Assembly: GCA_050952465.1 (NCBI GenBank) | Contig: JBMNKZ010000014.1 | Span: 26,613 to 90,612, forward strand | DNA length: 64,000 nt | Direction of reading: 5' to 3' | Origin: Bacillota bacterium | GTDB taxonomy: Bacteria > Bacillota > Dehalobacteriia > Dehalobacteriales > Dehalobacteriaceae | In this document: in pieces, positions 1 to 64,000 of the stretch | How positions within the stretch are numbered: position 1 is the stretch's first letter | How the letters are laid out: each line of letters starts with the position of its first letter | Made by a program: the position numbers and the translations under genes | The notes under the pieces: generated by a model | Told to the model about the DNA's origin: nothing | The model's database searches: none | What the model saw: the letters and a program-made list of their open reading frames with translations, nothing else

Positions 1-595
1 CAGGACGAACTGTATATTCATGGTCTCCGGCAAATATGATTTTGTTGGGGTTCTGATTAACATACTCGCCTAACTGGCTGATCGTTTCGATACCCAGTGC
101 TTCACTGTCTTCTTTAGTCATCATAATGGTATAAGTATTATCCAACGGAGCATAGTCCAACCAAACTATGTTATTGGCGGCATCCTCTTCTTTAACCTTT
201 GCGTAAGCTTCTTCAGGATCGGTTATGGCATTATCATGCTGTAAATGAACCAGCCAGCCGGTACCGGTGTATTCCCAATAAATATCAATTTCGCCATTCA
301 CTAAAGCCGATCTAACCTTATCGGAACCTGCTACATTAGTTTTGTCTTCCACTGTAAAACCAGCGTCTTGTAAAGCTAAAATTGTAATCTGCCCTAAAAT
401 TAATTGTTCGGTAAAGTCTTTGGATCCAACTTTAATCACAACATCACTTTTATCCCCGTCTTCTGTCCCCTCACCTTCCGGAGCATTGCTTTCTTCAGTT
501 GTACTGCCGCCACATCCTGTGATCAAAGATACCGACAACATCAATACCAAAAATAACAATAGACCCTTCATAAGACTAGACTTGCTGAACTTCAT
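1..595 (-). CDS. Glycine betaine/choline-type ABC transporter substrate-binding lipoprotein (3' end runs off the window)
   Basis: Missing from the ORF track because the window edge truncates it. Reverse translation from ATG at 595 (RBS GGAGGAA, 601-607) gives MKFSKSSLMKGLLLFLVLMLSVSLITGCGG, a signal peptide plus lipobox. An in-frame NGEIDIYWEYTGT motif is typical of OpuAC-type binding proteins. It is the last gene of the transporter operon. Confidence 0.8.
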   Translation of the reverse strand, partial: MKFSKSSLMKGLLLFLVLMLSVSLITGCGGSTTEESNAPEGEGTEDGDKSDVVIKVGSKDFTEQLILGQITILALQDAGFTVEDKTNVAGSDKVRSALVNGEIDIYWEYTGTGWLVHLQHDNAITDPEEAYAKVKEEDAANNIVWLDYAPLDNTYTIMMTKEDSEALGIETISQLGEYVNQNPNKIIFAGDHEYTVRP

Positions 596-644
596 ACCGG
601 TTCCTCCTTGTTTTTTATTATTTTAAATTCTGCTTAAACAGTCC

Positions 645-1385
645 TTAAATCTGACTATTATAAGCATAATTTTCAACTAAACCTAAAACATGATCCGCCA
701 GTATCGCCATCAGGCAAGGCCATCCTGCCCCCAAAATCACGATCTGCCACCTGCTGATATTGTTTCCTGCAATGATTAAGTCTCCTAGACCTCCTGCGCC
801 AACAAATGCGGCTAAAATTGCCGTACCGATATTGATGGTAATAGCGGTGCGAATTCCTGCCATAATCACCGGAAAAGCCAAGGGCAATTCAATTTTTGTT
901 AAAATGCGTTTTGGCGTTATGCCCATCCCCCGGGCAGCTTCTATGATAGATTTATCTACACCTAGAATTCCCGCCAGGGTGTTATTGAGTATCGGCAAAA
1001 GGGAGTAAAGCCACAGGGCAAAGATAGCCGTTTTGGACCCAATACCGAGGATCCCCACAAACAAAGCAATCACCGCTAAACTGGGTATGGTTTGCCCCAC
1101 ATTCACCACATTCACCAAAGCCGGGGCATATTTCTTAAACTTTGCCCTGGTCAAAATAATTCCCAGTGGTACGGAAGTAGCAATAGCTAATCCGCCGGAA
1201 ATCAAAATGATATAAATATGCTGCCACAATTTATGGAGAACAATTTGATAGGAAAGAAATCGCCTCACAATGTTATCTTGAGGGTACTCCACCGCATAGT
1301 ATGTATACCCGATTCCCGCTGCTATTAAGATTAAGGGAAGAATGATTGCACTCCAACCGGTCTTGCGCTTCTGCATCGGTGTCAT
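645..1385 (-). CDS. ABC transporter permease (Opu/BPD-type, quaternary amine uptake)
   Basis: 246-aa polytopic membrane protein with a permease EAA-like region (IEAARGMGITPKRILTKIELPLA). It overlaps the upstream ATPase stop by 4 nt. Confidence 0.85.
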   Translation of the reverse strand: MTPMQKRKTGWSAIILPLILIAAGIGYTYYAVEYPQDNIVRRFLSYQIVLHKLWQHIYIILISGGLAIATSVPLGIILTRAKFKKYAPALVNVVNVGQTIPSLAVIALFVGILGIGSKTAIFALWLYSLLPILNNTLAGILGVDKSIIEAARGMGITPKRILTKIELPLAFPVIMAGIRTAITINIGTAILAAFVGAGGLGDLIIAGNNISRWQIVILGAGWPCLMAILADHVLGLVENYAYNSQI

Positions 1386-2479
1386 TGATCACTCACCACC
1401 TCCAGCAAATCATCGATGCCTACAATTCCTTTTACCTTATTTGTCTGGTCAGCCACAAAAACAAACCTCTGGCCCACCGTAAACATCTCAGATAAGGTAT
1501 CTTTTAATCTTGTTTTTTCATCAACAACGGTTTTAGCCTGTCTAATCACACTTTCAATTTTTCCTTCTTCGCCAACTAAATCATCAAGAGAAATATAACC
1601 CACAAGTGTTCCATTATTATCTACTACTGCAGCAGTTTCCGTTTTGTGAGATTCTATCGCTTTTCTCGCTTCCGCGAATCCCATATCACAGTTCACAACG
1701 GCTACACTTTTCATAACTTCTTGACACTGGATGAGATTAAGCCGCTTTAGCGTCCGGTCTCCCCCCACCAGGTTCTGCACAAATTCATTTGCCGGGTACT
1801 GGAGAATCTCATCAGGTGTGCCGAATTGCACCAGGTTTCCTTCCTGCATTACGGCTATTTTGTCCCCCATCTTAATTGCTTCATCAATGTCATGAGTAAC
1901 AAAGACAATGGTTTTTTTGATTTGTTCCTGAACCCGCAAAAACTCATCCTGGAGCTTAGTACGAGTAATGGGATCAAGAGCTCCAAAAGGCTCATCCATT
2001 AACATAATAGGCGGGTCTGCCGCTAAGGCCCTCGCCACGCCTACCCGCTGTTTTTGACCGCCGCTTAAAGCAGAGGGGCGTTTTTTACTATAAATGTCCG
2101 GGTCTAAATCCATCAGGCGGAGAAGATAATCCACTCTTTTTTTGATCCTATTCTTGTCCCAGCCGATTTCCAGGGGTACTGTAGCAATATTTTGCTCAAT
2201 AGTTAAATGGGGAAAAAGCCCTATATCCTGAATCACATACCCAATTCCCAACCGCAGTTTTATTGGGTCAATTTGGCTTGTGTCCTGACCATTTACATAA
2301 ATTTTACCTTTGGTAGGTTCGATTAACCGGTTGATCATTTTCATGGTCGTGGTTTTGCCGCAGCCGGATGGGCCTACAAAAATGCAGATCTCTCCTTTTG
2401 GAATATGTATAGATAGCTCTTTTACAGCGAAACTAACGGAATTAGGGAACTGCTTCGACACTTGCTCCAATCTAATCAA
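1382..2479 (-). CDS. ABC transporter ATP-binding protein with C-terminal CBS pair (OpuCA/OpuBA-like)
   Basis: Walker A GPSGCGKTT, signature LSGGQKQR and Walker B IMLMDEPFGALD, plus a CBS-like C-terminal tail. TTG start with RBS GGAGGTGGAG. Confidence 0.9.
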   Translation of the reverse strand: MIRLEQVSKQFPNSVSFAVKELSIHIPKGEICIFVGPSGCGKTTTMKMINRLIEPTKGKIYVNGQDTSQIDPIKLRLGIGYVIQDIGLFPHLTIEQNIATVPLEIGWDKNRIKKRVDYLLRLMDLDPDIYSKKRPSALSGGQKQRVGVARALAADPPIMLMDEPFGALDPITRTKLQDEFLRVQEQIKKTIVFVTHDIDEAIKMGDKIAVMQEGNLVQFGTPDEILQYPANEFVQNLVGGDRTLKRLNLIQCQEVMKSVAVVNCDMGFAEARKAIESHKTETAAVVDNNGTLVGYISLDDLVGEEGKIESVIRQAKTVVDEKTRLKDTLSEMFTVGQRFVFVADQTNKVKGIVGIDDLLEVVSDQ

Positions 2480-2498
2480 ATTTCTCCACCTCCGGTTT

Positions 2499-3131
2499 TT
2501 ACTTTATCTCAAATCGATGTTGTACAATACTCAAGAGTTTATCTGCAATTAATGTTAAAACAGAAACCATGATAGCACCAATGATCACCATCTTATCATT
2601 AGCACGGTTAATACCCTTAAAAATCAGATCGCCTAAACCTCCTGCTCCAATATAAGCAGCAATGGCTCCAATGCCTATGCCCATGACAACTGCTGTACGT
2701 ACTCCCGCCATGATCACAGGGAATGCCAAGGGAATTTTTATTTTAAACATAATTTTAAAAGGAGAAATACCCATTCCTTTTGCTGCCTCTATGATTGCCG
2801 GGTCAATATTTATAATCCCGGTATATACATTTCGAATGACCGGAAGAAGGGTATAAAGAACCAGTCCGACAATTGCCGGAGCCCTCCCGATACCGAGAAT
2901 AGGAATTAATAAGGAAAACAAGGCGAGGCTGGGTATAGTCATTAAAAAACTGGTAATATTCAAAACGATACGTGCCATACCCCGGTGAAAGGTAATTAAA
3001 ACTCCGATAGTTGCCCCGATCGCAATTGAAATAGCCATGGCAGTGATTACAATGGTTGCATGCTCCATGGTTTGAAACATAATATCATCGAAACGGTCAA
3101 TAAAGAATTCCCAGATGTTAATTTGCCGCAC
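2499..3131 (-). CDS. ABC transporter permease (second Opu-type permease)
   Basis: 210-aa membrane protein, paralogous to 645..1385 (IEAAKGMGISPFKIMFKIKIPLAFPVIMAG). The GTG start at 3131 sits inside the Shine-Dalgarno sequence, so the exact start is uncertain. Confidence 0.8.
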   Translation of the reverse strand: MRQINIWEFFIDRFDDIMFQTMEHATIVITAMAISIAIGATIGVLITFHRGMARIVLNITSFLMTIPSLALFSLLIPILGIGRAPAIVGLVLYTLLPVIRNVYTGIINIDPAIIEAAKGMGISPFKIMFKIKIPLAFPVIMAGVRTAVVMGIGIGAIAAYIGAGGLGDLIFKGINRANDKMVIIGAIMVSVLTLIADKLLSIVQHRFEIK

Positions 3132-3196
3132 CTCCCAGACTTTATTTTTGTCGTAATAGAATGATTAAGGTTGTCTTAGGGCAATAAATAGTTTAT

Positions 3197-3212
3197 TGCA
3201 AATTATATACCA
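3197..3212 (-). promoter_or_regulatory. Sigma-54 (-24/-12) promoter for the Opu-type transporter operon
   Basis: Minus strand reads TGGTAT-ATAAT-TTGCA, against the consensus TGGCAC-N5-TTGCA with correct GG/GC spacing. It lies about 65 nt upstream of the first permease and directly downstream of a sigma-54 activator gene. Confidence 0.6.
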
Positions 3213-3388
3213 ATTATCAAGAGAACTTGGCAGGTGCCAAGCCTCTAGTGCCGACAGTAGCCTTAGTTGCCCTTAGAACTTTCTAAAAAAAGCAACTTTC
3301 TGACAAACTAAAGAACCTAAATTCCCCAGTGATCACTGCCTGATTCGGTATTTTACCTTAAATTATCTACTCATATCCCCCACATTAA

Positions 3389-3479
3389 TGCAATAAAATA
3401 TTGCTCTTATTTTAATTTTATGCAAAACTCTAAGCTTTGTCCAGTTGCAATATATAGTTGCATGCAATGATTTATTGCA
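3389..3479. promoter_or_regulatory. Three TGCAAT-N5-ATTGCA palindromes (candidate enhancer/UAS sites)
   Basis: tgcaataaaatattgc (3389-3404), tgcaatatatagttgca (3446-3462) and tgcaatgatttattgca (3463-3479). They lie 180-270 nt upstream of the -24/-12 element. A related palindrome, gcaataaatagtttattgc, sits at 3181-3199. Confidence 0.35.
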
Positions 3480-4911
3480 TGTATTGGGTAATATTATATC
3501 GTTTAATTCTATATTGTAATGCTTGCCGAAAGATGCCCAGGTCTTGAGCTGTTTGAGTAATATTACCTTTATTTTTATGAAGTGCATCCTCGATTATTTT
3601 CTTTTCAATTTCCTTAAGTATTTCATTTAACTTGCCGTTAGGCTTAATCAAGGCCTGATATTTATGGACCTGTCCCAGAAACCGGTTACGCAAGTAAGGG
3701 GGGAAATGATCTAAATCCAGTACTTTTTCCGCTGGGTCAACCATATTCATCCCACTTTCAATAAAATGCTCCAATTCTCTGACGTTCCCCGGCCAGGAAT
3801 ATTTCATAAACAATTTAAATAATCTGTCCGAAATATTTTCAATGGAAGTTCCAAACTCTTTGTTATACTTTTTTATAAAATAGCGTAATAGAATTGATAT
3901 GTCGTCCATTCGTTCCCTTAGGGGCGGAATATGTAAGGTCACCGCCGCTAAACGATAATACAGATCCTGCCTGATCTGCTTGTCTCTGACTGCCTCGATA
4001 GGATCTTTATTAGTTGAACTGATAATTCTACAGTTCACGGTTTGTTGGGTATTGCTGCCAATCCTCCGTACAGATTTTTCTTGAATCACTCTTAACAGCT
4101 TTGCCTGTAAATGCAGCCCCATAGAATTAATTTCATCTAAAAATAATGTCCCGTTTTCCGCTTGTTCAAACAATCCCGGAGCCTCAACCGCCCCGGTGAA
4201 AGCTCCTTTAACCGTGCCAAAAAGCAGGCTTTCCAGCAAAGTCTCCGGAATAGCAGCACAATTAATTGCGATGTAAGGGCCGTTAGCGAATGCCCCGTAA
4301 TTATGTATACTCTGGGCGAATAATTCCTTACCCGTCCCGGTTTCCCCGCAAATCAGCACGGAAGAATTATTTCGCGCTATCTTTTTCGCCGTTTCTATAA
4401 CCTGAATGATATATTCATTGGAGCCAATAATATCATCAAAGGTAAACTTTGTTCCATTGTTCTTATTGCTTTTTTTGCTGCCGCTTAAACGTTGCTGTAA
4501 TTCGATGGTTTTATCCAGAAACTCTTTCATCTTTGTGACATCCCGATTAACGGAATAAGCACCGACAATTTCTTTCCCTTCGTAGTAAGGAAAGGTACTG
4601 GCGATAACATCTATCCTCTTGCCGTCGACGGTATTATATTGATGGTATTGTTCCAATACCGGTTTGCCCGTGCGCATTACATTAAGGTGGACGCTGTTTT
4701 CCTCTGTCACATCATATACTTCTGTAATTTTTTTGCCCACTACCTCATCCCGCTTTAATCCTTCAAACTGTTCGCTGGCCCGGTTATAGAGAATAGTTAT
4801 TCCCTCTGTGTTGGTAAGCTGTACTCCTTCGTGAATTGCATCCAGTACCGTTCTCAGCCATTTGTTTTCCCGTTTCAGTTGGTTTAGTTCGGTGTTGAAT
4901 TTATCTTCCAC
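3472..4911 (-). CDS. Sigma-54-dependent transcriptional activator (PAS-AAA+-Fis HTH)
   Basis: N-terminal PAS-like region, Walker A GETGTGKE, the GAFTGA sigma-54 contact motif, and a C-terminal HTH (NITQTAQDLGIFRQALQYRIKRY). Confidence 0.9.
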   Translation of the reverse strand: MEDKFNTELNQLKRENKWLRTVLDAIHEGVQLTNTEGITILYNRASEQFEGLKRDEVVGKKITEVYDVTEENSVHLNVMRTGKPVLEQYHQYNTVDGKRIDVIASTFPYYEGKEIVGAYSVNRDVTKMKEFLDKTIELQQRLSGSKKSNKNNGTKFTFDDIIGSNEYIIQVIETAKKIARNNSSVLICGETGTGKELFAQSIHNYGAFANGPYIAINCAAIPETLLESLLFGTVKGAFTGAVEAPGLFEQAENGTLFLDEINSMGLHLQAKLLRVIQEKSVRRIGSNTQQTVNCRIISSTNKDPIEAVRDKQIRQDLYYRLAAVTLHIPPLRERMDDISILLRYFIKKYNKEFGTSIENISDRLFKLFMKYSWPGNVRELEHFIESGMNMVDPAEKVLDLDHFPPYLRNRFLGQVHKYQALIKPNGKLNEILKEIEKKIIEDALHKNKGNITQTAQDLGIFRQALQYRIKRYNITQYMQ

Positions 4912-4953
4912 TAAGCGACACCCCGCATATGAATTAGGATTTTTAATGCTATA

Positions 4954-5754
4954 CTATACATGCCCGTAATAATCCCTGTGTACCACAACTGAATATGCAT
5001 AATCCAACAATGTCCCCCAGCTAAAAATGGGTAAATCAATTTCCCTTTGTACGGCTCTGGCAAATGGCTGCATCCCGGTACATTCCAGCATCACCGCACC
5101 AACATTAGGATGTTTAACGCACATATCTTGACACATTCTGATCATGTCCCGTTCAGCTTTGTCATAGTGACACTCTGGAATTAGGGGACGTTTGCTGTGA
5201 TCCCACAATGCGTCAAATTGAGTACAGTTATACTCGTCTTCTGCACCGATAATGAAAAAATTGCTATTTAAATCTATTCCTACGCTTTCTAAATGCCTGT
5301 CGGATAAATATTTCTTTTGGGCTGAGACAATTCCCACTGATTTTTTAGGGCCGATCACCCGTTGAATCAAAGGTACCTGTAACAAGCTAGACATAAATAC
5401 AGGTATATCTACATATCCGGCAACCTCCTTTTGAAAATATGCGAAATAACCGCATTCTGCGGCAATTGCCCGGCAGCCCATACCCTCCAATTTTTTTGCC
5501 GCACGGAGGATAGGCTCAAGACAAGGACTTTTATCTTCAGCACAAACTAAAGTATAGGTGTCTACACCTTCCGCTACTTCATACTGAATCGGGTAAGGAA
5601 ATGCACTGGCATTTCTCACATCTCCGGGAAAACCGGGATAAGCATCATCCAAAATAATAATTCCTAAACCCATCCCATAGCAGCAATGGTTTTTACGGGT
5701 TTTTATATAATTAATACCTAGATCACGATTGCCATACCACAAAGTTCTTTTCAC
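4954..5754 (-). CDS. Asp/Glu/hydantoin-racemase-superfamily-like protein (function unknown)
   Basis: The N-terminal LGIIILDDAYPGFPGDVRNASAFPYP pattern resembles uncharacterised Asp/Glu racemase-family proteins, judged from memory only. It is tightly linked to the upstream MttB-family gene (13-nt gap). Confidence 0.4.
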   Translation of the reverse strand: MKRTLWYGNRDLGINYIKTRKNHCCYGMGLGIIILDDAYPGFPGDVRNASAFPYPIQYEVAEGVDTYTLVCAEDKSPCLEPILRAAKKLEGMGCRAIAAECGYFAYFQKEVAGYVDIPVFMSSLLQVPLIQRVIGPKKSVGIVSAQKKYLSDRHLESVGIDLNSNFFIIGAEDEYNCTQFDALWDHSKRPLIPECHYDKAERDMIRMCQDMCVKHPNVGAVMLECTGMQPFARAVQREIDLPIFSWGTLLDYAYSVVVHRDYYGHV

Positions 5755-5767
5755 CCGCCCTTAATCT

Positions 5768-7201
5768 TTATTTAATCCCTGCCTCAGTTTTCCATTTATC
5801 TTCCAGTATTTCTAATTCCTTGGCGATTTCATAAGAAACAATATTTAAGGTATGATTTTCTAAAATATCTATTGTCTTCTCCCTGGCCTTTTTATTTACC
5901 GTCGGCACATGATCCGCCTTAGACCGATCAAGCATTTCCGGATACCAGCATTCTTTAAAGTGTTCAAAGGTATGCTGCTGGTTTAAATAATGTCCGCCGG
6001 GGGGTATACTTCTCATTACATCTAAAGCCAGTGTTTCAGAATTTACTTTTACACCACGCCTAAAAGGTTGCAACATGTTTATTATTTCATTTGTTATTAC
6101 CATGAGTTCAGGAGATATGACCCGGGAATGATGCATAAAACCAACGTCATGGGCAAAGTCAGCTCTTCCTAAAACCGATAGGAGACAGGACATAGTAGCC
6201 TCCATGATAGCTTGAGCATCAAGAGATTTAGCATCGGTCGTACCTGCAGTACCATAAAAGGGCAGTCCATAGAAAGAGGCAATTTCTGCTGAAGCAGCCA
6301 CTAATATTGTCAGTTCCGGAGACCCATAAGTACCAATAGTTGTTCTCATATCCATCATGGTAGGCATGGCTCCAAAAACAAAGGGGGCTCCTGGTCTCTT
6401 AAGCTGGTGTATTACAAGACTACTGAGGACTTCGGCAGTACACTGGGCTAAGGCTCCGGCAAAGGTAACCGGAGACGTTCCTCCCAAGGTACAATAAGGC
6501 AAAGATATAACGGGGATTTTTTTATCAGCACAGGTAAGTAAGTTTCCCAGAGACGAATCCGCATTAATTCTGGGGGAAATCGGGTCGTACAAATAGAAAA
6601 TAAAAGGTTTATCAGATAATTCCTGATATCCTCCTGCTGCTACAGCAGCAGCTTCAATAATATCCGAAGAAGCATGGTGATCCCCACTGATACAAAAGCA
6701 AATAGGCTTATCGGTATGCATTAATGTATTTTTAAAGCATACCCTGTCGGAAATTCTAGGATCCACATCGGCATCTTCGCCACCGGTTTGAATAAACTTT
6801 AGGTTCGGTAAATAATCAAATACTTTTATAACTTTCTTTTGATGTTCAAAACAATAGCGTTCGGTTTTACCACTATAGGGATCAAGATATTCCAGACTTT
6901 CCAGACAAGTACCGAAATACAACTGTCCTTCCCCTATTTTCATACTTGGCCGGCCTGACCTGTCAAAAATCGAGAAAGACTTTGGTGCTGATTCTATTGC
7001 ATCCGTCACAAGTTGCGGGGGAATCTTAACTAAATTGTTTTTTTCAATTACAGCTCCAGCACCCTCTAGAAGATCCCGTGCCTCCCTATTAAATACTGCG
7101 ACACCAAGCTCATCCAATATAATTAAGGCCGTCTCATGAATGTCCTTGATTTTTTGATCGGTGAGAACTTTAACTCTAATGCTATTGCTAAAGTTAAGCA
7201 T
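5768..7201 (-). CDS. MttB-superfamily (trimethylamine methyltransferase family) protein, non-pyrrolysine type
   Basis: 477 aa. The length and N-terminus (LTDQKIKDIHETALIILDELGV...ARDLLEGAGA) are typical of the MttB family. The ORF is uninterrupted, with no in-frame TAG. ATG start with RBS GGAAGG. Confidence 0.8.
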   Translation of the reverse strand: MLNFSNSIRVKVLTDQKIKDIHETALIILDELGVAVFNREARDLLEGAGAVIEKNNLVKIPPQLVTDAIESAPKSFSIFDRSGRPSMKIGEGQLYFGTCLESLEYLDPYSGKTERYCFEHQKKVIKVFDYLPNLKFIQTGGEDADVDPRISDRVCFKNTLMHTDKPICFCISGDHHASSDIIEAAAVAAGGYQELSDKPFIFYLYDPISPRINADSSLGNLLTCADKKIPVISLPYCTLGGTSPVTFAGALAQCTAEVLSSLVIHQLKRPGAPFVFGAMPTMMDMRTTIGTYGSPELTILVAASAEIASFYGLPFYGTAGTTDAKSLDAQAIMEATMSCLLSVLGRADFAHDVGFMHHSRVISPELMVITNEIINMLQPFRRGVKVNSETLALDVMRSIPPGGHYLNQQHTFEHFKECWYPEMLDRSKADHVPTVNKKAREKTIDILENHTLNIVSYEIAKELEILEDKWKTEAGIK

Positions 7202-7339
7202 GCATTAACCTTCCTCTCCCAGGAGCGAACCTTATCCCAACAATTAGAGTTACTCCTCTATGTTCGACATGATAAAGTTGAACCCTCTTTATTTTTGATT
7301 TTTTTCTTTAGAATCCCAGATCACCCACATTTACCATAT

Positions 7340-8539
7340 TTATACATCCTGGTTTTTGCTGCTTCTATATGATCCGGCTAATAGCTCTATGGGATGAAAA
7401 ACTTTTTGACCTGTTCCTCCTGTTAACTGCAAACTGCACATTCCACAGTCGGTCACGATTCCATCTGCATTCGATCCGGTAACATCCTGAAAAAGCTTCT
7501 CCCCAATAGCTGCGGAAATTTTAAACTTTTCTTTTTTAAAACCATAAGTACCGGCCTGGCCGCAACACTTTTGTTCCCCTTGAACCATTATTAGTTCCGG
7601 AATTAGTTCCAGCAATTTAACGGCCGGTGTACCCATGCCCTGGGCTTTGGTATGACAAGGCTGGTGGTAATAATAGCGTCTTTTTAGGGGTAAGAATTGT
7701 CCCACGTCCACTAATTGATAATCCAGCAAGAACTCACAAATATCATTGACTTGAGAGGCAACCTTGTTCCCATGGGAAAAACCATATAATTTATAGTCCT
7801 GCTTTAGGCTTAAAGTACAACTGGGGCAAGATGCTACAATTAAGTATCCTTGATCCACCAGTTTGCTTAAAACCTCCAGGTTGAATTCCGCATTCTTCTT
7901 AGCTTCATCGGTTAAACCATTGGATACCAGAGGTACTCCACAACATTTTTGAGGCGGAACTACTACCTCCACGCCGCATTTTTTTAAGATATTTACCACA
8001 GATTGAGCAATTGCAGGACTGTTATAACGACTGTAACAACCTGTAAAATAGGCCACCTTTAACTTTGATTTTTTTGACTGAGAAAAATCAGGTTTATATG
8101 AAAATGCTTTTTGATAGGTGGGAAAGGGACGGTTTTTAATGCCAAAAATTTTTTCTACTAAACCTCTAATAGATGAAGAACTTAAAGTCAGGTTAACTAA
8201 ACCTGGTATGCAGGAAGCCAACCGGCTTACTATCTGATTATGTCCTAAAATCCGATCCCGGAAAGGAATTCCCTTATCCCGTCTGCCTTTAACCTTGGTC
8301 TCTTCTATCAATGAGACGATTTCCACCCCATTGGGACAAGCCAATTGACATTGACGGCATCCTATACAATAGTCCGCCATTTCAACTTCCGCCCCCCTTA
8401 AATCCCTAAGTCTTGCCATCTCAGGCCCTAAAAATTTCGGTCCGGGATAAAGGGGATTTACAGCATATACCGGGCAGACAGTATTGCAGGTACTGCACTT
8501 TAAGCATAAGTCAATAGTATCTTTTTGCTGCTCTCTCAT
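7340..8539 (-). CDS. glpC: Anaerobic glycerol-3-phosphate dehydrogenase subunit C (Fe-S / CCG-domain)
   Basis: Two CxxCxxCxxxCP ferredoxin motifs (CLKCSTCNTVCP, CIGCRQCQLACP) plus cysteine-rich CCG repeats. The ATG at 8539 follows the glpB stop by 1 nt. The track ORF starts at GTG 8551. Confidence 0.8.
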   Translation of the reverse strand: MREQQKDTIDLCLKCSTCNTVCPVYAVNPLYPGPKFLGPEMARLRDLRGAEVEMADYCIGCRQCQLACPNGVEIVSLIEETKVKGRRDKGIPFRDRILGHNQIVSRLASCIPGLVNLTLSSSSIRGLVEKIFGIKNRPFPTYQKAFSYKPDFSQSKKSKLKVAYFTGCYSRYNSPAIAQSVVNILKKCGVEVVVPPQKCCGVPLVSNGLTDEAKKNAEFNLEVLSKLVDQGYLIVASCPSCTLSLKQDYKLYGFSHGNKVASQVNDICEFLLDYQLVDVGQFLPLKRRYYYHQPCHTKAQGMGTPAVKLLELIPELIMVQGEQKCCGQAGTYGFKKEKFKISAAIGEKLFQDVTGSNADGIVTDCGMCSLQLTGGTGQKVFHPIELLAGSYRSSKNQDV

Positions 8540-8540
8540 T

Positions 8541-9809
8541 CTATCCTTCACCCCACTCTCTACCAGCAGTAAAACCGGTGGCGATATCTACCCCACCAGT
8601 ACTTTTTTCCCCTATCCCGTCAAAGCTGGCCAATATACTCCCGGCTGCACATAGATTGGCAAAAATAGGACGTCCTTTTTCGTCCACCGGATACATGTTC
8701 TCATCTACCCGAATACCAAAACAGGCATAAGGTTGGTCTGCCCAAAAACTGCTTCTGCTCCACGTTTCAACATTTTCGCGATAGTATAAGGGCAGATTAA
8801 AAAGGGGTTCTCTTACCCACCCCGGTCCGGATACCAGGCCATCAGAAGCTAAACCTCCGGTAGCAAGAATAATTTTTTTTCCTTGAATAGAAGTTGTCTT
8901 CCCCGGGGTTGCCACCCGAACACTTTTTATCTCATCTCCTTTGATAACTGCATCAAGGACAGGAAACCCGGTGATGTACTCAATGCCTTTTTTACAAAGC
9001 AGCATAGAAAGACAGTGATGGAATCTAATACCCGGTACGCTGGGAGGGATGGTAGGAATCTCAAAAACTTTCCTGCCGGTTCCTTCTTCAATTTGTGCTA
9101 AAACCTGCCTGTGATTAGATAATCCTAAAATTGCCGGAAAGCCTATTTTTTCTTCCTTATCTAATTGGGAGAGTAGTTGTTTGATGATATCTTCCACCTG
9201 ATCAGGGTTATCAAGAACCAGAGCCAAATCATAAGCAGAAATTACCCGGGAATAAGTTTTTTCCAGCTTCAGTTTACCCCAGTCAGCTTTACCCTTGATG
9301 CCAAGCCGCCGGTATTCTTTTAATATATTTGTTGCCACAAGCTGAGGAGAAAAATTAGAGAATCCTTCAACACCGAATATCTTGATTTGTTCTCCCTGTC
9401 TGATGTCACCTTGGGCTAGGGATAGAGGTGCTAAATAAGTTGGTCTGACCATGCCTAAAGCTGTAGGGATAAGAAAATTACCCCCATTCCTATAAGTAAG
9501 AAAGGATAAACTACAATCCTCCAATTGTCGGCTAAAATATTTCATGGCCTCTCCAATCCTTGTCTCCCCCAGTATTTGGTAAGGGTGGTTTAGAGGAAGT
9601 TTATCCATCCATAGCCAAGGGTCTTTTATCGCCCTGCCCTGCCTAGATCCCAAGAGATCAATAACTCCCGGGCCATAATAATAGGAACCAAAACCTTTTG
9701 TAATAATTAGCACTGTGTTTCCATGAGTTTTGGCACTTAAAGCAGCGGTCAATCCGGCTAAGCCTCCGCCAATCACTACCACATCATATTTTCTATGGAT
9801 TTTGTTCAT
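8541..9809 (-). CDS. glpB: Anaerobic glycerol-3-phosphate dehydrogenase subunit B
   Basis: FAD-binding N-terminus YDVVVIGGGLAGL, positioned between glpA and glpC. Preferred start is ATG 9809 (MNKIHRKYD) with RBS GGAGGGG. It overlaps the glpA 3' end by 17 nt. Confidence 0.75.
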   Translation of the reverse strand: MNKIHRKYDVVVIGGGLAGLTAALSAKTHGNTVLIITKGFGSYYYGPGVIDLLGSRQGRAIKDPWLWMDKLPLNHPYQILGETRIGEAMKYFSRQLEDCSLSFLTYRNGGNFLIPTALGMVRPTYLAPLSLAQGDIRQGEQIKIFGVEGFSNFSPQLVATNILKEYRRLGIKGKADWGKLKLEKTYSRVISAYDLALVLDNPDQVEDIIKQLLSQLDKEEKIGFPAILGLSNHRQVLAQIEEGTGRKVFEIPTIPPSVPGIRFHHCLSMLLCKKGIEYITGFPVLDAVIKGDEIKSVRVATPGKTTSIQGKKIILATGGLASDGLVSGPGWVREPLFNLPLYYRENVETWSRSSFWADQPYACFGIRVDENMYPVDEKGRPIFANLCAAGSILASFDGIGEKSTGGVDIATGFTAGREWGEG

Positions 9810-11328
9810 TTCTTTCAACCCCTCCTTCCCCAGCGAGAAAATCTGCATAGATCCGACGCATTAATTCACCCTCTTTGATGGTAGAACCCCAAAAAACGGG
9901 CTGCATTCCCTTCCATCTTTCTTTATAAAAATTTAAAAGGACAGGGTCTAAATCCATTTCCTCTGAAGGAAGATAGTTTTTTAATACATTTAAAGCCCGG
10001 TAAGTACAGAAAGTTCCTTGGCAAGTGCCCATACCCAGCCTGGTTCTCCGTCTTAAATCATTAAGGTCAAAGCACCCATCATTTATTATGGCCTCCTTTA
10101 ATTGAGACTCCCTGATTTGCTCACACTCGCAGATTAATTTATCTTCAACCTTTAATTTCCTTTTGGAGTCTGCATTGAAATGTCCCGGCAATATTTCCTG
10201 ATAAGTACGACAGGGACTGTTTTTCCCCAATTTTTTGACCGCTAAATCCCCTGTTTTTTCCGCCATTAAACGATAGGTGGTAAATTTACCTCCTATAACC
10301 GATATAAAGCCGGACAAACCATCAATAGATTCATGATCTAAGATAAAGAAATCCCTGGTCACCTCTCTTCCCTGATTGCCTTCTATTTTCTCCCCTGACT
10401 GGTAAAGTGGCCTTACCCCGGCAAAAGCCCGAATTATTCTTGCTTCCCCCAGGGATGGAAACATTTTTTGTCCCAGAGCCAAAAGTTTTTTTACTTCCCA
10501 ATAATCCACGCGGTCGCAATCTGCTTCCTTTACATCAATAGAGGTAGTACCGTAGATAGAAATGGAATGGTGGGGAACCAGAATATCGCCGTCACCCGGC
10601 TCTTGACAGCGGTTAATAATAGTACCGGTTAAACGCCGGTTAAAAACCAGCAGTGCCCCTTTATTTAAGATCAGGTTTAAGTTTAAACCTACCAGTTTGG
10701 CTATTTCTCCTGCCCAAGGCCCCCCGGCATTAATCACCATTTGGCAGAAAATAAATTCTGTCTCACCCGTTGGTTTTCTGACGGTGACACCAATCACCTT
10801 TCCGGAAGAAACAGAAATTGAAACGACTTGGGTATAGGTAAAGATTTTAGCTCCATATTTTTTTGCAGAGGCGATATTTTCCAGTACCAGCTTAAAACCG
10901 TCAACTGCAGCATCAGGAACCTGAAATGCCCGGCGAATATTTCGACTTAACAAAGGTTCTTTTTTTGTTAGTTCCTGAGGATCAATTTCCTGATAACTAA
11001 TCCCTGTTTCCCTACAGGCAAACCGCCATTTCTCTACATAAGCAGAGTCGTCTCCCTGAAGCTCTAAAAATATTCCTCCGGTGTTTTCAATGCAATGGGG
11101 AGCAATCTTTTTGAGTATGGCATTTTCCATAATACATTCTCGAGCTGAATTGGGATCATTAACCGCATAACGGGCCCCGCTGTGGAGCAGTCCATGGAAA
11201 CGGGCTGATGTTCCATTGGCTAGATCCCCTTTTTCCACCAGTATCACACTTATTCCCCGCATAGCCAGATCCCGGATGATTCCAGTGCCGGTGATGCCTC
11301 CGCCTATAACGACTACCTGAGTTTCCAT
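9793..11328 (-). CDS. glpA: Anaerobic glycerol-3-phosphate dehydrogenase subunit A (FAD-dependent)
   Basis: VVVIGGGITGTGIIRDLAMRG dinucleotide fold, FHGLLHSGARY, and a C-terminal BFD-like [2Fe-2S] segment (CECEQI...CQGTFC). Confidence 0.85.
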   Translation of the reverse strand: METQVVVIGGGITGTGIIRDLAMRGISVILVEKGDLANGTSARFHGLLHSGARYAVNDPNSARECIMENAILKKIAPHCIENTGGIFLELQGDDSAYVEKWRFACRETGISYQEIDPQELTKKEPLLSRNIRRAFQVPDAAVDGFKLVLENIASAKKYGAKIFTYTQVVSISVSSGKVIGVTVRKPTGETEFIFCQMVINAGGPWAGEIAKLVGLNLNLILNKGALLVFNRRLTGTIINRCQEPGDGDILVPHHSISIYGTTSIDVKEADCDRVDYWEVKKLLALGQKMFPSLGEARIIRAFAGVRPLYQSGEKIEGNQGREVTRDFFILDHESIDGLSGFISVIGGKFTTYRLMAEKTGDLAVKKLGKNSPCRTYQEILPGHFNADSKRKLKVEDKLICECEQIRESQLKEAIINDGCFDLNDLRRRTRLGMGTCQGTFCTYRALNVLKNYLPSEEMDLDPVLLNFYKERWKGMQPVFWGSTIKEGELMRRIYADFLAGEGGVERNEQNP

Positions 11329-11356
11329 ATTGATTCCTCCTCAAATGTCCTGTGCC

Positions 11357-11377
11357 GGGCGATTCGTGAATCGCCCC
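11357..11377. repeat. REP-like palindromic element, copy 1
   Basis: gggcgattcgtgaatcgcccc, in the glpP-glpA spacer. It belongs to the same family as copies at 12638, 44708, 50845 and 57350. Confidence 0.6.
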
Positions 11378-11387
11378 TACGGCAAAT

Positions 11388-11428
11388 AAAAAAACCACAA
11401 GCAAAGGGTATCTACCCTTGCCTGTGGT
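11388..11428 (-). terminator. Intrinsic terminator in the glpA leader (candidate GlpP antitermination target)
   Basis: Minus strand reads ACCACAGGCAAGGGTA-ga-TACCCTTTGCTTGTGGT followed by TTTTTTT. It lies between the glpP stop and the glpA RBS. Confidence 0.6.
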
Positions 11429-11504
11429 TCTCCATGTCTCCACCACAAAAATTTATTCACTTAATTATCCCATATCTAACAGTTCTAAAAAACGCCATTT
11501 GACG

Positions 11505-12089
11505 CTAAGAACTCTGTTTATCCTGATTATACCACCATAAATCAGAATTGCCAATAGAAACTGCCAGAGCTCCGGCATTTAAAACTTGGTCAATATCCTC
11601 TTGATCCTCAATTAACCCACCGGCAATAATAGGTTTGCCGATTCTTGATTTAACTTGACTGATAATTTTGGGCATTAATCCCGGCATTATCTCTACCGCA
11701 TCCGGTTGATTTTCCTCCACCGCGTGAATCCCAGTTTCTACTGCAGTAGAATCCACCAGGAATAATCGTTGAATTGTCCTTAAATCATGTTTTTTTGCGG
11801 CTTTTATCAAGGTACTGCGGGTAGTAATAATCCCATCCGGCCTTATTTCCCGGGCAATGAATTTCACAGCGGCCTTATCTCCCGCAATACCCCCCATTAA
11901 ATCCAAATGGGGAAAAACCGGGATATGATGTCCCCTGGCATAATCTACATAATCAGCCAACACATTGATATCTCCCGCCAATAAGAAGATAGCAGCTATG
12001 GGGGCATTAACAGCCTTTTGTAGCTGTTTTTCATTGCGCACAGCTGCAATAATCTTTTCTTTCTTAAAGAAATCCTGTAATTCCACCAT
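11505..12089 (-). CDS. glpP: Glycerol-3-phosphate-responsive antiterminator GlpP
   Basis: 194 aa. IIAAVRNEKQL...HIPVFPHLDLMGGI...IITTRSTLIKAAKK matches the GlpP family pattern. Confidence 0.85.
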   Translation of the reverse strand: MVELQDFFKKEKIIAAVRNEKQLQKAVNAPIAAIFLLAGDINVLADYVDYARGHHIPVFPHLDLMGGIAGDKAAVKFIAREIRPDGIITTRSTLIKAAKKHDLRTIQRLFLVDSTAVETGIHAVEENQPDAVEIMPGLMPKIISQVKSRIGKPIIAGGLIEDQEDIDQVLNAGALAVSIGNSDLWWYNQDKQSS

Positions 12090-12134
12090 AAGTCACCTGT
12101 AGTTTTTGGTATTATCACCTAATTCTACAATGAC

Positions 12135-12524
12135 TTATTTTTTTCCTCCCATACTTTCGTCAATCTTTTTAATATCAATAATCATCATTTGCTCATTTGC
12201 TCTGGGTACATAGGAGAAAACAACCTTGTCATCTGCTTTAAGGCCAATCTGCTCAAAATTCTCTTTTACCCGTTCACTTAACTGATAAGCTTTTGCTTCC
12301 CCGTCAACTTTGATTTCTATGGAGTTATTGTCAATCTGTCCTACATAGGTTCCGCAATCTGTTCTTATCTTCTCAGCCTTGGCTCCAACCATCTCTACAA
12401 GCTCATTGTCCTGCGCCAACATCTCAGCTACATGGGGATAAGTTAAGCCAAAACCTATCCCGAAAAGAAAGATCACACCCCACAAAACTATTGTTTTTAC
12501 TCTTTTACTTCTCAAGGCCAGCAC
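12135..12524 (-). CDS. Hypothetical membrane-anchored protein
   Basis: 129-aa ORF with one N-terminal TM helix (TIVLWGVIFLFGIGFGL). I recognise no family. Confidence 0.45.
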   Translation of the reverse strand: MLALRSKRVKTIVLWGVIFLFGIGFGLTYPHVAEMLAQDNELVEMVGAKAEKIRTDCGTYVGQIDNNSIEIKVDGEAKAYQLSERVKENFEQIGLKADDKVVFSYVPRANEQMMIIDIKKIDESMGGKK

Positions 12525-12637
12525 CCCTTTTCATATCTTTCGCTTAAATATATTCAGGTGCTGCTTGTACCTATGATAAAATGTTTGGCTATTTTATTGT
12601 TTTTATTACTTTATTTATTAATGCTATAATTTAAATT

Positions 12638-12660
12638 GTAGGGGCGATTCATAAATCCCC
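12638..12660. repeat. REP-like palindromic element, degenerate copy
   Basis: gtaggggcgattcataaatcccc, in the spacer downstream of the glycyl-radical enzyme gene. Confidence 0.4.
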
Positions 12661-12810
12661 ATTAATAAATGGCTTTAACAAATATAAAATTGTTTAAATA
12701 AGAATAATTACATTAGCGGTGATAAAATTGGAATTACCAAAATGAAAAAGTTTACGACTATCAGGATATGATTATTCCCGGAGTTGCTATTCTTTTTCTC
12801 AAATCAGATA

Positions 12811-15201
12811 CTAAAAACTTTTATGCTCAGTCCTGGTGATAATTTCATCCTGCAGGGCCTTATCCAGATTATTGAAGTAATCGCTGTAACCGGCTACCCG
12901 AACGATTAAGTTATTATATTTAGCCGGATTCTTTTGGGCATCCCTTAAAGTTTCAGCACTGACAACATTCAACTGGATATGGTGTCCGTCCATCTTGAAA
13001 TAAGCGCGAATTAAATCCTTAGCCTTAGTAAGGCCTTCCTCATCGGCTAGTAGTTCCGGAGTAAATTTCTGATTCAACAAAGTGCCCCCGGTTCTTAAAT
13101 GATCCATTTTGGCTGCAGATTTAATTACAGCTGTAGGCCCTTTTCGATCCGTTCCCTGAACAGGGGAAATCCCTTCAGAAAGGGGCATCTCTGCCAAACG
13201 GCCGTCGGCTGAAGCACCTATTACTGAACCGAAATAGACGTGACAGGTAGTAGGTAGCATTTCAATGATATATTTTCCCCCGTATACTGTCTTTCGACCG
13301 GTAATTTCGTCATGGTAGGCATTGAAAACTTGGAGCATAATTTCGTCAGCATAATCATCGTCATTGCCGTACTTAGGTGTTTTATTAAGAAGCATCTGAT
13401 GAATCTTTTCTTCTCCTACAAAATTATTCTCCAGAGTATCCAAGAGTTTTTCCATGGTTAGATTTTGATGATCAAAAACGTGATATTTAATGGCCGAGAG
13501 TGCATCAGTAATACTGGCGATACCTACTCCTTGGATATAGCGGGTGTTGTATCGAGAACCACCCTGATTATAATCTCTGCCCTTCTTGATACAGTCTTCA
13601 GTAATCACAGACAGGAAGGGGGCAGGCATATATTCTCCGTAAAGCCTTTCAATTACCTGGTTGCCTCTGATTTTAATCTCTGCAAAATGATGGAGCTGTT
13701 TTTTAAAGGCATCCATTAATTGATCAAAGTTAGTAAATTCCCGAGGATCCCCTGTTTCTATACCAATCTTCTTACCGGTTTTCGGATCCACCCCATTATG
13801 CAGGGTAATTTCCAAAACCTTGGGTATGTTGAAATAACCCGTAAGTATATAGGCTTCTTTGCCAAAACAACCTACTTCCACGCAGCCGCTGGTACCGCCG
13901 ACGCGGGCATCCTCTAAGGTTTTCCCGTTACGCAACAGCTCTTGTACTACCGCATCCGTATTAAAGACAGAGGGGAAACCCATTCCTTCCCGAATCACCC
14001 TTAAAGCTGCCATGACAAACCGATCGGGATTTTTCCGGCTGATCTGCACATTGGTGCTGGGCTGGAGAGTTCTCATTTCATCTATAATCTCCAGGAAAAG
14101 ATAAGAAAGCTCATTCACCCCATCAGTTCCGTCCGGCTTAATACCGCCAAGATTAATATTACAGAAATCCGTATAAGTGCCGCTCTCTTTCAAGGTAATG
14201 CCCACCTTGGGAGGGGCCGGCTGGTTGTTTACTTTCACCCAGAAACATTCCAGAAGTTCTTTTGCCTGCTCCCGGTTCAGGGTACCGGCTTCAACTTCTT
14301 TTTCATAAAAAGGATAAAGGTGCTGGTCGAATTTTCCCGGGCAGAAGGAATCCCAGGTATTCATTTCCGTAATGACACTTAAGTGCACAAACCAGTACAT
14401 TTGAATGGCTTCCCAGAAGGTTCTGGGGGCATGAGCGGGAACCCAATCGCAAACTTCTGCTATTTTCTCAAGTTCTTTCTTACGGACGGGATCCTTTTCC
14501 GTACCCGCCATTTCCCGAGCCAGATCCCTATGCCGCTTACCAAAGGTAATTACCGCGTCACAGACAATAGCCATAGCCTTTAATTCTTCCCGCTTATCAT
14601 AAGCTTCCGGATCATTTAAAAAGTCCAAGGAGGCAATTTCCTGTTCAATTTCCGCCTTGAAATCAAGAAAACCTTTTTTATAATAGATATCTCCTCCCAC
14701 GGTATGGCCGGGAGCCCTCTGCTCCATAAATTCTGTAAAGATACCGGCCTCATAACAATCCTTCCACTCATCGGTCATCTGGTCAAAAAGGAGATCCCGC
14801 ATGGATCTGCCCTGCCAATAAGGAATGATCACTTCTTTTTGAATTCTCTTAGTTTCATCATCCACCCGGAAAAAAATCTTTTCCCGTTGATCGATGACAT
14901 CAAAGTCTTCACCGGAATGGCAGCAAAGTTCCGGATAAGTAGGAGCAGATTGGGGAGCCGGGCCCCTTTCCCCGACAATTAATTCTCCCTCATTAATCAC
15001 AACGGTTTTATTTTCCATAAGATGTTTAAAGGCAAGTGCTCGAAGGACGGGAATGGATACCTTTCCGGCATATTTTTTATAGGCTTCTGTAACCAAAACT
15101 GCTCTCTCAATAGAGAGGGTGGGTACTGTGGTTACACTTTGTTCTCTTAACTTTGCGATACGGTCGTTCATACCGACTTCTCTTCTTAACACAGTGCTCA
15201 T
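12811..15201 (-). CDS. Glycyl radical enzyme, PFL2/glycerol-dehydratase ('eliminase') family; HypD-like (trans-4-hydroxy-L-proline dehydratase) by resemblance
   Basis: C-terminal glycyl radical motif LIVRVAGYSDYF and Cys-loop GGTSGCVEVG (Cys + Glu, as in dehydratase/lyase GREs). The FTEFMEQRAPGHTV and WVKVNNQPAPPKVGITLKES blocks look HypD-like from memory. Preferred start is ATG 15201 (RBS GGAGG), 5 nt after the activase stop. Confidence 0.85.
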   Translation of the reverse strand: MSTVLRREVGMNDRIAKLREQSVTTVPTLSIERAVLVTEAYKKYAGKVSIPVLRALAFKHLMENKTVVINEGELIVGERGPAPQSAPTYPELCCHSGEDFDVIDQREKIFFRVDDETKRIQKEVIIPYWQGRSMRDLLFDQMTDEWKDCYEAGIFTEFMEQRAPGHTVGGDIYYKKGFLDFKAEIEQEIASLDFLNDPEAYDKREELKAMAIVCDAVITFGKRHRDLAREMAGTEKDPVRKKELEKIAEVCDWVPAHAPRTFWEAIQMYWFVHLSVITEMNTWDSFCPGKFDQHLYPFYEKEVEAGTLNREQAKELLECFWVKVNNQPAPPKVGITLKESGTYTDFCNINLGGIKPDGTDGVNELSYLFLEIIDEMRTLQPSTNVQISRKNPDRFVMAALRVIREGMGFPSVFNTDAVVQELLRNGKTLEDARVGGTSGCVEVGCFGKEAYILTGYFNIPKVLEITLHNGVDPKTGKKIGIETGDPREFTNFDQLMDAFKKQLHHFAEIKIRGNQVIERLYGEYMPAPFLSVITEDCIKKGRDYNQGGSRYNTRYIQGVGIASITDALSAIKYHVFDHQNLTMEKLLDTLENNFVGEEKIHQMLLNKTPKYGNDDDYADEIMLQVFNAYHDEITGRKTVYGGKYIIEMLPTTCHVYFGSVIGASADGRLAEMPLSEGISPVQGTDRKGPTAVIKSAAKMDHLRTGGTLLNQKFTPELLADEEGLTKAKDLIRAYFKMDGHHIQLNVVSAETLRDAQKNPAKYNNLIVRVAGYSDYFNNLDKALQDEIITRTEHKSF

Positions 15202-15205
15202 ACAA

Positions 15206-16123
15206 TTAACCTCCAATCTTAACATCTACCACATAGGGACTTAGTATCTTTTTCAGTTCTTCCATTCTTTCTTCTTTGGGAGGCTGTACCTCACCTAATA
15301 AATAAGTTTTATCCAGAAGTTCATACTTAGCTGCGGCAATTTCATGATAGGGGAGTAAAAAGACTTTTTTAATCATCAGGGAGCTAATAAACTCGCCTAG
15401 GCTTTTTATGTTTTCTTCGCTGTCATTGATTCCCGGAATAATCGGTACCCGAATCCAAATATTTTGATGAATTTTAGAAAGTTTCGCTAAGTTTTCCAGT
15501 ATAGTAGTATTGGGAACACCGGTATATTTTTTATGGGCTGCATTATCCATATGCTTCAAATCATATAAAAATAAGTCGACCTTACCGGCAACAGACTCCA
15601 AAGTCTCCCATCTAGCATAACCGCTGGTGTCCAGGGCAGTATGAATACCTTTGTTTTTGCACGCATCCAACAGTGATATTAACAGTTCGGGCTGGAATAA
15701 TGGTTCCCCGCCGGAAAAGGTAACTCCCCCGCCGGACTCATCAAAAAACATCTTATCTTTTTCAATTTCTTTCATGATGTCTTTAACCGTACTGTCCTTA
15801 CCTATCAATTCCAGAGCATTAGTAGGACATTTTTCTGCGCAAAGCCCGCATAATGTACATAAATCCTTATTAATGATGACGCCCTTTTCTCCAAAGGTGA
15901 GTGCCCTTTCAAGACACAGGTTAATACAATCACGACACCCAATACATTTCGCATTTCTATAAATTAGCTGACTCTTCTTCTCAATGCTTTCCGGATTATG
16001 ACACCACCAACAGTTAAGAGGACACCCCTTAAAAAATACTGTGGTACGAATACCCGGCCCATCATGGATAGAATAGTGCTGGATATTAAAAATTTTCCCC
16101 TTTTGCAATAGCCCCACTCCCAA
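15206..16123 (-). CDS. Glycyl-radical enzyme activating enzyme (radical SAM with extra ferredoxin-like clusters)
   Basis: DGPGIRT, the radical-SAM CPLNCWWCHNPE motif, and two additional CxxCxxCxxxC motifs (CIGCRDCINLC, CTLCGLCAEKCP). The start is ambiguous, TTG at 16123 or 16108. Confidence 0.9.
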   Translation of the reverse strand: MGVGLLQKGKIFNIQHYSIHDGPGIRTTVFFKGCPLNCWWCHNPESIEKKSQLIYRNAKCIGCRDCINLCLERALTFGEKGVIINKDLCTLCGLCAEKCPTNALELIGKDSTVKDIMKEIEKDKMFFDESGGGVTFSGGEPLFQPELLISLLDACKNKGIHTALDTSGYARWETLESVAGKVDLFLYDLKHMDNAAHKKYTGVPNTTILENLAKLSKIHQNIWIRVPIIPGINDSEENIKSLGEFISSLMIKKVFLLPYHEIAAAKYELLDKTYLLGEVQPPKEERMEELKKILSPYVVDVKIGG

Positions 16124-16192
16124 TGATAATCTCTTTTGCTATAACATTTTATTAATATTTTATTTTCCGTTTCTCCATTTATAAAAAAATAA

Positions 16193-16208
16193 AGCAATTT
16201 CCATGCCA
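16193..16208 (-). promoter_or_regulatory. Sigma-54 (-24/-12) promoter for the GRE activase/GRE operon
   Basis: Minus strand reads TGGCAT-GGAAA-TTGCT. It lies about 70-85 nt upstream of the activase start and downstream of the sigma-54 activator gene. Confidence 0.7.
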
Positions 16209-16298
16209 ACTCTTAAGAGTGGATGGAAATTTATAAAAAGGCGTTAATCCGGTATTACCGGCTATTCTATTCTCTCTTTAAAAAAATGTTTTTGTTAT

Positions 16299-16358
16299 CG
16301 TCTTAATTTTAGGACAAAAATCTTAATTATTTTTTGACTGCGTCCCAAATTTAGGACA
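16299..16358. promoter_or_regulatory. Two 18-nt imperfect palindromes (candidate enhancer-binding sites)
   Basis: cgtcttaattttaggaca (16299-16316) and cgtcccaaatttaggaca (16341-16358). They are 42 nt apart centre to centre and lie about 100-150 nt upstream of the -24/-12 element. Confidence 0.45.
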
Positions 16359-16397
16359 CAACCTGACATAACCCCTGGTTTGTTAATGCTAATTTTA

Positions 16398-17828
16398 TCA
16401 GTCATTGATCAAGTTAAACTCAATTTTTATGCCATATTTTTGAACCTTATAATGAAGCGTCTGTTTAGGTACCTTAAGTATACGCGCCGCTTCAGCAATA
16501 TTACCTTGTGATTTATTTAAAGCAGTGATAATTAGTTTTTTTTCAAAAGTGTCTACCGCTTCCTTTAATGAGTTATTAAAAGAAGTTGATAAACCAAATT
16601 CTTTCTCCTCCAGGCCCGTTGCTTTTACATTACGGATCATGGGCGGCAAATCCTCAATATCTATCATCGATCCTTCGGTAAAATTCATGATACTCTCAAT
16701 TGAAAACTTTAGCTGTCTTACATTTCCCGGCCAGTGATAGTCCATAAAAAGAGATAAGGCTGGTTCTGAAATACCGGTAATATTCTTTTTCAGTTCCAGG
16801 TTATTTTTCTTAATAAAATAATCCACCAGAAGAGGAATGTCTTCTTTCCTTTCACGAAGGGGAGGTATATACAGACTAATAACATTCAGCCGGTAATATA
16901 AGTCCTCCCGCAATGTTTTATTTTGCAAAGATTTCTGCGGATCTTCATTAGTGGCGGCAATAACCCGCACATCTACCTTGGTCGTCTCGGAACTGCCAAC
17001 TCTTCTTACTACTCCGTCCTGTAAAACTCGAAGCAGCTTTGCCTGAAGCCCCAGATCCATCAAAGTAATTTCATCTAAAAATAAGGTGCCCCCGTTGGCC
17101 AGCTCAAAAAGTCCCGGTTTATCCTTAGCCCCGGTAAAACTACCTAAAGAAGTGCCAAAGACTATCCCCTCCAGCAGTGCTTCCGGAATTGCCGCGCAGT
17201 TTTGGGCAATAAAGGGTCTCTTTCGCCTGGTCATGCTGGCATTATGAATGCTTTGCACCACCATCTCTTTCCCCGTGCCTGTCTCTCCTAAAACCAGGAC
17301 AGGTGAGGTAGAGTCGGAAATTTTATAAATTTGCTCTTTCAGACGCTGCATCGGGGGGCTAATGCCAATAATATCGTCAATGGTATACGAAGTCCCGTTT
17401 CCCTTGAGATCCTTCTGTAGCCGGTGCATAGAAAAAAGTTCATTTTGCAGGGAGATGATTTTATCAGATAGCTTTTTCACCAGGTCTACACTCCGGTAAA
17501 TCTCCAGGGCACCGATTAATTGACCCTGTTCAATAAGGGGAATGGTAGAGGTAACGGTGGTCACCCTTTTGTTCTTGTAATTGGTATAAGTCTGTACATG
17601 CTCAATCAGAGGTTTCCGGGTTTTTAAAACATGATAAAAGGTACTGGTCTCAGGGGTCAAGTCAGGAAATATCTCTAGAATATTTTTACCGATGGCCCCT
17701 TCCAGGTCGATTCCAGCAATATTAGTGGCCGGCTCATTAAAAAAGGTAATATTGGCATGGCAATCTACTACCAGCACCCCTTCATCCAGATACTTTAACA
17801 TGGACTCAAGCAAAAACTTATAATCCAT
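16398..17828 (-). CDS. Sigma-54-dependent transcriptional activator (PAS-AAA+-HTH), paralog of 3472..4911
   Basis: GETGTGKE Walker A, GSFTGA (a GAFTGA variant), and a C-terminal HTH (NIAEAARILKVPKQTLHYKVQKY). Preferred start is ATG 17828 (MDYKFLLE) with RBS GGGGGAG. Confidence 0.9.
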   Translation of the reverse strand: MDYKFLLESMLKYLDEGVLVVDCHANITFFNEPATNIAGIDLEGAIGKNILEIFPDLTPETSTFYHVLKTRKPLIEHVQTYTNYKNKRVTTVTSTIPLIEQGQLIGALEIYRSVDLVKKLSDKIISLQNELFSMHRLQKDLKGNGTSYTIDDIIGISPPMQRLKEQIYKISDSTSPVLVLGETGTGKEMVVQSIHNASMTRRKRPFIAQNCAAIPEALLEGIVFGTSLGSFTGAKDKPGLFELANGGTLFLDEITLMDLGLQAKLLRVLQDGVVRRVGSSETTKVDVRVIAATNEDPQKSLQNKTLREDLYYRLNVISLYIPPLRERKEDIPLLVDYFIKKNNLELKKNITGISEPALSLFMDYHWPGNVRQLKFSIESIMNFTEGSMIDIEDLPPMIRNVKATGLEEKEFGLSTSFNNSLKEAVDTFEKKLIITALNKSQGNIAEAARILKVPKQTLHYKVQKYGIKIEFNLIND

Positions 17829-17896
17829 TATTAAATCTCCCCCCGAAAGACTGATCACTCAAATTTATCCCTCTCTCAACTAACTCCCTCGTGCCC

Positions 17897-20800
17897 TTAT
17901 TTAAAATAATTAACTCCGGCAGCAAAGATGGGCTGATCCTTTAACCCGGGTACGTTCACCGCTACATAAGGTGCCATCCTCTCTGAATGGCCCATTTTCC
18001 CTAACACCCGGCCGTCCGGACTGGTAATGGCTTCTACAGCTTCTATGGAACCATTGGGATTAAACTGTATATCATAGCTGGGATTTCCGTTAAAATCAAC
18101 ATACTGGGTGGCAATCTGCCCCTTTTCTATCATAGCTGAGATCACCTGAGGAGGGGCAACAAATCGACCTTCCCCATGAGATACGGCTATAGTGTGGATA
18201 TCTCCCAACTGCATATTCTGAAACCAAGGAGAAAGCAGAGAAACCACCTTTGTCCGGGCCAAACAGGAAATATGCCGACCAATTTTATTAAAAGTTAAGG
18301 TAGGAGAATCTTCTGTAATCTCAGTAATCTCACCGTAAGGCACCAAACCTAATTTGATTAACGCCTGGAAACCGTTACAGATACCCAGCATTAGCCCGTC
18401 TTGTTCCTTCAAATGCCTGTCCACGGCTTCTTTTACCCGAGGATTTCTAAACATAGCGGCAATAAATTTCCCGGATCCGTCCGGTTCATCCCCCGCGCTG
18501 AATCCTCCGGCCAGCATTACTATTTGAGCTTGGTTAATTCTTTTGGCCATTTCCTCAACGGACTCAGTTATTTCACCAGGTGTTAAATTTCTCACCACCA
18601 TAGTATCGACTTCTGCTCCCACCTTTTTAAAAGCCCGGATGGAATCATATTCACAATTTGTCCCGGGAAAGATGGGAATGAAAACTCTCGGTCTCGGCGT
18701 TCTGACCAATGGTTTACCTGAAAAAGGCTTATTAAATTCCAGCTTCTTCGGCACATCAGGAATAGGCTCCGTTTTCACCGGGAATATCTTGACCAGAGGC
18801 TCTTCGAAGTGAGTATAGGCCTCTTCTAATGATATCTCCACATCATTTATCATAATCATCGGCTCGTTAATTGTGCGGCCTATGATTTCGTAACTTACAT
18901 CCCCCATCACTTCCTCGAGATTAACATCAGGATCAACTTCCACCAACATTGAACCATGGTCTGGAAGAAATAGACTATCTATATCCATATCATTCCAGAA
19001 AGCAAAACCTATGCGGTTCCCGAAGCACATTTTGCTTATGGTTTCCGCCAAACCCCCGCATTTCACGGTGGATGCGGAATACACCATTCCGGCCCCAATT
19101 AATTCTTCCACCTTATGAAAAGCAGCTTTCAATTCGGAAAAATCAGGAACCTCATATTGATCACACACCAAAGGTATATAGACCACTTTGCTGTTTACTT
19201 TTTTAAATTCCGGCGAAATCACTCTTTTAACGTCCACGGCATTCACGGCAAAGGCTACCACCGTGGGCGGAACATGCAGATCATGAAATGAGCCGGACAT
19301 GCTGTCCTTTCCTCCAATGGCGGGAATACCCAGCTTCTTCTGGGCATAAAAAGCTCCTAACAAACCACTGAAAGGTTTGCCCCATTTTTCCGGATCTTTT
19401 CCTAGTTTTTCAAAATACTCCTGAAGGGTGAGGCGGGTTTTCTCGAAATTTCCTCCCATGACCACAATCTTAGCCACGGCCTCAACTACGGCATAAAGTG
19501 CCCCGTGAAAAGGACTCCATTTTGCCAGCCTAGGATGATAACCATAAGTCATGAGAGTTGCCGTATTGGTTTCTCCTGTAGTTACAGGAACTTTTGCCGC
19601 CATTCCCTCAGCAGGTGTCGCCTGGTATTTACCGCCAAAGGGCATGAGTATGGTTCCTGCCCCAATGGTGCTATCAAAACATTCACCTAAGCCTTTTTGA
19701 CTGCATACATTTAATTGCTGCAGATTACTAAGCCAGCTCTTTTTAACGTTGGGAAAATGACTTGATATTTCCTTTGGAATATACTGAAAATAATTTTCAT
19801 CTTCACGAGGAGGACTGGATAATACATCTGATTTTTGCTTGACTCCGTTAGTATTAAGAAAATCCCTGCTGATATCCACAATGGACTTACCCCGCCAGTA
19901 CATCTGGAGCCGATGGTGACCGGTAACTTCCGCTACCACCGTTGCCTCAAGGTTTTCATGCTTTGCATAAGCAATAAACTTTTCTTGATCCTCTTTTGCA
20001 ACGACTACCGCCATCCGCTCCTGGGATTCAGAAATCGCCAGTTCCGTACCGTCTAAGCCTTCATATTTTTTCGGTACAGCATCCAAATTAATCTTCAGGC
20101 CCTCGGTTAATTCTCCAATGGCTACAGAGACTCCGCCGGCCCCAAAATCATTACATCTTTTAATCAAGGTACTGACTTGAGGATTCCTAAATAAACGTTG
20201 AATCTTTCTCTCTGTGGGCGGGTTTCCTTTCTGTACTTCCGCCCCGCAGGTAAAAATGGATTCTTCCGTATGCTCTTTGGAAGACCCGGTCGCTCCTCCG
20301 ATTCCGTCCCGTCCGGTTCGTCCTCCCAATAAGATCACTACATCACCGGGCACGGGTTTTTCCCGCACCACGTTTTTCTTAGGCGCGGCCCCAATCACAG
20401 CCCCAATTTCCATTCTCTTGGCGATGAAGCCTTCATCATACACCTCAGCCACCTGGCCTGTGGCTAAACCGATTTGATTGCCGTAGGAGCTGTACCCGGC
20501 GGCTGCCCCTGTAGTTATTTTCCGCTGGGGAAGTTTACCGGATAGAGTATCCGAAACTTTTGCCCTAGGATCACCACTTCCGGTTACTCTCATGGCTTGA
20601 TATACATAAGAACGTCCTGACAAGGGATCACGAATGGCACCCCCCAAACAGGTGGCTGCGCCCCCAAAAGGCTCAATCTCTGTGGGGTGGTTATGGGTTT
20701 CGTTTTTAAACATGATCAGCCAGGCTTCTTTTTCACCATCAATGTCTACATCCACATGAATACTGCAAGCGTTTATTTCCTCGGACTCATCCAGATCCGG

Positions 20801-21673
20801 GAGTTTCCCCTTTTTTTTCAGTTCCTTCATGCAGATGGTAGCAATATCCATGAGGGTGATATCTTTCGGCATAAATCCATATACCTCATCCCGGGATTTT
20901 ATATATGCCCGATAAGCCGTTTCCACCGGCACATTGAAAAAACCTTTCTGGATTTTAACTTCCTCGATTTTGGTTAAAAATGTGGTATGACGGCAATGAT
21001 CCGACCAGTAGGTATCAATTACTCGGATTTCCGTCACTGTTGGATCCCGTCTTTCTTTATCCCGAAAATATTTCTGACAAAAAACCAGATCCTCCATGCT
21101 CATTGCCAGTCCCATGGCCTCATGGAGAGTTTCCAATTCCTCTTTCGTTTTCCTGATAAAGCCCGTTAATATTTCTACATCCTGTGGCTCCTCGATCTCC
21201 AAATCCAAAGAGGACGGTTTAATTAAAGATGCTTCCCGGGAATCCACTGGGTTTATATAATAGGTCTTGATTCTATCTATAACCTCCGGAGCCAACTCCC
21301 CTTTCAGTACAATCACCCGGGCAGTTAGAACCGTTGGATAGTCCTGCTGGGAAATAATCTGCAGGCATTGAGCAGCAGAATCCGCCCTTTGATCATACTG
21401 ACCCGGCAGGTATTCCACGGCAAATGCCTTTTCATCACTGTCCATGGGAAACTCCTCATCATAAGCCCAATCTACCGTAGGCTCAGCAAAAACGGTATTT
21501 CTCCCTTGACGATACACTTCATCTGTAATCCCGGTTATATCATAGCGATTTAGGATCCTCACCCGTTCCAGTTCGGAAATGCCTAAGTTTTCTTTTAAAT
21601 CCGCAAACAAGCTGACAGCCTCGCCATTAAAACCTGGCTTCTTTTCCACATAAAGCCGATATATTTTATTCAA
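17897..21673 (-). CDS. purL: Phosphoribosylformylglycinamidine synthase, single-chain large form
   Basis: 1258 aa with AIR-synthase-like repeats and a C-terminal glutaminase domain (GICNGFQ...GHSER). TTG start with RBS GGAGTGA. Confidence 0.95.
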   Translation of the reverse strand: MNKIYRLYVEKKPGFNGEAVSLFADLKENLGISELERVRILNRYDITGITDEVYRQGRNTVFAEPTVDWAYDEEFPMDSDEKAFAVEYLPGQYDQRADSAAQCLQIISQQDYPTVLTARVIVLKGELAPEVIDRIKTYYINPVDSREASLIKPSSLDLEIEEPQDVEILTGFIRKTKEELETLHEAMGLAMSMEDLVFCQKYFRDKERRDPTVTEIRVIDTYWSDHCRHTTFLTKIEEVKIQKGFFNVPVETAYRAYIKSRDEVYGFMPKDITLMDIATICMKELKKKGKLPDLDESEEINACSIHVDVDIDGEKEAWLIMFKNETHNHPTEIEPFGGAATCLGGAIRDPLSGRSYVYQAMRVTGSGDPRAKVSDTLSGKLPQRKITTGAAAGYSSYGNQIGLATGQVAEVYDEGFIAKRMEIGAVIGAAPKKNVVREKPVPGDVVILLGGRTGRDGIGGATGSSKEHTEESIFTCGAEVQKGNPPTERKIQRLFRNPQVSTLIKRCNDFGAGGVSVAIGELTEGLKINLDAVPKKYEGLDGTELAISESQERMAVVVAKEDQEKFIAYAKHENLEATVVAEVTGHHRLQMYWRGKSIVDISRDFLNTNGVKQKSDVLSSPPREDENYFQYIPKEISSHFPNVKKSWLSNLQQLNVCSQKGLGECFDSTIGAGTILMPFGGKYQATPAEGMAAKVPVTTGETNTATLMTYGYHPRLAKWSPFHGALYAVVEAVAKIVVMGGNFEKTRLTLQEYFEKLGKDPEKWGKPFSGLLGAFYAQKKLGIPAIGGKDSMSGSFHDLHVPPTVVAFAVNAVDVKRVISPEFKKVNSKVVYIPLVCDQYEVPDFSELKAAFHKVEELIGAGMVYSASTVKCGGLAETISKMCFGNRIGFAFWNDMDIDSLFLPDHGSMLVEVDPDVNLEEVMGDVSYEIIGRTINEPMIMINDVEISLEEAYTHFEEPLVKIFPVKTEPIPDVPKKLEFNKPFSGKPLVRTPRPRVFIPIFPGTNCEYDSIRAFKKVGAEVDTMVVRNLTPGEITESVEEMAKRINQAQIVMLAGGFSAGDEPDGSGKFIAAMFRNPRVKEAVDRHLKEQDGLMLGICNGFQALIKLGLVPYGEITEITEDSPTLTFNKIGRHISCLARTKVVSLLSPWFQNMQLGDIHTIAVSHGEGRFVAPPQVISAMIEKGQIATQYVDFNGNPSYDIQFNPNGSIEAVEAITSPDGRVLGKMGHSERMAPYVAVNVPGLKDQPIFAAGVNYFK

Positions 21674-22000
21674 CAGACATCACTCCAACTTTTCGTTGAT
21701 TTTTTAGTCAAGACTAATTATTTAAATATTTTTATAGCTAATTTTACAACTAATTCTAACATAGGAGAATCAGTAAAGACAACTAAATTACCCTTTTCCC
21801 CCGTCCCCGTTTTCCAGTTTAATTTTCCAGGTAGATAGAAGACGCTATTCTTAAAGAAATAAAAAGAAACAAGCTTTCCTACATATTTGCATATTTTAAG
21901 ATCAGGTTTATTTATACGCTAATATTCCCTGTTATCTGTCACCAAATACAAGAACTTATGAATAATATGTATCGAAAAATTAAAACAAGGGGTGAATAAT

Positions 22001-22153
22001 GTGGGTAAAAAAGAAAGACCAAAGGACTGTCCAAATCTTGCGCAAGCTTGGGTTAATGATCAACCATATGAACGTTTATTTCCATTGGACGAAGCGTTGG
22101 AAAAGGGGACAATTTTCCCTTGTCTATACCAACCGTACAGACCCAAAAAGTAA
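22001..22153 (+). CDS. cotJA: Spore coat-associated protein CotJA (small ORF, not in track)
   Basis: GTG start with RBS AAGGGG. The 50-aa product VGKKERPKDCPNLAQAWVNDQPYERLFPLDEALEKGTIFPCLYQPYRPKK shows the CotJA pattern (Q..Y..LF...EAL.KGT.FP.L..PY). It sits immediately upstream of cotJB. Confidence 0.7.
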   Translation: MGKKERPKDCPNLAQAWVNDQPYERLFPLDEALEKGTIFPCLYQPYRPKK

Positions 22154-22168
22154 TTGGAGGTGACAATT

Positions 22169-22432
22169 ATGGGTAAATCATCGTCAAACCGGAGAAACCT
22201 GTTAAGAAGAATTCAGGAAGTGGAATTTGCCTGCGTTGAGTTAAACCTGTTCCTGGATACTCATCCGGACAATGAACAAGCATTATGTGATTACAACAGG
22301 TTTACTGAGGAACTAATGAATTTAAAGAACATGTATGAAATGAAATATGGGCCATTAATGCATTTTGGCGGAAGTCCCAGTCGGCATCCCTGGCAGTGGA
22401 TTGAATCCCCCTGGCCATGGGAAGAAGATTAG
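22169..22432 (+). CDS. cotJB: Spore coat protein CotJB
   Basis: LRRIQEVEFACVELNLFLDTHPDN...NRF pattern. ATG 22169 is preceded by GGAGGTG. The track ORF starts at TTG 22154. Confidence 0.85.
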   Translation: MGKSSSNRRNLLRRIQEVEFACVELNLFLDTHPDNEQALCDYNRFTEELMNLKNMYEMKYGPLMHFGGSPSRHPWQWIESPWPWEED

Positions 22433-22456
22433 TGAAAGAAAGGGAGGCAAAATTAT

Positions 22457-23029
22457 ATGTGGTTATATGAAAAAAAATTAGAATACCCGGCTCGAGTCTC
22501 AGGGAAAGACGTAAGAATGGCTAAATTTTTAATTACCCAATACGGAGGACCGGACGGGGAACTTTCTGCCTCGCTCCGCTATTTAAACCAAAGATACAGT
22601 ATGCCCACGGAAAGAGCCAAAGCTGTTCTTACAGATATCGGCACCGAAGAACTGGCTCATATGGAAATTATCGCCACCATGGTCTATAAATTAGTCAAAG
22701 ATGCAACTCCCAAAGAAATGGAGGAAGCAGGACTAGGGGGATGGTATGCCCAACATGATAACGGACTCTTCTGGACAGATAGCAACGGAGTGCCTTGGTC
22801 AGCAAAATACATCGCCTGTCTCGGAGATCCGGTGACCGACCTTCATGAAGATATGGCGGCGGAACAAAAAGCTCGGGCCACATACGAGCACCTGATTAAT
22901 CTCACCGATGACCCTGGGATTATCGACACCCTTAGGTTTTTGAGAGAAAGAGAAGTTGTCCACTTCCAGCGCTTCGGGGAAACATTAAATTATGTTCAGG
23001 AAAAACTAAACGAGAAAAAATTTTATTAA
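22457..23029 (+). CDS. cotJC: Spore coat protein CotJC (manganese-catalase family)
   Basis: YGGPDGELSASLRYLNQRYSMP...EELAHMEII is the typical CotJC / Mn-catalase di-metal motif set. Confidence 0.9.
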   Translation: MWLYEKKLEYPARVSGKDVRMAKFLITQYGGPDGELSASLRYLNQRYSMPTERAKAVLTDIGTEELAHMEIIATMVYKLVKDATPKEMEEAGLGGWYAQHDNGLFWTDSNGVPWSAKYIACLGDPVTDLHEDMAAEQKARATYEHLINLTDDPGIIDTLRFLREREVVHFQRFGETLNYVQEKLNEKKFY

Positions 23030-23051
23030 AAAACCAAGCAGTAAAATGTGA

Positions 23052-23079
23052 GGCTGTCGCATAATTAATTGCGACAGCC
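23052..23079. terminator. Bidirectional hairpin terminator between convergent cotJC and ligA
   Basis: Perfect 10-bp stem ggctgtcgca-taattaat-tgcgacagcc, flanked by T/A-rich tracts. Confidence 0.55.
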
Positions 23080-23105
23080 CTTTCGTTAGGTAAATGAAAG
23101 ACTTT

Positions 23106-27276
<4,171 letters not shown>

Positions 27277-27333
27277 AACGTCCTCCTCTAACTCGATACT
27301 GGATTATTTCGCCGTAACGAAATAAAAATCCTC

Positions 27334-27361
27334 TAAAACACAAAACCAGCCTGAAGGCTGG
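27334..27361 (-). terminator. Weak hairpin terminator after yerC-like gene
   Basis: Minus strand reads CCAGCC-ttca-GGCTGG followed by TTTTGTGTTTT. Confidence 0.35.
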
Positions 27362-27365
27362 CAGG

Positions 27366-27674
27366 TCACTTTTCGGTATTTTTACCCTGTAATCTGTTAA
27401 GCACTAATCGATAACCGTCGGCTCCATAGTTTAAACACCTTTTGACCCTACTGATGGTGGCAGTGCTGGCCCCGGTTACTTCCGCGATTTTAATATATGT
27501 TTCATTTTTGTCTAACATCTTTGCTACTTCCAACCTTTGAGCCAAGGATTTTATCTCTCCAATTGTGGCCAGGTCTTCAAAAAATCTATAATATTCTTCT
27601 TTATTCTTTAAAAGCATCAGTGCTTCAAATAAGTCATCGATAATGGGATCCTTCCATTTAATATGTGTACCCAT
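27366..27674 (-). CDS. yerC: YerC/YecD-family TrpR-like DNA-binding protein
   Basis: 102 aa. DL.T..EI..LAQRLEVAKML...TY..I...TGASTATISRVKR pattern, positioned upstream of pcrA as in Bacillus. Confidence 0.8.
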   Translation of the reverse strand: MGTHIKWKDPIIDDLFEALMLLKNKEEYYRFFEDLATIGEIKSLAQRLEVAKMLDKNETYIKIAEVTGASTATISRVKRCLNYGADGYRLVLNRLQGKNTEK

Positions 27675-27806
27675 TTTACAGCCTCCTTCGTTCCTCTAAA
27701 CATCTAGCACTCATATACCTTAATATCTTCCTTCCATAAAAAAAGATAAATTCCTGCTTAACATTAAAAATTCGGAATAAAAATTCCATCTGATGCTAAA
27801 CTTTGT

Positions 27807-28037
27807 TTATAGTAGGATCTTATTCAGCCAAGTAGTAAAAGGCGCAAAAACTATTTCCATGATCTTTGCCGGATTGGGCACCGGGAGATCCAGAATTACG
27901 GCAAAGGATAACCCGGCCCCTGTTAATAAAAGGAGAGAAAAAACCCCCAATTCCTTCCACATTTTTTCCTTCACCAGGCGGGGTACTTCTATGGCAATGA
28001 TCACAATAAAAACAACAGACAATGCTAATATCTGCAT
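27807..28037 (-). CDS. Small two-TM protein, candidate germinant-receptor D subunit
   Basis: 76 aa with two hydrophobic helices. It lies 10 nt downstream of the GerxC gene on the same strand. Its size and topology match the small D proteins described next to some ger operons. Confidence 0.45.
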   Translation of the reverse strand: MQILALSVVFIVIIAIEVPRLVKEKMWKELGVFSLLLLTGAGLSFAVILDLPVPNPAKIMEIVFAPFTTWLNKILL

Positions 28038-28047
28038 CTAAATCTCC

Positions 28048-29298
28048 TTACTTTACAACAATACTGTCTGAGGTAAGACCGGTTCGGCGCACATTAGCTG
28101 TTACTTCCACCTGTACTTGGACGTCGGGAAAAACCTCCGGCCATCTTTCATCCAGGTTGTTTTCTTTCCAATACTTAAGCTGTTGACGATGAAAATGTGT
28201 GCCCAAGCCAAATATGTCCGATTCAAGTTCTTGTTGGCATTTGTTAAGGGCCAGCATTACTTCTTTCCTAATTGCTTCCTCATATCCCTGGTCCACCAAT
28301 TCGATAAATTTCGGTGTTATTTCCGTACCGGTTTTGGAAAACTCATCAATATTCCCTTCTGTATCGATTCTGACAATGGCCACCGGTTTTCCCTGGATAA
28401 TTTTTGCCTCAATTTTTGAATTAGACCGGGTCATTTCCACCGTTACCTTTACCGGCTTTTTGGTTTCAGAATTCTCTACCTCGAAGGTAAGAATGCCTTT
28501 TTTAACTTTTCCTATAATCCAAAGGAAACCTTTTGTTTCCGTATCCCCCAGTTCTCCCACCATTTTATCCCCTTTAAAAACAGCTACTCCTTTTAAGCGG
28601 GCAATTTTTTTCGGCTGCGAAGAACCGTTTCCCTGACTTTCCCCGATTGCATCGGGAGATATCTCTCTAATCTCCAGTAGAGGAAGTACCGCCTCTTTAC
28701 CTTTAGTGGTCAAATCAACCATAAAATCTTTTAAAGCTACGGCATAGGATTTAGAAGCCCTAGGGGCACTTAAGGTAAGGAGATCTGTGATCTCTTCGGC
28801 TAAAATACTGGTCAGTTCCGGCTGGATACTAAAGGTATCTAAAGCTGTTCCTTCTGATGCAACCAAAACCCAATTCCTTAATCTGATTCCCTCATTTCTT
28901 GACAGAAAATCAAGAGTATCTTCTATCCCTTCTTGAGCTTTTTCTTTTCCGAAGACAATGATACGGGAATGGCCCAGAAAAAGCCTTTTAGCCGTTGTTG
29001 TGGCTAGGTTCCTTCTGGCATCTTCCACACTATTTCCCTGTCCGAAATTTACCCATCCCGGTATTTGACCGTTTGATCCACCTTCCATTCCTCCGGTTCC
29101 TCCGCCCCCACCGGTTTTAGGTGGTTTTAACACCGAAACGGAAAAGAGGATCTTACCAGGATCTCCCTTAACTTTGTCAATCCCAATAGCGGAAGCAATG
29201 GCTAAGTTTTCTACCTCTATCCGGCTCCAACAGCCGCTAATTATTATCGATATGAAAAAAAGCAAAATAATAAAGAAAATTTTTATTGATCTATTCAT
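28048..29298 (-). CDS. Germinant receptor C subunit (Ger(x)C lipoprotein)
   Basis: Signal peptide plus lipobox (IIISGCWS). 416 aa, overlapping the A-subunit gene by 4 nt. Confidence 0.85.
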   Translation of the reverse strand: MNRSIKIFFIILLFFISIIISGCWSRIEVENLAIASAIGIDKVKGDPGKILFSVSVLKPPKTGGGGGTGGMEGGSNGQIPGWVNFGQGNSVEDARRNLATTTAKRLFLGHSRIIVFGKEKAQEGIEDTLDFLSRNEGIRLRNWVLVASEGTALDTFSIQPELTSILAEEITDLLTLSAPRASKSYAVALKDFMVDLTTKGKEAVLPLLEIREISPDAIGESQGNGSSQPKKIARLKGVAVFKGDKMVGELGDTETKGFLWIIGKVKKGILTFEVENSETKKPVKVTVEMTRSNSKIEAKIIQGKPVAIVRIDTEGNIDEFSKTGTEITPKFIELVDQGYEEAIRKEVMLALNKCQQELESDIFGLGTHFHRQQLKYWKENNLDERWPEVFPDVQVQVEVTANVRRTGLTSDSIVVK

Positions 29299-30887
29299 GA
29301 TTTCTTCTCTCTTTTCTTGGGAGGACGGGGCATCTGTCCAAATTTTTGCCGGCTAGGTTCTTTATAGCCAATAACCCGGGGTCGGGTAAACATGGCCCAC
29401 CAGGGTGCTCTCATAGGTACGTCCTTTAAATCTCGCACAGAAAGGGGGGCGATGGGAGATAAATAAGGTGCCCCAAAAGATCTTAAAGAACAAAGGTGAA
29501 TCAAAATCACCAGTAAAACCGCCATCACTCCAAAAAGCCCCAGGGTAGCCGCTAAAAACATAATCGGGAAACGCAATATCCTAATAGCTTCCGTGGCATG
29601 GGCCGTGGGCAGGGAAAAGCTGGCCATGGCCGTTAAGGCCACCACGATTAACATCGCCGGGGACACTAACCCGGCAGACACTGCGGCTTGGCCCACGACC
29701 AAACCACCGATAATGGAAACTGCCTGGCCCATAGGCCGAGGTAATCTTAGGCCTGCTTCCCGGAGAATCTCAAAAGCCAATTCCATTAACAGTGCTTCGA
29801 CTAAAGCAGGAAACGGCACTCCTTCCCGGGCTTGGGCAATGGAAACTAGCAAAGGAGTTGGCAGCATTTCCTGGTGAAAGGTAGTTATAGCGATATAAAA
29901 AGAAGGCAAAAGCAAAGCTATATTTAAGGTTGCCAAGCGTAGTATCCTTAAAGCAGATGCCTGGTAAGGCCGCATATAATAATCTTCCGGGGTTTGGAGA
30001 AACTGAAGAAACAATACCGGAATAAGCAGCACGAATGGAGTATTATCCACCAGGATTGCTATCCGCCCCTCCAGGAGATTGCCGCATACCTTGTCCGGCC
30101 TCTCGGTTACGTCCACTTGGGGGAAAATAGACCAAGGATCATCCTCAATAAATTGTTCCAGGTATCCGGATTCTAAAACACTGTCGGTTTCAATACGTTT
30201 GATCCGGTTTTTGGCTTCTTCCACTACCTTCTCATTGGCAATCCCTTCAATATAAGCGATAATGACCGAGGTTTTCGTAATGGACCCCACCTCAAGGGAT
30301 TCCATTTTTAAGCGGGAGCTTTTTATCCGGCGCCTGATCAATGAGGTGTTGGTGCGGATAGTTTCCGTAAAACCGTCCCTGGGCCCCCGGACTAAGGGCT
30401 CCGCCTGAGGTTCCGTTACACTCCGGGACTGCCAGCCTCGGGAACTGATGACCAGTCCTTCCGGTTCTCCGTCAATTATGAGGATAATATCTCCCGACAA
30501 TACGAAATCAACAAGTTTGGCCATTTGACTTTCCGGTTTAACCTCCGGTATGGAAATCACATGATCTTTCGCATGTTTTATAGGCGGTTCTTGAATTGCG
30601 GCTTTGTCATTTAAATAACGCACCATTAATTGCCTGACAGTAAGTTCTCCTATTATAAAACTGGACATCCCGTCTAAATAGATCATCAGTACCCGGATAG
30701 ATTTAGGAGTGGTAATTTCAAAATTTCTGAATACCACATCAGAGCATTTATTAAAAATCTCCCGAAAATATTTCTCATTTTTAGCTAGGCTTTGATAAAG
30801 TACCTGTTTTTCACTCTCTCCTTTTTGATCCGGTTTTTCCTGGTTTAAGAGTGATTTAAATTTTTCTTTCAATTTTTTAAACACCAT
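29295..30887 (-). CDS. Germinant receptor A subunit (GerA/GerKA family)
   Basis: 530 aa with a soluble N-domain, a C-terminal multi-TM region and the conserved PLLVSIAQAREGVPFP block. Confidence 0.9.
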   Translation of the reverse strand: MVFKKLKEKFKSLLNQEKPDQKGESEKQVLYQSLAKNEKYFREIFNKCSDVVFRNFEITTPKSIRVLMIYLDGMSSFIIGELTVRQLMVRYLNDKAAIQEPPIKHAKDHVISIPEVKPESQMAKLVDFVLSGDIILIIDGEPEGLVISSRGWQSRSVTEPQAEPLVRGPRDGFTETIRTNTSLIRRRIKSSRLKMESLEVGSITKTSVIIAYIEGIANEKVVEEAKNRIKRIETDSVLESGYLEQFIEDDPWSIFPQVDVTERPDKVCGNLLEGRIAILVDNTPFVLLIPVLFLQFLQTPEDYYMRPYQASALRILRLATLNIALLLPSFYIAITTFHQEMLPTPLLVSIAQAREGVPFPALVEALLMELAFEILREAGLRLPRPMGQAVSIIGGLVVGQAAVSAGLVSPAMLIVVALTAMASFSLPTAHATEAIRILRFPIMFLAATLGLFGVMAVLLVILIHLCSLRSFGAPYLSPIAPLSVRDLKDVPMRAPWWAMFTRPRVIGYKEPSRQKFGQMPRPPKKREKKS

Positions 30888-31989
30888 TCGTCTTTCCCCC
30901 TTTCTTTTTATGTAAACCCCGGAGAAAAATTAAACCTAGAAGACCACAAGGAAGAAAGTACTCAAATAACAAGGTCAGGGGAAGCACGACTTTAGGGAAT
31001 AAGTTATCAAAAACAACCATATTAGGAGCAACGATAATCACCAATGCCCCAATTATGATGCCCAGGGGGTATACTGTACATCTATAATCCATTAAACCCA
31101 AGAGTTCACTTAATATAAGACAAAGACAATAATAAAAAACACCGATTTTTATAAAGACCCCGGCAATCCAAACTGCCATAAAAACAGCATCCAGCCTGGT
31201 AATAAAACCTGCCAAATCAATATACTCCACCAAAGCAAAGGTAGGAAAGCGCAGGGTAACCACCAAAGGGCCAAAAATTGAAGTAGAAGCTATGGTTAAA
31301 GACAGTAATAATAAAACTATGACCACCGCGACTTGCAGCATAGATCTTAACCCTTGCTCCGGTTTATTGAGATAGGGCCAGATAAAAAGCATTAATACAA
31401 ACTGCCCTCGCCAGATGGAGGGATAAAGAGTTGCGTGGAGCACAGGTTTAAAGCCATTTTCCAAAAAAGGCTTCAGAAAAGAAAAATCCATTTCCCCCAC
31501 TAATAGTAATAAAATAATGGCAAAAGAGATGAGAAAAATTGGTGTAATAAAGGTGGCAGCCCGGGCTAAGACTTCCAAGCCCGCTTTTACAGCCCAAGCA
31601 CCTAATAATAAGATCACAATAATAAATACTTCTATGGGGGTGTCCGGCATAAAAGTAGTGAGCAAGAACTCTGCCACTGTCCTGGTAATCATGGCTGTAA
31701 TAAAGATCAGATACCAGATATAACCTAAGATAATTAGGATGCCCAGATATTTTCCTGTAATTTTCCTGATATAGGTTACAATACTTTGTTGGGGAAAGCT
31801 TTTTCCGATGCGGTCAATAACCAATATTAATAAAATATGAGGAAAAGTAGCTAAGGCCACAGCCATCCAGGTATCCGCTCCGGCAAACCGTGCCGTAAGG
31901 GATGGCATTACCAAATTAGCCGTCCCTAAAACTGTCAACCCCATTAAAAACCCAGCTTGCCCGGGAGTTATCTTTCCTGATTCCAGCAT
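30877..31989 (-). CDS. Germinant receptor B subunit (GerAB/APC-superfamily permease)
   Basis: 370 aa with about 10 TM helices. It is the first gene of a B-A-C operon. Confidence 0.85.
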   Translation of the reverse strand: MLESGKITPGQAGFLMGLTVLGTANLVMPSLTARFAGADTWMAVALATFPHILLILVIDRIGKSFPQQSIVTYIRKITGKYLGILIILGYIWYLIFITAMITRTVAEFLLTTFMPDTPIEVFIIVILLLGAWAVKAGLEVLARAATFITPIFLISFAIILLLLVGEMDFSFLKPFLENGFKPVLHATLYPSIWRGQFVLMLFIWPYLNKPEQGLRSMLQVAVVIVLLLLSLTIASTSIFGPLVVTLRFPTFALVEYIDLAGFITRLDAVFMAVWIAGVFIKIGVFYYCLCLILSELLGLMDYRCTVYPLGIIIGALVIIVAPNMVVFDNLFPKVVLPLTLLFEYFLPCGLLGLIFLRGLHKKKGGKTNGV

Positions 31990-32053
31990 TTTTTGACTCC
32001 TAAGATAAATACTTCAACTTTTAGTTTTTTCCAAACTAAATAAATTATACTAA

Positions 32054-32080
32054 TAAAAAAACCTCCCTCATTGAGGAAGG
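32054..32080 (-). terminator. Intrinsic terminator after lipoate-protein ligase gene
   Basis: Minus strand reads CCTTCCTCA-a-TGAGGGAGG followed by TTTTTTT. Confidence 0.5.
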
Positions 32081-32098
32081 TGTACCCCCTAATTTTAT

Positions 32099-33094
32099 TT
32101 AAATCTCGATACTTGTTATCCACTTAACTAAATCTGCAATCATTGTACCGCTCTTTGTTTCATCAGCCATGCTTTCCAAGGCGGAAACAAGAGCTTCCTT
32201 TTCTAAAGAAAGGCCCTTCAGCACCTGGGGTATTTTTCGGATTAATTCTTCATCCATGGCATCAGAATAAACGGTACAGGAATCAACTTTTCCGTTATGG
32301 AGACGAAAACCAAAGTCAATTTCTCCCCAGTTAAAACGTTCTGATAAGGTTAAGTCAAAGGTGGGTGACTGGCCGAAACGCCATTCCCAAGAAGCATATT
32401 TAGTATAATTTGCTAAGATTTCAGGATCCTTTTCATTAATAGAAATTTCTACCGGCCGCCCGTAAGATTCTCCAAAACTTTCCGCTAAACTTTCCTTAAC
32501 CGCGGTTACAGTAATCCGATCAGAAACTTCTGCCAGGTTGACTACCCTAGACCGGACAGAATCCACTCCCTTTGATTTCATTTTCTTTTTAGAGGGCTGA
32601 AGGTAACGACTAAGCTTCTCCATATCTGTCTTGATCAGAATTGCTCCATGATGATAAGCTGATTGGCCCTGATAATAATAAGCATGACCGGAGAATTTAC
32701 GACCGTCCAACATGAGATCATTGCGTCCGGAAAATTCCGCATTCACGCCCAATTTCCTTAAAGCCTGTAAAATCACGGATAACTGCCTTTCCAATTCATA
32801 ATGTTTCTTAGTAGTGAGAAAGGTAAAATTTAAGTTACCCAGATCGTGAAAAACAGCTCCTCCCCCGGAAAGCCTTCGGGCCAGCTTGCCCCCGTCCTTT
32901 TCCAACTGCTCCCAGGCACATTCTTTCCAGGCATTTTGATTCCGGCCGATGACCACTGTTTGGTCGTTTTGCCAAAGGTAAAGAATCACTTCGTGGTCAT
33001 GAACATGATTCAATAAATATTCCTCCACCGCTAAATTAAACCAAGGGTCATAAGAGTGTGAGTAGACAATTTTTGTGTCCAGTTTTTCCGTCAT
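32099..33094 (-). CDS. Lipoate-protein ligase (LplA/LplJ family)
   Basis: 331 aa. RRLSGGGAVFHDLGNLNF and GRKFSG motifs. It is located beside the gcv/lpd genes. Confidence 0.85.
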   Translation of the reverse strand: MTEKLDTKIVYSHSYDPWFNLAVEEYLLNHVHDHEVILYLWQNDQTVVIGRNQNAWKECAWEQLEKDGGKLARRLSGGGAVFHDLGNLNFTFLTTKKHYELERQLSVILQALRKLGVNAEFSGRNDLMLDGRKFSGHAYYYQGQSAYHHGAILIKTDMEKLSRYLQPSKKKMKSKGVDSVRSRVVNLAEVSDRITVTAVKESLAESFGESYGRPVEISINEKDPEILANYTKYASWEWRFGQSPTFDLTLSERFNWGEIDFGFRLHNGKVDSCTVYSDAMDEELIRKIPQVLKGLSLEKEALVSALESMADETKSGTMIADLVKWITSIEI

Positions 33095-33183
33095 TTTTTC
33101 ACCTCACTAAAATTGTACCGGGGGAATTATGATTCGCCCGCTGTTTTGAACGCCCCGCAATTTCCGATGTACACGGAGATACC

Positions 33184-34584
33184 TTATCTTCCGCCGGGCA
33201 TAATATGAATGGCCTTATTCTCTATCCCAGCGACAGCTTCCATGACACTTTCCGCCAGAGTAGGATGGGCATGAATGGCGCGCCCCATCTCCCCGGTGGT
33301 TAAACCATGTTCCACGGCCAGCACGCCTTCATGGATCAAATCACTGGCATGAGGACCTAAAATATGCACCCCAATTACTTTTTTTGTCTCTTCTTCCGCT
33401 ACAACTTTCACCAAACCATCAGTTTCTCCCATGGTTAAGGCCTTGCCGTTGGCAACAAACATAAACTTGCCGGTAAGGTAGGAAATACCCCGTTCTTTTG
33501 CAGCTTCTTCCGTTAATCCTACCGAGGCAATCTCCGGGAAAGAGAACACACAGGAAGGTACGGCATCATAATTAATGTGTCCTTCCAGGCCCAGCATATT
33601 TTCCACAGCTGCTTTGCCTTCATCGGAAGCAACATGAGCCAGCATTTGGCCGCCAATCACGTCACCAATGGCATAAATTCCGGGCACCGATGTCTCAAAG
33701 CGGCTGTTAACTTTAATGCCGCGCCGATCATAAGCCACGCCGACTTCGTCCAGATTAAGACCATCAATATTGATTGATCTTCCGGCAGAAACCAGTACCA
33801 TTTCTCCGAAAAATTCCTGTTCTCCTTTTTTTCCTTCCGCCAAGACCTTAAGTTCTCCGTTTTCTTCCTTTATTTCTTTAACTTTGATACCTGTTTCAAT
33901 TTTGATGCCCTGTTTCTTTAAATACATGGCCGCTCTTTTTACAATCTCTTCATCAACAGGAGGAAGAATTCGGGGCAGAAACTCAACTACCGTCACCTGA
34001 GTCCCAAAAGAATTGAAGATACCGGCAAATTCAATGCCCACCACACCTCCGCCGATAATTACCATGCTCTTGGGAACATGATCCAGTTCTAACGCTTCAT
34101 TGCTGGTGATCACACCAGGTAAATCCAGACCGGCAATGGGAATTTTCGCCGGCAGCGAACCGGTGGCAATAAGGATATTCTTGGCTTTAATCAATTCTTT
34201 GCCGCCGGTAGGGGTAGTAACAGCCACCGTGTTTCTATCCACTAGGCTGCCTCTTCCCGATATTACCTCCACCCGGTTTCCTTTTAGTAATTGCTCCACC
34301 CCGGAACAGAGGCGGCTAACCACATTTTGTTTTCTCTCTTGAACTTTCTGCATATTCAATGAATACTCTTTGAGTTCAATGCCGAAGTGTGAGGATTTAT
34401 TCAAAGTATGCATAATTTGGGCGTTTTTATATAAAGCCTTGGTGGGAATACAACCCCTGTTTAAGCAGGTTCCACCCACCTTGTCATCTTCAACTAAAGT
34501 AACCTTTGCTCCCAGCTGGGCTGCGCGAATCGCCGCCACATATCCTCCGGGGCCGCCGCCAATCACCACTAAATCTTTGTCCAT
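33184..34584 (-). CDS. lpd: Dihydrolipoyl dehydrogenase (E3 / L-protein)
   Basis: VVIGGGPGGY FAD fold, redox-active GGTCLNRGCIPTK, and the C-terminal HAHPTL interface motif. Confidence 0.9.
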   Translation of the reverse strand: MDKDLVVIGGGPGGYVAAIRAAQLGAKVTLVEDDKVGGTCLNRGCIPTKALYKNAQIMHTLNKSSHFGIELKEYSLNMQKVQERKQNVVSRLCSGVEQLLKGNRVEVISGRGSLVDRNTVAVTTPTGGKELIKAKNILIATGSLPAKIPIAGLDLPGVITSNEALELDHVPKSMVIIGGGVVGIEFAGIFNSFGTQVTVVEFLPRILPPVDEEIVKRAAMYLKKQGIKIETGIKVKEIKEENGELKVLAEGKKGEQEFFGEMVLVSAGRSINIDGLNLDEVGVAYDRRGIKVNSRFETSVPGIYAIGDVIGGQMLAHVASDEGKAAVENMLGLEGHINYDAVPSCVFSFPEIASVGLTEEAAKERGISYLTGKFMFVANGKALTMGETDGLVKVVAEEETKKVIGVHILGPHASDLIHEGVLAVEHGLTTGEMGRAIHAHPTLAESVMEAVAGIENKAIHIMPGGR

Positions 34585-34690
34585 TTTATCATCTCCTCAC
34601 ATATTAGCCATCCTGCAATCATCTATATCTTTCAGCATCTATATCTTTTTTTATACCATCCTAAACATAGCGAAGAATCTAGAATTGCAA

Positions 34691-34711
34691 GGGTTGCATA
34701 CCATGCAACCC
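34691..34711. repeat. Palindromic hairpin element (family 2), copy a
   Basis: gggttgcat-acc-atgcaaccc, a perfect 9-bp stem in the gcvPB-lpd spacer. Confidence 0.5.
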
Positions 34712-34768
34712 AGATACATCTACATCATTTGTAATAATCCAATCATTTAATGCAACATAATTATTTCA

Positions 34769-34794
34769 TGGGGGCTGCATACATGCAACCCCCA
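34769..34794. repeat. Palindromic hairpin element (family 2), copy b
   Basis: tgggggctgcat-ac-atgcaaccccca. It has the same TGCAT..ATGCA core as copy a and lies 43 nt downstream of the gcvPB stop. Confidence 0.5.
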
Positions 34795-34836
34795 TATACC
34801 ACTATCATTTTATTGAAGAAGCATATTATTGAACCC

Positions 34837-36291
34837 TTACATGGGTTTCCACCGCAATACCGGATTACGGGCCGCTCCGGCTTCATCCAATCGGGCAACC
34901 ACTGTAGTATGGGGTGCCGATTTGACTTTCTCCGGATCATTCTCTACCTCTGCAGCAATTTGCCTCAGCACGTTGATAAACTCATCCAAAGTCTCCTTAC
35001 TTTCCGATTCGGTGGGCTCAATCATTAATGCCTCATTTACAATGAGAGGGAAATAAATGGTCGGGGGATGATAGCCAAAGTCCAAAAGCCGTTTGGCAAT
35101 ATCCAAGGTAGAAGCCCCCTGATTCTTTTGTTTCTGCCCCGAAAAGACACACTCATGCATGCAGATCCGATCATACGGGAGAAGATACAGGTCTTTCAGC
35201 TTAGCCGCAATATAGTTGGCATTTAAAACTGCCGCTTCGCTGGCTTGACGTAATCCTTCACCACCCATACTCATAATATAGGCAAAGGCTTTTACCACCA
35301 CATTAAAGTTGCCGTAGAAGGATTTCACCTTGCCAATAGAGAGGGGCCGGTCATTATCCAGAATGTATTTACCATCTTTTAATTCAACCACCGGTTTCGG
35401 AAGAAAGGGTACCAGGTCTTTTTTAACGCCTACCGGCCCCGATCCTGGTCCTCCTCCGCCATGGGGAGTACTAAAGGTTTTATGCAAATTCAGATGCACT
35501 ACGTCAAAACCCATATCTCCCGGACGGGTAATACCCATAATAGCATTGGCGTTGGCCCCGTCGTAATAGAGAAGTCCCCCTGCCTGATGGATAATATCAG
35601 CGATTTCCTGAATATTTTCGTCAAATAATCCAAGAGTATTGGGGTTGGTCAGCATTAAACCGGCAATTTCATCATTCATCAGCTCTTTCAGGGCATCCAC
35701 ATCTACGCCGCCTCTGGAGTCAGACTTCACTTCGATGACATCAAACCCAGTAACGGCAGCAGAAGCAGGATTCGTTCCATGAGCGGCATCTGGAATTATC
35801 ATTTTATTGCGCTTAGTATCCCCCCGGTGCTCATGATATGCTTTAATAATCATTAACCCGGTCATTTCCCCGTGAGCTCCGGCGGCAGGCTGCAAAGTTA
35901 CCCGTTCCATACCGGTAATCTCTGAGAGCATTTGATCCATAGCATACATTAGTTCCAGAGACCCCTGGACTGTATCTTCCGATTGGTAGGGGTGAACTTT
36001 GGTAAATCCGTCCAGGCGGGATACAAATTCATTCACCTTTGGGTTATATTTCATGGTACAGCTGCCTAAAGGATAGAAACCGGAATCCACTCCATGATTG
36101 CGCTGCGACAATTGGGTGAAATGGCGTACGGCATCAAGTTCACTAACCTCAGGCAGATTTGGGGAAACAGTCCTTAAGAGTTCTTCCGGAATCATTTCCT
36201 CCATCTTTTCTTCCGGGACATCACAGGGAGGAAGTGAGTAGGCAACGCGCCCGGGTTTGCTCATTTCAAAGATTAAGGCTTTTTCCTTCAT
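34837..36291 (-). CDS. gcvPB: Glycine dehydrogenase (decarboxylating) subunit 2
   Basis: 484 aa with the PLP-lysine region [16 protein letters not shown]. Confidence 0.95.
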
Positions 36292-36292
36292 C

Positions 36293-37630
36293 CTATTTCC
36301 CCACCTTTCTTACTAAAGAATCAATTTCTTCCTTCGTTCTTTTTTCCGTAACAGCAATTAACCAGCCATCTGCCAGTTCCGAATAACTTCTTCCCAGGGG
36401 ATACCCTCCGATAATTTGGTCTTTTAATAGTTTTTGGTTTAATTCCTCCACGTTCGCCATACTCTTCACTGCAAATTCTTTAAAGAAAGGAGCGGTAAAG
36501 AGAGGAGTAAATTTCCCTGTGTTAGTAAGTTCTTTAAAGGCATAATGTGATTTGTTCAGGCATTGGGTAGCAACTTCCTTCAACCCCGCCTTACCCAGGA
36601 AGGTTAAATAAATCGTCGCCGTCAAAGCATTAAGAGCCTGATTGGAGCAAATATTAGAGGTCGCTTTTTCCCTACGGATATGCTGTTCTCTGGTTTGAAT
36701 GGTCAGTACAAAACCTCTCCGGCCAAATTTATCCTTGGTTTGCCCGACAATACGACCGGGCATTTTGCGCATTAACTTTTCCGTTGCAGCAAAAAAACCT
36801 AAGTAAGGCCCGCCAAAACTAACAGGATTTCCTAACGCCTGGCCCTCTCCTACAACTATATCAGCCCCTAATTCCCCAGGTGGTTTAAGCAGGGCTAATG
36901 AAATCGGATCCACACTAACGATGAAAAAGCTTTTATTTTTATGGGCTAATTCACCTATTTCTTTTAGTGACTCGATCACACCGAAAAAGTTAGGGCTTTG
37001 CACAAGGACAGCAGCAATCTCCGGGGTAAGTTTCTCTTCCAGGTCTTTTAAATCAACTTGCCCGTTGACATAGCCTATTTCTTCGCTTTGTACCCCTCTA
37101 AACCTGGCGTAAGTATTGATAACCTCTCTACTTTCCGGATGCACAGAATTGGCAACTAACACCTTTGATCTTCTGGTAGCCAGACAAGCCATTAAAGCTG
37201 CCTCTGCCAAGGCACTTGCCCCATCATACATGGAAGCATTAGCCACATCCATCCCGGTCAACTCACAAATCATGGTCTGGTATTCAAAAATTGATTGGAG
37301 TGTCCCTTGGCTGATTTCCGGTTGGTAAGGGGTATAAGCCGTGTAAAATTCCTGCCGGGAAATAATCTGATCAATGGCACTGGGGATAAAATGGTCATAA
37401 GCGCCGGCCCCCAGAAAACATGGATACTCATCTAAATGTGAGTTTTTCCGGGCTTTATCCTTCATTAACTTAACCAGTTCTATTTCAGAAAGAGCTTCGG
37501 GAAGAGCTAAAGGTCTTTTTAAACGTACTTCTTGAGGAATATCTTGAAATAGCTCCTCGGTGCTATTAAGACCGATGGCTGACAGCATCTCCTTCTGCTG
37601 CTCCGGCGTATTTGATATATATCTGGACAC
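36293..37630 (-). CDS. gcvPA: Glycine dehydrogenase (decarboxylating) subunit 1
   Basis: 445 aa. FLGAGAYDH and [14 protein letters not shown] motifs. Confidence 0.95.
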
Positions 37631-37632
37631 GT

Positions 37633-38016
37633 TTAGTCCTCCTCTGCACAGAGCTTCTCGTAATCAGCAGCATCTATTAATTTATCCAATTCTGCCGGAT
37701 TACTTAATTCCAAGGAAATCAGCCAGCTTTCAAAAGCGTCTTCGTTAACTTTTCCCGGATTATCCAATAAATCTTCATTAATTTCCTTAACTACTCCGGA
37801 GACCGGAACATAAACGTCAGCAACTGCCTTAACTGATTCAATTACCCCTAAAGCATCGCCAGCAGCCAGTTCGGCTTCCTCTTCGGGCAATTCCACAAAA
37901 ACAATTTCTCCCAAATGACCTTGGGCATAATCAGTAATACCAACATAAGCTTTGTCCCCGTCAACTTTAACCCACTCATGAGTCTTGGTGTACTTTAATC
38001 CACTAATAATTTTCAC
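37633..38016 (-). CDS. gcvH: Glycine cleavage system H protein
   Basis: Lipoyl-lysine motif [10 protein letters not shown] and HEWV near the N-terminus. Preferred GTG start at 38016 (RBS GGGGGA) gives 127 aa. The track ORF is extended upstream to 38106. Confidence 0.9.
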
Positions 38017-38132
38017 AATAAAATCCCCCTTATTTTTAATTATTTTATTTGCCTTTCTAAGCGGAGCAAAGGATCTTAGGATCTCCGTCCTTATATCACC
38101 GCTCATTGCAAAATTTTCACTATAAGCATTAA

Positions 38133-39227
38133 CTATTTTTTATATTTTTTACTATAAAACGGTTTTTTAATGATCTTGGCCTTTAAATTCCTATTCCGAA
38201 CAACAACCTCAATTTCCTCGCCTTCTTTAGCATATCCAGCATCAATCAGGGCTAACCCGATATTCTTCTTTAAAGTGGGCGAGTAACTTCCTGTGGTGAC
38301 AAAACCAATTTTTTCACCGTTAGCTTTAACCTCATAATGACTGCGGGCAATACCCCGGTCTACCATCTCAAAACCTACTAATTTTCTCGGAATACCGGCT
38401 TCCTTTTGTTTCGCTAAAGCTGCTTTACCAATAAAATCTTCCTTATGTAATTTGACAAAAAAACCTAACCCTGCCTCCAGGGGAGTGATATCTTTATCAA
38501 TTTCCTGACCATATAATGGGAGAGAAGCCTCAAAGCGCAAGGTATCACGAGCACCCAACCCTGCCGGCACTAACCCTTCCTCTTTGCCTACTTCCAACAG
38601 TTTATCCCAAATCAATGGTGCGTCCGCCGGATTCAGGTAAATTTCAAACCCGTCTTCACCGGTATACCCCGACCGTGATATTAAGGTTGATACTCCATGA
38701 ATTTTAACTTTAGGCTGAAAGTAGAAAAAACCAATCTGATTTAAGTCTGTATCGGTAAGTTTTTGAAGAATCATTTCTGCTTTTGGCCCTTGAATGGCTA
38801 ATTGTGCGTACTCTTCCGATACGTTTTTGACTTCCACATCCCCTTCGACGTGATCCAAAAACCACTGTACATCCTTATCAGTATTAGAAGCATTAATAAC
38901 GAGAAGATAATCCTCATTATTATATTTATAAACTATTAGATCATCTACTACTCCGCCGTCTGGGTAACACATCGGGGAATAATAAATTTGGAAATCATGC
39001 ATAGGGGCAATATCATTCGTTATCATCTTCTGAATATACTTTTCTGCATCGGGACCTTTCACCGTAACTTCCCCCATATGAGACACGTCAAAAAGCCCGG
39101 CTGCGGTTCGCACCGCCTCATGCTCCCCTATAATGCCTTGATACTCTACCGGCAGGGCCCAACCTCCAAAATCAATTACTTTTCCCTTAAGTTCCACATG
39201 TTTTTCATATAAAGGCGTTTTCTTCAT
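38133..39227 (-). CDS. gcvT: Aminomethyltransferase (glycine cleavage T protein)
   Basis: 364 aa. [10 protein letters not shown]...[10 protein letters not shown]...[21 protein letters not shown]. Confidence 0.95.
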
Positions 39228-39245
39228 ACTTTCTCTCCTTTCACA

Positions 39246-39259
39246 ATTATTTATTTCAT
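39246..39259. repeat. 14-nt direct repeat flanking the IS (left copy)
   Basis: attatttatttcat, identical to 41017-41030. Candidate target-site duplication. Confidence 0.5.
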
Positions 39260-41016
39260 AGGCGTTTGCGAAACACCGCAGCCCGCATAAATACAGGCTT
39301 TTGTTAACGTTTTTTATATATAACTCCTCTCCAAAATGCGGTAAAATTAAGTTGTAAACAATAATAAAACAACATCTCGGAAAGGAGTTATAAACTAATG
39401 GTAAGGCCTAAACAATTATCTCTCGCCGATATTTATTCCGACTGTAATAATGTTTTTGAAAACGATAAATATCATTTTCTATCGCTTCTTGAAGATAACA
39501 TTAATCTTGAGGAACTTATTCCTGCTTCCTTCTATACTCACTTTTATTCCTATTTTGGCAGAAAGCGTATATACCCTCTTTCCGGTTTCCTTTGGGCACT
39601 GATCCTTCAGCGAATTTTCTCCATCCCCACTGACTCACTTCTTTTAATCTTTCTCCAATACTCAAAGGAACTTCGTGACTTTTGTGGTTTTTCGAAGGTT
39701 CCCGATGCCTCTAAGATCACCAGGTTCAAGCAGGAGTTTCTAATGGACTTACAATCATTTTTCGATTCACTTGTTGATGTCACCGAACCGATATGCCAAA
39801 AGATTAATGCATCCCTTGCCTCCATGACCATCTTCGATACTTCCGGCATCGAAGCCTTTGTTACTGAAAACAATCCCAAGTATGCCAACCGCATTATCAG
39901 TCAGCTAAAAACTTTTAAGAAAGCAATGGGGCTCGATAACTCCTATGACCCCTACAAAGCAGCCTATAAATCCATGCCTTCCCATGCTGCTTCAAACCAG
40001 GCCATTAAACAGCTCTACATCAATGGACATTTTTGCTATGTTTTCAAGTTTGGTATTATTACCAACGGTCTTGGTATTGTCCGTGACATCTCTTTTTACA
40101 ATAAAGATTTCATAGATGCTCACCCGGACATTATTGTGGAAAAGAAAACCGATTCTCCCGAAGAAGATAAATCCCTTGGAGATGCCAAAGCCCTTATCCC
40201 TGTTCTTAATGATTTTTTTGATAAGCATCCTTTAATCAATCCAAAGGTTTTCCTCGGCGACGCTGCTTTTGACACGGTTAACATCTATAAATCCCTGTTT
40301 ACTGAACTGAATTTTGAAAAAGCATACATACCTCTTAATTCTCGTTCTGGGCTTGGAAACCAGGACTATACCATTAACGAAGATGGTATTCCTTGCTGCC
40401 CTCAAAATCTTCCTATGAAACCGGAAGGCAGCAAATCTAACCTAAAATGCGGGATTCCAACTTTTAAATTTGTCTGCCCTAAAATGTCCTGGGACAAGTG
40501 CGACGATGGCAAATATCGCCGCCGTACCCACTGTGATAATCCTTGTACTGACTCTCTGTGCGGACGAATGCTTTACGTTTATCCCGAGAAGAATCTTCGC
40601 GCTTACCCCGGTACAATCCGTGGCACCGAGGAATGGGATAAAACCTACAAAATTCGTTCCGTTGTTGAAAAATCTATTAACCATTTCAAAGATAGTTTTT
40701 GTCTTGCCGGTCGCAGAACCCAGAATGAAAAGACATTACATGCTGATTTATTATTAGCCGGCATTACCCAGTTAATCACGGTTGTTCTTGCTGACCGCAT
40801 TCATAAACATGAATACATTCGCAGTCTGAAGCCACTCATTGCATAGAAATATATTGTAATTCCATATACCTATCCCTTGGGGGTATTTCCTGCGCCCATT
40901 TTTTCTACCTACACCAGAAGTAAAACTTTTTAGCCTTTTCGTCCTGAAAAAAATTTAATTTGTATTGTTCCCAAGCCATCTTGAACTTTTTATTCTAGTC
41001 CATTTTGCAATTACTT
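39260..41016 (+). mobile_element. Insertion sequence (IS5/IS1182-like, single DDE transposase ORF); ends approximate
   Basis: A transposase ORF flanked by non-coding arms and bracketed by identical 14-nt direct repeats. Weak terminal similarity (left ..TTGCGAAA.., right reverse-complement ..TTGCAAAA..). It interrupts an otherwise contiguous riboswitch-gcvT leader. Confidence 0.6.
39398..40846 (+). CDS. DDE transposase (IS5/IS1182-like)
   Basis: 482 aa. The N-terminal transposase-domain pattern ([31 protein letters not shown]) resembles InsH/DUF772. It also has a central DDE region (LGDAAFD) and a Cys-rich segment before the C-terminal catalytic part. Confidence 0.8.
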
Positions 41017-41030
41017 ATTATTTATTTCAT
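41017..41030. repeat. 14-nt direct repeat flanking the IS (right copy)
   Basis: attatttatttcat, identical to 39246-39259. Confidence 0.5.
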
Positions 41031-41072
41031 CTTATATCCTTAGTTATAGTCCCCCCTTTTTTTCCTATTATG

Positions 41073-41110
41073 AAAACAAAAGGCACAGCATTAAATAAAA
41101 TGCCATGCCT
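41073..41110 (-). terminator. Riboswitch expression-platform terminator
   Basis: Minus strand reads GGCATGGCATT-ttattt-AATGCTGTGCC followed by TTTTGTTTT. It lies immediately 3' of the second glycine aptamer. Confidence 0.6.
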
Positions 41111-41276
41111 CTGTCTTTTGACCTGAGAGTTTAACTGATTAACAGTTTGCTCCTTCGGTGTCTTTAAGACTTTCCAGAGTTGAGTCCCGATACGGTCCCG
41201 GAACCTGAAAGTTTCGCTGCAATTTGGCACAAATTGAAGCTTGCTTCTTCGGTGTCACAAAGGACTCTCCCGTACC
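41111..41276 (-). promoter_or_regulatory. Tandem glycine riboswitch
   Basis: Aptamer 1 on the minus strand is ACGGGAGAG...CACCGAAGAAGCAA...CTTTCAGGTTCCGGGACCG. Aptamer 2 is CTCTGGAAAG...CACCGAAGGAGCAA...CTCTCAGGTCAAAAGACAG. These are the conserved glycine-riboswitch cores. Confidence 0.85.
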
Positions 41277-41326
41277 AATCATACCCATTTAATATATCAT
41301 TTTAAATTTTTCATGTTTTTATTAAT

Positions 41327-41356
41327 GTTACCATTAAAGCAACAAAATGTCAATAT
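41327..41356. repeat. Approx. 30-nt direct repeat, copy A (downstream of Na/Pi gene, upstream of riboswitch)
   Basis: gttaccattaaagcaacaaaatgtcaatat. Its first 20 nt are identical to 43340-43359. The minus strand contains TTGACA-17 nt-TAACAT. Confidence 0.5.
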
Positions 41357-41387
41357 ATTTCAACGGGGGGAAAGGTTGTTCCGCCGC

Positions 41388-43040
41388 CTATAGAGATGGG
41401 GGATATTTTTTCACCTCGTTATAATCTACAGTAATTTCCTTGCAAAATTTATATATATGGTCGGCAATTCTCTCCAAGTAATTAACCATATCAATAAAGA
41501 TTACACCGGCTTCTACCGTACAGTCCCCTGTTTCCAGTCGATTAATGTGTTCTTTCACCAAATTTTCAGATAGGGCGTCTATTTTTTCTTCAAGTTCATC
41601 AACTTCCTTTATTGCTTCAGGATTATTTTCCTCAATAGCCTGAATGGATTTTTCAAACATCTCCATAATACCTGCTTCCATTTCTTTTAGCCCTTGAATT
41701 GCTATATTACTAAATTGCAGATTGCTGTCCATTTTAATACTAATTTGAAAGATCAGACTCTCCGCATGATCCCCAACCCTTTCCAGGTGATTAATGCCAT
41801 TGATTATAGCCGGAATCATGGCTGATTGGGATCTTAAAAGGGGTTGTTTAGATAATTCCACGGTATAAGCCGTAATATTCTGCTGTAGTTGATTTAGTAT
41901 TTCTTCGTCCTGATTGACTTGAGCAAACTCACTTGTATCATTTTTGTACAAACCATTCATCACACGAGACAACATCCCTTGTGCCAACTTTGCTGCCCGG
42001 ACGCTCTCAGTCTGAGCGGCTTTAATTGCTGCCACAGGTGTATCCAGAAGCAGTTTGTCCAGATATACAGAAGATTCGATGTCTTTACCTCGAATAATAG
42101 TTTCCAAGAATTTCACGTAATATTTATTAATAGGGAGAAAAACTATCGCACTGAAAATATTGAAAATTGTATGGGAATTAGCAATCTCCGCACTGATACC
42201 CCCTCCTGGCTGAAAATATTGTGTAAAAAGTTGGGTCACAGATATAAACCAAGGAAGGAGCAAGGCCACCACAAATACCCCAAAAATATTATATATAGTA
42301 TGTGCCCAAGCAGTACGACGAGCATGAATATTCCCAGTTAAACTAGCCATCTGGGCCGTGATACAGGTTCCAATATTGTCACCCAGCATAATTAAAATAG
42401 CGGTTCTTAAATCTAATAAACCCGCCATCCCCAAGACCATCACCAGACCAACGGTAGCACTGCTGCTGTGCACTAAGGCAGTTGCTACTGCACCCAGTAA
42501 AATCCCGACAATAGGTATAGACGCATAATTAGTGAAGAAAAACTTTAGAGTCTCACTGTCTTTGATGAAGGGAATCCCTGAATTGAGGATCTTCAGGCCA
42601 AGGAACATAATACCAAATCCCATGATGGCATTACCTAAATGCTTGGTGAAATCCCTGCGGGCAAAGTAAGCTATGGCAAATCCGACCCCTAAAACCGGAA
42701 GGGCAATATCAGTCAATTTAAATTTAAAACTAAAGGCCATTAACTGAGCCGTAATTGTAGTACCAATGTTGGCCCCGTAAATAATCCCAACAGCCTGGGG
42801 AAGCTTCATTAAACCGGCATTTACAAACCCTACAGTCAGAACGGTGATGGCCGTACTGCTCTGTACAAGAGCTGTAAGAATAATCCCTACAAAAAAAGCA
42901 CTCCATACGTTGCCAGTAAGAACAGCCAAAATATGTTTCATCATTTTACCGGAAGCCTTTTCCAAGCCATTTCCCATCTTGTCCACACCATACATAAGTA
43001 AGGCTGTCCCGCCAATAAGTCCAAAAATAAGTTCTTGCAT
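41388..43040 (-). CDS. Na/Pi-cotransporter family protein with C-terminal PhoU-like domains
   Basis: NaPi-II repeats (QSSTAITVLTVGFVNAG / HSSSATVGLVMVLG) and C-terminal PhoU-like helices (LERVGDHAE, LERIADHI). Preferred start is ATG 43040 (MQELIFG). The track starts at TTG 43070. Confidence 0.85.
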   Translation of the reverse strand: MQELIFGLIGGTALLMYGVDKMGNGLEKASGKMMKHILAVLTGNVWSAFFVGIILTALVQSSTAITVLTVGFVNAGLMKLPQAVGIIYGANIGTTITAQLMAFSFKFKLTDIALPVLGVGFAIAYFARRDFTKHLGNAIMGFGIMFLGLKILNSGIPFIKDSETLKFFFTNYASIPIVGILLGAVATALVHSSSATVGLVMVLGMAGLLDLRTAILIMLGDNIGTCITAQMASLTGNIHARRTAWAHTIYNIFGVFVVALLLPWFISVTQLFTQYFQPGGGISAEIANSHTIFNIFSAIVFLPINKYYVKFLETIIRGKDIESSVYLDKLLLDTPVAAIKAAQTESVRAAKLAQGMLSRVMNGLYKNDTSEFAQVNQDEEILNQLQQNITAYTVELSKQPLLRSQSAMIPAIINGINHLERVGDHAESLIFQISIKMDSNLQFSNIAIQGLKEMEAGIMEMFEKSIQAIEENNPEAIKEVDELEEKIDALSENLVKEHINRLETGDCTVEAGVIFIDMVNYLERIADHIYKFCKEITVDYNEVKKYPPSL

Positions 43041-43266
43041 ATTAATTCTAATCCTCCCATATACTATCAATAAAGTCTTTAACTGAATATGTGCTTTTCC
43101 ATCCTTATTCTACACATAAAATTCATTAATGCAAATGGAAAAAACATAAAACTTAAAAAAATTAACCGGATCCTTAAGGAATTATTAATTAAAAAAAGAA
43201 TACCTTGACCCTTTCGCTCATTTCAAAGAAGTTGCCCGTCAGATGGTTTTATACTACTTATTTATG

Positions 43267-43306
43267 ACAAAACATAAAGGCCGCGACCCCTATAGGGATT
43301 GCGGCC
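43267..43306 (-). terminator. Terminator downstream of purD (end of pur operon)
   Basis: Minus strand reads GGCCGCAATCCCTA/TAGGGGTCGCGGCC (12 of 14 positions paired) followed by TTTATGTTTTG. Confidence 0.5.
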
Positions 43307-43339
43307 ATTTTTCTGTGAGTTTGGTGTAAAAGTCAGGAC

Positions 43340-43368
43340 GTTACCATTAAAGCAACAAACGTCACTAT
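43340..43368. repeat. Approx. 30-nt direct repeat, copy B (downstream of purD)
   Basis: gttaccattaaagcaacaaacgtcactat. See copy A at 41327. Confidence 0.5.
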
Positions 43369-43401
43369 TTACTTTTGTCTAATTATAATACTTTAATTTG
43401 C

Positions 43402-44676
43402 TTAATTGCGTAATAAATTTAAAGCTCTTTTACCAATATCAGTTCGATAATGCATATCATCAAAGTTGATTTTCTTTACATACTGATACACATGTTTGAT
43501 TGCTTCTTCCACTGTTTTACCTTTTGCCGTCACACCCAGCACCCGACCTCCGGAGGTTACCAAAACTCCTTCCCGGAAAGACGTCCCTCCATGAAAAACA
43601 TATCCATCAGGGTACGTGAGTTCCAACCCTCGAATCTCTTTCCCGGTTTCGTAGTGTCCCGGATAACCACCGGATGCCAAAACTACACAGACAGCAGCTT
43701 CATCAAACCATTCAATTTTCTGCTGATCCAGACGTCCCTCCAGAATCGCTTCAATAATATCAATCAGGTCAGTTTTAAGACGCATCAAAACCGGCTGAGT
43801 TTCCGGATCTCCAAAGCGGGCATTGTATTCCAAAACCTTTACTCCGGTAGATGTTAGCATTAATCCGGCATAAATCACGCCCCGGTAAGTCCGGCCTTCT
43901 GCTTTCAGTCCGGCAATGGTGGGTTTTAAGATCTTCTCTAAGGTAATTTGGGCAATTTCTGAAGTATAAACAGGAGCGGGAGAATATGCTCCCATGCCAC
44001 CGGTATTAGGCCCTTGATCATCATTAAACACCCGTTTGTGATCTTGTGCCGAAACCATGGGGACGACATGATCCCCATCAGTGAAAGCCAAAATGCTGAC
44101 CTCTTCTCCTGTTAAATACTCTTCAATGATCACCTTAGCCCCAGCTGTTCCAAAAATCTGATCTTCCATGATTTCTTTTACAGCTCTCACAGCGGTTTCT
44201 GTGTCAAAAGCGACAATTACGCCTTTACCTGCCGCCAAACCATCTGCCTTCACTACAACGGGTGCTCCTATTTTTTTGATATAGGTTATGGCAGGTTCTG
44301 CTTTATCAAAAACACGATATTCGGCAGTTGGGATCTGGTACTTTTCCATAATCCTTTTTGCTAAAGCCTTGCTCCCTTCTATTTCCGCCGCCTCCTGGGA
44401 AGGCCCAAAGATCTTTAAACCAGCGGAAGAAAATTTGTTTACAATCCCCGCTACCAGGGGAGCCTCCGGGCCAACTACCGTCAAATCTATTTCTTGGTCT
44501 TTTGCAAAGCTTAGCAGCCTGTCTATATCATTAGCGGCAATATCAACACACTCCGCCAATTGGGAAATCCCGGCATTCCCCGGAGCACAATATATTTTAC
44601 TTACTCTTGGGCTTTGAGCCAATTTCCAAACCAGGGCATGCTCCCGGCCTCCTCCGCCTACCACCAGTATTTTCAT
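43402..44676 (-). CDS. purD: Phosphoribosylamine-glycine ligase
   Basis: MKILVVGGGGREHALVWKL, ATP-grasp. Preferred start is ATG 44676 with RBS GGGGAG. Confidence 0.95.
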   Translation of the reverse strand: MKILVVGGGGREHALVWKLAQSPRVSKIYCAPGNAGISQLAECVDIAANDIDRLLSFAKDQEIDLTVVGPEAPLVAGIVNKFSSAGLKIFGPSQEAAEIEGSKALAKRIMEKYQIPTAEYRVFDKAEPAITYIKKIGAPVVVKADGLAAGKGVIVAFDTETAVRAVKEIMEDQIFGTAGAKVIIEEYLTGEEVSILAFTDGDHVVPMVSAQDHKRVFNDDQGPNTGGMGAYSPAPVYTSEIAQITLEKILKPTIAGLKAEGRTYRGVIYAGLMLTSTGVKVLEYNARFGDPETQPVLMRLKTDLIDIIEAILEGRLDQQKIEWFDEAAVCVVLASGGYPGHYETGKEIRGLELTYPDGYVFHGGTSFREGVLVTSGGRVLGVTAKGKTVEEAIKHVYQYVKKINFDDMHYRTDIGKRALNLLRN

Positions 44677-44707
44677 TGAAAACAACTCCCCTATATATTA
44701 ATATCCC

Positions 44708-44735
44708 TTGCGGGCGATTCATGAATCGCCCGCAA
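44708..44735. repeat. REP-like palindromic element, extended copy
   Basis: ttgcgggcgattcatgaatcgcccgcaa, a 28-nt perfect palindrome in the purH-purD spacer. Confidence 0.6.
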
Positions 44736-44781
44736 CGTGCCAGATGAGATGAACAGTGTACACTCCGTAGAGTAGATCCCT

Positions 44782-46323
44782 CTAATGTTTAAAATGCCTC
44801 ATACCGGTAAATACCATAGCAATGTTGTGTTCATCAGCAGCTTTAATAGACTCCTCGTCCCTGAGAGAGCCGCCCGGTTGGATAATCGCGGTAATTCCCG
44901 CTTTGGCTGCCTGATCGATGGTATCGCGGAAAGGGAAAAAAGCGTCGGAGGCAAGAACTGCACCTACGCACTTCTCACCGGCCTGGGCAAAGGCAATATT
45001 TGCTGATCCCACGCGATTCATCTGACCGGCACCTACGCCAATGGTTTGGCGATCCTTGGAGACCACGATGGCATTTGATTTAACATGCTTCACCACTTTC
45101 CAAGAGAATAATAGTTCCGCCACTTCCTCCGGAGTAGGCTTTCTCTTGGTGACTACTTTCAGATCAGACTCAGACACCCGCCCGGTATCAACTTCTTGAA
45201 GGAGTATGCCTCCGTTTACCTTTTTAACATCATATTTTGATCCTTCTGCCTTAGTCAAATCTCCCGTTTCCAAAAGCCGAATATTAGCCTTTTTCGTCAA
45301 CACTTCCAGGGCTTCCGGTGAAAAAGACGGGGCAATAACAGCTTCTAAAAAGGTTTTTGTCATTTTTTCCGCCGTATCTTTATCAACGGTTTGATTTAAT
45401 CCCACAATGCCCCCAAAAGCAGAAACGGGATCAGCATCAAAAGCCCTAGTGTAGGCCTCGGTCAAAGTCTCCCCAAGTGCCGTCCCACAAGGATTTGTAT
45501 GCTTAATAATTACTGCCGCAGGGGAATCAAATTCTCTCACCAGCTCCAAAGCAGCATTAAGGTCAATAATATTATTGAAAGATAATTCCTTTCCATGAAT
45601 TTGCCGGGCAGTGCCTACCCCTGCCCCTTTTACCCCAGCTTCTCGGTAAAAAACGGCCTTTTGGTGAGGGTTTTCCCCGTAGCGCAAATCCTGGATTTTT
45701 TCTCCTCTTAAGGCCAGATTCATGGGAAATTGATGAGAATTATCCATCACCTGAGCCAAATATTCGGCAATATATGTATCATAATCGGCCGTATGGGCAA
45801 AAGCTTCCGCCGCCAAACTTAACCTTAAAGCTGCGCTTACTTCCCCGGTGGACTTTAACTCATTGATTACATCTTGATATCTATCGGGATTTACCACGAT
45901 AGCAACGGCGAGATAGTTTTTTGCGGCCGCCCGCACCATGGTAGGTCCGCCAATATCAATATTTTCGATAGCTTCTTCTAGGGTAACATTTTCTTTTGCG
46001 ATGGTTTGCTTAAAGGGATATAAGTTCACTACCACCAAATCAATAGGGATAATCCCTAAATCTTTTAACTGAGCCAGATGTTCCGGTGTCCTTTTGGCTA
46101 AAATCCCTCCATGCACGTGGGGATGCAGGGTTTTTACCCGGCCTTCCAAAATTTCCGGAAAACCGGTAATTTCGGTGACATATGTAGCAGGAACTCCCGC
46201 CTGAGTAATCGCTTTAAAAGTTCCCCCGGTGGATACTATTTCATAGTCCAATGCCACCAATTCCCGGGCCAATTCTACCACACCTGTTTTATTGGACACA
46301 CTTATTATCGCTCTTTTTTTCAT
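44782..46323 (-). CDS. purH: Bifunctional AICAR transformylase / IMP cyclohydrolase
   Basis: [14 protein letters not shown]...GGTFK...HPHVHGGIL. Preferred start is ATG 46323. Confidence 0.95.
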
Positions 46324-46365
46324 TAAGAACACTTCCTTTCATCTGAAGGCATACAATGCCGTTCC

Positions 46366-46974
46366 CTACAATATTTTTACCCTGCGGCCGGAAACTTTCA
46401 CCCGACCTTCGGCAATCCATTGGATGGCTTGAGGATATAATTTATGTTCCTCAATTAGAATCCGCTCTGATAAAGTCTCTTCCGTGTCATCATACTTTAC
46501 AGGAACACTGCGCTGGGCAATGATCGGGCCGGTATCTACCCCCTGATCCACAAAATGCACCGTGCAGCCGGAGATTTTCACTCCATATTCCAGAGCTTGT
46601 TTTTGAGCATGAGTACCTGGAAAAGATGGAAGTAAGGCCGGATGAATGTTAATTACCTTGTGAGGGAATTGATCCAAAAATCCCGTGCTGAGCACACGCA
46701 TAAATCCCGCCAGCACTACCAAGTCTACCTGAAACTCTTTAACTTTTTCTGCTAAAGCCAGATCATAATCTCTTCGGCTGGAGTGTACTTTGGGGTTAAG
46801 AAATAAAGCCGGAATATTTTCAGATTGTGCTCTCTCTAAAGCCTGGGCATGAGGACAATCGCTGATCACCGCCTTAATCTCTGCGGATAAGCGGCCGTTT
46901 TTTATCTCATCTATAATGGCCTGAAGATTAGAACCCCGGCCTGATGCAAGAACTGCCAGTTTAATTAATGCCAT
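46366..46974 (-). CDS. purN: Phosphoribosylglycinamide formyltransferase
   Basis: LAVLASGRGSNLQAIID...INIHPALLPSFPG. Confidence 0.9.
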   Translation of the reverse strand: MALIKLAVLASGRGSNLQAIIDEIKNGRLSAEIKAVISDCPHAQALERAQSENIPALFLNPKVHSSRRDYDLALAEKVKEFQVDLVVLAGFMRVLSTGFLDQFPHKVINIHPALLPSFPGTHAQKQALEYGVKISGCTVHFVDQGVDTGPIIAQRSVPVKYDDTEETLSERILIEEHKLYPQAIQWIAEGRVKVSGRRVKIL

Positions 46975-47004
46975 CTCTTTTCTCTCCTTTTACCAGCCTC
47001 AATA

Positions 47005-48024
47005 TCACCGTGTTAAGTGGACGCCTTTGCTGCCGGAAGTGATCCGGCCCATGACAAAAGAACCGGGGCAATCCGATAGAATCCCTGATACATCAGCCGG
47101 ATCCACCATCAGGCAATAGCCCACACCCATATTAAACACCCGGTACATTTCCTCTTCCGCCACCGAGCCTAATCTTTGAATCAGCCGAAAAACTGGAGGT
47201 GCTTCCCAAGAATTTAAGTTGATTTCCGCCTGCACTCCCTCCGGAAACACTCGAGGCAGATTTTCCACTAATCCCCCGCCGGTAATATGAGCCATCCCTT
47301 TTATTTGATATTTATTAAGTAAAGGAAGGACATCTTTAACATAAATCCGGGTAGGTTTTAAAATGGCCTCGCCTAATGTAGATCCTAATTCAGGGACAAA
47401 TTCTTTTAAGTCTAGTCCGGCCATCTCCAAGAGAACTTTTCTGGCCAGAGAAAAACCGTTGGAATGAAGACCGCTGGAGGGAAGCCCAATCATGATATCA
47501 CCGGGTTTAAGGGAGGAACCATTGATAATCCTATCTTTATCTACTACCCCTACGGCAAAACCGGCAAGATCATATTCATCATCGGGATAAAAGCCCGGCA
47601 TCTCCGCCGTTTCTCCCCCAATCAGGGCACATCCAGCCTGAAGGCAGCCTTCCGCCACACCTTTGACAATATCGGCGACCTTGACCGGATCTAATTTACC
47701 TACCGCTAAATAGTCTAAAAAGAAAAGAGGTTCCGCACCCTGGACTAAAATATCATTTACACACATAGCCACGGCATCTATCCCGATGGTGTGATGTATC
47801 CCGGTGGAAATGGCTATTTTTAGTTTGGTGCCTACTCCATCTGTTCCCGATACTAACACCGGCTGGCGATATTTATCTGTATTAAGGGCAAACAAACCGG
47901 CAAAGCTCCCCAGGTCTGTCAACACTTCAGGCCGAAAAGTTTTTTTCACGTGGTTTTTCATCAGGCGCACTGCTTCGTTACCGGCAGAAATATCCACTCC
48001 TGACTCTTGATATGTTATGCCCAT
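47005..48024 (-). CDS. purM: Phosphoribosylformylglycinamidine cyclo-ligase (AIR synthetase)
   Basis: [10 protein letters not shown]...DGVGTKL...FLDY, typical of PurM. Confidence 0.95.
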
Positions 48025-49437
48025 TTAATCCACCTCCAATTCCAGGGAGTATTTGCCCAAATTTTGAGGAATATCAATAGGATAATTTCCGGTAAAACAT
48101 GCCCCACAGAAATTATCTTCCGGTAAGCCGGTAGCCTTTAACATCCCCTCCAGACTAAGATAATGAAGGCCGTCCGCCCCGATAAAATCACGAATCTCAT
48201 CCAAAGGATGTTTGGCAGCGATCAATTGATTTCTTTCAGAGGTATCAATCCCGTAGTAACAGGGATAATGGATTGGAGGAGAACTGACTAACAAATGAAC
48301 TTCTTTTGCTCCGGTATTTCTTAACATTTGGACAATTTGCTTACAGGTTGTCCCCCGCACCACAGAGTCATCCACCATAATTACTTTTTTCCCCTCCAAA
48401 ATTTCTTGAATGGGATTAAGCTTTAAACGTACTGCCGTTTCCCGCATCTTTTGAATTGGTTGAATAAAGGTGCGTCCGATATAGCGATTTTTCATCAGGC
48501 CCTCCATATAAGGAATGCCCGAGGCTTCTGCATATCCTAAAGCTGCGGCAACTCCGGAATCCGGAACAGGAATAACAATATCTGCGTCCATTGGGTATTC
48601 CTTAGCCAGTTCCCGGCCCATTTCCCGACGCACTAAAGTGACATTTTTGCCGGCGAAATTGGAATCCGGACGGGCTAAATAAACAAATTCGAAAATACAA
48701 AAGGATTGGCGTGGATGAGCTAAAGTCTTAACACTCTTTATACCCTCTCGGTCAATAATCACAATTTCTCCCGGCTCAACCTCTCTGATAAACTCAGCAC
48801 CTACTGTATCCAGGGCACAGGTTTCAGAGGCCAAAATAAATGCCTTCCCTCTTTTACCAATGCAAAGAGGCCGTACTCCATGAGGGTCTCTTACTCCGAT
48901 GAGCTTATCTTCCGTCATAATCAGTAAAGAATAAGCCCCCTTAATGTCAATGATGGTTTTCATCAAAGCTTCTTCAATGGAACCTTGACCATAGCGGGCA
49001 ATAAGCTTTACAATCACTTCGCTGTCCGAAGTAGTTTGAAACACCGACCCATTAACGGCAAGTCTATGGCGAATTTCACGGGCATTGGTCAGGTTTCCGT
49101 TATGAGCCAAAGATATTAGCCCTTTTAAGTAGCTAAAATCCAAAGGCTGGGCATTAGACACCGAACTAGAGCCGCTGGTAGAGTATCTGACATGACCTAT
49201 CGCAATATGGCCTTTCATGGGTTCCAATAGTTTTTCATTGAACACTTCAGGCACCAACCCCATACCCTTATGGCTTTTAAATTGTTTGCCATCGGATACG
49301 GTAATCCCGGCACTTTCCTGGCCCCGGTGCTGCAAAGCATAAAGGCCATAATAAGTGAAGTTTGCCACATCTAAATTATGACCGTAGATTCCAAACAAAC
49401 CACACTCTTCTTTTGGTTTATCATCAATATTTAGCAT
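48025..49437 (-). CDS. purF: Amidophosphoribosyltransferase
   Basis: A propeptide followed by the catalytic Cys (EECGLFGIYG), the PRPP-binding VIMVDDSVVRGTT motif and a C-terminal Fe-S cysteine pair. Start is ATG 49437, or GTG 49446 as in the track. Confidence 0.95.
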   Translation of the reverse strand: MLNIDDKPKEECGLFGIYGHNLDVANFTYYGLYALQHRGQESAGITVSDGKQFKSHKGMGLVPEVFNEKLLEPMKGHIAIGHVRYSTSGSSSVSNAQPLDFSYLKGLISLAHNGNLTNAREIRHRLAVNGSVFQTTSDSEVIVKLIARYGQGSIEEALMKTIIDIKGAYSLLIMTEDKLIGVRDPHGVRPLCIGKRGKAFILASETCALDTVGAEFIREVEPGEIVIIDREGIKSVKTLAHPRQSFCIFEFVYLARPDSNFAGKNVTLVRREMGRELAKEYPMDADIVIPVPDSGVAAALGYAEASGIPYMEGLMKNRYIGRTFIQPIQKMRETAVRLKLNPIQEILEGKKVIMVDDSVVRGTTCKQIVQMLRNTGAKEVHLLVSSPPIHYPCYYGIDTSERNQLIAAKHPLDEIRDFIGADGLHYLSLEGMLKATGLPEDNFCGACFTGNYPIDIPQNLGKYSLELEVD

Positions 49438-49493
49438 ATCGGGCACCCCATTTCCCCCTTTTCTTCATTCTCCTTTACTCTTAACATCCTCGC

Positions 49494-50786
49494 TTACAAT
49501 CCCGCCCGTTCAAAAATATAATCTATATATCTGATATGGTAATCATAGTCAAAAAGCTGATCCACTTCCTCATTGGTAAGGTAGTTCATAATATCTTTAT
49601 CCTGCAAAACAAGATATTCAAAATCCGTCTTTGTTTGCCAGGCATGCAAAGCATTTCTCTGTACCCATTCATAAGCAGTTTCCCTTAAGATACCCTTGTC
49701 CACCAAAGCCAGCATCACCCGTTGTGAGAATACCAGTCCCAAGGTCTTGTCCATATTTTTACGCATATTCTCAGGATAGACATTTAAGTTCTCCATCACA
49801 TTAATAAACAAATGCAGCATGTAATCTAAGATAATGCAACTATCCGGTATAATCACCCTTTCCACTGAGGAATGGGTAATATCCCGTTCATGCCAGAGGG
49901 CTATGTTTTCCATAGCAGCTAAAGCATTTCCCCTAAGAACCCTTGATAACCCAGTGATCCGTTCCACAGTAATGGGGTTTTTCTTATGGGGCATGGCGGA
50001 AGATCCCTTCTGCCCCTTGGCAAAAGCTTCTTCTACCTCCAGAATATCCGTCCGCTGAAGATTTCTAATCTCTGTGGCAAATTTTCCAATAGAACTTCCG
50101 ATTAAAGCCAATGTGGTGATAAATTCTGCATGACGGTCTCTTTGAATTATTTGGGTAGAAACCAGGGCCGGCTTTAAGTCCATTTGACGGCAAACATGTT
50201 CTTCTACATGAGGGTCAATGTTAGCAAAGGTTCCCACGGCACCGGAGATTTTTCCCACAGAAATTACTTCTTTCGCTTTAATCAAGCGCTCAAGACAACG
50301 ATCAACTTCCATAGTCCACAGGGCCATTTTAAAACCAAAGGTTACCGGTTCGGCATGAATCCCGTGGGTACGCCCCACTTCCAAGGTATATTTATATTTC
50401 CGGGCCTTCTCCTCTAAAACATCTCTCAGTTTCCTTAGTCTTGCGATAAGTAATTCTGCGGCTTCTTTCATTTGGGCAGAGAGTGCAGTATCTAAAACGT
50501 CGGAAGAAGTCATTCCCATATGAATATACTTAGATGCTTCTCCCACCTTTTCCCCTACTGCGGTTAAAAAAGCAATCACGTCATGGCGGGTGATCTCTTC
50601 TATTTCTTCAATTCGGGAAATTTCAAAACCCGCCTTTTCTTTAATCTCCAGGAAGTCCTCCCGGGGAATTAAACCCAAATCAGCCATGGCCTCACAAGCA
50701 TAAATCTCTACGTCAAGCATTTTTTGAAAGCGGTTTCTCGGTTCCCATACACCGCCCATTTCCGGTAAAGTATACCGTCCTATCAT
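49494..50786 (-). CDS. purB: Adenylosuccinate lyase
   Basis: 430 aa. GMTSSDVLDT and the signature SSAMPHKKNP. Confidence 0.95.
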   Translation of the reverse strand: MIGRYTLPEMGGVWEPRNRFQKMLDVEIYACEAMADLGLIPREDFLEIKEKAGFEISRIEEIEEITRHDVIAFLTAVGEKVGEASKYIHMGMTSSDVLDTALSAQMKEAAELLIARLRKLRDVLEEKARKYKYTLEVGRTHGIHAEPVTFGFKMALWTMEVDRCLERLIKAKEVISVGKISGAVGTFANIDPHVEEHVCRQMDLKPALVSTQIIQRDRHAEFITTLALIGSSIGKFATEIRNLQRTDILEVEEAFAKGQKGSSAMPHKKNPITVERITGLSRVLRGNALAAMENIALWHERDITHSSVERVIIPDSCIILDYMLHLFINVMENLNVYPENMRKNMDKTLGLVFSQRVMLALVDKGILRETAYEWVQRNALHAWQTKTDFEYLVLQDKDIMNYLTNEEVDQLFDYDYHIRYIDYIFERAGL

Positions 50787-50844
50787 GTCCTTTCCCCCTC
50801 TTGTAAAATGCTATTTAACCTTATCATGTTTTCAAATACGTACA

Positions 50845-50867
50845 GGCGATTCATGAATCGCCCCTAC
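50845..50867. repeat. REP-like palindromic element
   Basis: ggcgattcatgaatcgcccctac, in the purE-purB spacer. Confidence 0.6.
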
Positions 50868-50870
50868 CCT

Positions 50871-51404
50871 TTATTTCATTTCTTCGAGATACTTAGAAAC
50901 TCCTAATTCCTGCAAACGGTAATCTTTCGCCTCTACCTGTTCTGCCATTTCTTTCTTAAACTTAACTAGCTGTTCTTTTATCTCAGGATATTTTAAAGAT
51001 AAAATTTCCGCCGCCAAAATACCGGCATTTTTCGCCCCGTTAATTGAAACTGTAGCCACAGGTATGCCTGGTGGCATCTGTACAATGGAATATAGTGAAT
51101 CGATCCCGTTTAGAGTCGCTGTTTTAATAGGCACGCCAATGACAGGAAGAGTAGTAAAAGCAGCAATCACCCCAGGTAAATGAGCAGCTCCTCCCGCCCC
51201 GGCAATGATTACCTCTATCCCTTTTTCCTCGGCCTGTTCTGCAATCATGGCAGTTTTATGAGGCACCCGGTGAGCAGATGATATATGTACCTGACAGCCA
51301 ATCCCCATTTTATCTAAAAAGTTTACTGCATCCTTCATTACCGGCAGATCCGAATCACTTCCCATTATCACTGCTACCTTAATCCCATTCAATTCTTTTG
51401 CCAC
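50871..51404 (-). CDS. purE: 5-(carboxyamino)imidazole ribonucleotide mutase
   Basis: VAVIMGSDSDLPVM...SAHR.P...AGGAAHLPG. The start is ambiguous, GTG 51404 or TTG 51392. Confidence 0.9.
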   Translation of the reverse strand: MAKELNGIKVAVIMGSDSDLPVMKDAVNFLDKMGIGCQVHISSAHRVPHKTAMIAEQAEEKGIEVIIAGAGGAAHLPGVIAAFTTLPVIGVPIKTATLNGIDSLYSIVQMPPGIPVATVSINGAKNAGILAAEILSLKYPEIKEQLVKFKKEMAEQVEAKDYRLQELGVSKYLEEMK

Positions 51405-51436
51405 CTTTCTTTTAATATCATTTCATTTTTGTTTCA

Positions 51437-51465
51437 AATATATCAATCCTTACTACCAATGTCAA
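51437..51465 (-). promoter_or_regulatory. SigA-type promoter of the pur operon
   Basis: Minus strand reads TTGACA (51460-51465), a 17-nt spacer, then TATATT (51437-51442). It lies about 30 nt upstream of purE. Confidence 0.5.
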
Positions 51466-51471
51466 GAAAAA

Positions 51472-51511
51472 ATACGAACATTAATATATGTTTCTCAATT
51501 AATGTTCGTAT
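51472..51511. promoter_or_regulatory. Inverted pair of PurBox-like sequences (also a hairpin + T-run after the upstream gene)
   Basis: atacgaacattaat-N12-attaatgttcgtat, with perfect 14-nt arms. Each arm contains the ACGAACATT core of the Bacillus PurR box (AWWWCCGAACWWT). It abuts the -35 element. On the minus strand it is followed by TTTTTT. Confidence 0.5.
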
Positions 51512-51539
51512 TATCCCATTCTTTTAATTTTTCTATCTG

Positions 51540-52808
51540 CTAAAGGTGATCAGACCCTCTCATTAATGCCGACTGACGCCCGGTGAACTTCCTTCTCCTG
51601 GGTAGATCCGGCCAAGAAACCTGAGAGCGACCTAATGTCCCAATAAAAGAAGAAAAGGCAATAAATAATAATCCAATTTGAGGTGCCATCGCGGTAAAAT
51701 CAAAAATGCCATGCCCCCAAAACAAAGCCTGTACTGCCGCTAAAAGAGGTGCCAGAGGGCATTTCTCCTGGGACAATTCCCAAAGCTGAGCCAGAAGATG
51801 TCCTTCCATCCAGATAAAAATCAATATCCCTACCGATCCCAGCATCACGGCTAAAGAGATCAACATATTATGAGCATGCAGAACCCGGAGATACTGATAA
51901 ACATTATCATCAGCAAAATAAATCCCCATAATGCCCCATCCGGTAATAGGTTTTTTTAAATACATATTAAAACAATTTTCCCAAATAGCCCACCTAAGAT
52001 CAATGGTTAAAGACAATAAATCTCCTCGGGGGAACCATTCCGAATAGCCGAGAAAAATCAGCAGCCCCACAAACAAGATCAAAATACGCAGTATAAAATG
52101 AAACATCCTGCCTTTTACCAGATCATATACGGTCAAGCCTATTAAAAGCCCGATAAATGCTCCCCGAGAACCAGTCATCACCAAAACAACAATTAGCAGC
52201 AAAAGACTAAAAAAAAGCATATGTCGTTTCTGTCCCTGGGACTTTTCATAGAAATGAAACCCCACCAAAATCATTACCCCGTACCAGGAAGCAGCTAGGT
52301 TAGGATTGCCAAAGGTCCCCGTAATGCGTAAAAGGTTATCATCATTAGGAATCAAGGTAGTTAAACCAAAAAAACATTTCCACCAGGATGAGGCGGGAGT
52401 TATCACATCCAACCCTTCCAGAATACCAATAACAGCTGAAATTAAGGTTAATGAAAATATGTAATAAAGGATTTTTTCAATTTTCTCCGTGGTTTGATAA
52501 TTATGATGTAAAAAAAGACTTACCCCGTAAAAACCAAAAAAAGCAAAGCCAGCGGCAAAGGAGTACCCTTGCCTGTTAATCAGTCCAACTATCAAAGACC
52601 AAAGGAATAACAAGAACATTCCTGTGGTCCAGGTATTCCCCCCATCTATTTGCTTTCTACGCACCAGATGAATTAGAGCTAACATCTGGGGCAGATAAAC
52701 TAGAAAGGGAGAAAAAACAACAAACATATAATTAATTCCCACTCTTATCCCCCATTCACCGAAAATATGGGATTCCTCGACCATAACATAATTACTATTA
52801 TAACGCAA
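51540..52808 (-). CDS. O-antigen ligase (Wzy_C) family membrane protein
   Basis: About 12 TM segments and a central loop with the GSRGAFIGLLIG pattern. The start is uncertain (TTG 52808 or an internal ATG). Confidence 0.65.
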   Translation of the reverse strand: MRYNSNYVMVEESHIFGEWGIRVGINYMFVVFSPFLVYLPQMLALIHLVRRKQIDGGNTWTTGMFLLFLWSLIVGLINRQGYSFAAGFAFFGFYGVSLFLHHNYQTTEKIEKILYYIFSLTLISAVIGILEGLDVITPASSWWKCFFGLTTLIPNDDNLLRITGTFGNPNLAASWYGVMILVGFHFYEKSQGQKRHMLFFSLLLLIVVLVMTGSRGAFIGLLIGLTVYDLVKGRMFHFILRILILFVGLLIFLGYSEWFPRGDLLSLTIDLRWAIWENCFNMYLKKPITGWGIMGIYFADDNVYQYLRVLHAHNMLISLAVMLGSVGILIFIWMEGHLLAQLWELSQEKCPLAPLLAAVQALFWGHGIFDFTAMAPQIGLLFIAFSSFIGTLGRSQVSWPDLPRRRKFTGRQSALMRGSDHL

Positions 52809-53054
52809 CGGTAGAAAATTTTTAGGTTGGAGAAAAATTTTCCTACCTTAGTGCATTTCAACGAGGCAGAAAAATCTTTTTCCATTCCCTAATTCGAGTA
52901 AAAATCTTTTTGGAGAAAAAGTATTTTGGACACAAACTGTGTCAAACCATATTCCTGTTTCATAACATGTACTAAGACAATCAACTAACCACCCGCTCAA
53001 GGTTTATAACCTCTGTTTTTGGTGGTTACGAGATAAGGAAAGGGGGTCTGTGTA

Positions 53055-53213
53055 ATGGGAAGAAGATGTAGAGAAGACCGGGTTGAATCGGTACGGGACA
53101 ATTGCTACGACCGCAACGAAGGAATGTTCGGGAACATTATTTGCTTAATAATTGTATTAATCGTGCTGGAATTTCTGTGCTCACTTTTAGGTGAGGAAGA
53201 ATGTGGTTGCTAA
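53055..53213 (+). CDS. Tiny Cys-rich hydrophobic peptide 1 (YjcZ-like architecture), not in track
   Basis: RBS AAGGGGG, then MGRRCREDRVESVRDNCYDRNEGMFGNIICLIIVLIVLEFLCSLLGEEECGC (52 aa). It is paralogous to the next small ORF. Confidence 0.45.
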   Translation: MGRRCREDRVESVRDNCYDRNEGMFGNIICLIIVLIVLEFLCSLLGEEECGC

Positions 53214-53263
53214 GTCCTAGTCTGTAAGTTCTAAAAATCAATTATTAAAAGGGAGGATAAAAT

Positions 53264-53398
53264 ATGAGTATTCTCGGCTGCTTTGGGGGACATAACGGTT
53301 GCGGCGGTTTTGACGATATCGTTGATTTAATTATCGTTTTAATCGTGCTCCAATTCCTCTGCTCCTGTGTACTTGGCCAACAAAAACATGGCTGCTAA
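53264..53398 (+). CDS. Tiny Cys-rich hydrophobic peptide 2 (YjcZ-like architecture), not in track
   Basis: RBS GGGAGG, then MSILGCFGGHNGCGGFDDIVDLIIVLIVLQFLCSCVLGQQKHGC (44 aa). It shares the IIVLIVL(E/Q)FLCS core and a C-terminal GC with peptide 1. Confidence 0.5.
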   Translation: MSILGCFGGHNGCGGFDDIVDLIIVLIVLQFLCSCVLGQQKHGC

Positions 53399-53441
53399 CA
53401 AAACATTTTGATCTATGAACCTATAAATCAGCGAGTGTCCC

Positions 53442-53485
53442 AGCTGCATCTGTTTTCCAGATGCAGCTTTCTATTTATTTTTTCT
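53442..53485 (+). terminator. Intrinsic terminator after the tiny-peptide pair
   Basis: agctgcatctg-ttttc-cagatgcagct (perfect 11-bp stem) followed by a T-rich tract. Confidence 0.6.
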
Positions 53486-53556
53486 GATCAGATTTTAATT
53501 TAAAGCACCAAAACCTAATAAAAAACATATTATTTAGCGGGGAAGGAAGTGAGATT

Positions 53557-53952
53557 ATGAGCCGCCATCGGCATAAAAGAAGAAAGTCACGGGAAAGAGA
53601 AGAGGAACTAAGAAGATCACAAACAAGCGGAAGGGGCCTTTCTTTGTCATCACTAATTACAAATGTAGACTTTAAAACCTTGTCCGGCCAATTAAGGGAT
53701 ATTGCCGGCTATATGGAAACCTTTAGTCAGATCACAGAACTATTTCAGTTAGCAGATGTCTTTGTTAACCCCAAACAGGGAAAAGGGAAAGGTCAAAGCT
53801 TTAATCTTATGAACATGCTAAAAGATAGAGATTCTCTTAACCAGCTCTTCCAAATGCTTTCACCCAACTTAGGAGAAACCATGAATGACATGCGCTATGA
53901 AAAAAAAGTAGAACCAATAAACGTGGAAACACATAACCCAGAAAAGAAGTAA
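53557..53952 (+). CDS. Hypothetical protein with highly basic N-terminus
   Basis: 131-aa ORF with RBS GGAAGGAAG. It begins MSRHRHKRRKSREREEELRR. I recognise no family. Confidence 0.5.
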   Translation: MSRHRHKRRKSREREEELRRSQTSGRGLSLSSLITNVDFKTLSGQLRDIAGYMETFSQITELFQLADVFVNPKQGKGKGQSFNLMNMLKDRDSLNQLFQMLSPNLGETMNDMRYEKKVEPINVETHNPEKK

Positions 53953-53976
53953 GGAACGGTTAACACCGTTCCTTAC
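53949..53976. terminator. Bidirectional hairpin shared by convergent small genes
   Basis: gtaaggaacggt-taac-accgttccttac, a perfect 12-bp stem. It overlaps the stop codon of the + gene and abuts the stop of the - gene. Confidence 0.5.
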
Positions 53977-54192
53977 CTATTTTCTGGGAATTTTTACTCC
54001 ATTTTTAGCTGCCAACCTACTCATGAGCTTTTTTAAATTCTCCCGATTAGAATTTGTTACTCCCCCTGATTTTTCCATTTCGTTAATAATTTCATTAATT
54101 ATGTTTACATTTCCCTCGGATAAGGCACCTTGATAGTTATTGATTAAGGCCCTAAGCTCTGAAAGTGATTTGACTTTGGGAATTGATCTCAT
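53977..54192 (-). CDS. Hypothetical small protein
   Basis: 71-aa ORF with RBS AAGGAGGGG upstream. Helical and charged. I recognise no family. Confidence 0.45.
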   Translation of the reverse strand: MRSIPKVKSLSELRALINNYQGALSEGNVNIINEIINEMEKSGGVTNSNRENLKKLMSRLAAKNGVKIPRK

Positions 54193-54260
54193 TTAAATCC
54201 CCTCCTTTTGTAATGCCTGTCACCTTATCTTATGTTAGGCATAGTACAAAAGGTTCCTCT

Positions 54261-55130
54261 TTAATAGTCATTGTTTTCATATGTATCATCATTTTTGCCT
54301 AAATCGTAAATAAATGTTTTTTCATCAATTTGTCTAAAGCCATTTCTTAGCCAAAAACCAATGGTCTCAGAAGTGGAAACCACAGAGATTTTGCTCATAC
54401 TATTTTCTTTACTCCAATGAATCAAAAGTCTAATGATCATCATACCCAATCCCTGATCCCTTTGGGCCTTCGGAATGCGGAGAAAAAATATTTGTAAGAT
54501 TTTTTCCTTAATCCCAATGGTTAGTAAGAAAGGGTCTTTTTGGCCTCGAACATGAAAGTTTATCACTAGGTTTTCAGATTCCCCGGAAACAGTTTTGCTA
54601 AGAGGTTTCTGGATCACGTTTTCAAGATCCTTCTTCAGAGAGGATATATTAAACTCTCCCCCATTGGTTACCACATTTCGTGCTTCCCGTTTGCGCATTA
54701 AAGCTGTTTCCCATCTATGAAAAAAATATAATGCGATGTATGCCAAAACTGCCGATAGTACAGCCGGAAAATACATGCCGCTTCCGCTGGCCAAGCCTAA
54801 GCCGCAGACCAGCCACAGGGTGGTGGCGGTGGTCAGCCCCCTAATATTAACGCCCTCTTTCCAAATCACACCTGCCCCGATAAAACCCATCCCGGAAATC
54901 ACCTGAGCGGCTAAGCGGGCTGGGTCCTTTCTGACCACAGGAAGATAGTCAAAATCGCTAAACCCATAAAGTGAAACAATCATAAAAAGAGCACTGGCCA
55001 AACATACCAGAGAATGGGTTCTGGCTCCAGCCGGTTTATTATGTAAATGGCGCTCTGAACCTATTAGACCTCCGATAATTAAGGCAAATATCAACCTAAG
55101 TGCTAATTCTAATTGAAGGTGAATGTTCAT
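54261..55130 (-). CDS. MgtC/SapB-family membrane domain fused to a GNAT-like C-terminal domain
   Basis: The N-terminal LIFALIIGGLIGSERHLHNKPAGARTH is the MgtC signature. The C-terminal RDQGLGMMIIRLL...ETIGFWLRNGF resembles GNAT motif A/B. Confidence 0.65.
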   Translation of the reverse strand: MNIHLQLELALRLIFALIIGGLIGSERHLHNKPAGARTHSLVCLASALFMIVSLYGFSDFDYLPVVRKDPARLAAQVISGMGFIGAGVIWKEGVNIRGLTTATTLWLVCGLGLASGSGMYFPAVLSAVLAYIALYFFHRWETALMRKREARNVVTNGGEFNISSLKKDLENVIQKPLSKTVSGESENLVINFHVRGQKDPFLLTIGIKEKILQIFFLRIPKAQRDQGLGMMIIRLLIHWSKENSMSKISVVSTSETIGFWLRNGFRQIDEKTFIYDLGKNDDTYENNDY

Positions 55131-55257
55131 AACATTTCTCCCTCATCCGCTGTTTTTGATTTGGCCACAACATTTTGGCCAGCCTAGTCTTCAGAATCAA
55201 TTGATTATCAATATCTTAACCAGCACGAGCCAAAAGAATTAAAGCTATATAGATATA

Positions 55258-55947
55258 TTAGGCCTTTGAAGTAATAAAACCATAAATCAAAACCGGCAAA
55301 GCACAAGCCCAGGGGATTACTTTCCCTAAAAATTCTCCCGTTAATTGGGTTAAATTTAGTGCTGAATCATTAAAGATCATATTTACCGCAGTATGAGCAA
55401 GTACCGTGGCACCAACGTAGATAATGATGGGATACTTCCCCATCATTGTTGCCAGCCAAGTAGATCCCCAGACCAAGATGGGAATTGAAAGGAGCAAACC
55501 AAATATAACCAGCCATACTTGCCCCTGAGCTGCCCCTGCAACCCCCATCACATTATCAAAAGCCATAGAAATGTCAGCAACAACAATAGTACCTACTGCA
55601 CTCCAAAATTTGTTAGAGGAACGTACATTAGCCCCCTCTTCAACCTTTGCATTTAACAATTTATATGTAATGAAGATTAGGATCAGTCCCCCAATGGCAC
55701 TTAAGTATTTTATTGTAAGTAAGTATACGGCAAATATGGTAAATGTCACCCGGAGAATAATGGCACCCCCGGCACCAAGAATTGCCGCTTTTTTTTGCAT
55801 CGGGCGGGGCAAATCCCGAATAGCGAGGCCAATCACGGCAGCATTATCCCCACTCAACACCAAATCGATTATGGTAATAGAAAAAATAGCTGCCACCGTT
55901 TGCCATAACCAAGACGGAACTGCCAAAAGTGCCAAAATGCTCTCCAA
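55258..55947 (-). CDS. TerC/YjbE-family integral membrane protein
   Basis: Two DN-containing repeats (LSGDNAAVIGLA and AFDNVMGVAG) and 7 TM segments. Confidence 0.85.
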   Translation of the reverse strand: MESILALLAVPSWLWQTVAAIFSITIIDLVLSGDNAAVIGLAIRDLPRPMQKKAAILGAGGAIILRVTFTIFAVYLLTIKYLSAIGGLILIFITYKLLNAKVEEGANVRSSNKFWSAVGTIVVADISMAFDNVMGVAGAAQGQVWLVIFGLLLSIPILVWGSTWLATMMGKYPIIIYVGATVLAHTAVNMIFNDSALNLTQLTGEFLGKVIPWACALPVLIYGFITSKA

Positions 55948-56177
55948 AATAATTCCTCCTCAAGTTAATATAAGTCATTCCTAAAATCCATCCTTTGACT
56001 ACATCCATCCTATGATTATCCAGAACAACTTATTCCTAAAAGGTCAAACCCTTTTTTCCAGATAATACTTATATAAAATTTTAAAATCATTATTCAAAGT
56101 AATCACTTGGTCAAGTTTCTAATTTCGTCCATTCAACATATTGTAAATTAAAACTTAAACAGGAGGTATTAGATCTT

Positions 56178-57314
56178 ATGGAAACACGTCAACAGGTACC
56201 GCCTTGCCCAAATGGTACCATCTACACAATTAGGTCAGGAGATACATTTTTCAGCTTGGCCAGTCGCTTTAACACAAGCGTAGATGCGATTGTTGCTGCA
56301 AACCCCAATGTTGATCCCAACAACCTGCAGGTAGGTCAGCAAATCTGCATCCCGGTTCCGCCTACACCAGGTCCATGCCCCGGCGGTACTATTTATACTA
56401 TTAGAGCAGGTGACACCTTATTCGCCCTGGCTAATCGTTTTAACACTACCGTCAACGCCATTCTCGAGGCTAACCCAGGCCTTGACCCTGACAACCTGCA
56501 GGTAGGACGAAGAATCTGCATCCCAGTTCCGCCTACACCAGGTCCATGCCCGGGTGGCACCATTTATACCATTAGAGCTGGGGATACCCTATTTGCTTTG
56601 GCTAATCGCTTTAACACCACTGTCAATGCCATTGTTGAGGCTAACCCTAACATTGACCCCAACAGACTGCAGGTAGGCCAGCAGATCTGCATCCCGGTTC
56701 CACCTACACCTGAATGCCCCGGTGGTACTATTTATACTATCCGGGCAGGTGACACCTTATTTGCTCTGGCTAACCGGTTTAACACTACCGTTAATGCCAT
56801 TCTCCGGGCAAACCCAGGTCTTGACCCCAACAGACTGGAGGTAGGCCAGAGAATCTGCATCCCGGTTCCGCCTGCACCTGAATGCCCGGGACGCACCTAT
56901 ACTATCAGAGCAGGAGATACTTTCTTTAGCATTGCTCGGCGCTTTGGCTTTACTGTGCAGCAGCTATTAGATGCTAACCCCGATGTTGATCCCGATCAAC
57001 TGCAAGTCGGCCAGGTAATATGCTTGCCGCCCTCTCCAAACGGGCCCGTCCCATGTCCTGGAGGGAGAATTTATGTAATAAGAGCCGGCGATACTTTAGT
57101 GGGCATTGCGAACCGAGCAGGGATTACCCTAAGACAATTGCTGGCAGCTAATCCCCAAATAACGGATCCGGATGTTATTTTTATCGGTCAGTCCATTTGT
57201 ATCCCCGGTAACATGAGAGGAGATATTGGGGAAAACTATGCAGATTCCCCATATCAGGGCCAGATGTTTTGTCCCTTTGCACCATTCTGCTCTATGTTTT
57301 TCAGACCTTTCTAA
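56178..57314 (+). CDS. Six-LysM-domain protein without signal peptide (spore-coat/cortex-associated candidate)
   Basis: Six repeats of CPGGTIYTIRAGDT(L/F)F.(L/I)A.RF..TV..(I/L)..ANP..DP..LQVGQ.ICIP, joined by VPPTP linkers. No N-terminal hydrophobic leader. Confidence 0.8.
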   Translation: METRQQVPPCPNGTIYTIRSGDTFFSLASRFNTSVDAIVAANPNVDPNNLQVGQQICIPVPPTPGPCPGGTIYTIRAGDTLFALANRFNTTVNAILEANPGLDPDNLQVGRRICIPVPPTPGPCPGGTIYTIRAGDTLFALANRFNTTVNAIVEANPNIDPNRLQVGQQICIPVPPTPECPGGTIYTIRAGDTLFALANRFNTTVNAILRANPGLDPNRLEVGQRICIPVPPAPECPGRTYTIRAGDTFFSIARRFGFTVQQLLDANPDVDPDQLQVGQVICLPPSPNGPVPCPGGRIYVIRAGDTLVGIANRAGITLRQLLAANPQITDPDVIFIGQSICIPGNMRGDIGENYADSPYQGQMFCPFAPFCSMFFRPF

Positions 57315-57349
57315 TAGTTCTGTAGTTGATGCTTTGAAAACATCATTTA

Positions 57350-57370
57350 GGGGCGATTCATGAATCGCCC
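57350..57370. repeat. REP-like palindromic element
   Basis: ggggcgattcatgaatcgccc, downstream of the LysM gene. Confidence 0.6.
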
Positions 57371-57400
57371 AATGAGTTGAAACCGTTAGCTAACATGAAA

Positions 57401-57437
57401 GGGTTATGATGGATATTAGTCCCCATAACCCTTTTTT
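57401..57437 (+). terminator. Hairpin terminator between convergent LysM gene and lasso ABC exporter
   Basis: gggttatg-N15-cataaccc followed by TTTTTT. Confidence 0.5.
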
Positions 57438-57477
57438 CGTGTTCCCGCTGCTTTTTTATTCCACTTACCTCCACCTT

Positions 57478-59196
57478 TTATTTTAAATTCAAAGTCAGAT
57501 CCTCATAATCTCTTATTTCTTTTACAGTCCCTTGATCCAAGACAATGATCTGATCGGCATTTTTTATGGTAGAAAGCCTATGGGTAATTATTAAAATCGT
57601 CAATTTCCCATGTAAACTTTCAATAGCTTTTTGAATCCGCTTTTCATTCTCCCCATCCAATGAGTTTGTTGCCTCATCCAGAATAAGCAAAGCCGGTTTT
57701 CTGAGTAATGCCCTTGCTAAAACAATCCGCTGCCTTTCGCCCCCTGAAAGACGCACTCCTCTGTCCCCAACCCGTGTGTCCAAGCCTTCAGGTAAACGGG
57801 ATATAAAATCATCTATCGCCGCCAATTTCAAGGCCTGCCAGATTTCTTTTTCCTTTGCTGAAGGATGAGACCAAAGCATATTATCCCGAAGGGAAGCATT
57901 GAATAAAAAAGCATCTTGAGGTACATAACCAATATTCTTGCGCCATAAATGAACATTTATATCCTTCAAGGGTACCCTATCAACTAAGATCAACCCTTGT
58001 TGGGGAGTAAGTATTCCGGTGATTAAATCTGCTACCGTGCTTTTCCCTGAGCCGGATACCCCAACAAGGGCAGTAGTGCTTCCATTAGGAATGGTAAAAG
58101 ATAAATTTTTAACCGCATAAATAGGATTCTCTGAGTTGGAGTTATAACTAAAGAAAACATTTTTAAATTCTATGCCTTCCTGCAAATCCTTTTGGATTAA
58201 AGATTGTCCTTTAAGATAAATTTCTTTTTCTTTCATACACTCCCTTTCAAAATCCATGACCCCCAAAAAAGCCGGGAGCATCATGGCCACATGCTGCAAC
58301 CCCCCTTGAAAAGAAGAAAATCTAGGCCAGAGACGGGCAAAAATCACAACGATCAACAAGATTTCCTCAGGTTGGGTATGAAAAAAATTTACCATACCAT
58401 AAAAAAAGATGCTGATAAAAACCGCCGCGCCGGCCTTATATAGCATCTGAGTCCCGCTTTGAATCCGATTAAATTGGACAAAATTATTTTCAATATTTTT
58501 TCTTAATTCAATGAATTTAACGATATGCATTTCTTCCATACCACAGCTTTTTACTTCCTTAATCCCGTTTAGATGCTCAGTGATGGCAAAGAAAAGATCC
58601 CGGTTATGTTTGGATAAAGTTGCCCCCATTTCCTTGACTTGGCGCACGTGTTTTTGCATTAAAACGGAAAAGATCAACCCTCCCCCGATGACCACCAAGG
58701 TTAAGATGGGAGACAAGAAAAAAGCAATGGCTATTTGAATCACTCCTATTATTACAATAGCGATTAATTGAAAAAGAAACTGGGTCCCACCGGCCACCCG
58801 CCCTAGTTCTGCAATTAAGATATTGGTTAGGTCAGACTTTTTTCTGGCAGCTAAATAACCCCATTTCGCATAGGCCAATCCTTGAAAAATCCTAATACTT
58901 AAAAAGCTATGAAAAGATTGCTGAATCCGCGTATTCAGATTGGATTGGTAGCGTTGTAATCCACTTTGCGTCAGAATTAACCCAATATAAATTAAAAGCA
59001 CTACCGGCAAGCTAAGAATCAGGTCTAATGGGGCAGAAGACTCTTGTCCGATACCGGCGAAATGAAGAAGCGGTATTAAAAGTAATATACCAATCCCCTC
59101 AAGAGTACCCAGAACTACCATTAAAAACACATTAAGAATAATCTTCCCGCGGGCAAACCGGAATAATTCTTGAATATAGTTACTAAATACCTTCAC
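57478..59196 (-). CDS. ABC transporter permease/ATPase (lasso peptide exporter/immunity, McjD-like role)
   Basis: An N-terminal 6-TM domain, Walker A GVSGSGKST, signature LSGGERQR and Walker B LLILDEATN. GTG start 3 nt after the upstream stop. Confidence 0.85.
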   Translation of the reverse strand: MKVFSNYIQELFRFARGKIILNVFLMVVLGTLEGIGILLLIPLLHFAGIGQESSAPLDLILSLPVVLLIYIGLILTQSGLQRYQSNLNTRIQQSFHSFLSIRIFQGLAYAKWGYLAARKKSDLTNILIAELGRVAGGTQFLFQLIAIVIIGVIQIAIAFFLSPILTLVVIGGGLIFSVLMQKHVRQVKEMGATLSKHNRDLFFAITEHLNGIKEVKSCGMEEMHIVKFIELRKNIENNFVQFNRIQSGTQMLYKAGAAVFISIFFYGMVNFFHTQPEEILLIVVIFARLWPRFSSFQGGLQHVAMMLPAFLGVMDFERECMKEKEIYLKGQSLIQKDLQEGIEFKNVFFSYNSNSENPIYAVKNLSFTIPNGSTTALVGVSGSGKSTVADLITGILTPQQGLILVDRVPLKDINVHLWRKNIGYVPQDAFLFNASLRDNMLWSHPSAKEKEIWQALKLAAIDDFISRLPEGLDTRVGDRGVRLSGGERQRIVLARALLRKPALLILDEATNSLDGENEKRIQKAIESLHGKLTILIITHRLSTIKNADQIIVLDQGTVKEIRDYEDLTLNLK

Positions 59197-59199
59197 TGT

Positions 59200-60468
59200 T
59201 TATTTTCTCCTCGTATCACCGATAATTCTTCTTTTTAGCCAAGTCATCGGCCGAATGAAATAATATAAAGGATATAAGGGGTCAGGGAGAGCTATTAGCT
59301 TAAAGTCCCTTTCGATGGGTTGAATTAGGGAATGGAGATAGGAAAACTTAAGTTTCCAGCCGCTCCTGATTCGGAAACGATAACCGTGGGTCTCTATAAA
59401 ACTTTTCCAGTAGGAAAAGCCAATTTCTTTTGGTGCCTCCTTCGCCCGGGAAATGAGACAGTCAATGACTTCTTCAGCCAGTCTTACCGCCTTTTTGTCT
59501 TTAATAGCAGCCTCAAGTATTTTATCAGGTAAGTCCACGTGAAAGAGCTGATCCAATAACAAGAAGGTTTGATGGACAAGAATTTTCATCCCTGCACACT
59601 CCGCCAATCTCATGATCTTGTCCCAATCAACTTCCGTAACAAGGAGAAATTTTTCCATATCTATGAGCCAACGGAGCCGCTCCCATTTGTGGCTACCCCC
59701 ATGTACCACAAGATAGAGAAACCACTCCTCATCGGGCAACACAGGAACGGAAAAGCCGCTAATCTCTACTGTACCCAGGTCTTTATCTCTGGAAAATGTC
59801 GAAAACCTTAGATCAATTTGATGCATTTTCCAATGAAGTTCCAGACAGGTTCCCCGCTCTTGATGAAGATAAAGATTGTGATGATATTTATTTAGATACA
59901 CCTTTGTTTGGCGGGGAGTAAAGGAGATCCCCCTCGTTCTTTGTTCATAGCCTTCTTCTCGTAAAATATTTTCCGCTTTTTCCAGATCCTTTAAAGGTAC
60001 TAATAGATCAATATCCTTTGACATTCTTAGGGAAACATCCCCATATATTTTCTGAGCTAAAGGTGCTCCTTTTAAGACCAGGGTAGAAATCCCCTTTTCT
60101 TGAAAAATACGCAGGATCCTAATCATCTCCCCCGTGAGACCTATGGATCTAATGGTATTTTCCTCATATTTCAATTTCAAAAAATGCATCACATGGGGAG
60201 AGATTGACTGAATTTTTAGGTTGCTTAACGTTTTATATACCATGGGAAATACCCGGTGATGCCAAGTCATCTTTAAGAACAAGTCCCAATCTACCGGCCG
60301 TGATAAGAAAAATTCAACTTTTTCCCTTGACTGAGCAATATGAAACTCATTAGAATCATTAGCATTAATAGGCGCACCGGATTTACCAAACTCATTTATG
60401 CCCCGGGAAATTTCCATTAATAGGAGCAGTTCCGGAGTAAATCCTTTAAGCCCCATACCATAAGACAA
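59200..60468 (-). CDS. Nucleotidyltransferase-family protein (lasso tailoring candidate)
   Basis: 422 aa. LKG...YGD...SKDIDLLV is the pattern of the 'uncharacterised nucleotidyltransferase' family often found in lasso/RiPP clusters. It sits between the B2 and ABC genes. Confidence 0.6.
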   Translation of the reverse strand: MSYGMGLKGFTPELLLLMEISRGINEFGKSGAPINANDSNEFHIAQSREKVEFFLSRPVDWDLFLKMTWHHRVFPMVYKTLSNLKIQSISPHVMHFLKLKYEENTIRSIGLTGEMIRILRIFQEKGISTLVLKGAPLAQKIYGDVSLRMSKDIDLLVPLKDLEKAENILREEGYEQRTRGISFTPRQTKVYLNKYHHNLYLHQERGTCLELHWKMHQIDLRFSTFSRDKDLGTVEISGFSVPVLPDEEWFLYLVVHGGSHKWERLRWLIDMEKFLLVTEVDWDKIMRLAECAGMKILVHQTFLLLDQLFHVDLPDKILEAAIKDKKAVRLAEEVIDCLISRAKEAPKEIGFSYWKSFIETHGYRFRIRSGWKLKFSYLHSLIQPIERDFKLIALPDPLYPLYYFIRPMTWLKRRIIGDTRRK

Positions 60469-60513
60469 AGAACCACCTCTTATCTCTCACAGGTATAACG
60501 TCTTATTAAATGT

Positions 60514-60972
60514 TTAACCGCGGGTAATTCTTTCCTCCCCAAAAGAAGATAAGGAAAGATAATCGTTCCATCCCTGATTCCCGGTAATAATCATATTCCC
60601 CGCCCTAAGCCAGGCATGGGCTGCCATCTCCTCCACGGTTTCCGGTTTATTAACGCCTAAATACAGGGTATTACTAATCCCTTTTCTTCTCAAAAGAATT
60701 TTTCCTGTAATCCCCTGCACTAAGCATTTACTCTCCCAAGGGGTATGCTTGCTTGCCCAAAGAATTATTCGGCTAATTCTTAAACAAATAACCCTCTGAG
60801 CAGGTGTCAGCTTTTGACCGGATTCGACCCCTTGCTCCCCTAAAAAGTGCGCGATCCACCTGAAAGGAAGGCACAAAACAGCCAAGCGTACCAATCCAGT
60901 TAAGAAAAAAATCTGAAAAAATTCCCACCTTTCCTGCCCAGGCAAAAGCAGCCACTTTTTAATCTTGCTCAT
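60514..60972 (-). CDS. Lasso peptide leader peptidase B2 (transglutaminase-like Cys protease)
   Basis: About 152 aa with the catalytic-type Cys context ESKCLVQG and His context HAWL. It overlaps the B1 3' end. Confidence 0.8.
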   Translation of the reverse strand: MSKIKKWLLLPGQERWEFFQIFFLTGLVRLAVLCLPFRWIAHFLGEQGVESGQKLTPAQRVICLRISRIILWASKHTPWESKCLVQGITGKILLRRKGISNTLYLGVNKPETVEEMAAHAWLRAGNMIITGNQGWNDYLSLSSFGEERITRG

Positions 60973-61255
60973 CAAGGCAAATTATTCCTTCCCGGTGCAT
61001 TTTATTTAAAAAAAGAGAAACATCCCTGAGACAGGTTTCTTCTTCCACCTGGTACTCTTTCATTAATTCGTCCATTAATTCTTGAATAGTGATAGGCCGA
61101 GCCAGCAACTCCCAGATAGAGCTTCCTACCCCATTAAGGCAGTAATATTTCCCTCTTTTGATACTCATCATTGCTTTTTCGCCTTCTAGATCGCTGCTGA
61201 TAATTCCGTCCTGCCGAGAAATTATAGTTTCTCTGGAGATTTTTGCTCCTTTCAT
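60959..61255 (-). CDS. Lasso peptide B1 (PqqD-like RRE leader-binding protein)
   Basis: About 98 aa. Y.LNGVGSSIWELL....TIQELMDEL..EY.V..E....DV..FL..M...G is the PqqD-family pattern. ATG 61255 lies 1 nt after the kinase stop. Confidence 0.75.
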   Translation of the reverse strand: MKGAKISRETIISRQDGIISSDLEGEKAMMSIKRGKYYCLNGVGSSIWELLARPITIQELMDELMKEYQVEEETCLRDVSLFLNKMHREGIICLDEQD

Positions 61256-61256
61256 G

Positions 61257-62204
61257 CTAAACAATCCCCCTATTTACCAGATCTTGTTCTATTAAAGTTT
61301 TAATTTCTTTGACTGTTAACAAGTGCGCCGGCCTCATAACTCTGGAAACAGCCACTTTCTCAGCCAAAGCAACTGCTTGGTGAAAAATATTTTCTGCATA
61401 TCCCATTACATCTGCAAACCCATATCTGTAAACATTATTTAGAATCAATTCCAATTTATCTACACCAGAAAGGGCAAAAAGAGATACTTTTTCGCAATTT
61501 GCTTTTCTCATTTCATAAATGGCAGTTAGTCTTTGAGGCATCTGGCAAAAGTCTCTTTCTAAAGGGACAGCATACTTATCAATCTGCCCGCTAATCTGGG
61601 AAAAATGATCAGCCTTTTCCCCCAAGGATTCCAGGCTGTCTTGCCACAGTTTCTGCTGAGGATAGGAGGGGTAGACCCAGGGATCACCTTCCCCGTTAAA
61701 ATAAATGGGGGCAATATCATCGGTTAGAATCTCAGACCCATCCTGACGAAAAATGGCAGCTAAAGTTGACTTCCCGGCTTTTTGGAGGCCTGTGATGATA
61801 AAACATTTTTCTTTAACCTTAACAGCACTACCATGGATGGGAAGAATGCCTCTTTGCCAAAGCAGGGCTCCAAAAGCCGATCCCAAAAGAAATAAACGTA
61901 CTTCCTTCATTTCCGCCGTTGCAGCCGGCTCAATAATAATCTCCCGGCCTTTTTTTATCAGGTAGCTGCCTACATTCCTAATCCGGAGTATTAATTGATC
62001 TTTTTTGCCTTGATAATATCCTTTGTTTTTCCATGCTTCGCCAGAATCCTTGGGCACTTTGCCAAGGGTGATTAACACCTCGGATGCCCCTATTGGGCAG
62101 GTCTTAAGTTCCGGCACCGGAATCTCTGATGCAATCTTTACCCCGAAAGCCTGATAGCAATATGATGCTGTATCTGGATAGGTATTCTCATGAAGTATAT
62201 GCAT
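61257..62204 (-). CDS. HPr-kinase-like serine kinase (lasso precursor kinase candidate)
   Basis: 315 aa. HGSAV...FIITGLQKAGKSTLAA is a P-loop like that of HprK-family kinases. Its start overlaps the precursor 3' end by 17 nt. Confidence 0.7.
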   Translation of the reverse strand: MHILHENTYPDTASYCYQAFGVKIASEIPVPELKTCPIGASEVLITLGKVPKDSGEAWKNKGYYQGKKDQLILRIRNVGSYLIKKGREIIIEPAATAEMKEVRLFLLGSAFGALLWQRGILPIHGSAVKVKEKCFIITGLQKAGKSTLAAIFRQDGSEILTDDIAPIYFNGEGDPWVYPSYPQQKLWQDSLESLGEKADHFSQISGQIDKYAVPLERDFCQMPQRLTAIYEMRKANCEKVSLFALSGVDKLELILNNVYRYGFADVMGYAENIFHQAVALAEKVAVSRVMRPAHLLTVKEIKTLIEQDLVNRGIV

Positions 62205-62325
62205 CTATATCCTCTTGAAAGGCAATGTCAACTAAACCATACCCGCCCCCATTTTCTGTCTTTCTTATCTCTATTTCGGTAATCTGGGGACTGATCCATG
62301 GTTTTTTTATTGTTTCTTGAGCCAT
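62188..62325 (-). CDS. Lasso peptide precursor (45 aa), not in ORF track
   Basis: RBS AGGAGGG, 8 nt, then an ATG giving MAQETIKKPWISPQITEIEIRKTENGGGYGLVDIAFQEDIDAYTS. The leader carries aromatic-xx-P-x-I...T-x. The core is Gly-rich with Asp 8-9 residues in, and the C-terminal residue is Ser. Confidence 0.75.
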   Translation of the reverse strand: MAQETIKKPWISPQITEIEIRKTENGGGYGLVDIAFQEDIDAYTS

Positions 62326-62330
62326 TTTTA

Positions 62331-64000
62331 TTACCCTCCTTCTCCCTTGACTACACCCAAAAACCTGCTAAAAATAATACTTCTAAGTAGCATGGTGACA
62401 CTAGGATCGGTAAAAGCTATTGAGCTAACCAAATTCATGCTCTGGCCTTTTTTGTGAATCCTAGCTACATCAAGGTATTTTCTTTCTTCAGGCAGTTGAC
62501 CGATTTTCTTAATTTCCTGTAGGATTTCTTTTTCCAAAGGTAAGAGCCTTTGTACATAATCTGCACTTTGCAGACCACGTACCTGATCATTTAATCTAAT
62601 TTTATCCGGTAGGATTCCCGCCATCGCCCGTCTGATTAAGGATCTCTCCTGCCCCTTTCGGATAAATTGTTCCACAGGCACGCTCAGGCAAAACTCTATT
62701 ACCCTTTTATCAATGGCAGGATCCCTGATGATCAGGTTGCGGGATAATGCTATTTTGGTATAAACAGCACTCAAATGACTTAAATGATAAGGAGATAGCA
62801 TCATCTGCCGCTGGTGAAAGGCATTTAATTTTTTTTGATAATAAGGGTCATAATTGAAACTCTTAAACCTCTTCTTCATTCCTATAAGATGGGCAAAGTC
62901 TGGGTTTACCGGGGATAATGCAAAAGGTCTTTCCCAATTGGCTTCCCCCCGGTGCAGCAATAACTGAATTTCATAGGGAACTAAGGATTTAGCCACATCC
63001 AAACCAAGTTTCAGAGGATGTTTATTCTTTACCTTCCCAAAAGCCCTGATCTCCTGAATCAGTTTAATCCATTTACCGGAAAGAAAAAAAGAGATACTGC
63101 ATGGAAGAAAACTTCCGTAAGAAATAGTGGTATTCCCCACTCCCCCGGTGAGCATCGTCCCTACTCCCTTTTTTTGGGCCTTTTCTAAAATCCCGTCAAT
63201 CCAAAAAAGATTCTCACATATTTTATAGGGTTGTTCCAAAACCTTTAAATAATGTGCTGTATCACTTAGGGCATTTCTACCGGGAAAGGAATGGTAGTTA
63301 AAGAGAATGTTTTCTTTGTTTTCTCTCATCACCTCAATATAGGGGGTTTCGTCGGCAATTCGACTTCGAGGAATTCCGGTACTATCAAAACCCTTGATGG
63401 GAATAGCCGTAAAAGCATGGAGTTCTTTGTTTGCCTTTTTTAACTCATCTGCAGCTAAACAGGCTATAGCGGCAGAATCAAGCCCCCCGCTGAGCATGAT
63501 CCCAAGGGGTTTGTTGCTTCGAAGCCGGCACCTTACAGCTTGTCCTAACACCTGCCGAAAAGCTTCCTCATATTCCCTGTCTGATTTAAGTTTTAATTCT
63601 TTTTGCTTTTCTATGACCCAGTATGCCTGCTTTTTTATGCTGCCTTTACTGACTGTCAGACTATGTCCTGACGGCAGCATTAGGATATCTCGGTAAAGAG
63701 TCAGTTCCGGATCTATCTGATGTATTACTGAGGGAATGGAAAGAAAGTCACAAATCCATGCTTCTGAATAGTCCCGGCTAATTTCTTCTAGGGCAAATAA
63801 AGGGTTAATCAAAGTAGCAAAGGCAAATAACCGAGGGGAAGCGTAATAATACAAGGTTCGGTTTCCGGTGTGGTCTACGGCACAAAACATTTCCTTTCGT
63901 TTAGTGTCCCAGATGGCAAAGGCAAAATCCCCTAATAGATAGGAGGGGCATTTCCTGCCCCATTTCTCATAGGCCCGGAGTATCAGGTCACTATCAGGAA
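62331..64000 (-). CDS. Lasso peptide cyclase (asparagine-synthetase-like, C protein); 5' end outside the window
   Basis: PP-loop motif MLSGGLDSAAIA. The frame stays open upstream of the first Met to the window edge (...GDFAFAIWDTKRKEMF...), matching the AsnB-like N-domain. Confidence 0.85.
   Translation of the reverse strand, partial: PDSDLILRAYEKWGRKCPSYLLGDFAFAIWDTKRKEMFCAVDHTGNRTLYYYASPRLFAFATLINPLFALEEISRDYSEAWICDFLSIPSVIHQIDPELTLYRDILMLPSGHSLTVSKGSIKKQAYWVIEKQKELKLKSDREYEEAFRQVLGQAVRCRLRSNKPLGIMLSGGLDSAAIACLAADELKKANKELHAFTAIPIKGFDSTGIPRSRIADETPYIEVMRENKENILFNYHSFPGRNALSDTAHYLKVLEQPYKICENLFWIDGILEKAQKKGVGTMLTGGVGNTTISYGSFLPCSISFFLSGKWIKLIQEIRAFGKVKNKHPLKLGLDVAKSLVPYEIQLLLHRGEANWERPFALSPVNPDFAHLIGMKKRFKSFNYDPYYQKKLNAFHQRQMMLSPYHLSHLSAVYTKIALSRNLIIRDPAIDKRVIEFCLSVPVEQFIRKGQERSLIRRAMAGILPDKIRLNDQVRGLQSADYVQRLLPLEKEILQEIKKIGQLPEERKYLDVARIHKKGQSMNLVSSIAFTDPSVTMLLRSIIFSRFLGVVKGEGG

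Follow-up and report, generated by a model that had tools for sequence, protein, structure and literature searches.

A conserved accessory island couples an arginine-less MttB-family methyltransferase with a racemase-like protein in a Dehalobacteriaceae bacterium

Introduction

An MttB-family methyltransferase gene with no corrinoid protein gene nearby raises the question of which methylated compound the enzyme acts on and with which partners. We analysed a window of 64,000 nucleotides (assembly GCA_050952465.1, contig JBMNKZ010000014.1, positions 26,613 to 90,612) from a member of the Dehalobacteriaceae. A sequence-only reading had described such a gene at one end of this window, followed by a racemase-like gene, a PAS/sigma-54 activator and a four-gene importer, and had proposed a substrate-inducible uptake and conversion module. 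All of these genes are present and lie on the minus strand.

Results and Discussion

Organization and conservation of the island

The locus makes up the upstream half of an accessory island of ~18 kb that is conserved. Along the direction of transcription it comprises glpP-glpABC, a first methyltransferase gene (MttB1), the racemase-like gene (RACE), the sigma-54 activator, an Opu ABC importer, MttB2, a methionine-gamma-lyase-like PLP enzyme (MGL), glpK and MttB3. The window edge splits this unit, whose full extent from glpP to MttB3 is twice that of the sequence-only description. Within the window we found:

11505..12089, minus strand: glpP, glycerol-3-phosphate-responsive antiterminator, first gene of the island (Pfam G3P_antiterm 216 bits)
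11328-9793, minus strand: glpA (NCBIfam GlpA 651 bits, cut-off 553)
9848-8541, minus strand: glpB (NCBIfam GlpB 239 bits, cut-off 174)
8551-7340, minus strand: glpC (NCBIfam GlpC 419 bits, cut-off 278)
7202..7339, minus strand: glpC-mttB1 spacer (sequence read, terminator scan, pattern searches)
7201-5768, minus strand: MttB1, non-Pyl MttB-superfamily methyltransferase, 477 aa (Pfam MTTB 271 bits)
5754-4954, minus strand: RACE, PRK07475 racemase-like (NCBIfam NF005679 269 bits, cut-off 231)
4911-3472, minus strand: PAS / sigma-54 AAA+ / Fis-HTH enhancer-binding protein, EBP (Pfam Sigma54_activat 216 bits, PAS_9, HTH_8)
3463..3479, no strand assigned: operator-like palindrome TGCAAT-N5-ATTGCA (pattern search)
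3197..3212, minus strand: consensus sigma-54 promoter TGGTATATAATTTGCA, 65 nt upstream of the first permease gene
3131-2499, minus strand: first permease of the OpuC/ProU-type importer (Pfam and NCBIfam)
2479-1382, minus strand: ProV-type ATPase of the importer with CBS domain (TIGR01186 372 bits, cut-off 327)
1385-645, minus strand: second permease of the importer (Pfam and NCBIfam)
595 to beyond base 1, minus strand: OpuAC binding protein, cut by the window edge, 326 aa when complete

Shortly beyond the window, the binding-protein gene ends in front of an intrinsic terminator. Past the left edge the same regulon continues with MttB2, the PLP gamma-lyase-family gene, glpK and MttB3, which are packed with successive gaps of 11, 13 and 2 nt. 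The MGL-like gene scores just under the methionine gamma-lyase cut-off (511 against 550 bits) and glpK, at 741 bits against a cut-off of 590, is a true glycerol kinase gene. The glpABC genes (7340..11328, minus strand) encode an anaerobic glycerol-3-phosphate dehydrogenase. Since glpK and glpA are each present in single copy in the genome (glpA by tblastn), they are perhaps simply the ordinary glycerol genes of the organism.

In Zhaonella formicivorans (locus L121) all 12 genes recur in identical order, including glpABC upstream of the MttB genes, with a BCCT transporter replacing Opu. The position of glpP is also the same there. Locus L122 retains MttB1-RACE-MttB2-MGL-MttB3, and L038 from the Desulfobacteraceae combines MttB2 (66% identical), a Cys_Met_Meta_PP enzyme, an MttB and RACE.

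MttB1 lacks the carboxylate-binding arginine

The 477-aa protein is a non-pyrrolysine MttB, as had been suggested: its gene contains no in-frame stop and Thr321 occupies the pyrrolysine column. It belongs to the same superfamily as MtgB, the glycine betaine methyltransferase of Desulfitobacterium hafniense (structures 2QNE and 9YCE; PMC13080624), and the alignment with these structures covers 424 residues (E=1.6e-52). Residue mapping showed that H348 of MtgB is conserved in MttB1, whereas Y97 is replaced by Leu, R312 by Tyr316 and F356 by Ser. R312 is the carboxylate-binding Arg that all characterised non-Pyl MttBs acting on quaternary amines retain (PMC13080624), and MttB1 is without it. MttB2 is likewise of an Arg-less type; MttB3 from the same island retains the R, H and F of MtgB and is of the Arg type.

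In the phylogenetic tree MttB1 falls into an Arg-less clade (support 0.985-1.0), separate from MtpB, MtcB and MtyB, and is the sole member of this clade among the paralogues of this genome. Since the Pyl-type TMA enzymes lie in the Arg-less half of the tree as well, the substrate of MttB1 might be a non-acidic methylamine. Loss of the Arg is not obviously expected for an enzyme acting on a tertiary amine still bearing its carboxylate. A racemase-like gene is adjacent in 6/6 sampled members of the MttB1 clade, and all 31 module loci that contain a clade-A MttB contain an Arg-type MttB as well.

RACE is a conserved two-cysteine protein

RACE probably starts at a TTG codon at position 5742, a start favoured because the resulting 262 aa match all homologues. 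Its AlphaFold2 model, of moderate confidence (pLDDT 70), has the fold of the Asp/Glu/hydantoin racemase superfamily (PF01177), which includes allantoin racemase, arylmalonate decarboxylase and maleate isomerase. In contrast to members of this family RACE stays below the Pfam cut-off (Asp_Glu_race 26.3, cut-off 31 bits) and has an extra N-terminal segment. A search against PDB sequences gave no match, and identity to any solved superfamily member is only 12-20%. Foldseek with the model matched members of the superfamily at TM 0.45-0.60, namely Asp, Glu and hydantoin racemases and, with similar scores, arylmalonate decarboxylase and maleate isomerase. Two Cys, in the motifs AAECGYF and MLECTGM, are invariant and lie at strand-to-helix junctions of both domains; secondary-structure position is the sole basis for equating them with the catalytic Cys of known racemases. 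The N-terminal segment of ~50 residues carries the invariant motifs CYGMG-GI and YPGFPGD, and the model resolves no counterpart for it.

We found 1863 RACE homologues, with 70-86% identity across phyla. In 48 of 80 RACE loci the distance between RACE and an MttB gene is at most 400 bp, and in 29 of the 35 loci with full flanks it is at most 10 kb. In some Desulfobacterales genomes RACE follows carB with no MttB nearby. Conservation of the racemase-like partner beside MttB genes across phyla makes the earlier suggestion of a chiral substrate reasonable.

Corrinoid partners are encoded in trans

No corrinoid gene lies within 7 kb of MttB1, as noted before, and the nearest one on the contig is ~100 kb away. 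This is ordinary and no anomaly: in Eubacterium limosum mtpB, mtcB and mtyB all lie apart from the genes of the shared corrinoid protein, the MT2 and the activase (mtqC, mtqA and ramQ; PMC8604678). The companion proposal that the components are encoded elsewhere was borne out by a genome search. It returned 21 MTTB matches (E. limosum has 42 MttB paralogues), nine B12-binding matches of which about five are corrinoid proteins (~210-230 aa), as well as two methylcorrinoid:THF methyltransferases and a pair of RACo/RamA-type activases. One corrinoid protein gene (C14:133257-133883) neighbours that of a pterin-binding methyltransferase (MT2; C14:133916-134710; corrinoid and Pterin_bind pair at L024 5257-6714). 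Orthologues of this pair are located directly upstream of MttB1-RACE in three relatives; in L030 and L122 the corrinoid protein (75% identical) and the PterinMT (86%) immediately precede BCCT-MttB1-RACE. Several Desulfobacterales and Clostridia genomes carry corrinoid and MT2 genes inside the module.

Regulation of the island

Across the 3.1-Mb genome the palindrome TGCAAT-N5-ATTGCA is present just twice as an exact match, the second time upstream of MttB2 outside the window. Each copy lies upstream of a consensus sigma-54 promoter, one preceding the transporter operon and the other the MttB2-MGL-glpK-MttB3 operon. This layout is conserved in three relatives (L030, L121 and L122), where the palindrome is situated at the RACE-MttB2 spacer. 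The genome contains rpoN, and the activator has an orthologue of 76% identity in the Zhaonella island. A substrate-specific non-Pyl MttB beside a transporter and a sigma-54/Fis-type regulator is also known from the MtpB, MtcB and MtyB systems of E. limosum (PMC8604678).

Pattern searches revealed no recognisable operator copy for MttB1-RACE-EBP in this genome. In the glpC-mttB1 spacer the terminator scan found no coding-strand terminator and pattern searches no operator palindrome; a weak -24/-12-like element, TGGGATAAGGTTCGCT, is present at 7239-7224 (minus strand). These three genes may instead be read through from glpABC. The proposed substrate-inducible module for uptake and conversion is supported by the consensus promoter and genome-unique operator before the transporter. 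Because MttB1-RACE has no operator copy, the case for co-regulation with the transporter is confined to MttB2-MttB3 and the analogy with Zhaonella.

Proposed pathway and alternatives

The gene identities, trans-encoded partners, conserved synteny, promoter and operator layout and active-site differences are observations; the substrate, the order of demethylation and the epimerase activity are inferred. We favour, with moderate confidence, an island that takes up and breaks down a methylated amino-acid osmolyte of the betaine type by means of three MttBs, a corrinoid protein in trans, RACE as epimerase and a PLP lyase under sigma-54 control. Our best guess is that a chiral amino-acid betaine is demethylated step by step. 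The ABC importer would take up the betaine-type compound, and the three different MttBs would remove its N-methyl groups one after another, MttB3 resembling the characterised Arg-type enzymes for acidic quaternary amines. Each would methylate the shared corrinoid protein at C14:133257-133883, from which the neighbouring pterin-binding methyltransferase would hand the methyl group to tetrahydrofolate, while RamA-type activases encoded elsewhere would hold the corrinoid reduced. RACE may act as a cofactor-independent two-Cys epimerase inverting the alpha-carbon, either in the substrate itself or in an intermediate that has lost part of its methyl groups, and the gamma-lyase-family enzyme would degrade the demethylated amino acid. 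The PAS/sigma-54 activator is predicted to bind the palindrome and to drive at least the transporter and MttB2-MGL-glpK-MttB3 operons.

Physiological precedent for stepwise demethylation exists in 'Ca. Formimonas warabiya', for which several MttB-family proteins were proposed to demethylate one skeleton, glycine betaine, successively (PMC9768040). In its genome, too, the gene of an MttB with 47% identity to MttB1 immediately precedes a racemase-like gene, a pair that we did not find in the proteome tables. However, the racemase-like gene was given no role there (PMC9768040), and glycine betaine is achiral.

A proline-ring betaine (proline betaine or hydroxyproline betaine) as substrate of MttB1-RACE is possible, though we consider it unlikely. 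An Arg-type MttB would take the first methyl group and an Arg-less MttB the second; RACE would be a Cys-Cys enzyme that does under anaerobic conditions what HpbD, the enolase-type betaine 2-epimerase, does elsewhere, and its product would go to a downstream enzyme specific for the D form or for the ring. The aerobic pathway for proline betaine and hydroxyproline betaine with HpbD, a 2-epimerase of the enolase superfamily, was reportedly worked out by Zhao et al. 2013 and Kumar et al. 2014. The logic is alike (betaine epimerase, two successive N-demethylations, stereospecific downstream enzyme), which we regard as a lead rather than a test, but the enzymes differ: a Cys-Cys racemase fold against an enolase fold, and corrinoid methyl transfer against Rieske and flavin demethylases. 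In many modules the MttBs beside RACE and its BCCT or Opu transporters number only two, an Arg-type enzyme and a clade-A one. Enzymes of the Octopine_DH family oxidise N-alkyl-D-amino acids, and such a gene is present in 29 of 80 loci. A DAO-family oxidoreductase adjoins MttB-RACE at L091, AcnX occurs in the second RACE island of this genome as well as in the Formimonas locus, and PrdR is the best NCBIfam match of the activator. However, this match is far below the cut-off (420 against 795 bits), this genome has no Octopine_DH homologue, and the locus instead has three MttBs and a gamma-lyase. Moreover, as cited in PMC9303578, E. limosum was reported to stop at N-methylproline with MtpB as the single induced MttB.

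We hold it rather improbable that the substrate is homoserine betaine or its glyceryl ether, which forms the head group of DGTS, a betaine lipid of algae; the arguments for this come purely from gene context. Here the three MttBs would strip three N-methyl groups, the MGL-like enzyme would convert (O-glyceryl-)homoserine by gamma-elimination to 2-oxobutyrate, ammonia and glycerol, and GlpK/GlpABC would oxidise the glycerol. This would account for exactly three different MttBs, for a gamma-lyase-family enzyme and a glycerol kinase in one sigma-54 operon, and for glpP-glpABC heading the island, an arrangement kept as a whole in Zhaonella. L122 retains the MttB-MGL core with homoserine kinase and homoserine dehydrogenase genes next to it, and homoserine betaine does occur as an osmolyte in the sea (PMC6753628, PMC11166142). 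On the other hand, the racemase-like enzyme would have no obvious role, glpK is missing from L122 and L038, the possibly ordinary glp genes are the only copies in the genome, and an ether oxygen makes a poor leaving group at the gamma position.

Doubtful, too, is a RACE that is not an epimerase: either a decarboxylase or isomerase of the superfamily, for example removing the carboxylate to leave a non-acidic methylamine as the true substrate of MttB1, or a non-catalytic partner needed by Arg-less MttBs. The similar Foldseek scores of arylmalonate decarboxylase and maleate isomerase, the missing Arg and the grouping of MttB1 with the TMA-specific Pyl enzymes agree with this, and 70-86% identity across phyla suggests unusually tight constraints. 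Yet both Cys of RACE are invariant, arylmalonate decarboxylase having only one Cys of the racemase pair, and the gene context suggests no malonate-type or unsaturated substrate.

Finally, a different, corrinoid-free chemistry of MttB1, raised earlier on account of the missing local corrinoid gene and matched by its altered active-site residues, is very improbable, as the full machinery exists in trans, which is the documented norm (PMC8604678), relatives such as L030 and L122 have the orthologous genes adjacent, and many other modules include corrinoid and MT2 genes.

The island differs from the MtpB, MtcB and MtyB systems in that MttB1 is coupled with a racemase-like gene, two more MttBs and a PLP lyase, none of which has been described for those. 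New is an unstudied MttB subfamily, that of MttB1, which is found nearly always beside an equally unstudied racemase-like enzyme, across distant bacteria.

Gene content of the island

The sequence-only reading had described an MttB-family methyltransferase gene followed by genes for a racemase-like protein, a sigma-54 activator and an Opu-type transporter. ORF listing and HMM scans confirmed this gene set as a co-directional array on the minus strand:

7201-5768, minus strand: MttB1, a non-pyrrolysine MttB-superfamily methyltransferase, 477 aa (Pfam MTTB, 271 bits)
5754-4954, minus strand: RACE, racemase-like protein (NCBIfam NF005679/PRK07475, 269 bits, cut-off 231)
4911-3472, minus strand: PAS/sigma-54/HTH_8 activator
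minus strand: ProU/OpuC-type ABC importer with permease, ATPase with CBS domain, permease, and OpuAC binding protein running off the window

The genes for MttB1, RACE and the activator are separated by spacers of 13-25 nt and 42 nt. Since RACE homologues are all 261-263 aa long and the Shine-Dalgarno sequence is better spaced for a TTG at 5742, the true RACE product probably starts at this codon and comprises 262 aa. The importer is built like an OpuC/ProU-type betaine/choline system, with a pair of permeases, an OpuAC binding protein and a ProV-type ATPase that carries CBS domains (TIGR01186, 372 bits, cut-off 327). The complete binding protein scored 212 bits for OpuAC and gave no equivalog-level match (OsmF 211 bits against a cut-off of 400). 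On the 5' side of MttB1 we found glpP and glpABC, each above its equivalog cut-off.

The window spans positions 26613-90612 of contig C14. When this contig was followed past the left edge of the window, the complete binding-protein gene was found to be succeeded by a strong intrinsic terminator, an operator-like palindrome, a consensus sigma-54 promoter and four further genes with gaps of 11, 13 and 2 nt, in this order:

beyond the left edge: MttB2, second MttB-superfamily methyltransferase, 483 aa
beyond the left edge: Cys/Met-family PLP enzyme (MGL), nearest to methionine gamma-lyase (511 bits, cut-off 550)
beyond the left edge: glycerol kinase glpK, a true family member (741 bits, cut-off 590)
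beyond the left edge: MttB3, third MttB-superfamily methyltransferase, 464 aa

The locus first described is thus the upstream half of a larger unit.

Conservation of the island in other genomes

Zhaonella formicivorans, which lies outside the 30 nearest relatives, carries GlpP-GlpA-GlpB-GlpC, a sigma-54 activator, a BCCT transporter, MttB1, RACE, MttB2, an MGL-like protein, GlpK and MttB3 in this order, with proteins 49-86% identical to those of the island studied here. A metagenomic relative (L122) has a corrinoid protein, the methylcorrinoid:THF methyltransferase MT2, BCCT, MttB1, RACE, MttB2, an MGL-like protein and MttB3, with genes for homoserine kinase and homoserine dehydrogenase next to them. 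In a member of the Desulfobacteraceae (L038) an Opp-type ABC transporter is combined with MttB2 (66% identical), a Cys_Met_Meta_PP enzyme, an MttB with the residue signature YRHF and RACE. As glpK and glpA are present in one copy each in the genome and are missing from the closest relatives, the glycerol genes travel with the island. An ancestral glp operon split by an insertion was rejected as sole explanation, because a same-genus genome lacks glpK and RACE alike and because Zhaonella shows the same interleaved order.

Regulation by sigma-54

The genome has just two exact copies of the palindrome TGCAAT-N5-ATTGCA, each upstream of a sigma-54 promoter:

window 3463-3479: palindrome copy 1, 5' of the consensus sigma-54 promoter of the transporter operon
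window 3212-3197: sigma-54 promoter of the transporter operon, TGGTATATAATTTGCA
C14:26043: palindrome copy 2, 5' of the second sigma-54 promoter
C14:25899: sigma-54 promoter of MttB2, TGGTACGGATTTTGCA, 74 nt before the start codon

The layout of palindrome and promoter recurs between RACE and MttB2 in Zhaonella, in L122 and in a second metagenomic relative (L030), and Zhaonella has an additional sigma-54 promoter before BCCT-MttB1-RACE. The genome encodes rpoN. Together with the AAA+ domain and HTH of the activator and the -24/-12 promoters with upstream palindromes this describes a sigma-54 regulon, with binding of the activator to the operator being predicted. The proposed co-regulation with the transporter is therefore well supported for MttB2 to MttB3, which share its type of operator and promoter; for MttB1 and RACE, which have no operator of their own, it can only be inferred. 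In the 138 nt between glpC and mttB1 we detected neither a coding-strand terminator nor an operator, only a weak -24/-12-like element, so that MttB1, RACE and the activator may be expressed by read-through from glpABC or by weak constitutive transcription.

Both sigma-54 promoter spacers (window ~3225-3280; L022, a locus of the same genome, ~18075-18130) additionally contain a related element of ~50 nt between operator and promoter (GCAACTAAGGC...GGC...GAGGCTTGG...GCCAAGTT), suggestive of a REP-type repeat or of a regulatory module common to both. Just 5' of glpP, at 12811-17858, lies a separate sigma-54-controlled unit of a glycyl-radical enzyme (804 aa), its activase and its own PAS/sigma-54 activator, preceded by a consensus promoter at 16208-16193.

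Corrinoid proteins are encoded in trans

The lack of a corrinoid protein gene near MttB1 had been regarded as unusual. We searched the genome (3.1 Mb, 14 contigs) and found, besides 21 MTTB-family genes, nine B12-binding matches, of which ~5 are corrinoid proteins of roughly 210-230 aa, two pterin-binding MT2 genes and two RamA/RACo-type activases. All parts of a three-component system (MT1, corrinoid protein, MT2 and activase) are hence present, and the suggestion that the components are encoded elsewhere proved correct. Separate encoding is the published norm: in E. limosum, mtpB, mtcB and mtyB are located away from mtqC, mtqA and ramQ (PMC8604678). Nothing backs the further suggestion of a different, corrinoid-independent chemistry, and for MttB1 methyl transfer to a Co(I) corrinoid is predicted.

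The nearest corrinoid/MT2 pair is located ~100 kb away at C14:133257-134710. L030 and L122 are the closest metagenomic relatives, and both encode counterparts of this pair directly 5' of BCCT-MttB1-RACE, with 75% identity for the corrinoid protein and 86% for MT2. This makes the C14 pair the likely trans partners of MttB1. Divergent to the pair (L024 5257-6714) lies a gene of the choline/ethanolamine-kinase family (L024 3766-4737, minus strand; the region is C14:131765-134713). This neighborhood is reminiscent of the phosphocholine system of E. limosum (MthK/MthB/MthC/MthA), which depends on a kinase; its MthK is however described as serine-kinase-like (PMC12155760).

Four of the MttB paralogues (C8:332288, C7:224564, C5:350810 and C9:273317, on other contigs) have a TAG in frame at the pyrrolysine position (residues 328-334), and a gene for the PylS C-terminal domain is found at C9:268892-269614 (365 bits, cut-off 178). 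This spore-forming Firmicute therefore very probably decodes pyrrolysine and possesses true TMA methyltransferases.

MttB1 belongs to an Arg-less subfamily

Non-pyrrolysine MttBs are among the largest enzyme families of anaerobes that have few known substrates, and govern the yield of trimethylamine and methane from osmolytes in guts and sediments. Membership of the 477-aa protein in the superfamily was corroborated by Pfam MTTB (PF06253), which matched residues 9-464 with 271 bits, and by the solved structures 2QNE and 9YCE (both E=1.6e-52) and 7XCL (E=4.6e-50). Its reading frame is free of internal stops, and at the pyrrolysine position, where the four Pyl-type paralogues have their TAG codon, it encodes Thr321 instead of an in-frame UAG.

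The glycine betaine site of MtgB consists of Y97, R312, H348 and F356. R312 forms a salt bridge with the acidic group of the substrate and is kept in all characterised members (MtgB, MtpB, MtcB, MtyB and MthB), which all act on acidic substrates, whereas the aromatic pair Y97/F356 is not kept outside MtgB (PMC13080624). We mapped these positions by HMMER alignment to 9YCE and by an L-INS-i alignment of 137 MttBs. The corresponding residues are L, Y, H and S in MttB1, S, W, H and G in MttB2, and A, R, H and F in MttB3. MttB1 thus lacks the arginine of the characterised enzymes for acidic quaternary amines, while MttB3 of the same island has it; the R312 column holds Tyr316 in MttB1, and each of the 119 nearest homologues has Tyr or Phe there. 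This loss could mean that the substrate of MttB1 is non-acidic. H348 is kept. The replacement of Y97 by Leu and of F356 by Ser argues only against specificity for glycine betaine, as the aromatic pair is not a conserved feature beyond MtgB.

The MttB tree falls into an Arg-type half, in which many sequences have the exact MtgB signature YRHF, and an Arg-less half, which also holds the Pyl-type enzymes of the genome. After adding the 119 best database matches to MttB1, all Arg-less, MttB1 was placed in a clade (SH-like support 0.985-1.0) that includes all 31 MttBs adjoining RACE or Octopine_DH in other phyla and no other paralogue of its own genome. The simpler view of MttB1 as a plain orthologue of these MttBs (clade A) had to be refined, since it forms a distinct branch within the same clade.

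The racemase-like protein is highly conserved and paired with MttB

For RACE, 1863 homologues are present in the database. Those of Clostridia, Eubacteriaceae, Halanaerobiaceae and Desulfobacterales share 70-86% identity, and ~140 of the 262 residues do not vary among 12 diverse sequences. RACE scored 26.3 bits for PF01177 (Asp_Glu_race), below the cut-off of 31, but exceeded the cut-off of the subfamily model NF005679, and a sequence search against PDB gave no match. The AlphaFold2 model was moderately confident (pLDDT 70, pTM 0.73, N-terminal 52 residues unresolved) and showed a two-domain pseudo-symmetric alpha/beta fold with 1JFL, 2EQ5, 2VLB and 2GZM as top Foldseek hits (probability 1.00, TM 0.45-0.60). 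The matches comprise aspartate, hydantoin, glutamate and allantoin racemases, arylmalonate decarboxylase and maleate isomerase at 12-20% identity. C97 and C221 (262-aa numbering; AAE-C97-GYF and MLE-C221-TGM) are invariant in the 12 sequences and lie at strand-to-helix junctions of the model, one per domain. By this secondary-structure position they are candidates for the catalytic Cys pair, which in the racemase superfamily lies at such junctions. A two-base epimerase would be the most economical reading.

A scan of species-representative genomes yielded 374 RACE loci, the best 80 of which were analysed. In 58 of these 80 an MttB gene is located within 10 kb and in 48 within 400 bp; for loci having at least 8 kb on both flanks the former fraction is 29 of 35. 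Other companions in the best 80 are Octopine_DH-family proteins (29), BCCT transporters (26), corrinoid proteins (25), sigma-54 activators (22), MT2 (14) and a DMSP-lyase-like cupin (5). The gene is carried, among others, by E. limosum, E. callanderi, Geosporobacter, Dethiosulfatibacter and Maledivibacter, by several species of Acetobacterium and by many Desulfobacterales of marine origin. Sampling the MttB1 clade from the MttB side, independently of RACE, we found a racemase-family gene adjacent in all six cases (Zhaonella, two MAGs, Formimonas, Desulfosporosinus orientis and one deltaproteobacterial MAG); identity to RACE was 69% in D. orientis and 34% in the deltaproteobacterial MAG, where both cysteines are retained. 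All 31 module loci bearing a clade-A MttB contain at least one Arg-type MttB. Within the family of the organism RACE is present in 5 of 31 relatives and absent from a same-genus genome; given this patchy occurrence the module is accessory and probably mobile. Full-text literature searches for the MttB-racemase pairing gave nothing relevant, and the pair was not found under searchable names in the Formimonas proteome supplements.

In several Desulfobacterales (L051 6772-12107, also L037, L043 and L045) a RACE-like gene (~75% identical) lies between carB and an old-yellow-enzyme-type oxidoreductase gene, with no MttB within 10 kb, so the role of the family may not be strictly tied to methyl transfer. 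Five Desulfobacterales modules (L081 17651-18391, identical to L029; L079, L086, L096 and L100) consist of Octopine_DH, two or three MttBs, RACE and a transporter and are closed by a DMSP-lyase-family cupin, which hints at sulfonium compounds being handled by the same loci.

A 66% identical paralogue, RACE2, is encoded at L127 11068-11859 (L127 = C9:149000-168999) in another sigma-54 island with the order promoter, MttB, MttB, Opp-type ABC transporter, RACE2, promoter, AcnX large and small subunits, followed by an IS element (HTH_28 and rve ORFs) and a sigma-54 activator split into two ORFs. A Formimonas locus (MttB-RACE ... AcnX-RidA) resembles it.

Possible function and substrate

We consider it fairly probable that the island as a whole serves uptake, stepwise demethylation and breakdown of a betaine-type methylated amino-acid osmolyte. 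The compound would enter through the Opu-type importer, and its methyl groups would be moved by the Arg-type MttB3 and by the Arg-less MttB2 and MttB1 to a shared trans-encoded corrinoid protein and then to THF. RACE would set the alpha-carbon configuration of the substrate or an intermediate, the demethylated amino acid would be consumed by the gamma-lyase-family enzyme, and the PAS/sigma-54 activator would govern the operons. Stepwise demethylation by MttB-family proteins has a physiological precedent in Formimonas (PMC9768040).

The substrate may be homoserine betaine, which occurs in nature (PMC6753628, PMC11166142), or the head group of DGTS; either would account for the three MttBs, the gamma-lyase, glpK and glpABC together. 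Alternatively, it may be a proline-ring betaine, which suits the broader module better, where two MttBs occur with Octopine_DH or DAO dehydrogenases, and which fits AcnX next to the second RACE copy and in Formimonas (PMC5144071). In its most specific form the homoserine betaine proposal would make the island the first catabolic route for this compound or for the glyceryl-homoserine-betaine head group of DGTS betaine lipids: each of the three N-methyl groups would be taken off by its own corrinoid-dependent MttB, one after the other, the stereochemistry would be fixed by a new family of Cys-Cys epimerases, and the gamma-lyase would then release glycerol for GlpK and GlpABC. We regard this combination of steps as unlikely. 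If true, it would be the chemical reverse of BtaA/BtaB biosynthesis, and the Arg-less subfamily with MttB1 would represent the first case of MttBs specialised for amines that are tertiary or secondary.

As a useful negative result, the lack of a corrinoid gene next to an MttB gene is no ground for flagging the latter as an anomaly. The Arg-less MttB subfamily is large, well supported and almost always coupled to an uncharacterised, extremely conserved racemase-like enzyme; in a sigma-54 island with a gamma-lyase and glycerol genes the two represent a new, testable variant of corrinoid-dependent betaine methylotrophy. The module occurs in model acetogens that are experimentally tractable (Eubacterium limosum/callanderi, Acetobacterium) and in marine Desulfobacterales, which are abundant. 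Solving the MttB-RACE pair would give the PRK07475 family a function and add a substrate class to corrinoid methylotrophy, possibly with complete rather than single demethylation of a betaine.

Follow-up and report, generated by a model that had tools for sequence, protein, structure and literature searches.

A Transposed Insertion Sequence Splits a Tandem Glycine Riboswitch from Its gcvT Operon and Belongs to a Family that Appears to Insert beside Ribosome-Binding-Site Motifs

Tandem glycine riboswitches of the type that precedes gcvT in Bacillus subtilis (RF00504) are ON switches composed of two aptamers and a terminator that overlaps P1, with the gcvT-H-PA-PB genes located downstream. The stretch of 64,000 nucleotides analysed here (the window) carries a riboswitch with the same components but, unlike the usual arrangement, an insertion sequence (IS) of 1759 bp lies between its expression platform and the ribosome-binding site of gcvT. 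This locus raises the question of how a ligand-sensing leader came to be separated from the genes it faces, whether such a site is typical for the mobile element involved, and what might now govern expression of the operon.

The initial annotation of this DNA described a tandem glycine riboswitch and terminator at 41073-41276, facing gcvT on the minus strand, and covariance models bear this out. Aptamer 2 scores 54.5 bits (E 1.9e-8) and aptamer 1, when scanned alone, scores 49.7 bits, both above the RF00504 gathering score of 32. The two aptamers adjoin each other, as in a tandem-type member of this family. The tandem model RF03166 (glycine-GGAnGA variant) matches 41107-41286 with 78.2 bits, which is below its gathering score of 110 bits, and the riboswitch is filed under RF00504 instead. 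The terminator overlaps the 3' strand of the aptamer 2 P1 stem, as in ON switches. The gcvT-H-PA-PB operon, also named in the initial annotation and recognised here by Pfam, lies downstream of this P1-competing terminator on the same strand, now 1.8 kb off, and its GcvT protein aligns with homologues at 100% coverage. A promoter-like site upstream of the riboswitch is the best of the region, with 10 of 12 consensus positions matched, and is a consensus match alone.

Table 1. Features of the riboswitch, insertion sequence and gcv gene cluster, in window coordinates.
Feature	Position	Strand	Basis or remark
Promoter-like site upstream of riboswitch	41325-41353	minus	TTGACA-17-TAACAT, TG before -10
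Glycine aptamer 1	41187-41282	minus	RF00504
Glycine aptamer 2	41101-41187	minus	RF00504
Intrinsic terminator	41070-41112	minus	terminator-like hairpin with T-run; stem 41112-41079 + TTTTGTTTT
Native gcvT leader, upstream remnant	41030-41069	minus	aligns with leaders of L028, L029 and L030
Target-site duplication, right copy	41018-41029		12 bp, TTATTTATTTCA
Insertion sequence	39259-41017	plus	1759 bp, T...A; ends TAGGCGTTTGCGAAAC...GCAATTACTTA
Transposase ORF	39398-40846	plus	482 aa; DUF772 N-terminal domain (Pfam, significant)
Transposase control region	39318-39387	plus	inverted repeat, conservation, compensatory changes
Transposase Shine-Dalgarno (SD)	39379-39387	plus	GGAAAGGAG; in control region
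-10-like TAAAAT	39342-39347	plus	in control region
Anti-SD	39318-39332	plus	ATATAACTCCTCTCC; pairs with transposase SD
Candidate outward promoter	39317-39345	minus	TTTACC-17-TATATA; 8/12, weak, read from sequence
Subterminal hairpin	39281-39298		GCCCGCA-TAAA-TACAGGC; IS left end
Terminal hairpin	39261-39277		GGCGTTT-GCG-AAACACC; IS left end
Target-site duplication, left copy	39247-39258		12 bp, TTATTTATTTCA
gcvT Shine-Dalgarno	39233-39241	minus	AAAGGAGAG; GGAG starts 21 nt outside IS end
gcvT	38133-39227	minus	Pfam
gcvH	37633-38106	minus	Pfam
gcvPA	36293-37630	minus	Pfam
gcvPB	34837-36291	minus	Pfam
gcvT-gcvH-gcvPA-gcvPB-lpd-lplA cluster	32099-39227	minus	six ORFs, all intact

The DNA that separates the riboswitch from gcvT had been read as an IS of about 1.76 kb with an oppositely oriented transposase, a description that agrees with the ends and the single plus-strand ORF found here. 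Two observations support its reading as an autonomous IS. First, its ends recur unchanged in multiple contexts: the 1759-bp element is present at 100% identity, with zero mismatches, in 10 independent contigs from other samples, which include at least five distinct left flanks and at least five distinct right flanks, and contigs L013 and L014 consist of the IS only (1761 bp and 1759 bp). Second, a duplication abuts both ends. The initial annotation reported 14-nt direct repeats bracketing the IS, and an exact 14-nt match (ATTATTTATTTCAT) is indeed present at 39246-39259 and 41017-41030. However, because the independent copies fix the ends at 39259 and 41017, within 1 nt of the repeats, the true duplication is 12 bp rather than 14 bp. 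The two extra matching bases, one IS base per end, are IS termini that equal the flanking bases by chance. The other copies of the IS, which had been proposed as a check on its ends, thereby correct the repeat by these two positions. The probability of 12 matches in a fixed register by chance is about 1e-7, which rules out a chance repeat, and perfect duplications of 11-13 bp are found at 12 independent sites. A repeat search of the region reported no terminal inverted repeats; on visual comparison, TAGGCGTTTGCGAAACAC agrees with the reverse-complemented right end, TAAGTAATTGCAAAATGG, at about 11 of 18 positions. The IS is present as a single copy in the window. In some metagenomic contigs (L008, and also L006, L007 and L011), sequence from different IS copies has been joined into a chimera, such that not every flank pair represents a true site; L008 joins the left flank of another site to the riboswitch flank, and L001 is a mosaic.

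The arrangement that preceded the insertion is evident in relatives (L028, L029 and L030/31) whose GcvT proteins are 81-86% identical to that of the window. In these genomes, the glycine aptamers and terminator reside directly upstream of gcvT, and neither a 1.8-kb spacer nor a transposase intervenes, which settles in favor of insertion a comparison that the initial annotation had put forward. Furthermore, the leader of these relatives aligns to the window both before and after the insertion point, and by this alignment the upstream leader remnant is now cut off from the gcvT ribosome-binding site. When the IS and one copy of the duplication are removed in silico, the spacing between the terminator's T-run and the ATG of gcvT comes to 74 nt, where about 75 nt had been estimated. 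On the basis of these comparisons, we conclude that a 1759-bp IS, a candidate DDE-type element, transposed into the gcvT 5' leader, duplicating 12 bp and leaving the ribosome-binding site of gcvT cut off from both riboswitch and terminator.

Could the juxtaposition instead be an assembly artefact, wherein a repeat was collapsed or wrongly joined while in reality the riboswitch adjoins gcvT? IS-bearing metagenomic contigs are demonstrably chimeric in places (L008 and L001), as such an artefact would have it, but a 12-bp sequence that is single-copy in the relatives is perfectly duplicated at the two junctions. Moreover, the junctions recur independently, the left one in L001 to L004, the right one in L027 and L008, and the two together in L010, whereas the empty junction is in no contig found. 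We consider an artefact to be extremely improbable.

Because the IS copies show zero mismatches and the gcv ORFs are intact, the data support, if indirectly, the earlier proposal that the insertion is recent. All assemblies of the strain that were located have the IS; the source samples are JGI 3300061346, 3300061563 and 3300062814 and SRR31066179, SRR31066156 and SRR31061295. Among contigs with an identical GcvT or Na/Pi-PhoU protein, none offers an empty site at strain level, and each contains or ends in the IS. Specifically, an exact look-up of GcvT returned four contigs, all containing or ending in the IS, and a look-up of the upstream Na/Pi-PhoU protein returned no contigs with the TTG start and one, which is IS-bearing, with the ATG start. 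A 24-mer spanning the rebuilt junction (TCACAATTATTTATTTCATCTTAT) has no match in metagenome_contigs, a collection that does not include this organism. This search is uninformative because the IS-end pattern of the strain itself is also absent from that collection, in which the pattern is represented only by six diverged loci.

The transposase places the element in a family of ISs that is widespread among Clostridia and still unclassified (ISNCY signifies 'not classified yet'). NCBI gives the name ISNCY family transposase to homologues with 73-74% identity, and there are about 3,700 transposase homologues at E < 1e-20. Cultured carriers of relatives of the element include Clostridium felsineum DSM 6424 (p330, ahead of a GH43 gene), Clostridium saccharobutylicum, Butyrivibrio proteoclasticus B316 and Alkaliphilus metalliredigens QYMF. 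A PDB sequence search with the transposase returned nothing significant. By its sequence features, this ISNCY-labelled element can be described as resembling the IS4 and IS1182 families. The best NCBIfam match is NF033551 (IS1182) and the DUF772 N-terminal domain is common to both, but the score of 57.5 bits is far below the equivalog cut-off of 270 bits, and IS1182 membership was rejected. IS4 family members have a YREK signature, duplications of about 10-13 bp, and termini tabulated as CA or CAT (PMC2266710). The window element is IS4-like in having a single transposase ORF without a frameshift, a Y-2-R-3-E-6-K signature and 11-13 bp duplications (PMC2266710). Unlike IS4 elements, its ends are TAGGCG.../...ACTTA with poor terminal inverted repeats, its N-terminal domain is the DUF772 typical of IS5 and IS1182, and its match to DDE_Tnp_1 (E 0.0028) scores 17.9, short of the 23 required. 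A few of the homologues do have a precomputed PF01609 assignment, and candidate catalytic motifs (DTSG, GDAAFD and the YREK glutamate) can be read by eye in the transposase.

Is the gcvT leader an unusual place for this element to reside? Across the family, GGAG or GAGG starts 17-22 nt outside the IS left end in 28 of 31 distinct left flanks, whereas positions taken at random from the window show this in 7.7% of cases (binomial p ~2e-28). Each left flank was counted on its own for this comparison, because chimeric metagenomic contigs can pair flanks of different IS copies. The interval between the left end and the motif comprises the AT-rich duplication of 11-13 bp plus 3-7 nt, and the transposase gene points away from the motif in every case. 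Start codons fall 25-37 nt beyond the left end, most often at 31 nt. In practice, members of the family come to lie about 31 nt ahead of a start codon, where they part a gene from its promoter or leader. Given that 28 of the 31 insertions follow the motif rule, the gcvT site is a normal target of the family. Four sites exhibit the motif with no usable start codon: L047 (inside a resolvase ORF), L043 (a hairpin), L009 and L038. Since these sites retain the motif nonetheless, the AAGGAG-like DNA motif itself appears to be recognised. From the flanks of these surviving insertions, we conclude that insertion at the family level is non-random, with one AAGGAG-like motif enriched at a fixed distance and in a fixed orientation.

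An alternative explanation for this pattern is purifying selection, in which insertions land in any AT-rich DNA without target recognition and the survivors are those upstream of genes. Every insertion counted, whether from a genome or a metagenome, is one that has survived, and thus selection could sharpen the rule; in addition, Firmicute 5' UTRs typically have AT-rich tracts beside purine-rich SDs. Selection, however, would not confine 28 of 31 insertions to one orientation and to a spacing range of about 6 nt, and it does not account for the four sites that have the motif at the right distance without a usable start codon, one of which (L047) is in coding sequence and another (L043) at a hairpin. 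Likewise, the G/C ratio of the transposase coding strand is 0.70-0.84 in nine family members versus 1.17-2.06 in eight host genes, and this inverted skew fits the footprint of a long-standing fixed orientation. Selection as the sole cause is therefore improbable in our estimation, and we favor recognition of the motif.

The open-access literature yielded no description of an IS that targets SDs or ribosome-binding sites, or of an IS in a glycine riboswitch leader. The insertion sites of IS5, IS481, IS10 and IS50 are not known to be tied to the SD, in contrast to those of the ISNCY-labelled family. One report (PMC10132070) describes IS1202-family elements of the ISAjo2 group whose insertions share one orientation and lie 5 bp away from dif/pdif sites, on the XerC side. 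The two systems are alike in that insertion is oriented and takes place a set, short distance away from a small host DNA motif, and they differ in that the transposases are unrelated, the motif is SD-like rather than a recombination site, and the host range is different. What appears to be new, therefore, is a family that inserts in an oriented manner just upstream of ribosome-binding-site motifs. If confirmed, this would be a new kind of target specificity in the IS repertoire, and it would provide an annotation rule for elements located about 31 nt upstream of start codons and reading away from the gene. Choice of an SD motif as the target would also explain why the element is found between leaders and genes, as with thiE in a TPP-riboswitch operon, where the IS lies between thiM and thiE (L018), and with the gene for glycine--tRNA ligase, which the IS precedes (L053). 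No Rfam match to a T-box was obtained in the 255 nt at hand upstream of the latter insertion. Such placement would make the ISNCY-labelled family a systematic rewirer of gene regulation.

What, then, might be the consequences for gcv expression? The translation signals of gcvT survive because its SD, spacer and start codon are untouched, and gcv transcription would now have to cross the IS or start within it. The operon may effectively be silenced, if the IS is polar and the riboswitch drives a dead-end antisense transcript, in which case gcvTHP would decay over time. The glycine cleavage system is dispensable under many conditions, which would allow for such a loss. Silencing is also consistent with the 1.76 kb of untranslated antisense RNA between promoter and SD, with the convergent transcription expected from the transposase promoter, and with the quality of the outward promoter candidate in the window, which matches only 8 of 12 positions and lacks the conserved final T of the -10. 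Yet all six ORFs are intact, and the insertion is present in every strain assembly, from several samples, and is therefore tolerated. Furthermore, the genes behind a family member can be important ones, and the copies before glycine--tRNA ligase and in the thiM-thiE operon would argue against full polarity; the antisense strand is also C-poor and without strong terminators. We view silencing as the foremost of three possible outcomes, if one that falls somewhat short of an even chance.

Alternatively, read-through from the riboswitch promoter could run antisense through the IS, giving an attenuated but still glycine-responsive gcv transcript along with antisense RNA against the transposase. 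The antisense strand of the window IS holds one weak terminator-like site, and none were detected on this strand in three diverged relatives; this absence is not significant, given that shuffled sequences give a mean of 0.6-1.8 per region. The C/G ratio of the antisense strand is 0.69, and because the strand is C-poor, the antisense RNA should be a poor Rho substrate. That glycine-dependent read-through keeps an attenuated gcv response is thus a tentative proposal that we find possible rather than likely.

Finally, a candidate promoter at the left end that reads outward might render gcv expression constitutive and independent of glycine. Transcripts that start there would carry a 5' UTR of about 80 nt containing the two left-end stem-loops. 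Several features are compatible with this scheme. A homologous TTTACC-17-TATATT sequence, matching 9 of 12 positions, occupies the same place in diverged relatives (L049 and L035), and the family always sets its left end beside an SD. The subterminal hairpin also seems to be maintained specifically on the outward-reading strand: among 19 variants, its non-Watson-Crick pairs are C.A on the plus strand, which corresponds to G.U on the minus strand, and this asymmetry suggests a single-stranded role for the left end on the minus strand. Moreover, outward or fusion promoters of other ISs change the expression of neighbouring genes, as for IS5 at fucAO (PMC11894529) and IS481 in Bordetella pertussis (PMC6161684), and in comparison the window IS has a candidate outward promoter. 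However, the matches of 8-9 of 12 are at chance level, equal to scores of shuffled sequences, and provide no evidence of function. Read on the other strand, the outward -35 is the transposase -10, and the outward -10 overlaps the anti-SD pairing region; because of these overlaps, conservation of the hexamers does not require a promoter. The window copy also has the poorer TATATA. An outward promoter that drives gcv is accordingly an unlikely explanation.

Taken together, insertion into the leader, the target rule of the family and the inferred ranking of the outcomes for expression very probably give the best explanation for this locus. Regardless of which outcome applies, the locus is a clean natural experiment in which a ligand-sensing leader of a well-understood type has been placed 1.76 kb from its operon with all translation signals intact. 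A more speculative notion, which we consider doubtful, is that the ISNCY-labelled family is a dedicated 'regulatory-uncoupling' element, combining SD-motif recognition and oriented insertion with either an outward promoter and 5' stem-loops or a terminator-free, C-poor antisense passage. If this were true, each transposition would swap or buffer native control (riboswitch, T-box or operon context) without destroying the gene, and the glycine-induced operon of the window would have been converted to one controlled by the IS.

The left end of the IS also exhibits an inverted repeat formed by the anti-SD and the transposase SD, with the -10 between its arms, and the pairing is backed by compensatory changes. 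In IS10/IS50-type elements, sequestration of the SD protects against read-in, and the anti-SD/SD repeat gives the left end of the window IS a likeness to these systems.

The leader of the gcv operon carries, on the minus strand, a tandem glycine riboswitch and a terminator facing gcvT, as the initial annotation had claimed. Both aptamers exceed the gathering score of their Rfam model, and the tandem-specific model RF03166 matches 41107-41286 with 78 bits, which is below its cut-off of 110. The terminator hairpin overlaps the 3' strand of the closing helix of aptamer 2, a predicted architecture that is the usual layout of an ON switch. On the same strand, Pfam identifies gcvT followed by gcvH, gcvPA, gcvPB and the genes for dihydrolipoyl dehydrogenase and lipoate-protein ligase, all of which are intact. 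The listed gcvH open reading frame (37633-38106) has 157 aa, whereas contigs of the same strain (L002-L004) give a 127-aa product that begins 30 codons further downstream; this later start is probably correct.

Between riboswitch and gcvT lies an oppositely oriented transposase gene, and an exact-protein look-up of its product returned ten contigs from other samples, all sharing the same 1759 bp with zero mismatches. Two of these contigs (1759 and 1761 bp) are practically nothing but the insertion sequence (IS), and the set displays at least five different left and at least five different right flanks. All copies are bounded by T...A, and the perfect duplications around relatives (L009, L015, L016, L018, L032 and others) adjoin the element only when the IS is taken to include this T and A; the element therefore spans 39259-41017. 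The 14-nt direct repeat reported initially (ATTATTTATTTCAT) is indeed exact at 39246-39259 and 41017-41030, but the true target-site duplication is 12 bp, the repeat reaching 14 nt because the target-adjacent bases equal the IS termini by coincidence. The chance of 12 matches in a fixed register is about 1e-7. No second copy of the IS was found in the 64-kb window. The presence of an IS between the glycine riboswitch and gcvT is thereby confirmed, with its ends and duplication length corrected.

Features of the gcv leader, the inserted element and one related insertion
Feature	Coordinates	Strand or location	Evidence and remarks
gcvT	38133-39227	minus	Pfam; intact
Target-site duplication, 12 bp, TTATTTATTTCA	39247-39258 and 41018-41029		
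Terminal hairpin	39261-39277	left end	alignment
Subterminal hairpin	39281-39298	left end	alignment
Anti-SD	39318-39332	left end	alignment
-10-like TAAAAT, conserved (TGGTAAAAT in most relatives)	39342-39347	left end	alignment
Transposase SD	39379-39387	left end	alignment
Transposase ORF, 482 aa, DUF772 domain	39398-40846	plus	Pfam; between riboswitch and gcvT
Terminator hairpin, 14 pairs, then TTTTGTTTT	41112-41079	minus	
Glycine aptamer 2	41101-41187	minus	Rfam RF00504, 54.5 bits (gathering score 32)
Glycine aptamer 1	41187-41282	minus	RF00504, 49.7 bits, stretch scanned alone (gathering score 32)
Promoter-like site TTGACA-17-TAACAT, TG upstream	41353-41325	minus	region's best match
TPP aptamer (Dehalobacterium sp. 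MAG)	L018:5857-5956		

The searches turned up no allele of this strain without the IS: all four contigs with an identical GcvT run into the IS, as does the sole contig with an identical upstream Na/Pi-PhoU protein, and a 24-mer spanning the empty junction has no match in metagenome_contigs, a collection without this organism. The closest relatives, whose GcvT proteins are 81-86% identical (the nearest named genus, Sedimentibacter, is at about 73%), have glycine aptamers, terminator and gcvT in direct succession without a transposase. Deleting the IS and one duplicate leaves 74 nt from the terminator to the gcvT ATG, in agreement with the compact leader of about 75 nt proposed before. This rebuilt leader aligns with those of the relatives on both sides of the insertion point, across the AT-rich tract that was later duplicated and the AAAGGAGAG ribosome-binding site. 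Because independent copies place the IS ends at 39259 and 41017, within the repeats, and because related genomes have no transposase-free equivalent of the long spacer, the initial reading of a recent insertion into the gcvT leader stands, supported by these sequence comparisons. In relatives, we observed two clearly separate glycine aptamer matches (L028:48-135 and 365-459; L030:3314-3414 and 3590-3694), which lie between purD and gcvT with a spacing of about 175-230 nt and suggest two riboswitch units. The window differs in having a Na/Pi-cotransporter/PhoU gene (41388-43040) between purD and its single tandem riboswitch.

Finding an IS in a riboswitch leader is nothing unusual, and what this case appears to add is a target rule that holds across the family. 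We pooled every distinct left flank (the left end being the transposase-promoter end, nearest gcvT) from the copies in this strain, in genomic, metagenomic and viral contigs and on plasmids; with one tandem copy left out, these represent 31 independent sites. Reading outward, positions 1-12 (the duplication) are nearly all A/T, and positions 16-23 are nearly all purines with a peak of AAAGGAG. At 28 sites a GGAG or GAGG begins within positions 17-22, versus 7.7% of random window positions (binomial p 2e-28); AAGGAA or GTGAAG takes its place at the remaining three. Most sites place the start codon of a real ORF 25-37 nt from the left end (mode 31). In every case this ORF points away from the IS, and the transposase and the ORF thus diverge. 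With GGAG at position 21 and ATG at position 31, the gcvT insertion is a textbook target.

Such a pattern might reflect selection that keeps only promoter-proximal copies. However, four sites (L047, L043, L038, L009) have the motif properly spaced but lack a usable start codon, which argues that the DNA motif itself is recognized. At one of these, in Clostridium saccharobutylicum (CP006721; L047:1310-1361), the coding sequence of a serine recombinase (resolvase) is broken by the IS, whose left end keeps the customary spacing to an internal AAGAAAGGAG, and so the motif does not have to be a genuine ribosome-binding site; in L043 it lies in a hairpin stem. Furthermore, the transposase coding strand has a G/C of 0.70-0.84 in nine family members (window 39398-40846, L016, L020, L032-L035, L047 and L049) versus 1.17-2.06 in eight host genes of the window. 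This inversion would be the expected product of long-term residence antisense to host genes, and supports the targeting as an independent footprint. Oriented targeting of ribosome-binding-site motifs seems statistically solid as judged from surviving insertions. We found no description of such SD-motif specificity in the open-access literature searched. Its nearest analogue comes from IS1202-family elements, which insert in one orientation 5 bp from dif sites (PMC10132070).

The left end, aligned over 20 variants, displays the five elements listed in the table. Pairing between the anti-SD and the transposase SD is backed by compensatory changes (TAA/TTA becomes CAA/TTG, and L033 has TAT/ATA) and resembles the arrangement in IS10 and IS50, where translation of read-in transcripts is blocked. 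In the subterminal hairpin, across 19 variants (window 39281-39298 and homologous positions in L015-L049), each non-Watson-Crick pair reads C.A on the plus and G.U on the minus strand wherever the alignment is correct, and one C-G pair has changed to T-A with full compensation. Taking the two hairpins together, 22 non-Watson-Crick pairs have this C.A/G.U polarity and two the opposite one. The pattern suggests that the outward-reading (minus) strand folds, as RNA or as single-stranded (bottom-strand) DNA, although the independent changes are few and mutational bias is possible.

The family is large in Clostridia (about 3,700 proteins with E below 1e-20), and plasmids from Clostridium felsineum, Roseburia and Butyrivibrio carry copies. 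NCBI applies the label 'ISNCY family transposase' to homologues from Alkaliphilus metalliredigens with 73-74% identity. The best NCBIfam match, IS1182, scores 57.5 bits where the cut-off is 270; Pfam DDE_Tnp_1 is matched below threshold, and sequence search detected no PDB relative. A 15-residue stretch fits the Y-2-R-3-E-6-K signature and family duplications measure 11-13 bp, both hallmarks of the IS4 family (PMC2266710). Unlike IS4, the termini are not CA/CAT, and the terminal inverted repeats are poor. We file the IS as an unclassified element that resembles the IS4 and IS1182 families.

For gcv expression, the insertion leaves the gcvT SD, spacer and ATG intact. The operon may be silenced and effectively off, which we consider quite possible though short of probable. 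Read-through from the riboswitch promoter across the antisense IS seems slightly less likely, and several observations are consistent with it. On the antisense strand, a single terminator-like site, itself weak, lies at 40190-40174; in three diverged relatives such sites are absent, which is not significant. The antisense RNA is moreover C-poor (C/G 0.69, no C-rich 100-nt window). Rho loads on C-rich, G-poor RNA, and this transcript should thus be a poor substrate. An outward promoter in the left end of the IS could also drive gcv, although we rank this third and as rather unlikely: the candidate is TTTACC-17-TATATA in the window (8/12) and TTTACC-17-TATATT in L049 and L035 (9/12). These scores are at chance level, and both hexamers coincide in part with elements under other constraints. 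Elsewhere, a family member flanked by a verified 11-bp duplication precedes the start of a gene for glycine--tRNA ligase by 29 nt (L053:1-297; JGI 3300033889 contig Ga0373411_0023548). Such a gene is normally essential, and no T-box was detectable in the 255 nt of right flank at hand. Another, with 89% nucleotide identity, sits inside a TPP-riboswitch operon of a Dehalobacterium sp. MAG (JAXGQR010000003; L018:2137-5956), between thiM (4923-5732) and thiE (2137-2838), with 26 nt left to the start codon of thiE. Here, for the second time, the family parts a riboswitch from a gene it controls. These two locations suggest that the IS is not fully polar.

Several metagenome contigs (L008, L006, L007, L011) join IS flanks in combinations that lack a duplication and match flanks of other copies; L008 combines the left flank of another site with the riboswitch right flank. 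Short-read assemblies evidently cross the IS repeat chimerically, and flank-pair analysis needs caution. In L001 (JGI 3300061346 contig Ga0603615_1074), window 40244-36593 is followed by 580 nt of unrelated sequence (3653-4232) and then by window 42614-44487 inverted. Either this contig was assembled chimerically or gcvPA and the Na/Pi-PhoU gene have been truncated by a rearrangement. On plasmid pCY360 of Butyrivibrio proteoclasticus B316 (L034:1250-3200), two copies stand head to tail, each preceding the same 14 bp, CATTTATTTATAAA (IS-TSD-IS-TSD), the result of either another insertion into the regenerated target or unequal exchange between duplicates.

Follow-up and report, generated by a model that had tools for sequence, protein, structure and literature searches.

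A predicted paeninodin/pseudomycoidin-type lasso peptide operon in an uncultured Bacillota genome

Paeninodin-type clusters are known from hundreds of Bacillota genomes (PMC13381572). The cluster padeCAKB1B2D of Paenibacillus dendritiformis C454 (Zhu et al., 2016, cited in PMC9266682) has C, A, K, B1, B2, and D in common with the locus reported here. PadeK phosphorylates the C-terminal Ser of the precursor before the leader is removed, PadeK carries the same His-Lys-Asp-Asp motif as our K, and the paeninodin leader combines WxxP with Thr at position -2, as found here. However, the pade cluster is without an N gene (PMC6993621), and its core differs from ours. The same seven-gene order and the same gene families are found in psmCAKB1B2ND of Bacillus pseudomycoides DSM 12442 (Zyubko et al., 2019; PMC6993621), where B2 and D likewise flank an N gene of the PF14907 type. 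The pseudomycoidin precursor also ends in Ser, and the DD metal site of the psm kinase and the DxD site of PsmN are common to K and N of the window, i.e., the whole 64,000-nt stretch that was analysed. The two clusters differ in host, psm belonging to Bacilli whereas ours comes from a Clostridia-like MAG, and the window enzymes are only ~30-40% identical to those of Bacilli-type clusters. They differ also in product: the nine-residue ring of pseudomycoidin joins Ala1 to Glu9, whereas a ring of Asn1 to Asp9 is predicted here, in a core that is unrelated to pseudomycoidin and would have Asn as first residue and Asp as acceptor.

Two further systems bear on the comparison. The bsf cluster of Bradymonas sediminis FA350, from a proteobacterial lineage, likewise has seven genes for a lasso peptide, K and N among them, carries the same kinase motif, and has a B1 that stimulates the kinase; its precursor, however, has Ile at -2, a YxxPxL leader, a phosphorylated ring Ser3, and a C-terminal Asp (PMC10368454). 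The LPP clusters of Bacilli, whose kinases put several phosphates on one Ser, lack the cyclase and B2, and have a SipW-like signal peptidase, a YxxP leader (the WxxP and YxxP motifs being used here as defined in that study), and phosphorylation at core Ser3 (PMC13381572).

Layout, gene families, and flanks of the cluster

We read positions 57478-64000 (minus strand) as a complete, apparently intact lasso peptide operon of the paeninodin/pseudomycoidin type, C-A-K-B1-B2-N-D, and put the probability of this reading at roughly 0.85. This kind of lasso cluster is already well known, while its peptide product is undescribed. The host is an uncultured Bacillota MAG whose nearest relatives are Clostridia and Peptococcaceae. 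The features are as follows:

lasC, 62331..64000, minus strand: predicted ATP-dependent lasso macrolactam (isopeptide) cyclase
lasA, 62188..62325, minus strand: 45-aa precursor
lasK, 61257..62204, minus strand: predicted HPr-kinase-like peptide kinase
lasB1, 60959..61264, minus strand: PqqD-like RiPP recognition element, predicted leader-binding chaperone
lasB2, 60514..60975, minus strand: transglutaminase-like Cys protease, predicted to remove the leader
lasN, 59200..60468, minus strand: PF14907 (NTP_transf_5) Pol-beta-fold nucleotidyltransferase-like tailoring enzyme, counterpart of PsmN
lasD, 57478..59196, minus strand: fused TMD-NBD ABC exporter, predicted to export the product and possibly to provide self-protection
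hairpin pair, 57350..57431, minus strand: likely operon terminator, from the RNA fold of the lasD-LysM spacer

The genes follow one another in the order C, A, K, B1, B2, N, D, with C cut by the window end: its frame is open up to the edge, and ~105 N-terminal codons lie beyond it, the full-length protein being 660 aa (locus L086, same contig). A gap of 5 nt separates C from A, A and K overlap by 17 nt, K and B1 overlap by 8 nt (or are 1 nt apart with the ATG chosen by the gene caller), B1 and B2 overlap by 17 nt, or 14 nt, and gaps of 45 and 3 nt follow between B2 and N and between N and D, respectively. B1 probably starts at the ATG at 61255, giving a protein of 98 aa, which is the length of the gene call in L086. 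The first-pass annotation had described an uninterrupted, translationally coupled series of seven minus-strand genes, overlapping or at most 5 nt apart except for the 45-nt gap between B2 and N; we recovered all seven ORFs in place, and the junction distances agree. All ORFs of the cluster are intact, with profile matches of near full length, and the gene order CAKB1B2ND, that of psm, was found at 26 of 80 related genome loci.

Functional assignments that had been made by eye for all genes were reproduced with HMM, profile, and motif comparisons. Within the window, lasC matched PF00733 (Asn_synthase; E 2e-29), with NF033535 as its best NCBIfam match. The full-length protein, composed of GATase_6/7 and Asn_synthase domains and containing the PP-loop SGGLDS noted at first reading, scored 449 bits against this lasso cyclase model (E 2.7e-134) vs. 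155 bits against the true AsnB model, a score that lies below the 525-bit cut-off at which NCBI applies the NF033535 name. B1 matched PF05402 (E 1.8e-18) and NF033536, lasso_PqqD_Bac (99.6 bits; cut-off 80), and B2 matched PF13471 (E 8.5e-21) and NF033537, lasso_biosyn_B2 (86.5 bits; cut-off 33). The anticipated placement of C, B1, and B2 in the lasso families was thus obtained, above cut-off for B1 and B2 and, for C, with NF033535 by far the best model despite the score below its cut-off. The lasD product matched ABC_membrane and ABC_tran, resembles MsbA and HepA-type exporters, and occupies the cluster position of psmD (PMC6993621).

At the 3' end of the operon, lasD and a LysM gene are convergent and separated by a 163-nt spacer. 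The fold of 57315-57480 (minus strand) contains two stable hairpins (z = -3.9 vs. shuffles), one at 57401-57431 followed by UUUCAUGUU and one at 57350-57370 followed by UAAAUGAUGUUUUC. This pair is likely the operon terminator, judging from the modelled fold; a simple terminator scan did not flag it. A promoter scan returned 22 sites (shuffles, 14.8 +/- 4.1), none of them convincing within the window, and is uninformative because the 5' end of the operon lies outside. No RNA family was found by Rfam over 54000-64000. Upstream of C there was nothing lasso-related, and the genes present there (ThiS-like, DUF1858, DUF3108-like, DUF4846, and an ABC uptake system) were rejected as extra members of the cluster.

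The cluster had also been thought more AT-rich than the neighboring pur and gcv genes, in keeping with horizontal acquisition. Its GC content is indeed numerically lower (41.1%; pur genes, 44.8%; gcv genes, 43.5%; window average, 42.3%), but 20% of the segments of equal size elsewhere do not exceed it, and the neighboring 51000-57477 stands at 41.4%. Since the GC3 of the cluster genes (0.39-0.47) equals that of the pur/gcv housekeeping genes (0.37-0.47), we rejected horizontal transfer as an explanation drawn from base composition.

The precursor and its predicted core

The 45-aa precursor consists of a predicted leader, MAQETIKKPWISPQITEIEIRKTE (residues 1-24; 62254-62325), and a predicted core, NGGGYGLVDIAFQEDIDAYTS (residues 25-45; 62191-62253). 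A strong GGAGGG Shine-Dalgarno sequence lies 8 nt 5' of its ATG, and the ORF at 62188-62325 ends in ...AYTS, as expected from the earlier report of a C-terminal Ser. Relatives of the precursor were found as uncalled ORFs adjoining kinase homologues, those in loci L001, L082, and L003 all ending in Ser, and the three closest precursors (window, L001, and L082) share NGGGYG[LW][VF]DIAFQ. When the 45-aa sequence was searched against 5.8 billion clustered proteins, it retrieved only itself, and it was not found in the literature searched, which bears out the first impression of an undescribed core.

The register of the core can be read from the family. The leader motif is W10-I-S-P13, i.e., WxxP rather than YxxP, and in 37/37 family precursors, the window's included, Trp and Thr are spaced 13 residues apart and the C-terminal residue is Ser; Asp stands at core position 9 in 35 of the 37. 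In the window precursor, ...RKT-E/NGGGYGLVD... (predicted cut at the slash), Thr23 falls at -2 and Asp at core position 9. These positions, together with the gene families, the catalytic motifs, and the conserved architecture, are established directly. How often lasso peptides begin with Asn is not stated in the literature that we searched, so we took a count from the fetched loci: 8/37 precursors have Asn as their predicted first core residue, among them those of five loci from Bacilli, with cores of the NGPGNANAD or NGKSSKSND type. We know of no characterized lasso peptide that starts with Asn1.

If B2 instead cut after Asn25, the core would be GGGYGLVDIAFQEDIDAYTS, with a canonical Gly1, an eight-residue Gly1-Asp8 ring, and Thr at -3. 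Gly is the classical first lasso residue and is required at position 1 by MccJ25 (PMC8498205), an eight-residue ring is permitted, and an Asp8 ring is the prediction for the relative in L003. We nevertheless consider this cut unlikely. With Thr at -2, at its invariant distance from Trp, 35 of the 37 family precursors place Asp exactly at position 9, a rule that the window peptide fits only if Asn is residue 1, and Asn directly after Thr-x recurs in the precursors counted above, including those of Bacilli. Moreover, the homologous position in L003 is Cys followed by Glu, and shifting the cut by one residue would give an implausible Glu1. The predicted product therefore remains, on our reading of the register, NGGGYGLVDIAFQEDIDAYTS with an Asn1-Asp9 lactam, a phosphorylated Ser21, and a possible N-dependent addition. 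Ser21 is the sole Ser of the core and position 3 is Gly; with neither Ser nor Thr there, a Ser3 site of the Bsf/LPP type is disfavored.

A linear, polyphosphorylated peptide of the LPP kind, or a decayed and non-functional remnant of a lasso cluster, might also be envisaged. K, the RRE, N, and an MsbA-like pump occur in LPP and paeninodin clusters alike (PMC13381572), and genes have been lost among the relatives of the present locus: L001 is without B2 between B1 and N, L082 has an unrecognised 157-aa ORF in place of N, and L084 reads K-B1-B2-N-D with C absent nearby. Yet in the window the cyclase and B2 are both present, full-length, and intact, no ORF is interrupted, no SipW-like signal peptidase occurs in the cluster or the 8 kb upstream, the leader bears the WxxP mark of paeninodin, and the Asp9 acceptor is in register, with Gly at core position 3. 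We therefore rejected an LPP-type or decayed cluster, which we regard as highly improbable.

The kinase and the nucleotidyltransferase-like protein

As a single sequence, K fell below the Pfam and NCBIfam cut-offs: Pfam at default thresholds returned no match, and Hpr_kinase_C appeared only sub-threshold, at E up to 5. A profile of the family, however, matched the HPr kinase/phosphorylase structures 2qmh and 1jb1 (E 8e-7). Among the homologues of lasK, of which we found 1215, a set of 23 has H124, G139, G144-K145-S146, and D162-D163 invariant, with the spacing of the BsfK motif H148-G163-K169-S170-D186-D187 (PMC10368454); this motif belongs to kinases tested by mutagenesis, namely BsfK (PMC10368454) and PsmK, at D158/D159 (PMC6993621). 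Because of the family profile and the invariant motif, we assigned K as HPrK-like, and the original label of an HPr-kinase-like protein, weak for the single sequence, becomes clear at the level of the family. The Walker A sequence, GLQKAGKS, is without the middle Gly of GxxGxGKS, and the equivalent change in BsfK, G166A, is tolerated (PMC10368454). The C-terminal Ser of the precursor is the target of PadeK-type kinases (PMC6993621; PMC9266682), and by homology K is predicted to place phosphate on the side chain of this residue. The literature drawn on in the first pass for such Ser kinases and for a Bacillus nucleotidyltransferase is real (PMC6993621; PMC9266682).

N starts at a TTG with a AGAGGTGG Shine-Dalgarno sequence and matched PF14907 over positions 2-248 of the 249 in the profile (E 1.7e-61). 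K133, G134, D152xD154, H256, and D270 are invariant. No PDB entry was retrieved when N was searched by sequence. Its AlphaFold model (mean pLDDT 88.6) had MenT1, LnuA, ANT(2'')-Ia, TM1012, and FKRP as best Foldseek folds, all of them weak matches (query TM 0.24-0.33; identity 10-20%) confined to a catalytic domain of ~180 residues. In the model, a nucleotidyltransferase fold was confirmed. In the psm system of B. pseudomycoides, hexosylation of the phosphoserine requires PsmN (PMC6993621; PMC9266682), a reaction known only from psm expressed in E. coli, and PsmN is inactivated by D134A/D136A, within the same kind of DxD motif as D152/D154 of N (PMC6993621). PsmN may do no more than supply substrate to a host glycosyltransferase (PMC6993621). 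LppN was inactive in B. subtilis.

It is possible, though doubtful, that N genuinely transfers nucleotidyl or phospho-alcohol groups rather than sugars, working in a complex with B2 on the leader-bearing precursor. It could transfer NMP onto phosphoserine, giving a peptide-NDP-like intermediate, or a phospho-sugar or phospho-alcohol from an NDP-donor, as in FKRP/LicD-type enzymes. The fold matches point this way, being adenylyl- and nucleotidyltransferases (MenT1, LnuA, ANT(2'')-Ia) together with FKRP, a CDP-ribitol-using ribitol-phosphate transferase, as does the invariant G[GS]...DxD signature of the Pol-beta type, but these structural matches are weak and cover the catalytic domain only. 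In the psm study itself, an E. coli glycosyltransferase was left open as the source of the hexose (PMC6993621; PMC9266682). Against a nucleotidyl or phospho-alcohol transfer, the only masses measured, +162 and +324 Da, are those of hexoses and not of NMP adducts (PMC6993621). An association with B2 is suggested by the locus of the closest kinase relative, where B2 and N are fused in one 549-aa protein, but this fusion was seen on a single assembled 3.7-kb contig and may be an assembly or sequencing error. Given this natural fusion, we offer as a conjecture, which we think rather unlikely, that N, instead of tailoring late and on its own, acts within the B1/B2 leader-processing complex on phosphorylated precursor and builds on the C-terminal Ser a phosphodiester or pyrophosphate cap that locks the thread, via Pol-beta-fold, FKRP/LicD-like or nucleotidyl-transfer chemistry. 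If true, the Clostridia clade with the Asn1 core could become a tractable second system for the PsmN/LppN/BsfN reaction.

Proposed biosynthesis and significance

Returning to the lasso operon, we infer by homology each chemical step of its pathway, and likewise where the core starts (Asn1) and what N adds. B1, the RRE protein, would bind the 45-aa precursor via the WxxP motif of its leader, and K would phosphorylate the side-chain hydroxyl of Ser45 while the leader is still attached, perhaps adding more than one phosphate. B2 together with B1 would then cleave after Thr23-Glu24, and C would adenylate core Asp9 and link it to the new amino group of Asn1. The resulting lasso would have a nine-residue ring and a threading, acidic 12-residue tail, NGGGYGLVD-IAFQEDIDAYTS. 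N, with its Pol-beta fold and DxD metal site, would extend the phosphoserine, with one or two hexoses if PsmN is taken as the model, and D would export the product. Since pseudomycoidin without the K and N modifications was a branched cycle and not a threaded lasso (PMC6993621), threading is not assured here. Clusters of this kind are often silent, and for paeninodin and pseudomycoidin no antibacterial effect was seen (PMC6993621).

The cluster leaves the understanding of paeninodin/pseudomycoidin-type systems unchanged. To our knowledge, experimental work on the psm-type subfamily has so far been confined to Bacilli; the locus places the complete C-A-K-B1-B2-N-D architecture in an uncultured lineage resembling Clostridia/Peptococcaceae, and adds the undescribed core peptide plus two relatives. 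Two minor leads open to testing are the B2-N fusion of a relative and the Asn1 start predicted here, which is met repeatedly in the family. The cluster also provides a further test case for what the PF14907 "nucleotidyltransferase" does to phosphoserine, and for whether a bulky phosphoserine cap keeps the lasso threaded.

Gene order, boundaries and base composition

The seven minus-strand ORFs that the first-pass annotation had read as a lasso-peptide cluster were present at 57478-64000, and our results confirm the cluster as real and correctly read and support its interpretation, except for an argument from base composition.

Genes of the cluster, from C to D
62331 to beyond 64000, minus strand: C, lasso cyclase; frame open up to the window edge
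62188-62325, minus strand: A, precursor, 45 aa
61257-62204, minus strand: K, HPrK-like kinase, 315 aa
60959-61264, minus strand: B1, RRE
60514-60975, minus strand: B2, leader protease
59200-60468, minus strand: N, nucleotidyltransferase-like enzyme, 422 aa
57478-59196, minus strand: D, exporter, 572 aa

An exact look-up of the precursor retrieved the same contig extended upstream (L086; cluster genes at 8013-14848), in which full-length C has 660 aa; ~105 of its N-terminal codons therefore fall outside the window. From C to D the junctions are a gap of 5 nt, overlaps of 17, 8 and 17 nt and then gaps of 45 and 3 nt, in agreement with the tight coupling and single 45-nt B2-N gap described earlier. 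Public gene calls use ATG starts that leave 1 nt between K and B1 and shorten the overlap of B1 with B2 to 14 nt. A GGAGGG Shine-Dalgarno sequence lies 8 nt 5' of the precursor ATG and, downstream of D, folding of the 163-nt spacer before a convergent LysM gene gave two stable hairpins (z = -3.9) that likely mark the operon end. Upstream of C, beyond the window, L086 carries a ThiS-like gene, DUF1858, DUF3108-like and DUF4846 genes and an ABC uptake system; since no lasso-related gene was found there, the cluster comprises seven genes. The ThiS/ubiquitin-like gene (75 aa; L086 7655-7882), 130 nt upstream of the cyclase and outside the window, is probably unrelated, since it is not kept beside the cluster in relatives.

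The convergent gene (56178-57314, plus strand) encodes a 378-aa protein with six near-identical LysM repeats joined by Cys/Pro-rich linkers (CIPVPPTPGPCPGGTIYTIRAGDT...), and the DNA beneath is a long tandem repeat. At 54261-55130 (minus strand), adjoined by a TerC-family gene (55258-55947), is an MgtC-family membrane protein whose C-terminal extension of ~130 residues looks like an extra soluble domain.

The cluster had also been considered more AT-rich than the neighbouring pur and gcv genes, as would fit horizontal acquisition. These neighbours were found (purB/F/M/N/H/D at 43402-50786; gcvT/PA/PB at 34837-39227), and the GC content of the cluster (41.1%) is indeed below theirs (44.8% and 43.5%, respectively). 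However, the whole window has 42.3% and the adjoining 51000-57477 41.4%, and a GC content no higher than that of the cluster is seen in 20% of windows of its size. Since third-position GC is indistinguishable between the cluster (0.39-0.47) and the pur/gcv genes (0.37-0.47), horizontal transfer was rejected on this measure, and a recent acquisition is not supported by base composition. A patchy phyletic distribution has been reported for the paeninodin-like family (PMC13381572), which is an argument of a general kind rather than evidence from the present locus.

Assignment of the processing enzymes and the kinase

HMM searches placed B1 and B2 in the lasso families above curated NCBI cut-offs, B1 with 99.6 bits for NF033536 (lasso PqqD-type chaperone; cut-off 80) and B2 with 86.5 bits for NF033537 (lasso B2 protease; cut-off 33). 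Full-length C, which has GATase and Asn_synthase domains and the PP-loop SGGLDS, matched the lasso isopeptide cyclase model by far the best (449 bits, E 2.7e-134, vs. 155 bits for asparagine synthetase), but did not reach the 525 bits that this model strictly requires for naming. D is an ABC exporter with fused domains.

As a single sequence, K gave weak matches (Hpr_kinase_C, E 0.025; HprK_rel_B, E 1e-4). A profile of 23 of its 1215 homologues matched the HPr kinase/phosphorylase crystal structures 2qmh and 1jb1 (E 8e-7) with the catalytic segment covered, and H124, G139, G144-K145-S146 and D162-D163 were invariant in the alignment, supporting the assignment of the kinase as HPrK-like. The motif spacing equals that of BsfK, the kinase of the Bradymonas sediminis (bsf) cluster, in which H148-G163-K169-S170-D186-D187 has been validated by mutation (PMC10368454). 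In the window and its two closest relatives, Lys replaces the middle Gly of the Walker A motif (residues 139-146, window 61765-61788), which reads GLQKAGKS in this clade and GxxGxGKS in the other family members. The equivalent change in BsfK, G166A, is tolerated (PMC10368454).

The precursor, its predicted core and its relatives

The small ORFs lying beside kinase homologues were extracted from 80 genome loci and a handful of metagenome contigs, yielding 37 precursors alignable in register. All 37 end in Ser, since they were chosen by that criterion. In 37/37, the Trp of the WxxP motif lies exactly 13 residues ahead of a Thr and, with this Thr set as the canonical -2, Asp occupies core position 9 in 35. 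WxxP, as opposed to YxxP, has been described as the distinctive motif of paeninodin-like precursors (PMC13381572). The window precursor is in exact register (W10-I-S-P13 and T23 of the precursor; Asp9 and Ser21 of the core) and fits exactly a predicted cleavage after E24, giving the core NGGGYGLVDIAFQEDIDAYTS.

Classical lasso peptides start with Gly1, beside which an Asn start looks odd. Asn is the second commonest predicted first core residue in our sample (8 of the 37); several Bacillaceae, for instance, have NGPGNANAD cores. The three closest precursors (those of the window, L001 and L082) share NGGGYG[LW][VF]DIAFQ, followed by a variable acidic tail that always ends in Ser. Together, the register, the frequency of Asn and this conservation favour a predicted Asn1-Asp9 ring over Gly1-Asp8. 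For the Asn1-Asp9 lasso, the calculated [M+H]+ is 2186.9876 without modification, 2266.9540, 2346.9203 and 2426.8866 with one, two and three phosphates, and 2429.0068 and 2591.0596 with one phosphate plus one and two hexoses; for the Gly1 form, the series begins at 2072.9447. Ser21 is the sole Ser of the core and position 3 is Gly, so the Ser3 phosphorylation site of the Bsf and linear polyphosphorylated peptide (LPP) systems is unavailable (PMC10368454, PMC13381572).

Five Bacilli loci (L039, L043, L055, L059 and L068; about 3700-7700) have two tandem cyclase genes upstream of the kinase, and their long precursors (32-42-residue cores, two Cys, NGPGNANAD start) may be disulfide-bridged family members.

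Proteins identical to those of the cluster are deposited as MGI6686523-MGI6686528 from a "Bacillota bacterium" MAG, annotated as hypothetical or at family level. The nearest K and N relatives are from Clostridia MAGs, Dehalobacterium, Candidatus Formimonas warabiya and Desulfofarcimen, i.e., Peptococcaceae-like Clostridia. Among complete Bacilli genomes, 344 of 9173 have paeninodin-like clusters, with K and N termed their typical secondary modification enzymes (PMC13381572), and our kinase scan alone confirmed 558 stretches of reference genomes as related. No second copy of the precursor was found among 5.8 billion clustered proteins, nor its core string in the literature searched. The cluster type is well described; the peptide itself is therefore undescribed, as the first-pass annotation had thought probable.

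Likeness to the pseudomycoidin system and the possible role of N

The order C-A-K-B1-B2-N-D is that of psmCAKB1B2ND, the pseudomycoidin cluster of Bacillus pseudomycoides (PMC6993621), and was found in 26 of the 80 genome loci, all 26 from Bacilli. In the systems studied, the kinase acts on the side chain of the C-terminal Ser with the leader still attached, sometimes adding several phosphates, before leader removal by B1 and B2 and ring closure by C (PMC6993621, PMC9266682). [quoted passage not shown]

Related loci vary in gene content. In L001 (3471-4975; Clostridia bacterium AS08sgBPME_346), the closest genome relative (C 72% and precursor 65% identical), N directly follows B1 with a 4-nt overlap, B2 is absent there and the contig ends soon after; this recalls pseudomycoidin made without B1 and B2. 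In L082 (69-830 and 4787-5260), C is immediately preceded by a gene for a Y1 (IS200-like) transposase, B2 is shortened (121 aa) and N's place is taken by a 157-aa ORF with no Pfam match, which looks like cluster decay or rearrangement. In L084 (3808-8515; K-B1-B2-N-D), neither a cyclase nor a recognisable precursor was found in the 3.8 kb upstream, which would mean either that the cyclase lies elsewhere or that these enzymes serve a non-lasso purpose.

PF14907 (NTP_transf_5) matched N end to end (E 1.7e-61), with K133-G134, D152xD154, H256 and D270 invariant. Its AlphaFold model is confident (mean pLDDT 88.6), and the catalytic domain resembles the small Pol-beta-fold transferases MenT1, LnuA, ANT(2'')-Ia and TM1012 and, more weakly, FKRP, a ribitol-phosphate transferase using CDP-ribitol. 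With TM 0.24-0.33 on the query and an identity of 10-20%, these weak matches inform on the fold and metal site but not on the reaction. The phosphoserine receives one or two hexoses only when PsmN is present, an addition abolished by mutation of PsmN D134/D136 (PMC6993621, PMC9266682), although PsmN may just supply substrate to a host glycosyltransferase (PMC6993621). LppN showed no activity in B. subtilis. An insertion of ~18 residues in N, FGKSGAPINANDSNEFHIA (residues ~24-43; window 60340-60400), is modelled at low confidence and was not found in any aligned homologue.

In L081 (1260-2909; run ERR10905742), the metagenome contig that carries the kinase's closest relative (69% identity), a full B2 and a full N form a single 549-aa protein. 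Its residues 1-152 share 63% identity with B2 of the window, and residues 150-547 share 58% with N of the window. This fusion suggests that B2 and N work together, possibly as a complex, although on one 3.7-kb contig it may be an assembly error. The fused pair corresponds to the window's only loose junction, the 45-nt gap.

The chief interest of the cluster is as an extra substrate/enzyme set for working out the N reaction and for testing whether a phospho-linked cap locks the lasso thread.

What the first reader, a model, noticed from the sequence alone, without database searches (positions are those of the whole stretch)
62188..62325. Unannotated lasso precursor with an atypical leader/core junction
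The small ORF lies below the 60-aa track cutoff. It has a strong RBS inside the cyclase 3' end, and its last 17 nt overlap the kinase start. The leader (W10-x-x-P13-x-I15 ... T23-E24) fits the aromatic-xx-P-x-L/I ... T(-2) recognition pattern. That places cleavage after E24 and gives the core NGGGYGLVDIAFQEDIDAYTS. The core would then start with Asn and close an N1-D9 nine-residue ring. Alternatively the core could start at Gly26 with a G1-D8 ring, but then Thr sits at -3. Either option is unusual. The tail is very acidic (E, D, D) and ends in -YTS.
Basis: partly seen in the sequence, partly recalled or inferred. Interest (0 to 1): 0.7.

Follow-up and report, generated by a model that had tools for sequence, protein, structure and literature searches.

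The report
Paeninodin-type lasso peptide precursor gene
The 45-codon ORF is a real, conserved precursor gene for a lasso peptide of the known phosphorylated (paeninodin-like) type, most likely starting with asparagine, which is rare among characterised lasso peptides but common in this gene family.

Summary
A 45-aa ORF (62188-62325, minus strand) sits between a lasso cyclase and an HPr-kinase-like gene, with an AAGGAGGG ribosome-binding site and a 17-nt overlap with the kinase start.

It is the precursor (A) gene of a C-A-K-B1-B2-N-D lasso cluster, the paeninodin/pseudomycoidin architecture. I recovered 18 further distinct relatives. All have WxxPx[I/L/V/M], Thr 13 residues after the Trp, Gly-Gly at core positions 3-4 and a C-terminal Ser. 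They evolve under purifying selection.

A profile comparison with canonical paeninodin-family precursors aligns without gaps: T23 with Thr(-2), N25 with Ala1, D33 with Asp9. The Gly26 start is disfavoured.

- Asn at predicted position 1 occurs in 8 of 71 other kinase-linked precursors.
- Glu(-1) occurs in 17 of those 71.
- Asn1 was shown experimentally in metanodin (2025).

The invariant C-terminal Ser is the expected phosphorylation site, probably followed by hexosylation. NCBI's paeninodin HMM misses this subfamily, and the public record calls the gene "hypothetical protein". Verdict: a new member of a known kind, of modest interest.

The parts
62188..62325 (-). Lasso precursor gene (A), 45 aa plus stop
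   Evidence: ORF confirmed. 18 further distinct relatives found. Under purifying selection. hhalign to paeninodin-family precursors: 94.7% probability, E 5.6e-8.
62254..62325 (-). Leader, residues 1-24: MAQETIKKPWISPQITEIEIRKTE. W(-15)xxP(-12)xI(-10) is the RRE-binding motif; T23 is Thr(-2); E24 is -1.
   Evidence: W-to-T offset is +13 in 19/19 subfamily members and 70/71 other kinase-linked precursors. W-15 is the residue number of the Trp in the paeninodin-like PbaA leader (PMC13381572).
62191..62253 (-). Predicted core, residues 25-45: NGGGYGLVDIAFQEDIDAYTS. Predicted Asn1-Asp9 macrolactam, 12-residue acidic tail, C-terminal Ser as phospho-acceptor.
   Evidence: Ungapped profile alignment puts N25 on Ala1 and D33 on Asp9. 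C-terminal Ser is present in 19/19 subfamily members. Role of the Ser is taken from PMC9266682 and PMC6993621. The junction is inferred, not shown.
62334..62341 (-). Ribosome-binding site AAGGAGGG for the precursor, inside the last codons of the cyclase gene
   Evidence: Read directly from the sequence.
62331..64000 (-). Lasso cyclase (C), Asn-synthase-like. The 5' end runs off the window; the protein is 660 aa on the full contig.
   Evidence: Pfam Asn_synthase. Best NCBIfam model is NF033535 lasso cyclase, E 6.8e-84 for the window part and 2.7e-134 (449 bits) for the full-length protein. Both are below the curated cutoff of 525 bits. Reading frame stays open to the window end. Full gene seen in L092.
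61257..62204 (-). HPr-kinase-like lasso tailoring kinase (K), 315 aa. Its start overlaps the precursor by 17 nt.
   Evidence: 1215 homologues, with precomputed Pfam hits PF07475/PF27840. H124, K145, D162 and D163 are invariant, matching the His-Lys-Asp-Asp catalytic motif of lasso kinases (PMC9266682). Only a weak direct HMM hit (TIGR04355, E 1.4e-4).
60959..61255 (-). B1, PqqD-like RiPP recognition element. 98 aa from the ATG start.
   Evidence: PF05402, E 1.8e-18. NF033536 lasso PqqD chaperone at 99.6 bits, above the cutoff of 80.
60514..60972 (-). B2, transglutaminase-like leader peptidase, 152 aa
   Evidence: PF13471. NF033537 lasso B2 at 86.5 bits, above the cutoff of 33.
59200..60468 (-). 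N, uncharacterised nucleotidyltransferase in the position of PsmN, 422 aa
   Evidence: PF14907 NTP_transf_5, E 1.7e-61. It sits between B2 and D, as psmN does (PMC6993621).
57478..59196 (-). D, ABC exporter with fused permease and ATPase, 572 aa
   Evidence: PF00664 plus PF00005.

Best explanation
The ORF is the precursor (A) gene of a class II, paeninodin-like lasso peptide cluster ordered C-A-K-B1-B2-N-D.

Proposed pathway:
1. The precursor is translated from its own strong RBS. The kinase is probably translationally coupled to it through the 17-nt overlap.
2. B1 (a PqqD-type RRE) binds the leader motif W(-15)xxP(-12)xI(-10).
3. The HPr-kinase-like enzyme phosphorylates, perhaps more than once, the side chain of the C-terminal Ser45 on the linear precursor.
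4. B2 cuts after E24, guided by Thr23 at -2.
5. The cyclase joins the new alpha-amine of Asn25 to the side chain of Asp33. This gives a 9-residue Asn1-Asp9 macrolactam threaded by the acidic 12-residue tail (IAFQEDIDAYTS).
6. The PsmN-like nucleotidyltransferase adds hexose to the phospho-Ser.
7. The ABC transporter exports the product.

Shown here: the gene is real and conserved, all enzyme families are present, and the junction register matches the paeninodin family. Inferred from characterised relatives: the cleavage site, the ring, the phosphorylation and glycosylation, and the threading.
For: - Gene content and order are established.
- 18 further distinct relatives of the precursor were found: L001, L003, L082 and L087 (1168-1305), plus P0122-P0127, P0129, P0131-P0135, P0138 and P0139 (the set is listed). 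Where enough contig is available, each sits next to K or C.
- Columns invariant in the 11-sequence alignment are K7, W10, P13, T23, G27, G28, D33 and the C-terminal Ser. In the full set the W-to-T spacing and the terminal Ser remain 19/19, while K7 and P13 each have one exception (P0135, P0124).
- Codon analysis gives pN 0.07-0.27 against pS 0.56-1.0.
- W-to-T spacing of +13 holds in 19/19 subfamily members and 70/71 other kinase-linked precursors. Position 2 is Gly in 16/19 and 57/71 respectively, while position 1 varies (A, G, S, N, L, Y, E...).
- hhalign of the subfamily against canonical paeninodin-type precursors is ungapped, with 94.7% probability and E 5.6e-8. It aligns T23 to T(-2), N25 to A1 and D33 to D9.
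- Kinase residues H124, K145, D162 and D163 are invariant, matching the catalytic H-K-D-D motif (PMC9266682).
- PadeK and PsmK phosphorylate the C-terminal Ser of the precursor, and PsmN is required for hexose addition on the phospho-Ser (PMC6993621; PMC9266682).
- Asn1 is chemically competent for ring closure, as metanodin shows (PMC12670498).
Against: - No product has been observed for this peptide or any member of its subfamily. The cleavage site and the ring are assigned by homology only.
- NCBIfam NF033524 (paeninodin family lasso peptide) does not detect this peptide or its D. acetoxidans relative even at E<=10. The subfamily is therefore divergent.
- Ring-size logic alone cannot exclude a Gly26 start: rings of 7-8 residues would still be possible in every member.
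- Two insertion variants (P0125, P0139) lack an acceptor at position 8 or 9 in the aligned column. They would need Glu7 or another residue.
- Unmodified pseudomycoidin was reported not to be threaded (PMC6993621), so lasso topology is not guaranteed.
- The cyclase and kinase score below the curated NCBIfam cutoffs.
Confidence: 0.8

Rival explanations
1. Same precursor, but the core starts at Gly26. Cleavage is after Asn25, Thr sits at -3, and the ring is an 8-residue Gly1-Asp8.
For: Gly is the most common first residue of characterised lasso peptides (background knowledge; PMC4289311). Position T+3 is Gly in 16/19 subfamily members, and every member would keep a feasible 7-8-residue ring.
Against: - This would break the Thr(-2) rule and the W(-15) register shared by 70/71 other kinase-linked precursors.
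- It contradicts the ungapped profile alignment to paeninodin-type precursors.
- P0127 would then start with Asn anyway, and L003/P0137 would start with Glu.
- Across the wider family, Gly at T+3 behaves as core position 2, following a variable position 1.
Confidence: 0.1
2. The peptide is processed and modified but the final product is not a threaded lasso. It would be either a branched-cyclic peptide or a linear polyphosphorylated peptide like the LPP family.
For: Pseudomycoidin made without the kinase and PsmN is not threaded (PMC6993621). Linear polyphosphorylated peptides share the kinase, NTP-transferase, RRE and ABC genes with paeninodin clusters (PMC13381572).
Against: - A lasso cyclase and a B2 peptidase are both present.
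- No Pfam family of signal peptidase I (the LPP hallmark enzyme) is listed for any gene in the locus.
- The leader carries WxxP, as paeninodin-type lasso leaders do, not the LPP motif YxxPxVLxHQxIxFETxxS.
- The conserved acceptor Asp lies at position 8 or 9 in 17/19 members.
- F12 and Y19 in the tail could act as steric plugs; this last point is my inference.
Confidence: 0.08
3. The ORF is a chance open frame in the cyclase-kinase junction and is not translated.
For: It is short (45 codons) and has no Pfam or NCBIfam hit.
Against: - Strong RBS at the right distance.
- 18 further distinct relatives in homologous clusters, with invariant functional residues.
- Synonymous sites are saturated while the protein sequence is conserved.
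- Significant profile match to a curated precursor family.
Confidence: 0.02

Closest known systems
Pseudomycoidin cluster psmCAKB1B2ND (Bacillus pseudomycoides; PMC6993621)
   Same: - Same seven gene families, named in the order C, A, K, B1, B2, with N between B2 and D.
- Precursor has a C-terminal Ser and an acceptor at core position 9.
- The kinase (poly)phosphorylates the terminal Ser.
- PsmN is required for adding one or two hexoses to the phospho-Ser.
   Different: - Core is unrelated in sequence, with Ala1-Glu9 there and predicted Asn1-Asp9 here.
- The window precursor does not match NCBIfam NF033524, the paeninodin-family precursor model (I did not have the PsmA sequence to test it against the same model).
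- The host here is an uncultured anaerobic Bacillota MAG, not a Bacillus.
Paeninodin (Paenibacillus dendritiformis; Zhu et al. 2016, summarised in PMC9266682)
   Same: - Class II lasso peptide with split B1/B2.
- An HPrK-like kinase acts on the C-terminal Ser of the linear precursor.
- The canonical paeninodin-family precursors recovered here share the WxxPxL leader, the same W-to-Thr(-2) spacing and a 9-residue ring closed on Asp.
   Different: - The paeninodin cluster lacks the nucleotidyltransferase.
- Its core starts with Ala (Gly at position 2 and Met at -1 are the majority in canonical family members).
- Here the junction is T-E|N-G-G-G.
Metanodin (soil metagenome, Steroidobacterales; PMC12670498)
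   Same: - Its authors report it as the first lasso peptide experimentally shown to have Asn as ring-forming residue 1.
- Thr is at -2.
- As there, the precursor was missed by an automatic annotation model (antiSMASH there; NCBIfam NF033524 here).
   Different: - Gammaproteobacterial origin.
- I saw no sequence relationship to the peptide here.
Desulfofarcimen (Desulfotomaculum) acetoxidans DSM 771 lasso clusters (Letzel et al. 2014, PMC4289311)
   Same: The closest cultured-organism relative. The same precursor subfamily is present (P0124, core NGGGIGIDIASQGVDMSS), with cyclase, kinase, B1, B2 and N genes.
   Different: The gene order is A-C-K-B1-B2-N. [quoted passage not shown] No product is described in that paper.

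Membership tests
Lasso peptide biosynthetic gene cluster (class II, split-B type) | Asn-synthase-like macrolactam cyclase (C) | tested here: met
   PF00733, E 2.1e-29. The best NCBIfam model is NF033535 lasso cyclase, E 2.7e-134 for the full-length protein from L092, though its 449 bits fall below the curated 525-bit cutoff.
Lasso peptide biosynthetic gene cluster (class II, split-B type) | PqqD-like RRE (B1) and transglutaminase-like leader peptidase (B2) | tested here: met
   NF033536 at 99.6 bits (cutoff 80) and NF033537 at 86.5 bits (cutoff 33). Pfam PF05402 and PF13471.
Lasso peptide biosynthetic gene cluster (class II, split-B type) | Precursor with a [Y/W]xxPx[L/V/I] leader motif, Thr at -2, and Asp/Glu at core position 7-9 | tested here: met
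   W10xxP13xI15, T23 and D33 (core position 9 counted from N25) are read directly from the sequence. They are conserved in 19/19 relatives.
Lasso peptide biosynthetic gene cluster (class II, split-B type) | Mature product has a threaded macrolactam ([1]rotaxane) topology | not testable with these tools
   Needs MS/MS, protease or heat stability assays, or NMR on the product.
Paeninodin-like (kinase-tailored) lasso peptides | HPrK-like kinase with the His-Lys-Asp-Asp catalytic motif, encoded in the cluster | tested here: met
   H124, K145, D162 and D163 are invariant in an alignment of 28 homologues. The motif comes from PMC9266682. Direct HMM hits are only weak (TIGR04355, E 1.4e-4).
Paeninodin-like (kinase-tailored) lasso peptides | C-terminal Ser on the precursor as phospho-acceptor | tested here: met
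   Ser45 is the last residue. The C-terminal Ser is present in 19/19 subfamily members. The 71 other precursors were selected by a pattern that requires a terminal Ser, so they do not count as independent support.
Paeninodin-like (kinase-tailored) lasso peptides | Trp (not Tyr) in the leader motif, at position -15 | tested here: met
   W10 is at -15 if cleavage follows E24. The W-15 numbering and near-invariant Trp are reported for paeninodin-like leaders in PMC13381572. The +13 spacing to Thr holds in 70/71 relatives.
Paeninodin-like (kinase-tailored) lasso peptides | Match to the curated precursor model NCBIfam NF033524 (lasso_PadeA_fam) | tested here: not met
   No hit even at E<=10 for the window peptide or for P0124. 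Positive controls from L068 and L035 scored 66 and 45 bits. Profile-profile homology is nevertheless significant (hhalign 94.7%, E 5.6e-8). This makes it a divergent sister subfamily rather than a member of the curated model.
Paeninodin-like (kinase-tailored) lasso peptides | Actual phosphorylation, and PsmN-type hexosylation, of the product | not testable with these tools
   Needs expression with and without K and N, followed by mass spectrometry.
Linear polyphosphorylated peptides (LPP; PMC13381572) | SipW-like signal peptidase I, a YxxPxVLxHQxIxFETxxS leader, and no cyclase | tested here: not met
   A cyclase and B2 are present. No Pfam signal-peptidase family is listed for any gene in the locus. 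The leader has WxxP and lacks the LPP motif.

The most novel reading that the evidence does not exclude
The conserved T-E-N-G-G-G junction (Asn in 16/19 members, followed by Gly in 15 of those 16) may be more than a tolerated variant. Asn-Gly is the sequence most prone to succinimide formation. The subfamily might therefore use Asn side-chain chemistry. One possibility is succinimide-mediated backbone cleavage that exposes Gly26, giving a genuine Thr(-3) junction partly independent of the peptidase. Another is in-ring deamidation or isoAsp formation. Either would be a processing step not described for lasso peptides.
Probability: 0.06. Interest if true: 0.65.

Novelty: new member of a known kind. 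Interest (0 to 1): 0.3.

Why it matters
This adds a concrete, testable Asn1 lasso precursor from anaerobic Bacillota. It also defines a 19-member "TENGGG" subfamily that NCBI's curated paeninodin precursor model misses, so these genes are left as "hypothetical protein".

The subfamily includes peptides from Desulfofarcimen acetoxidans, Ca. Formimonas warabiya and a Dehalobacterium MAG. [quoted passage not shown]

The subfamily would be a natural test set for two questions. First, how do B2 peptidases and cyclases accommodate a polar, non-small first residue? Second, does the phospho-hexose cap serve as the steric lock? It does not change the current understanding of lasso biosynthesis.

Tried and rejected
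- Searching the precursor alone in the word-indexed protein database returned only itself. The full-HMMER representative search and a profile search were needed to find relatives.
- Pfam and NCBIfam give no hit for the peptide, even at E<=10.
- The search for related loci with the precursor alignment on metagenome contigs matched 295 patterns, but none passed the tblastn confirmation. The query is probably too short.
- My own degenerate DNA pattern for a position-1-unbiased metagenome scan contained one N too many (66 nt instead of 65). It was therefore out of frame and returned a single chance match, L094. Both metagenome scans are spent, so the subfamily census remains at 19 distinct peptides.
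- Ring-size logic was tried as a way to choose the junction. It was rejected as indecisive, because both registers give rings of 7-9 residues in every member.
- The paeninodin JBC paper (PMC4919450) is not held. Its content is cited through reviews.
- I found no published frequency for predicted Asn1.
- The promoter/terminator scan of 57000-64000 showed no terminator-like site between A and K, and nothing else informative.
- The spurious-ORF and LPP (linear peptide) readings were considered and rejected, for the reasons given under the rival explanations.

Full report
**1. The observation**

The ORF is on the minus strand at 62188-62325. It encodes MAQETIKKPWISPQITEIEIRKTENGGGYGLVDIAFQEDIDAYTS.

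- The sequence AAGGAGGG (62341-62334) precedes the ATG (62325). Its GGAGG core is 9 nt upstream. It lies within the last codons of the upstream gene, which ends ...GEGG with TAA at 62333-62331.
- The downstream gene starts at ATG 62204, 17 nt before the ORF's TGA stop (62190-62188).
- That downstream start is credible. It leaves 13 residues before the conserved YxYxAFG motif, as in the consensus of 28 homologues. It also has its own AAGAGG six nt upstream.

Every factual element of the finding is therefore correct. The one correction concerns "unannotated". The identical peptide exists in NCBI as [quoted passage not shown], and the 45-aa gene is listed among the called genes on the JGI and Logan contigs shown. 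It is called as a gene but has no functional annotation.

**2. Context**

All the relevant genes are on the minus strand.

| Gene | Window coordinates | Evidence |
|---|---|---|
| C, Asn-synthase-like lasso cyclase | 62331 to beyond the window end (frame open at 64000; 660 aa on the full contig) | PF00733; best NCBIfam model NF033535, E 2.7e-134 |
| A, precursor | 62188-62325 | this finding |
| K, HPr-kinase-like protein | 61257-62204 | 1215 homologues, many carrying PF07475/PF27840 |
| B1, PqqD-type RRE | 60959-61255 | NF033536, above cutoff |
| B2, peptidase | 60514-60972 | NF033537, above cutoff |
| N, NTP_transf_5 nucleotidyltransferase | 59200-60468 | PF14907, E 1.7e-61 |
| D, ABC exporter | 57478-59196 | PF00664 plus PF00005 |

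C-A-K-B1-B2-N-D corresponds to the gene set and arrangement described for the pseudomycoidin cluster, and to the paeninodin cluster plus the N gene (PMC6993621).

**3. Is the ORF a real gene?**

The single-sequence word-indexed search found only the peptide itself. A full HMMER scan of 1.8 billion representatives found seven short relatives. A profile search and inspection of loci fetched through the kinase brought the set to 19 distinct peptides (listed).

These include peptides from Desulfofarcimen acetoxidans DSM 771, Ca. Formimonas warabiya and a Dehalobacterium MAG. Where enough contig is available, they lie directly upstream of the kinase (L001, L082, L087, L089, L090) or upstream of the cyclase (L086, and the first precursor of L087/L088).

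- In the 11-sequence alignment the invariant columns are K7, W10, P13, T23, G27, G28, D33 and the C-terminal Ser. In the full set of 19 the W-to-T spacing and the terminal Ser still hold, while K7 and P13 each have one exception.
- Over the ungapped 24-codon block, synonymous sites are near saturation (pS 0.56-1.0), while non-synonymous differences are few (pN 0.07-0.27; pooled ratio 0.29).

The ORF is a translated gene under purifying selection.

**4. Where is the leader/core junction?**

Three lines of evidence agree.

(a) Spacing. The Trp of WxxP lies 13 residues before a Thr in 19/19 subfamily members and in 70/71 other precursors found beside homologous kinases. The search pattern allowed offsets of 13-16. 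With cleavage one residue after that Thr, the Trp is at -15. This is the numbering reported for the paeninodin-like PbaA leader (PMC13381572).

(b) Residue pattern. Across the wider family, the residue at T+2 is variable: A 20, G 13, S 10, N 8, L 4, Y 4, E 3, and others. The residue at T+3 is Gly in 57/71. The "Gly26" of the window therefore behaves as the conserved core position 2, not position 1. Within the subfamily, T+2 is N 16, H 1, L 1, C 1, and T+3 is G 16, N 1, A 1, E 1. A Gly26-type start would thus give Asn1 and Glu1 in two members anyway.

(c) Homology. hhalign of the subfamily profile against 23 canonical paeninodin-type precursors gives an ungapped 36-column alignment, with 94.7% probability and E 5.6e-8. 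It superimposes T23 on Thr(-2), E24 on Met(-1), N25 on Ala1, G26 on Gly2 and D33 on Asp9. Pseudomycoidin was shown experimentally to close an Ala1-Glu9 ring, and paeninodin a ring between its N-terminal Ala and an inner Asp (PMC6993621).

Ring-size arguments alone do not discriminate, because both registers give rings of 7-9 residues.

**5. How atypical is the junction?**

- Glu at -1 occurs in 17/71 other kinase-linked precursors.
- Asn at predicted position 1 occurs in 8/71 of them. Examples are the Bacillaceae T-M|NGPGNANAD... peptides; the one tested (from L035) is accepted by NCBIfam NF033524.
- Asn1 was demonstrated experimentally in metanodin in 2025. [quoted passage not shown]

What is distinctive is that this subfamily has a conserved T-E-N-G-G-G junction (Asn1 in 16/19). 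The two members tested (window and P0124) are also invisible to the curated precursor model, with no NF033524 hit at E<=10. That fits with the gene being left as "hypothetical".

**6. Mechanism**

The steps below are inferred from characterised relatives.

- B1 binds W(-15)xxP(-12)xI(-10).
- The kinase carries the invariant H124, K145, D162 and D163, which match the catalytic His-Lys-Asp-Asp motif (PMC9266682). It phosphorylates the side chain of the invariant C-terminal Ser on the linear precursor, possibly several times.
- B2 cleaves after E24.
- C forms the Asn1-Asp9 isopeptide around the acidic tail.
- The PsmN-like enzyme adds one or two hexoses to the phospho-Ser. This may act as a steric cap (PMC6993621).
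- D exports the product.

The strong RBS on A and the A/K overlap suggest high precursor translation, with the kinase coupled to it. Predicted masses are given.

**7. Rivals**

- A Gly26 start has confidence 0.1, for the reasons in section 4.
- A non-threaded or linear product has confidence 0.08. The cyclase and B2 are present, the LPP hallmarks are absent, and the acceptor Asp is conserved. Against that, unmodified pseudomycoidin is not threaded.
- A spurious ORF has confidence 0.02 and is refuted.

**8. Comparison and novelty**

The cluster works like pseudomycoidin and paeninodin. It meets every sequence-testable defining feature of the kinase-tailored lasso family except a match to the curated precursor HMM. 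It is best described as a divergent sister subfamily.

[quoted passage not shown] None of the papers I searched or read describes a product for any member of this subfamily.

Verdict: a new member of a known kind.

The most novel reading still open, at about 6%, is that the conserved Asn-Gly junction supports succinimide-type chemistry or a genuine Thr(-3) cleavage.

**9. Dead ends**

Two metagenome scans produced nothing usable. In one search the short query failed tblastn confirmation. In one search my pattern had one N too many, so it was out of frame. The JBC paeninodin paper was not available. I found no published census of predicted Asn1 frequency.

Noticed in passing
window 56178-57314 (+): A 378-aa protein made of about six near-identical tandem LysM-type modules (PCPGGTIYTIRAGDTLFALANRFNTTVNAI..ANP..DP..LQVGQ.ICIP). 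It is convergent with the end of the lasso operon. Any link to the cluster is unknown.
   Followed up: no
L087 1168-1305 and 7001-7147 (Ca. Formimonas warabiya); the same arrangement in L088: One cluster carries two precursor genes of the same subfamily with different predicted first residues. The core LGGGFGGFD... lies upstream of C, and the core HGGGYDGFD... lies upstream of K. They are separated by a 1063-aa ORF with no Pfam hit, between C and the second precursor.
   Followed up: partly
L081 1260-2909: In the closest kinase relative (69% identity), the B2 peptidase and the NTP_transf_5 nucleotidyltransferase are called as one fused 549-aa protein.
   Followed up: no
L091 7001-7150: An orphan precursor-like gene of the subfamily with an insertion in the ring region (NGGGFSEKETDIFWDIAGQ...). 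tblastn finds no lasso enzymes within 7 kb. It sits next to an ICMT/PEMT-type methyltransferase. A similar insertion variant (P0139, L090) is followed by a kinase.
   Followed up: partly
L082 69-830 and 4787-5260: This related cluster (63% kinase identity) has an IS200-type Y1 transposase immediately upstream of the cyclase. It has a 157-aa ORF with no Pfam hit in place of the nucleotidyltransferase.
   Followed up: no
L035 5706-5885, L040 5699-5884, L054 5745-5903, L063 5657-5812, L076 5643-5798: These Bacillaceae loci carry a second, longer precursor next to the kinase (T-M/L|NGPGNANADCFD...C...S). It has Asn at predicted core position 1 and two Cys, which may form a disulfide. An AGPG-type precursor lies further upstream in four of these loci (L035, L040, L076; MGPG in L054); L063 has an LGETG type instead.
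   Followed up: no
window 62331-64000 (-): The ORF list reports the cyclase as a 519-aa ORF starting at ATG 63890. In fact the frame is open to the window end, and the real protein is 660 aa. The listed start is an artefact of the window boundary.
   Followed up: yes
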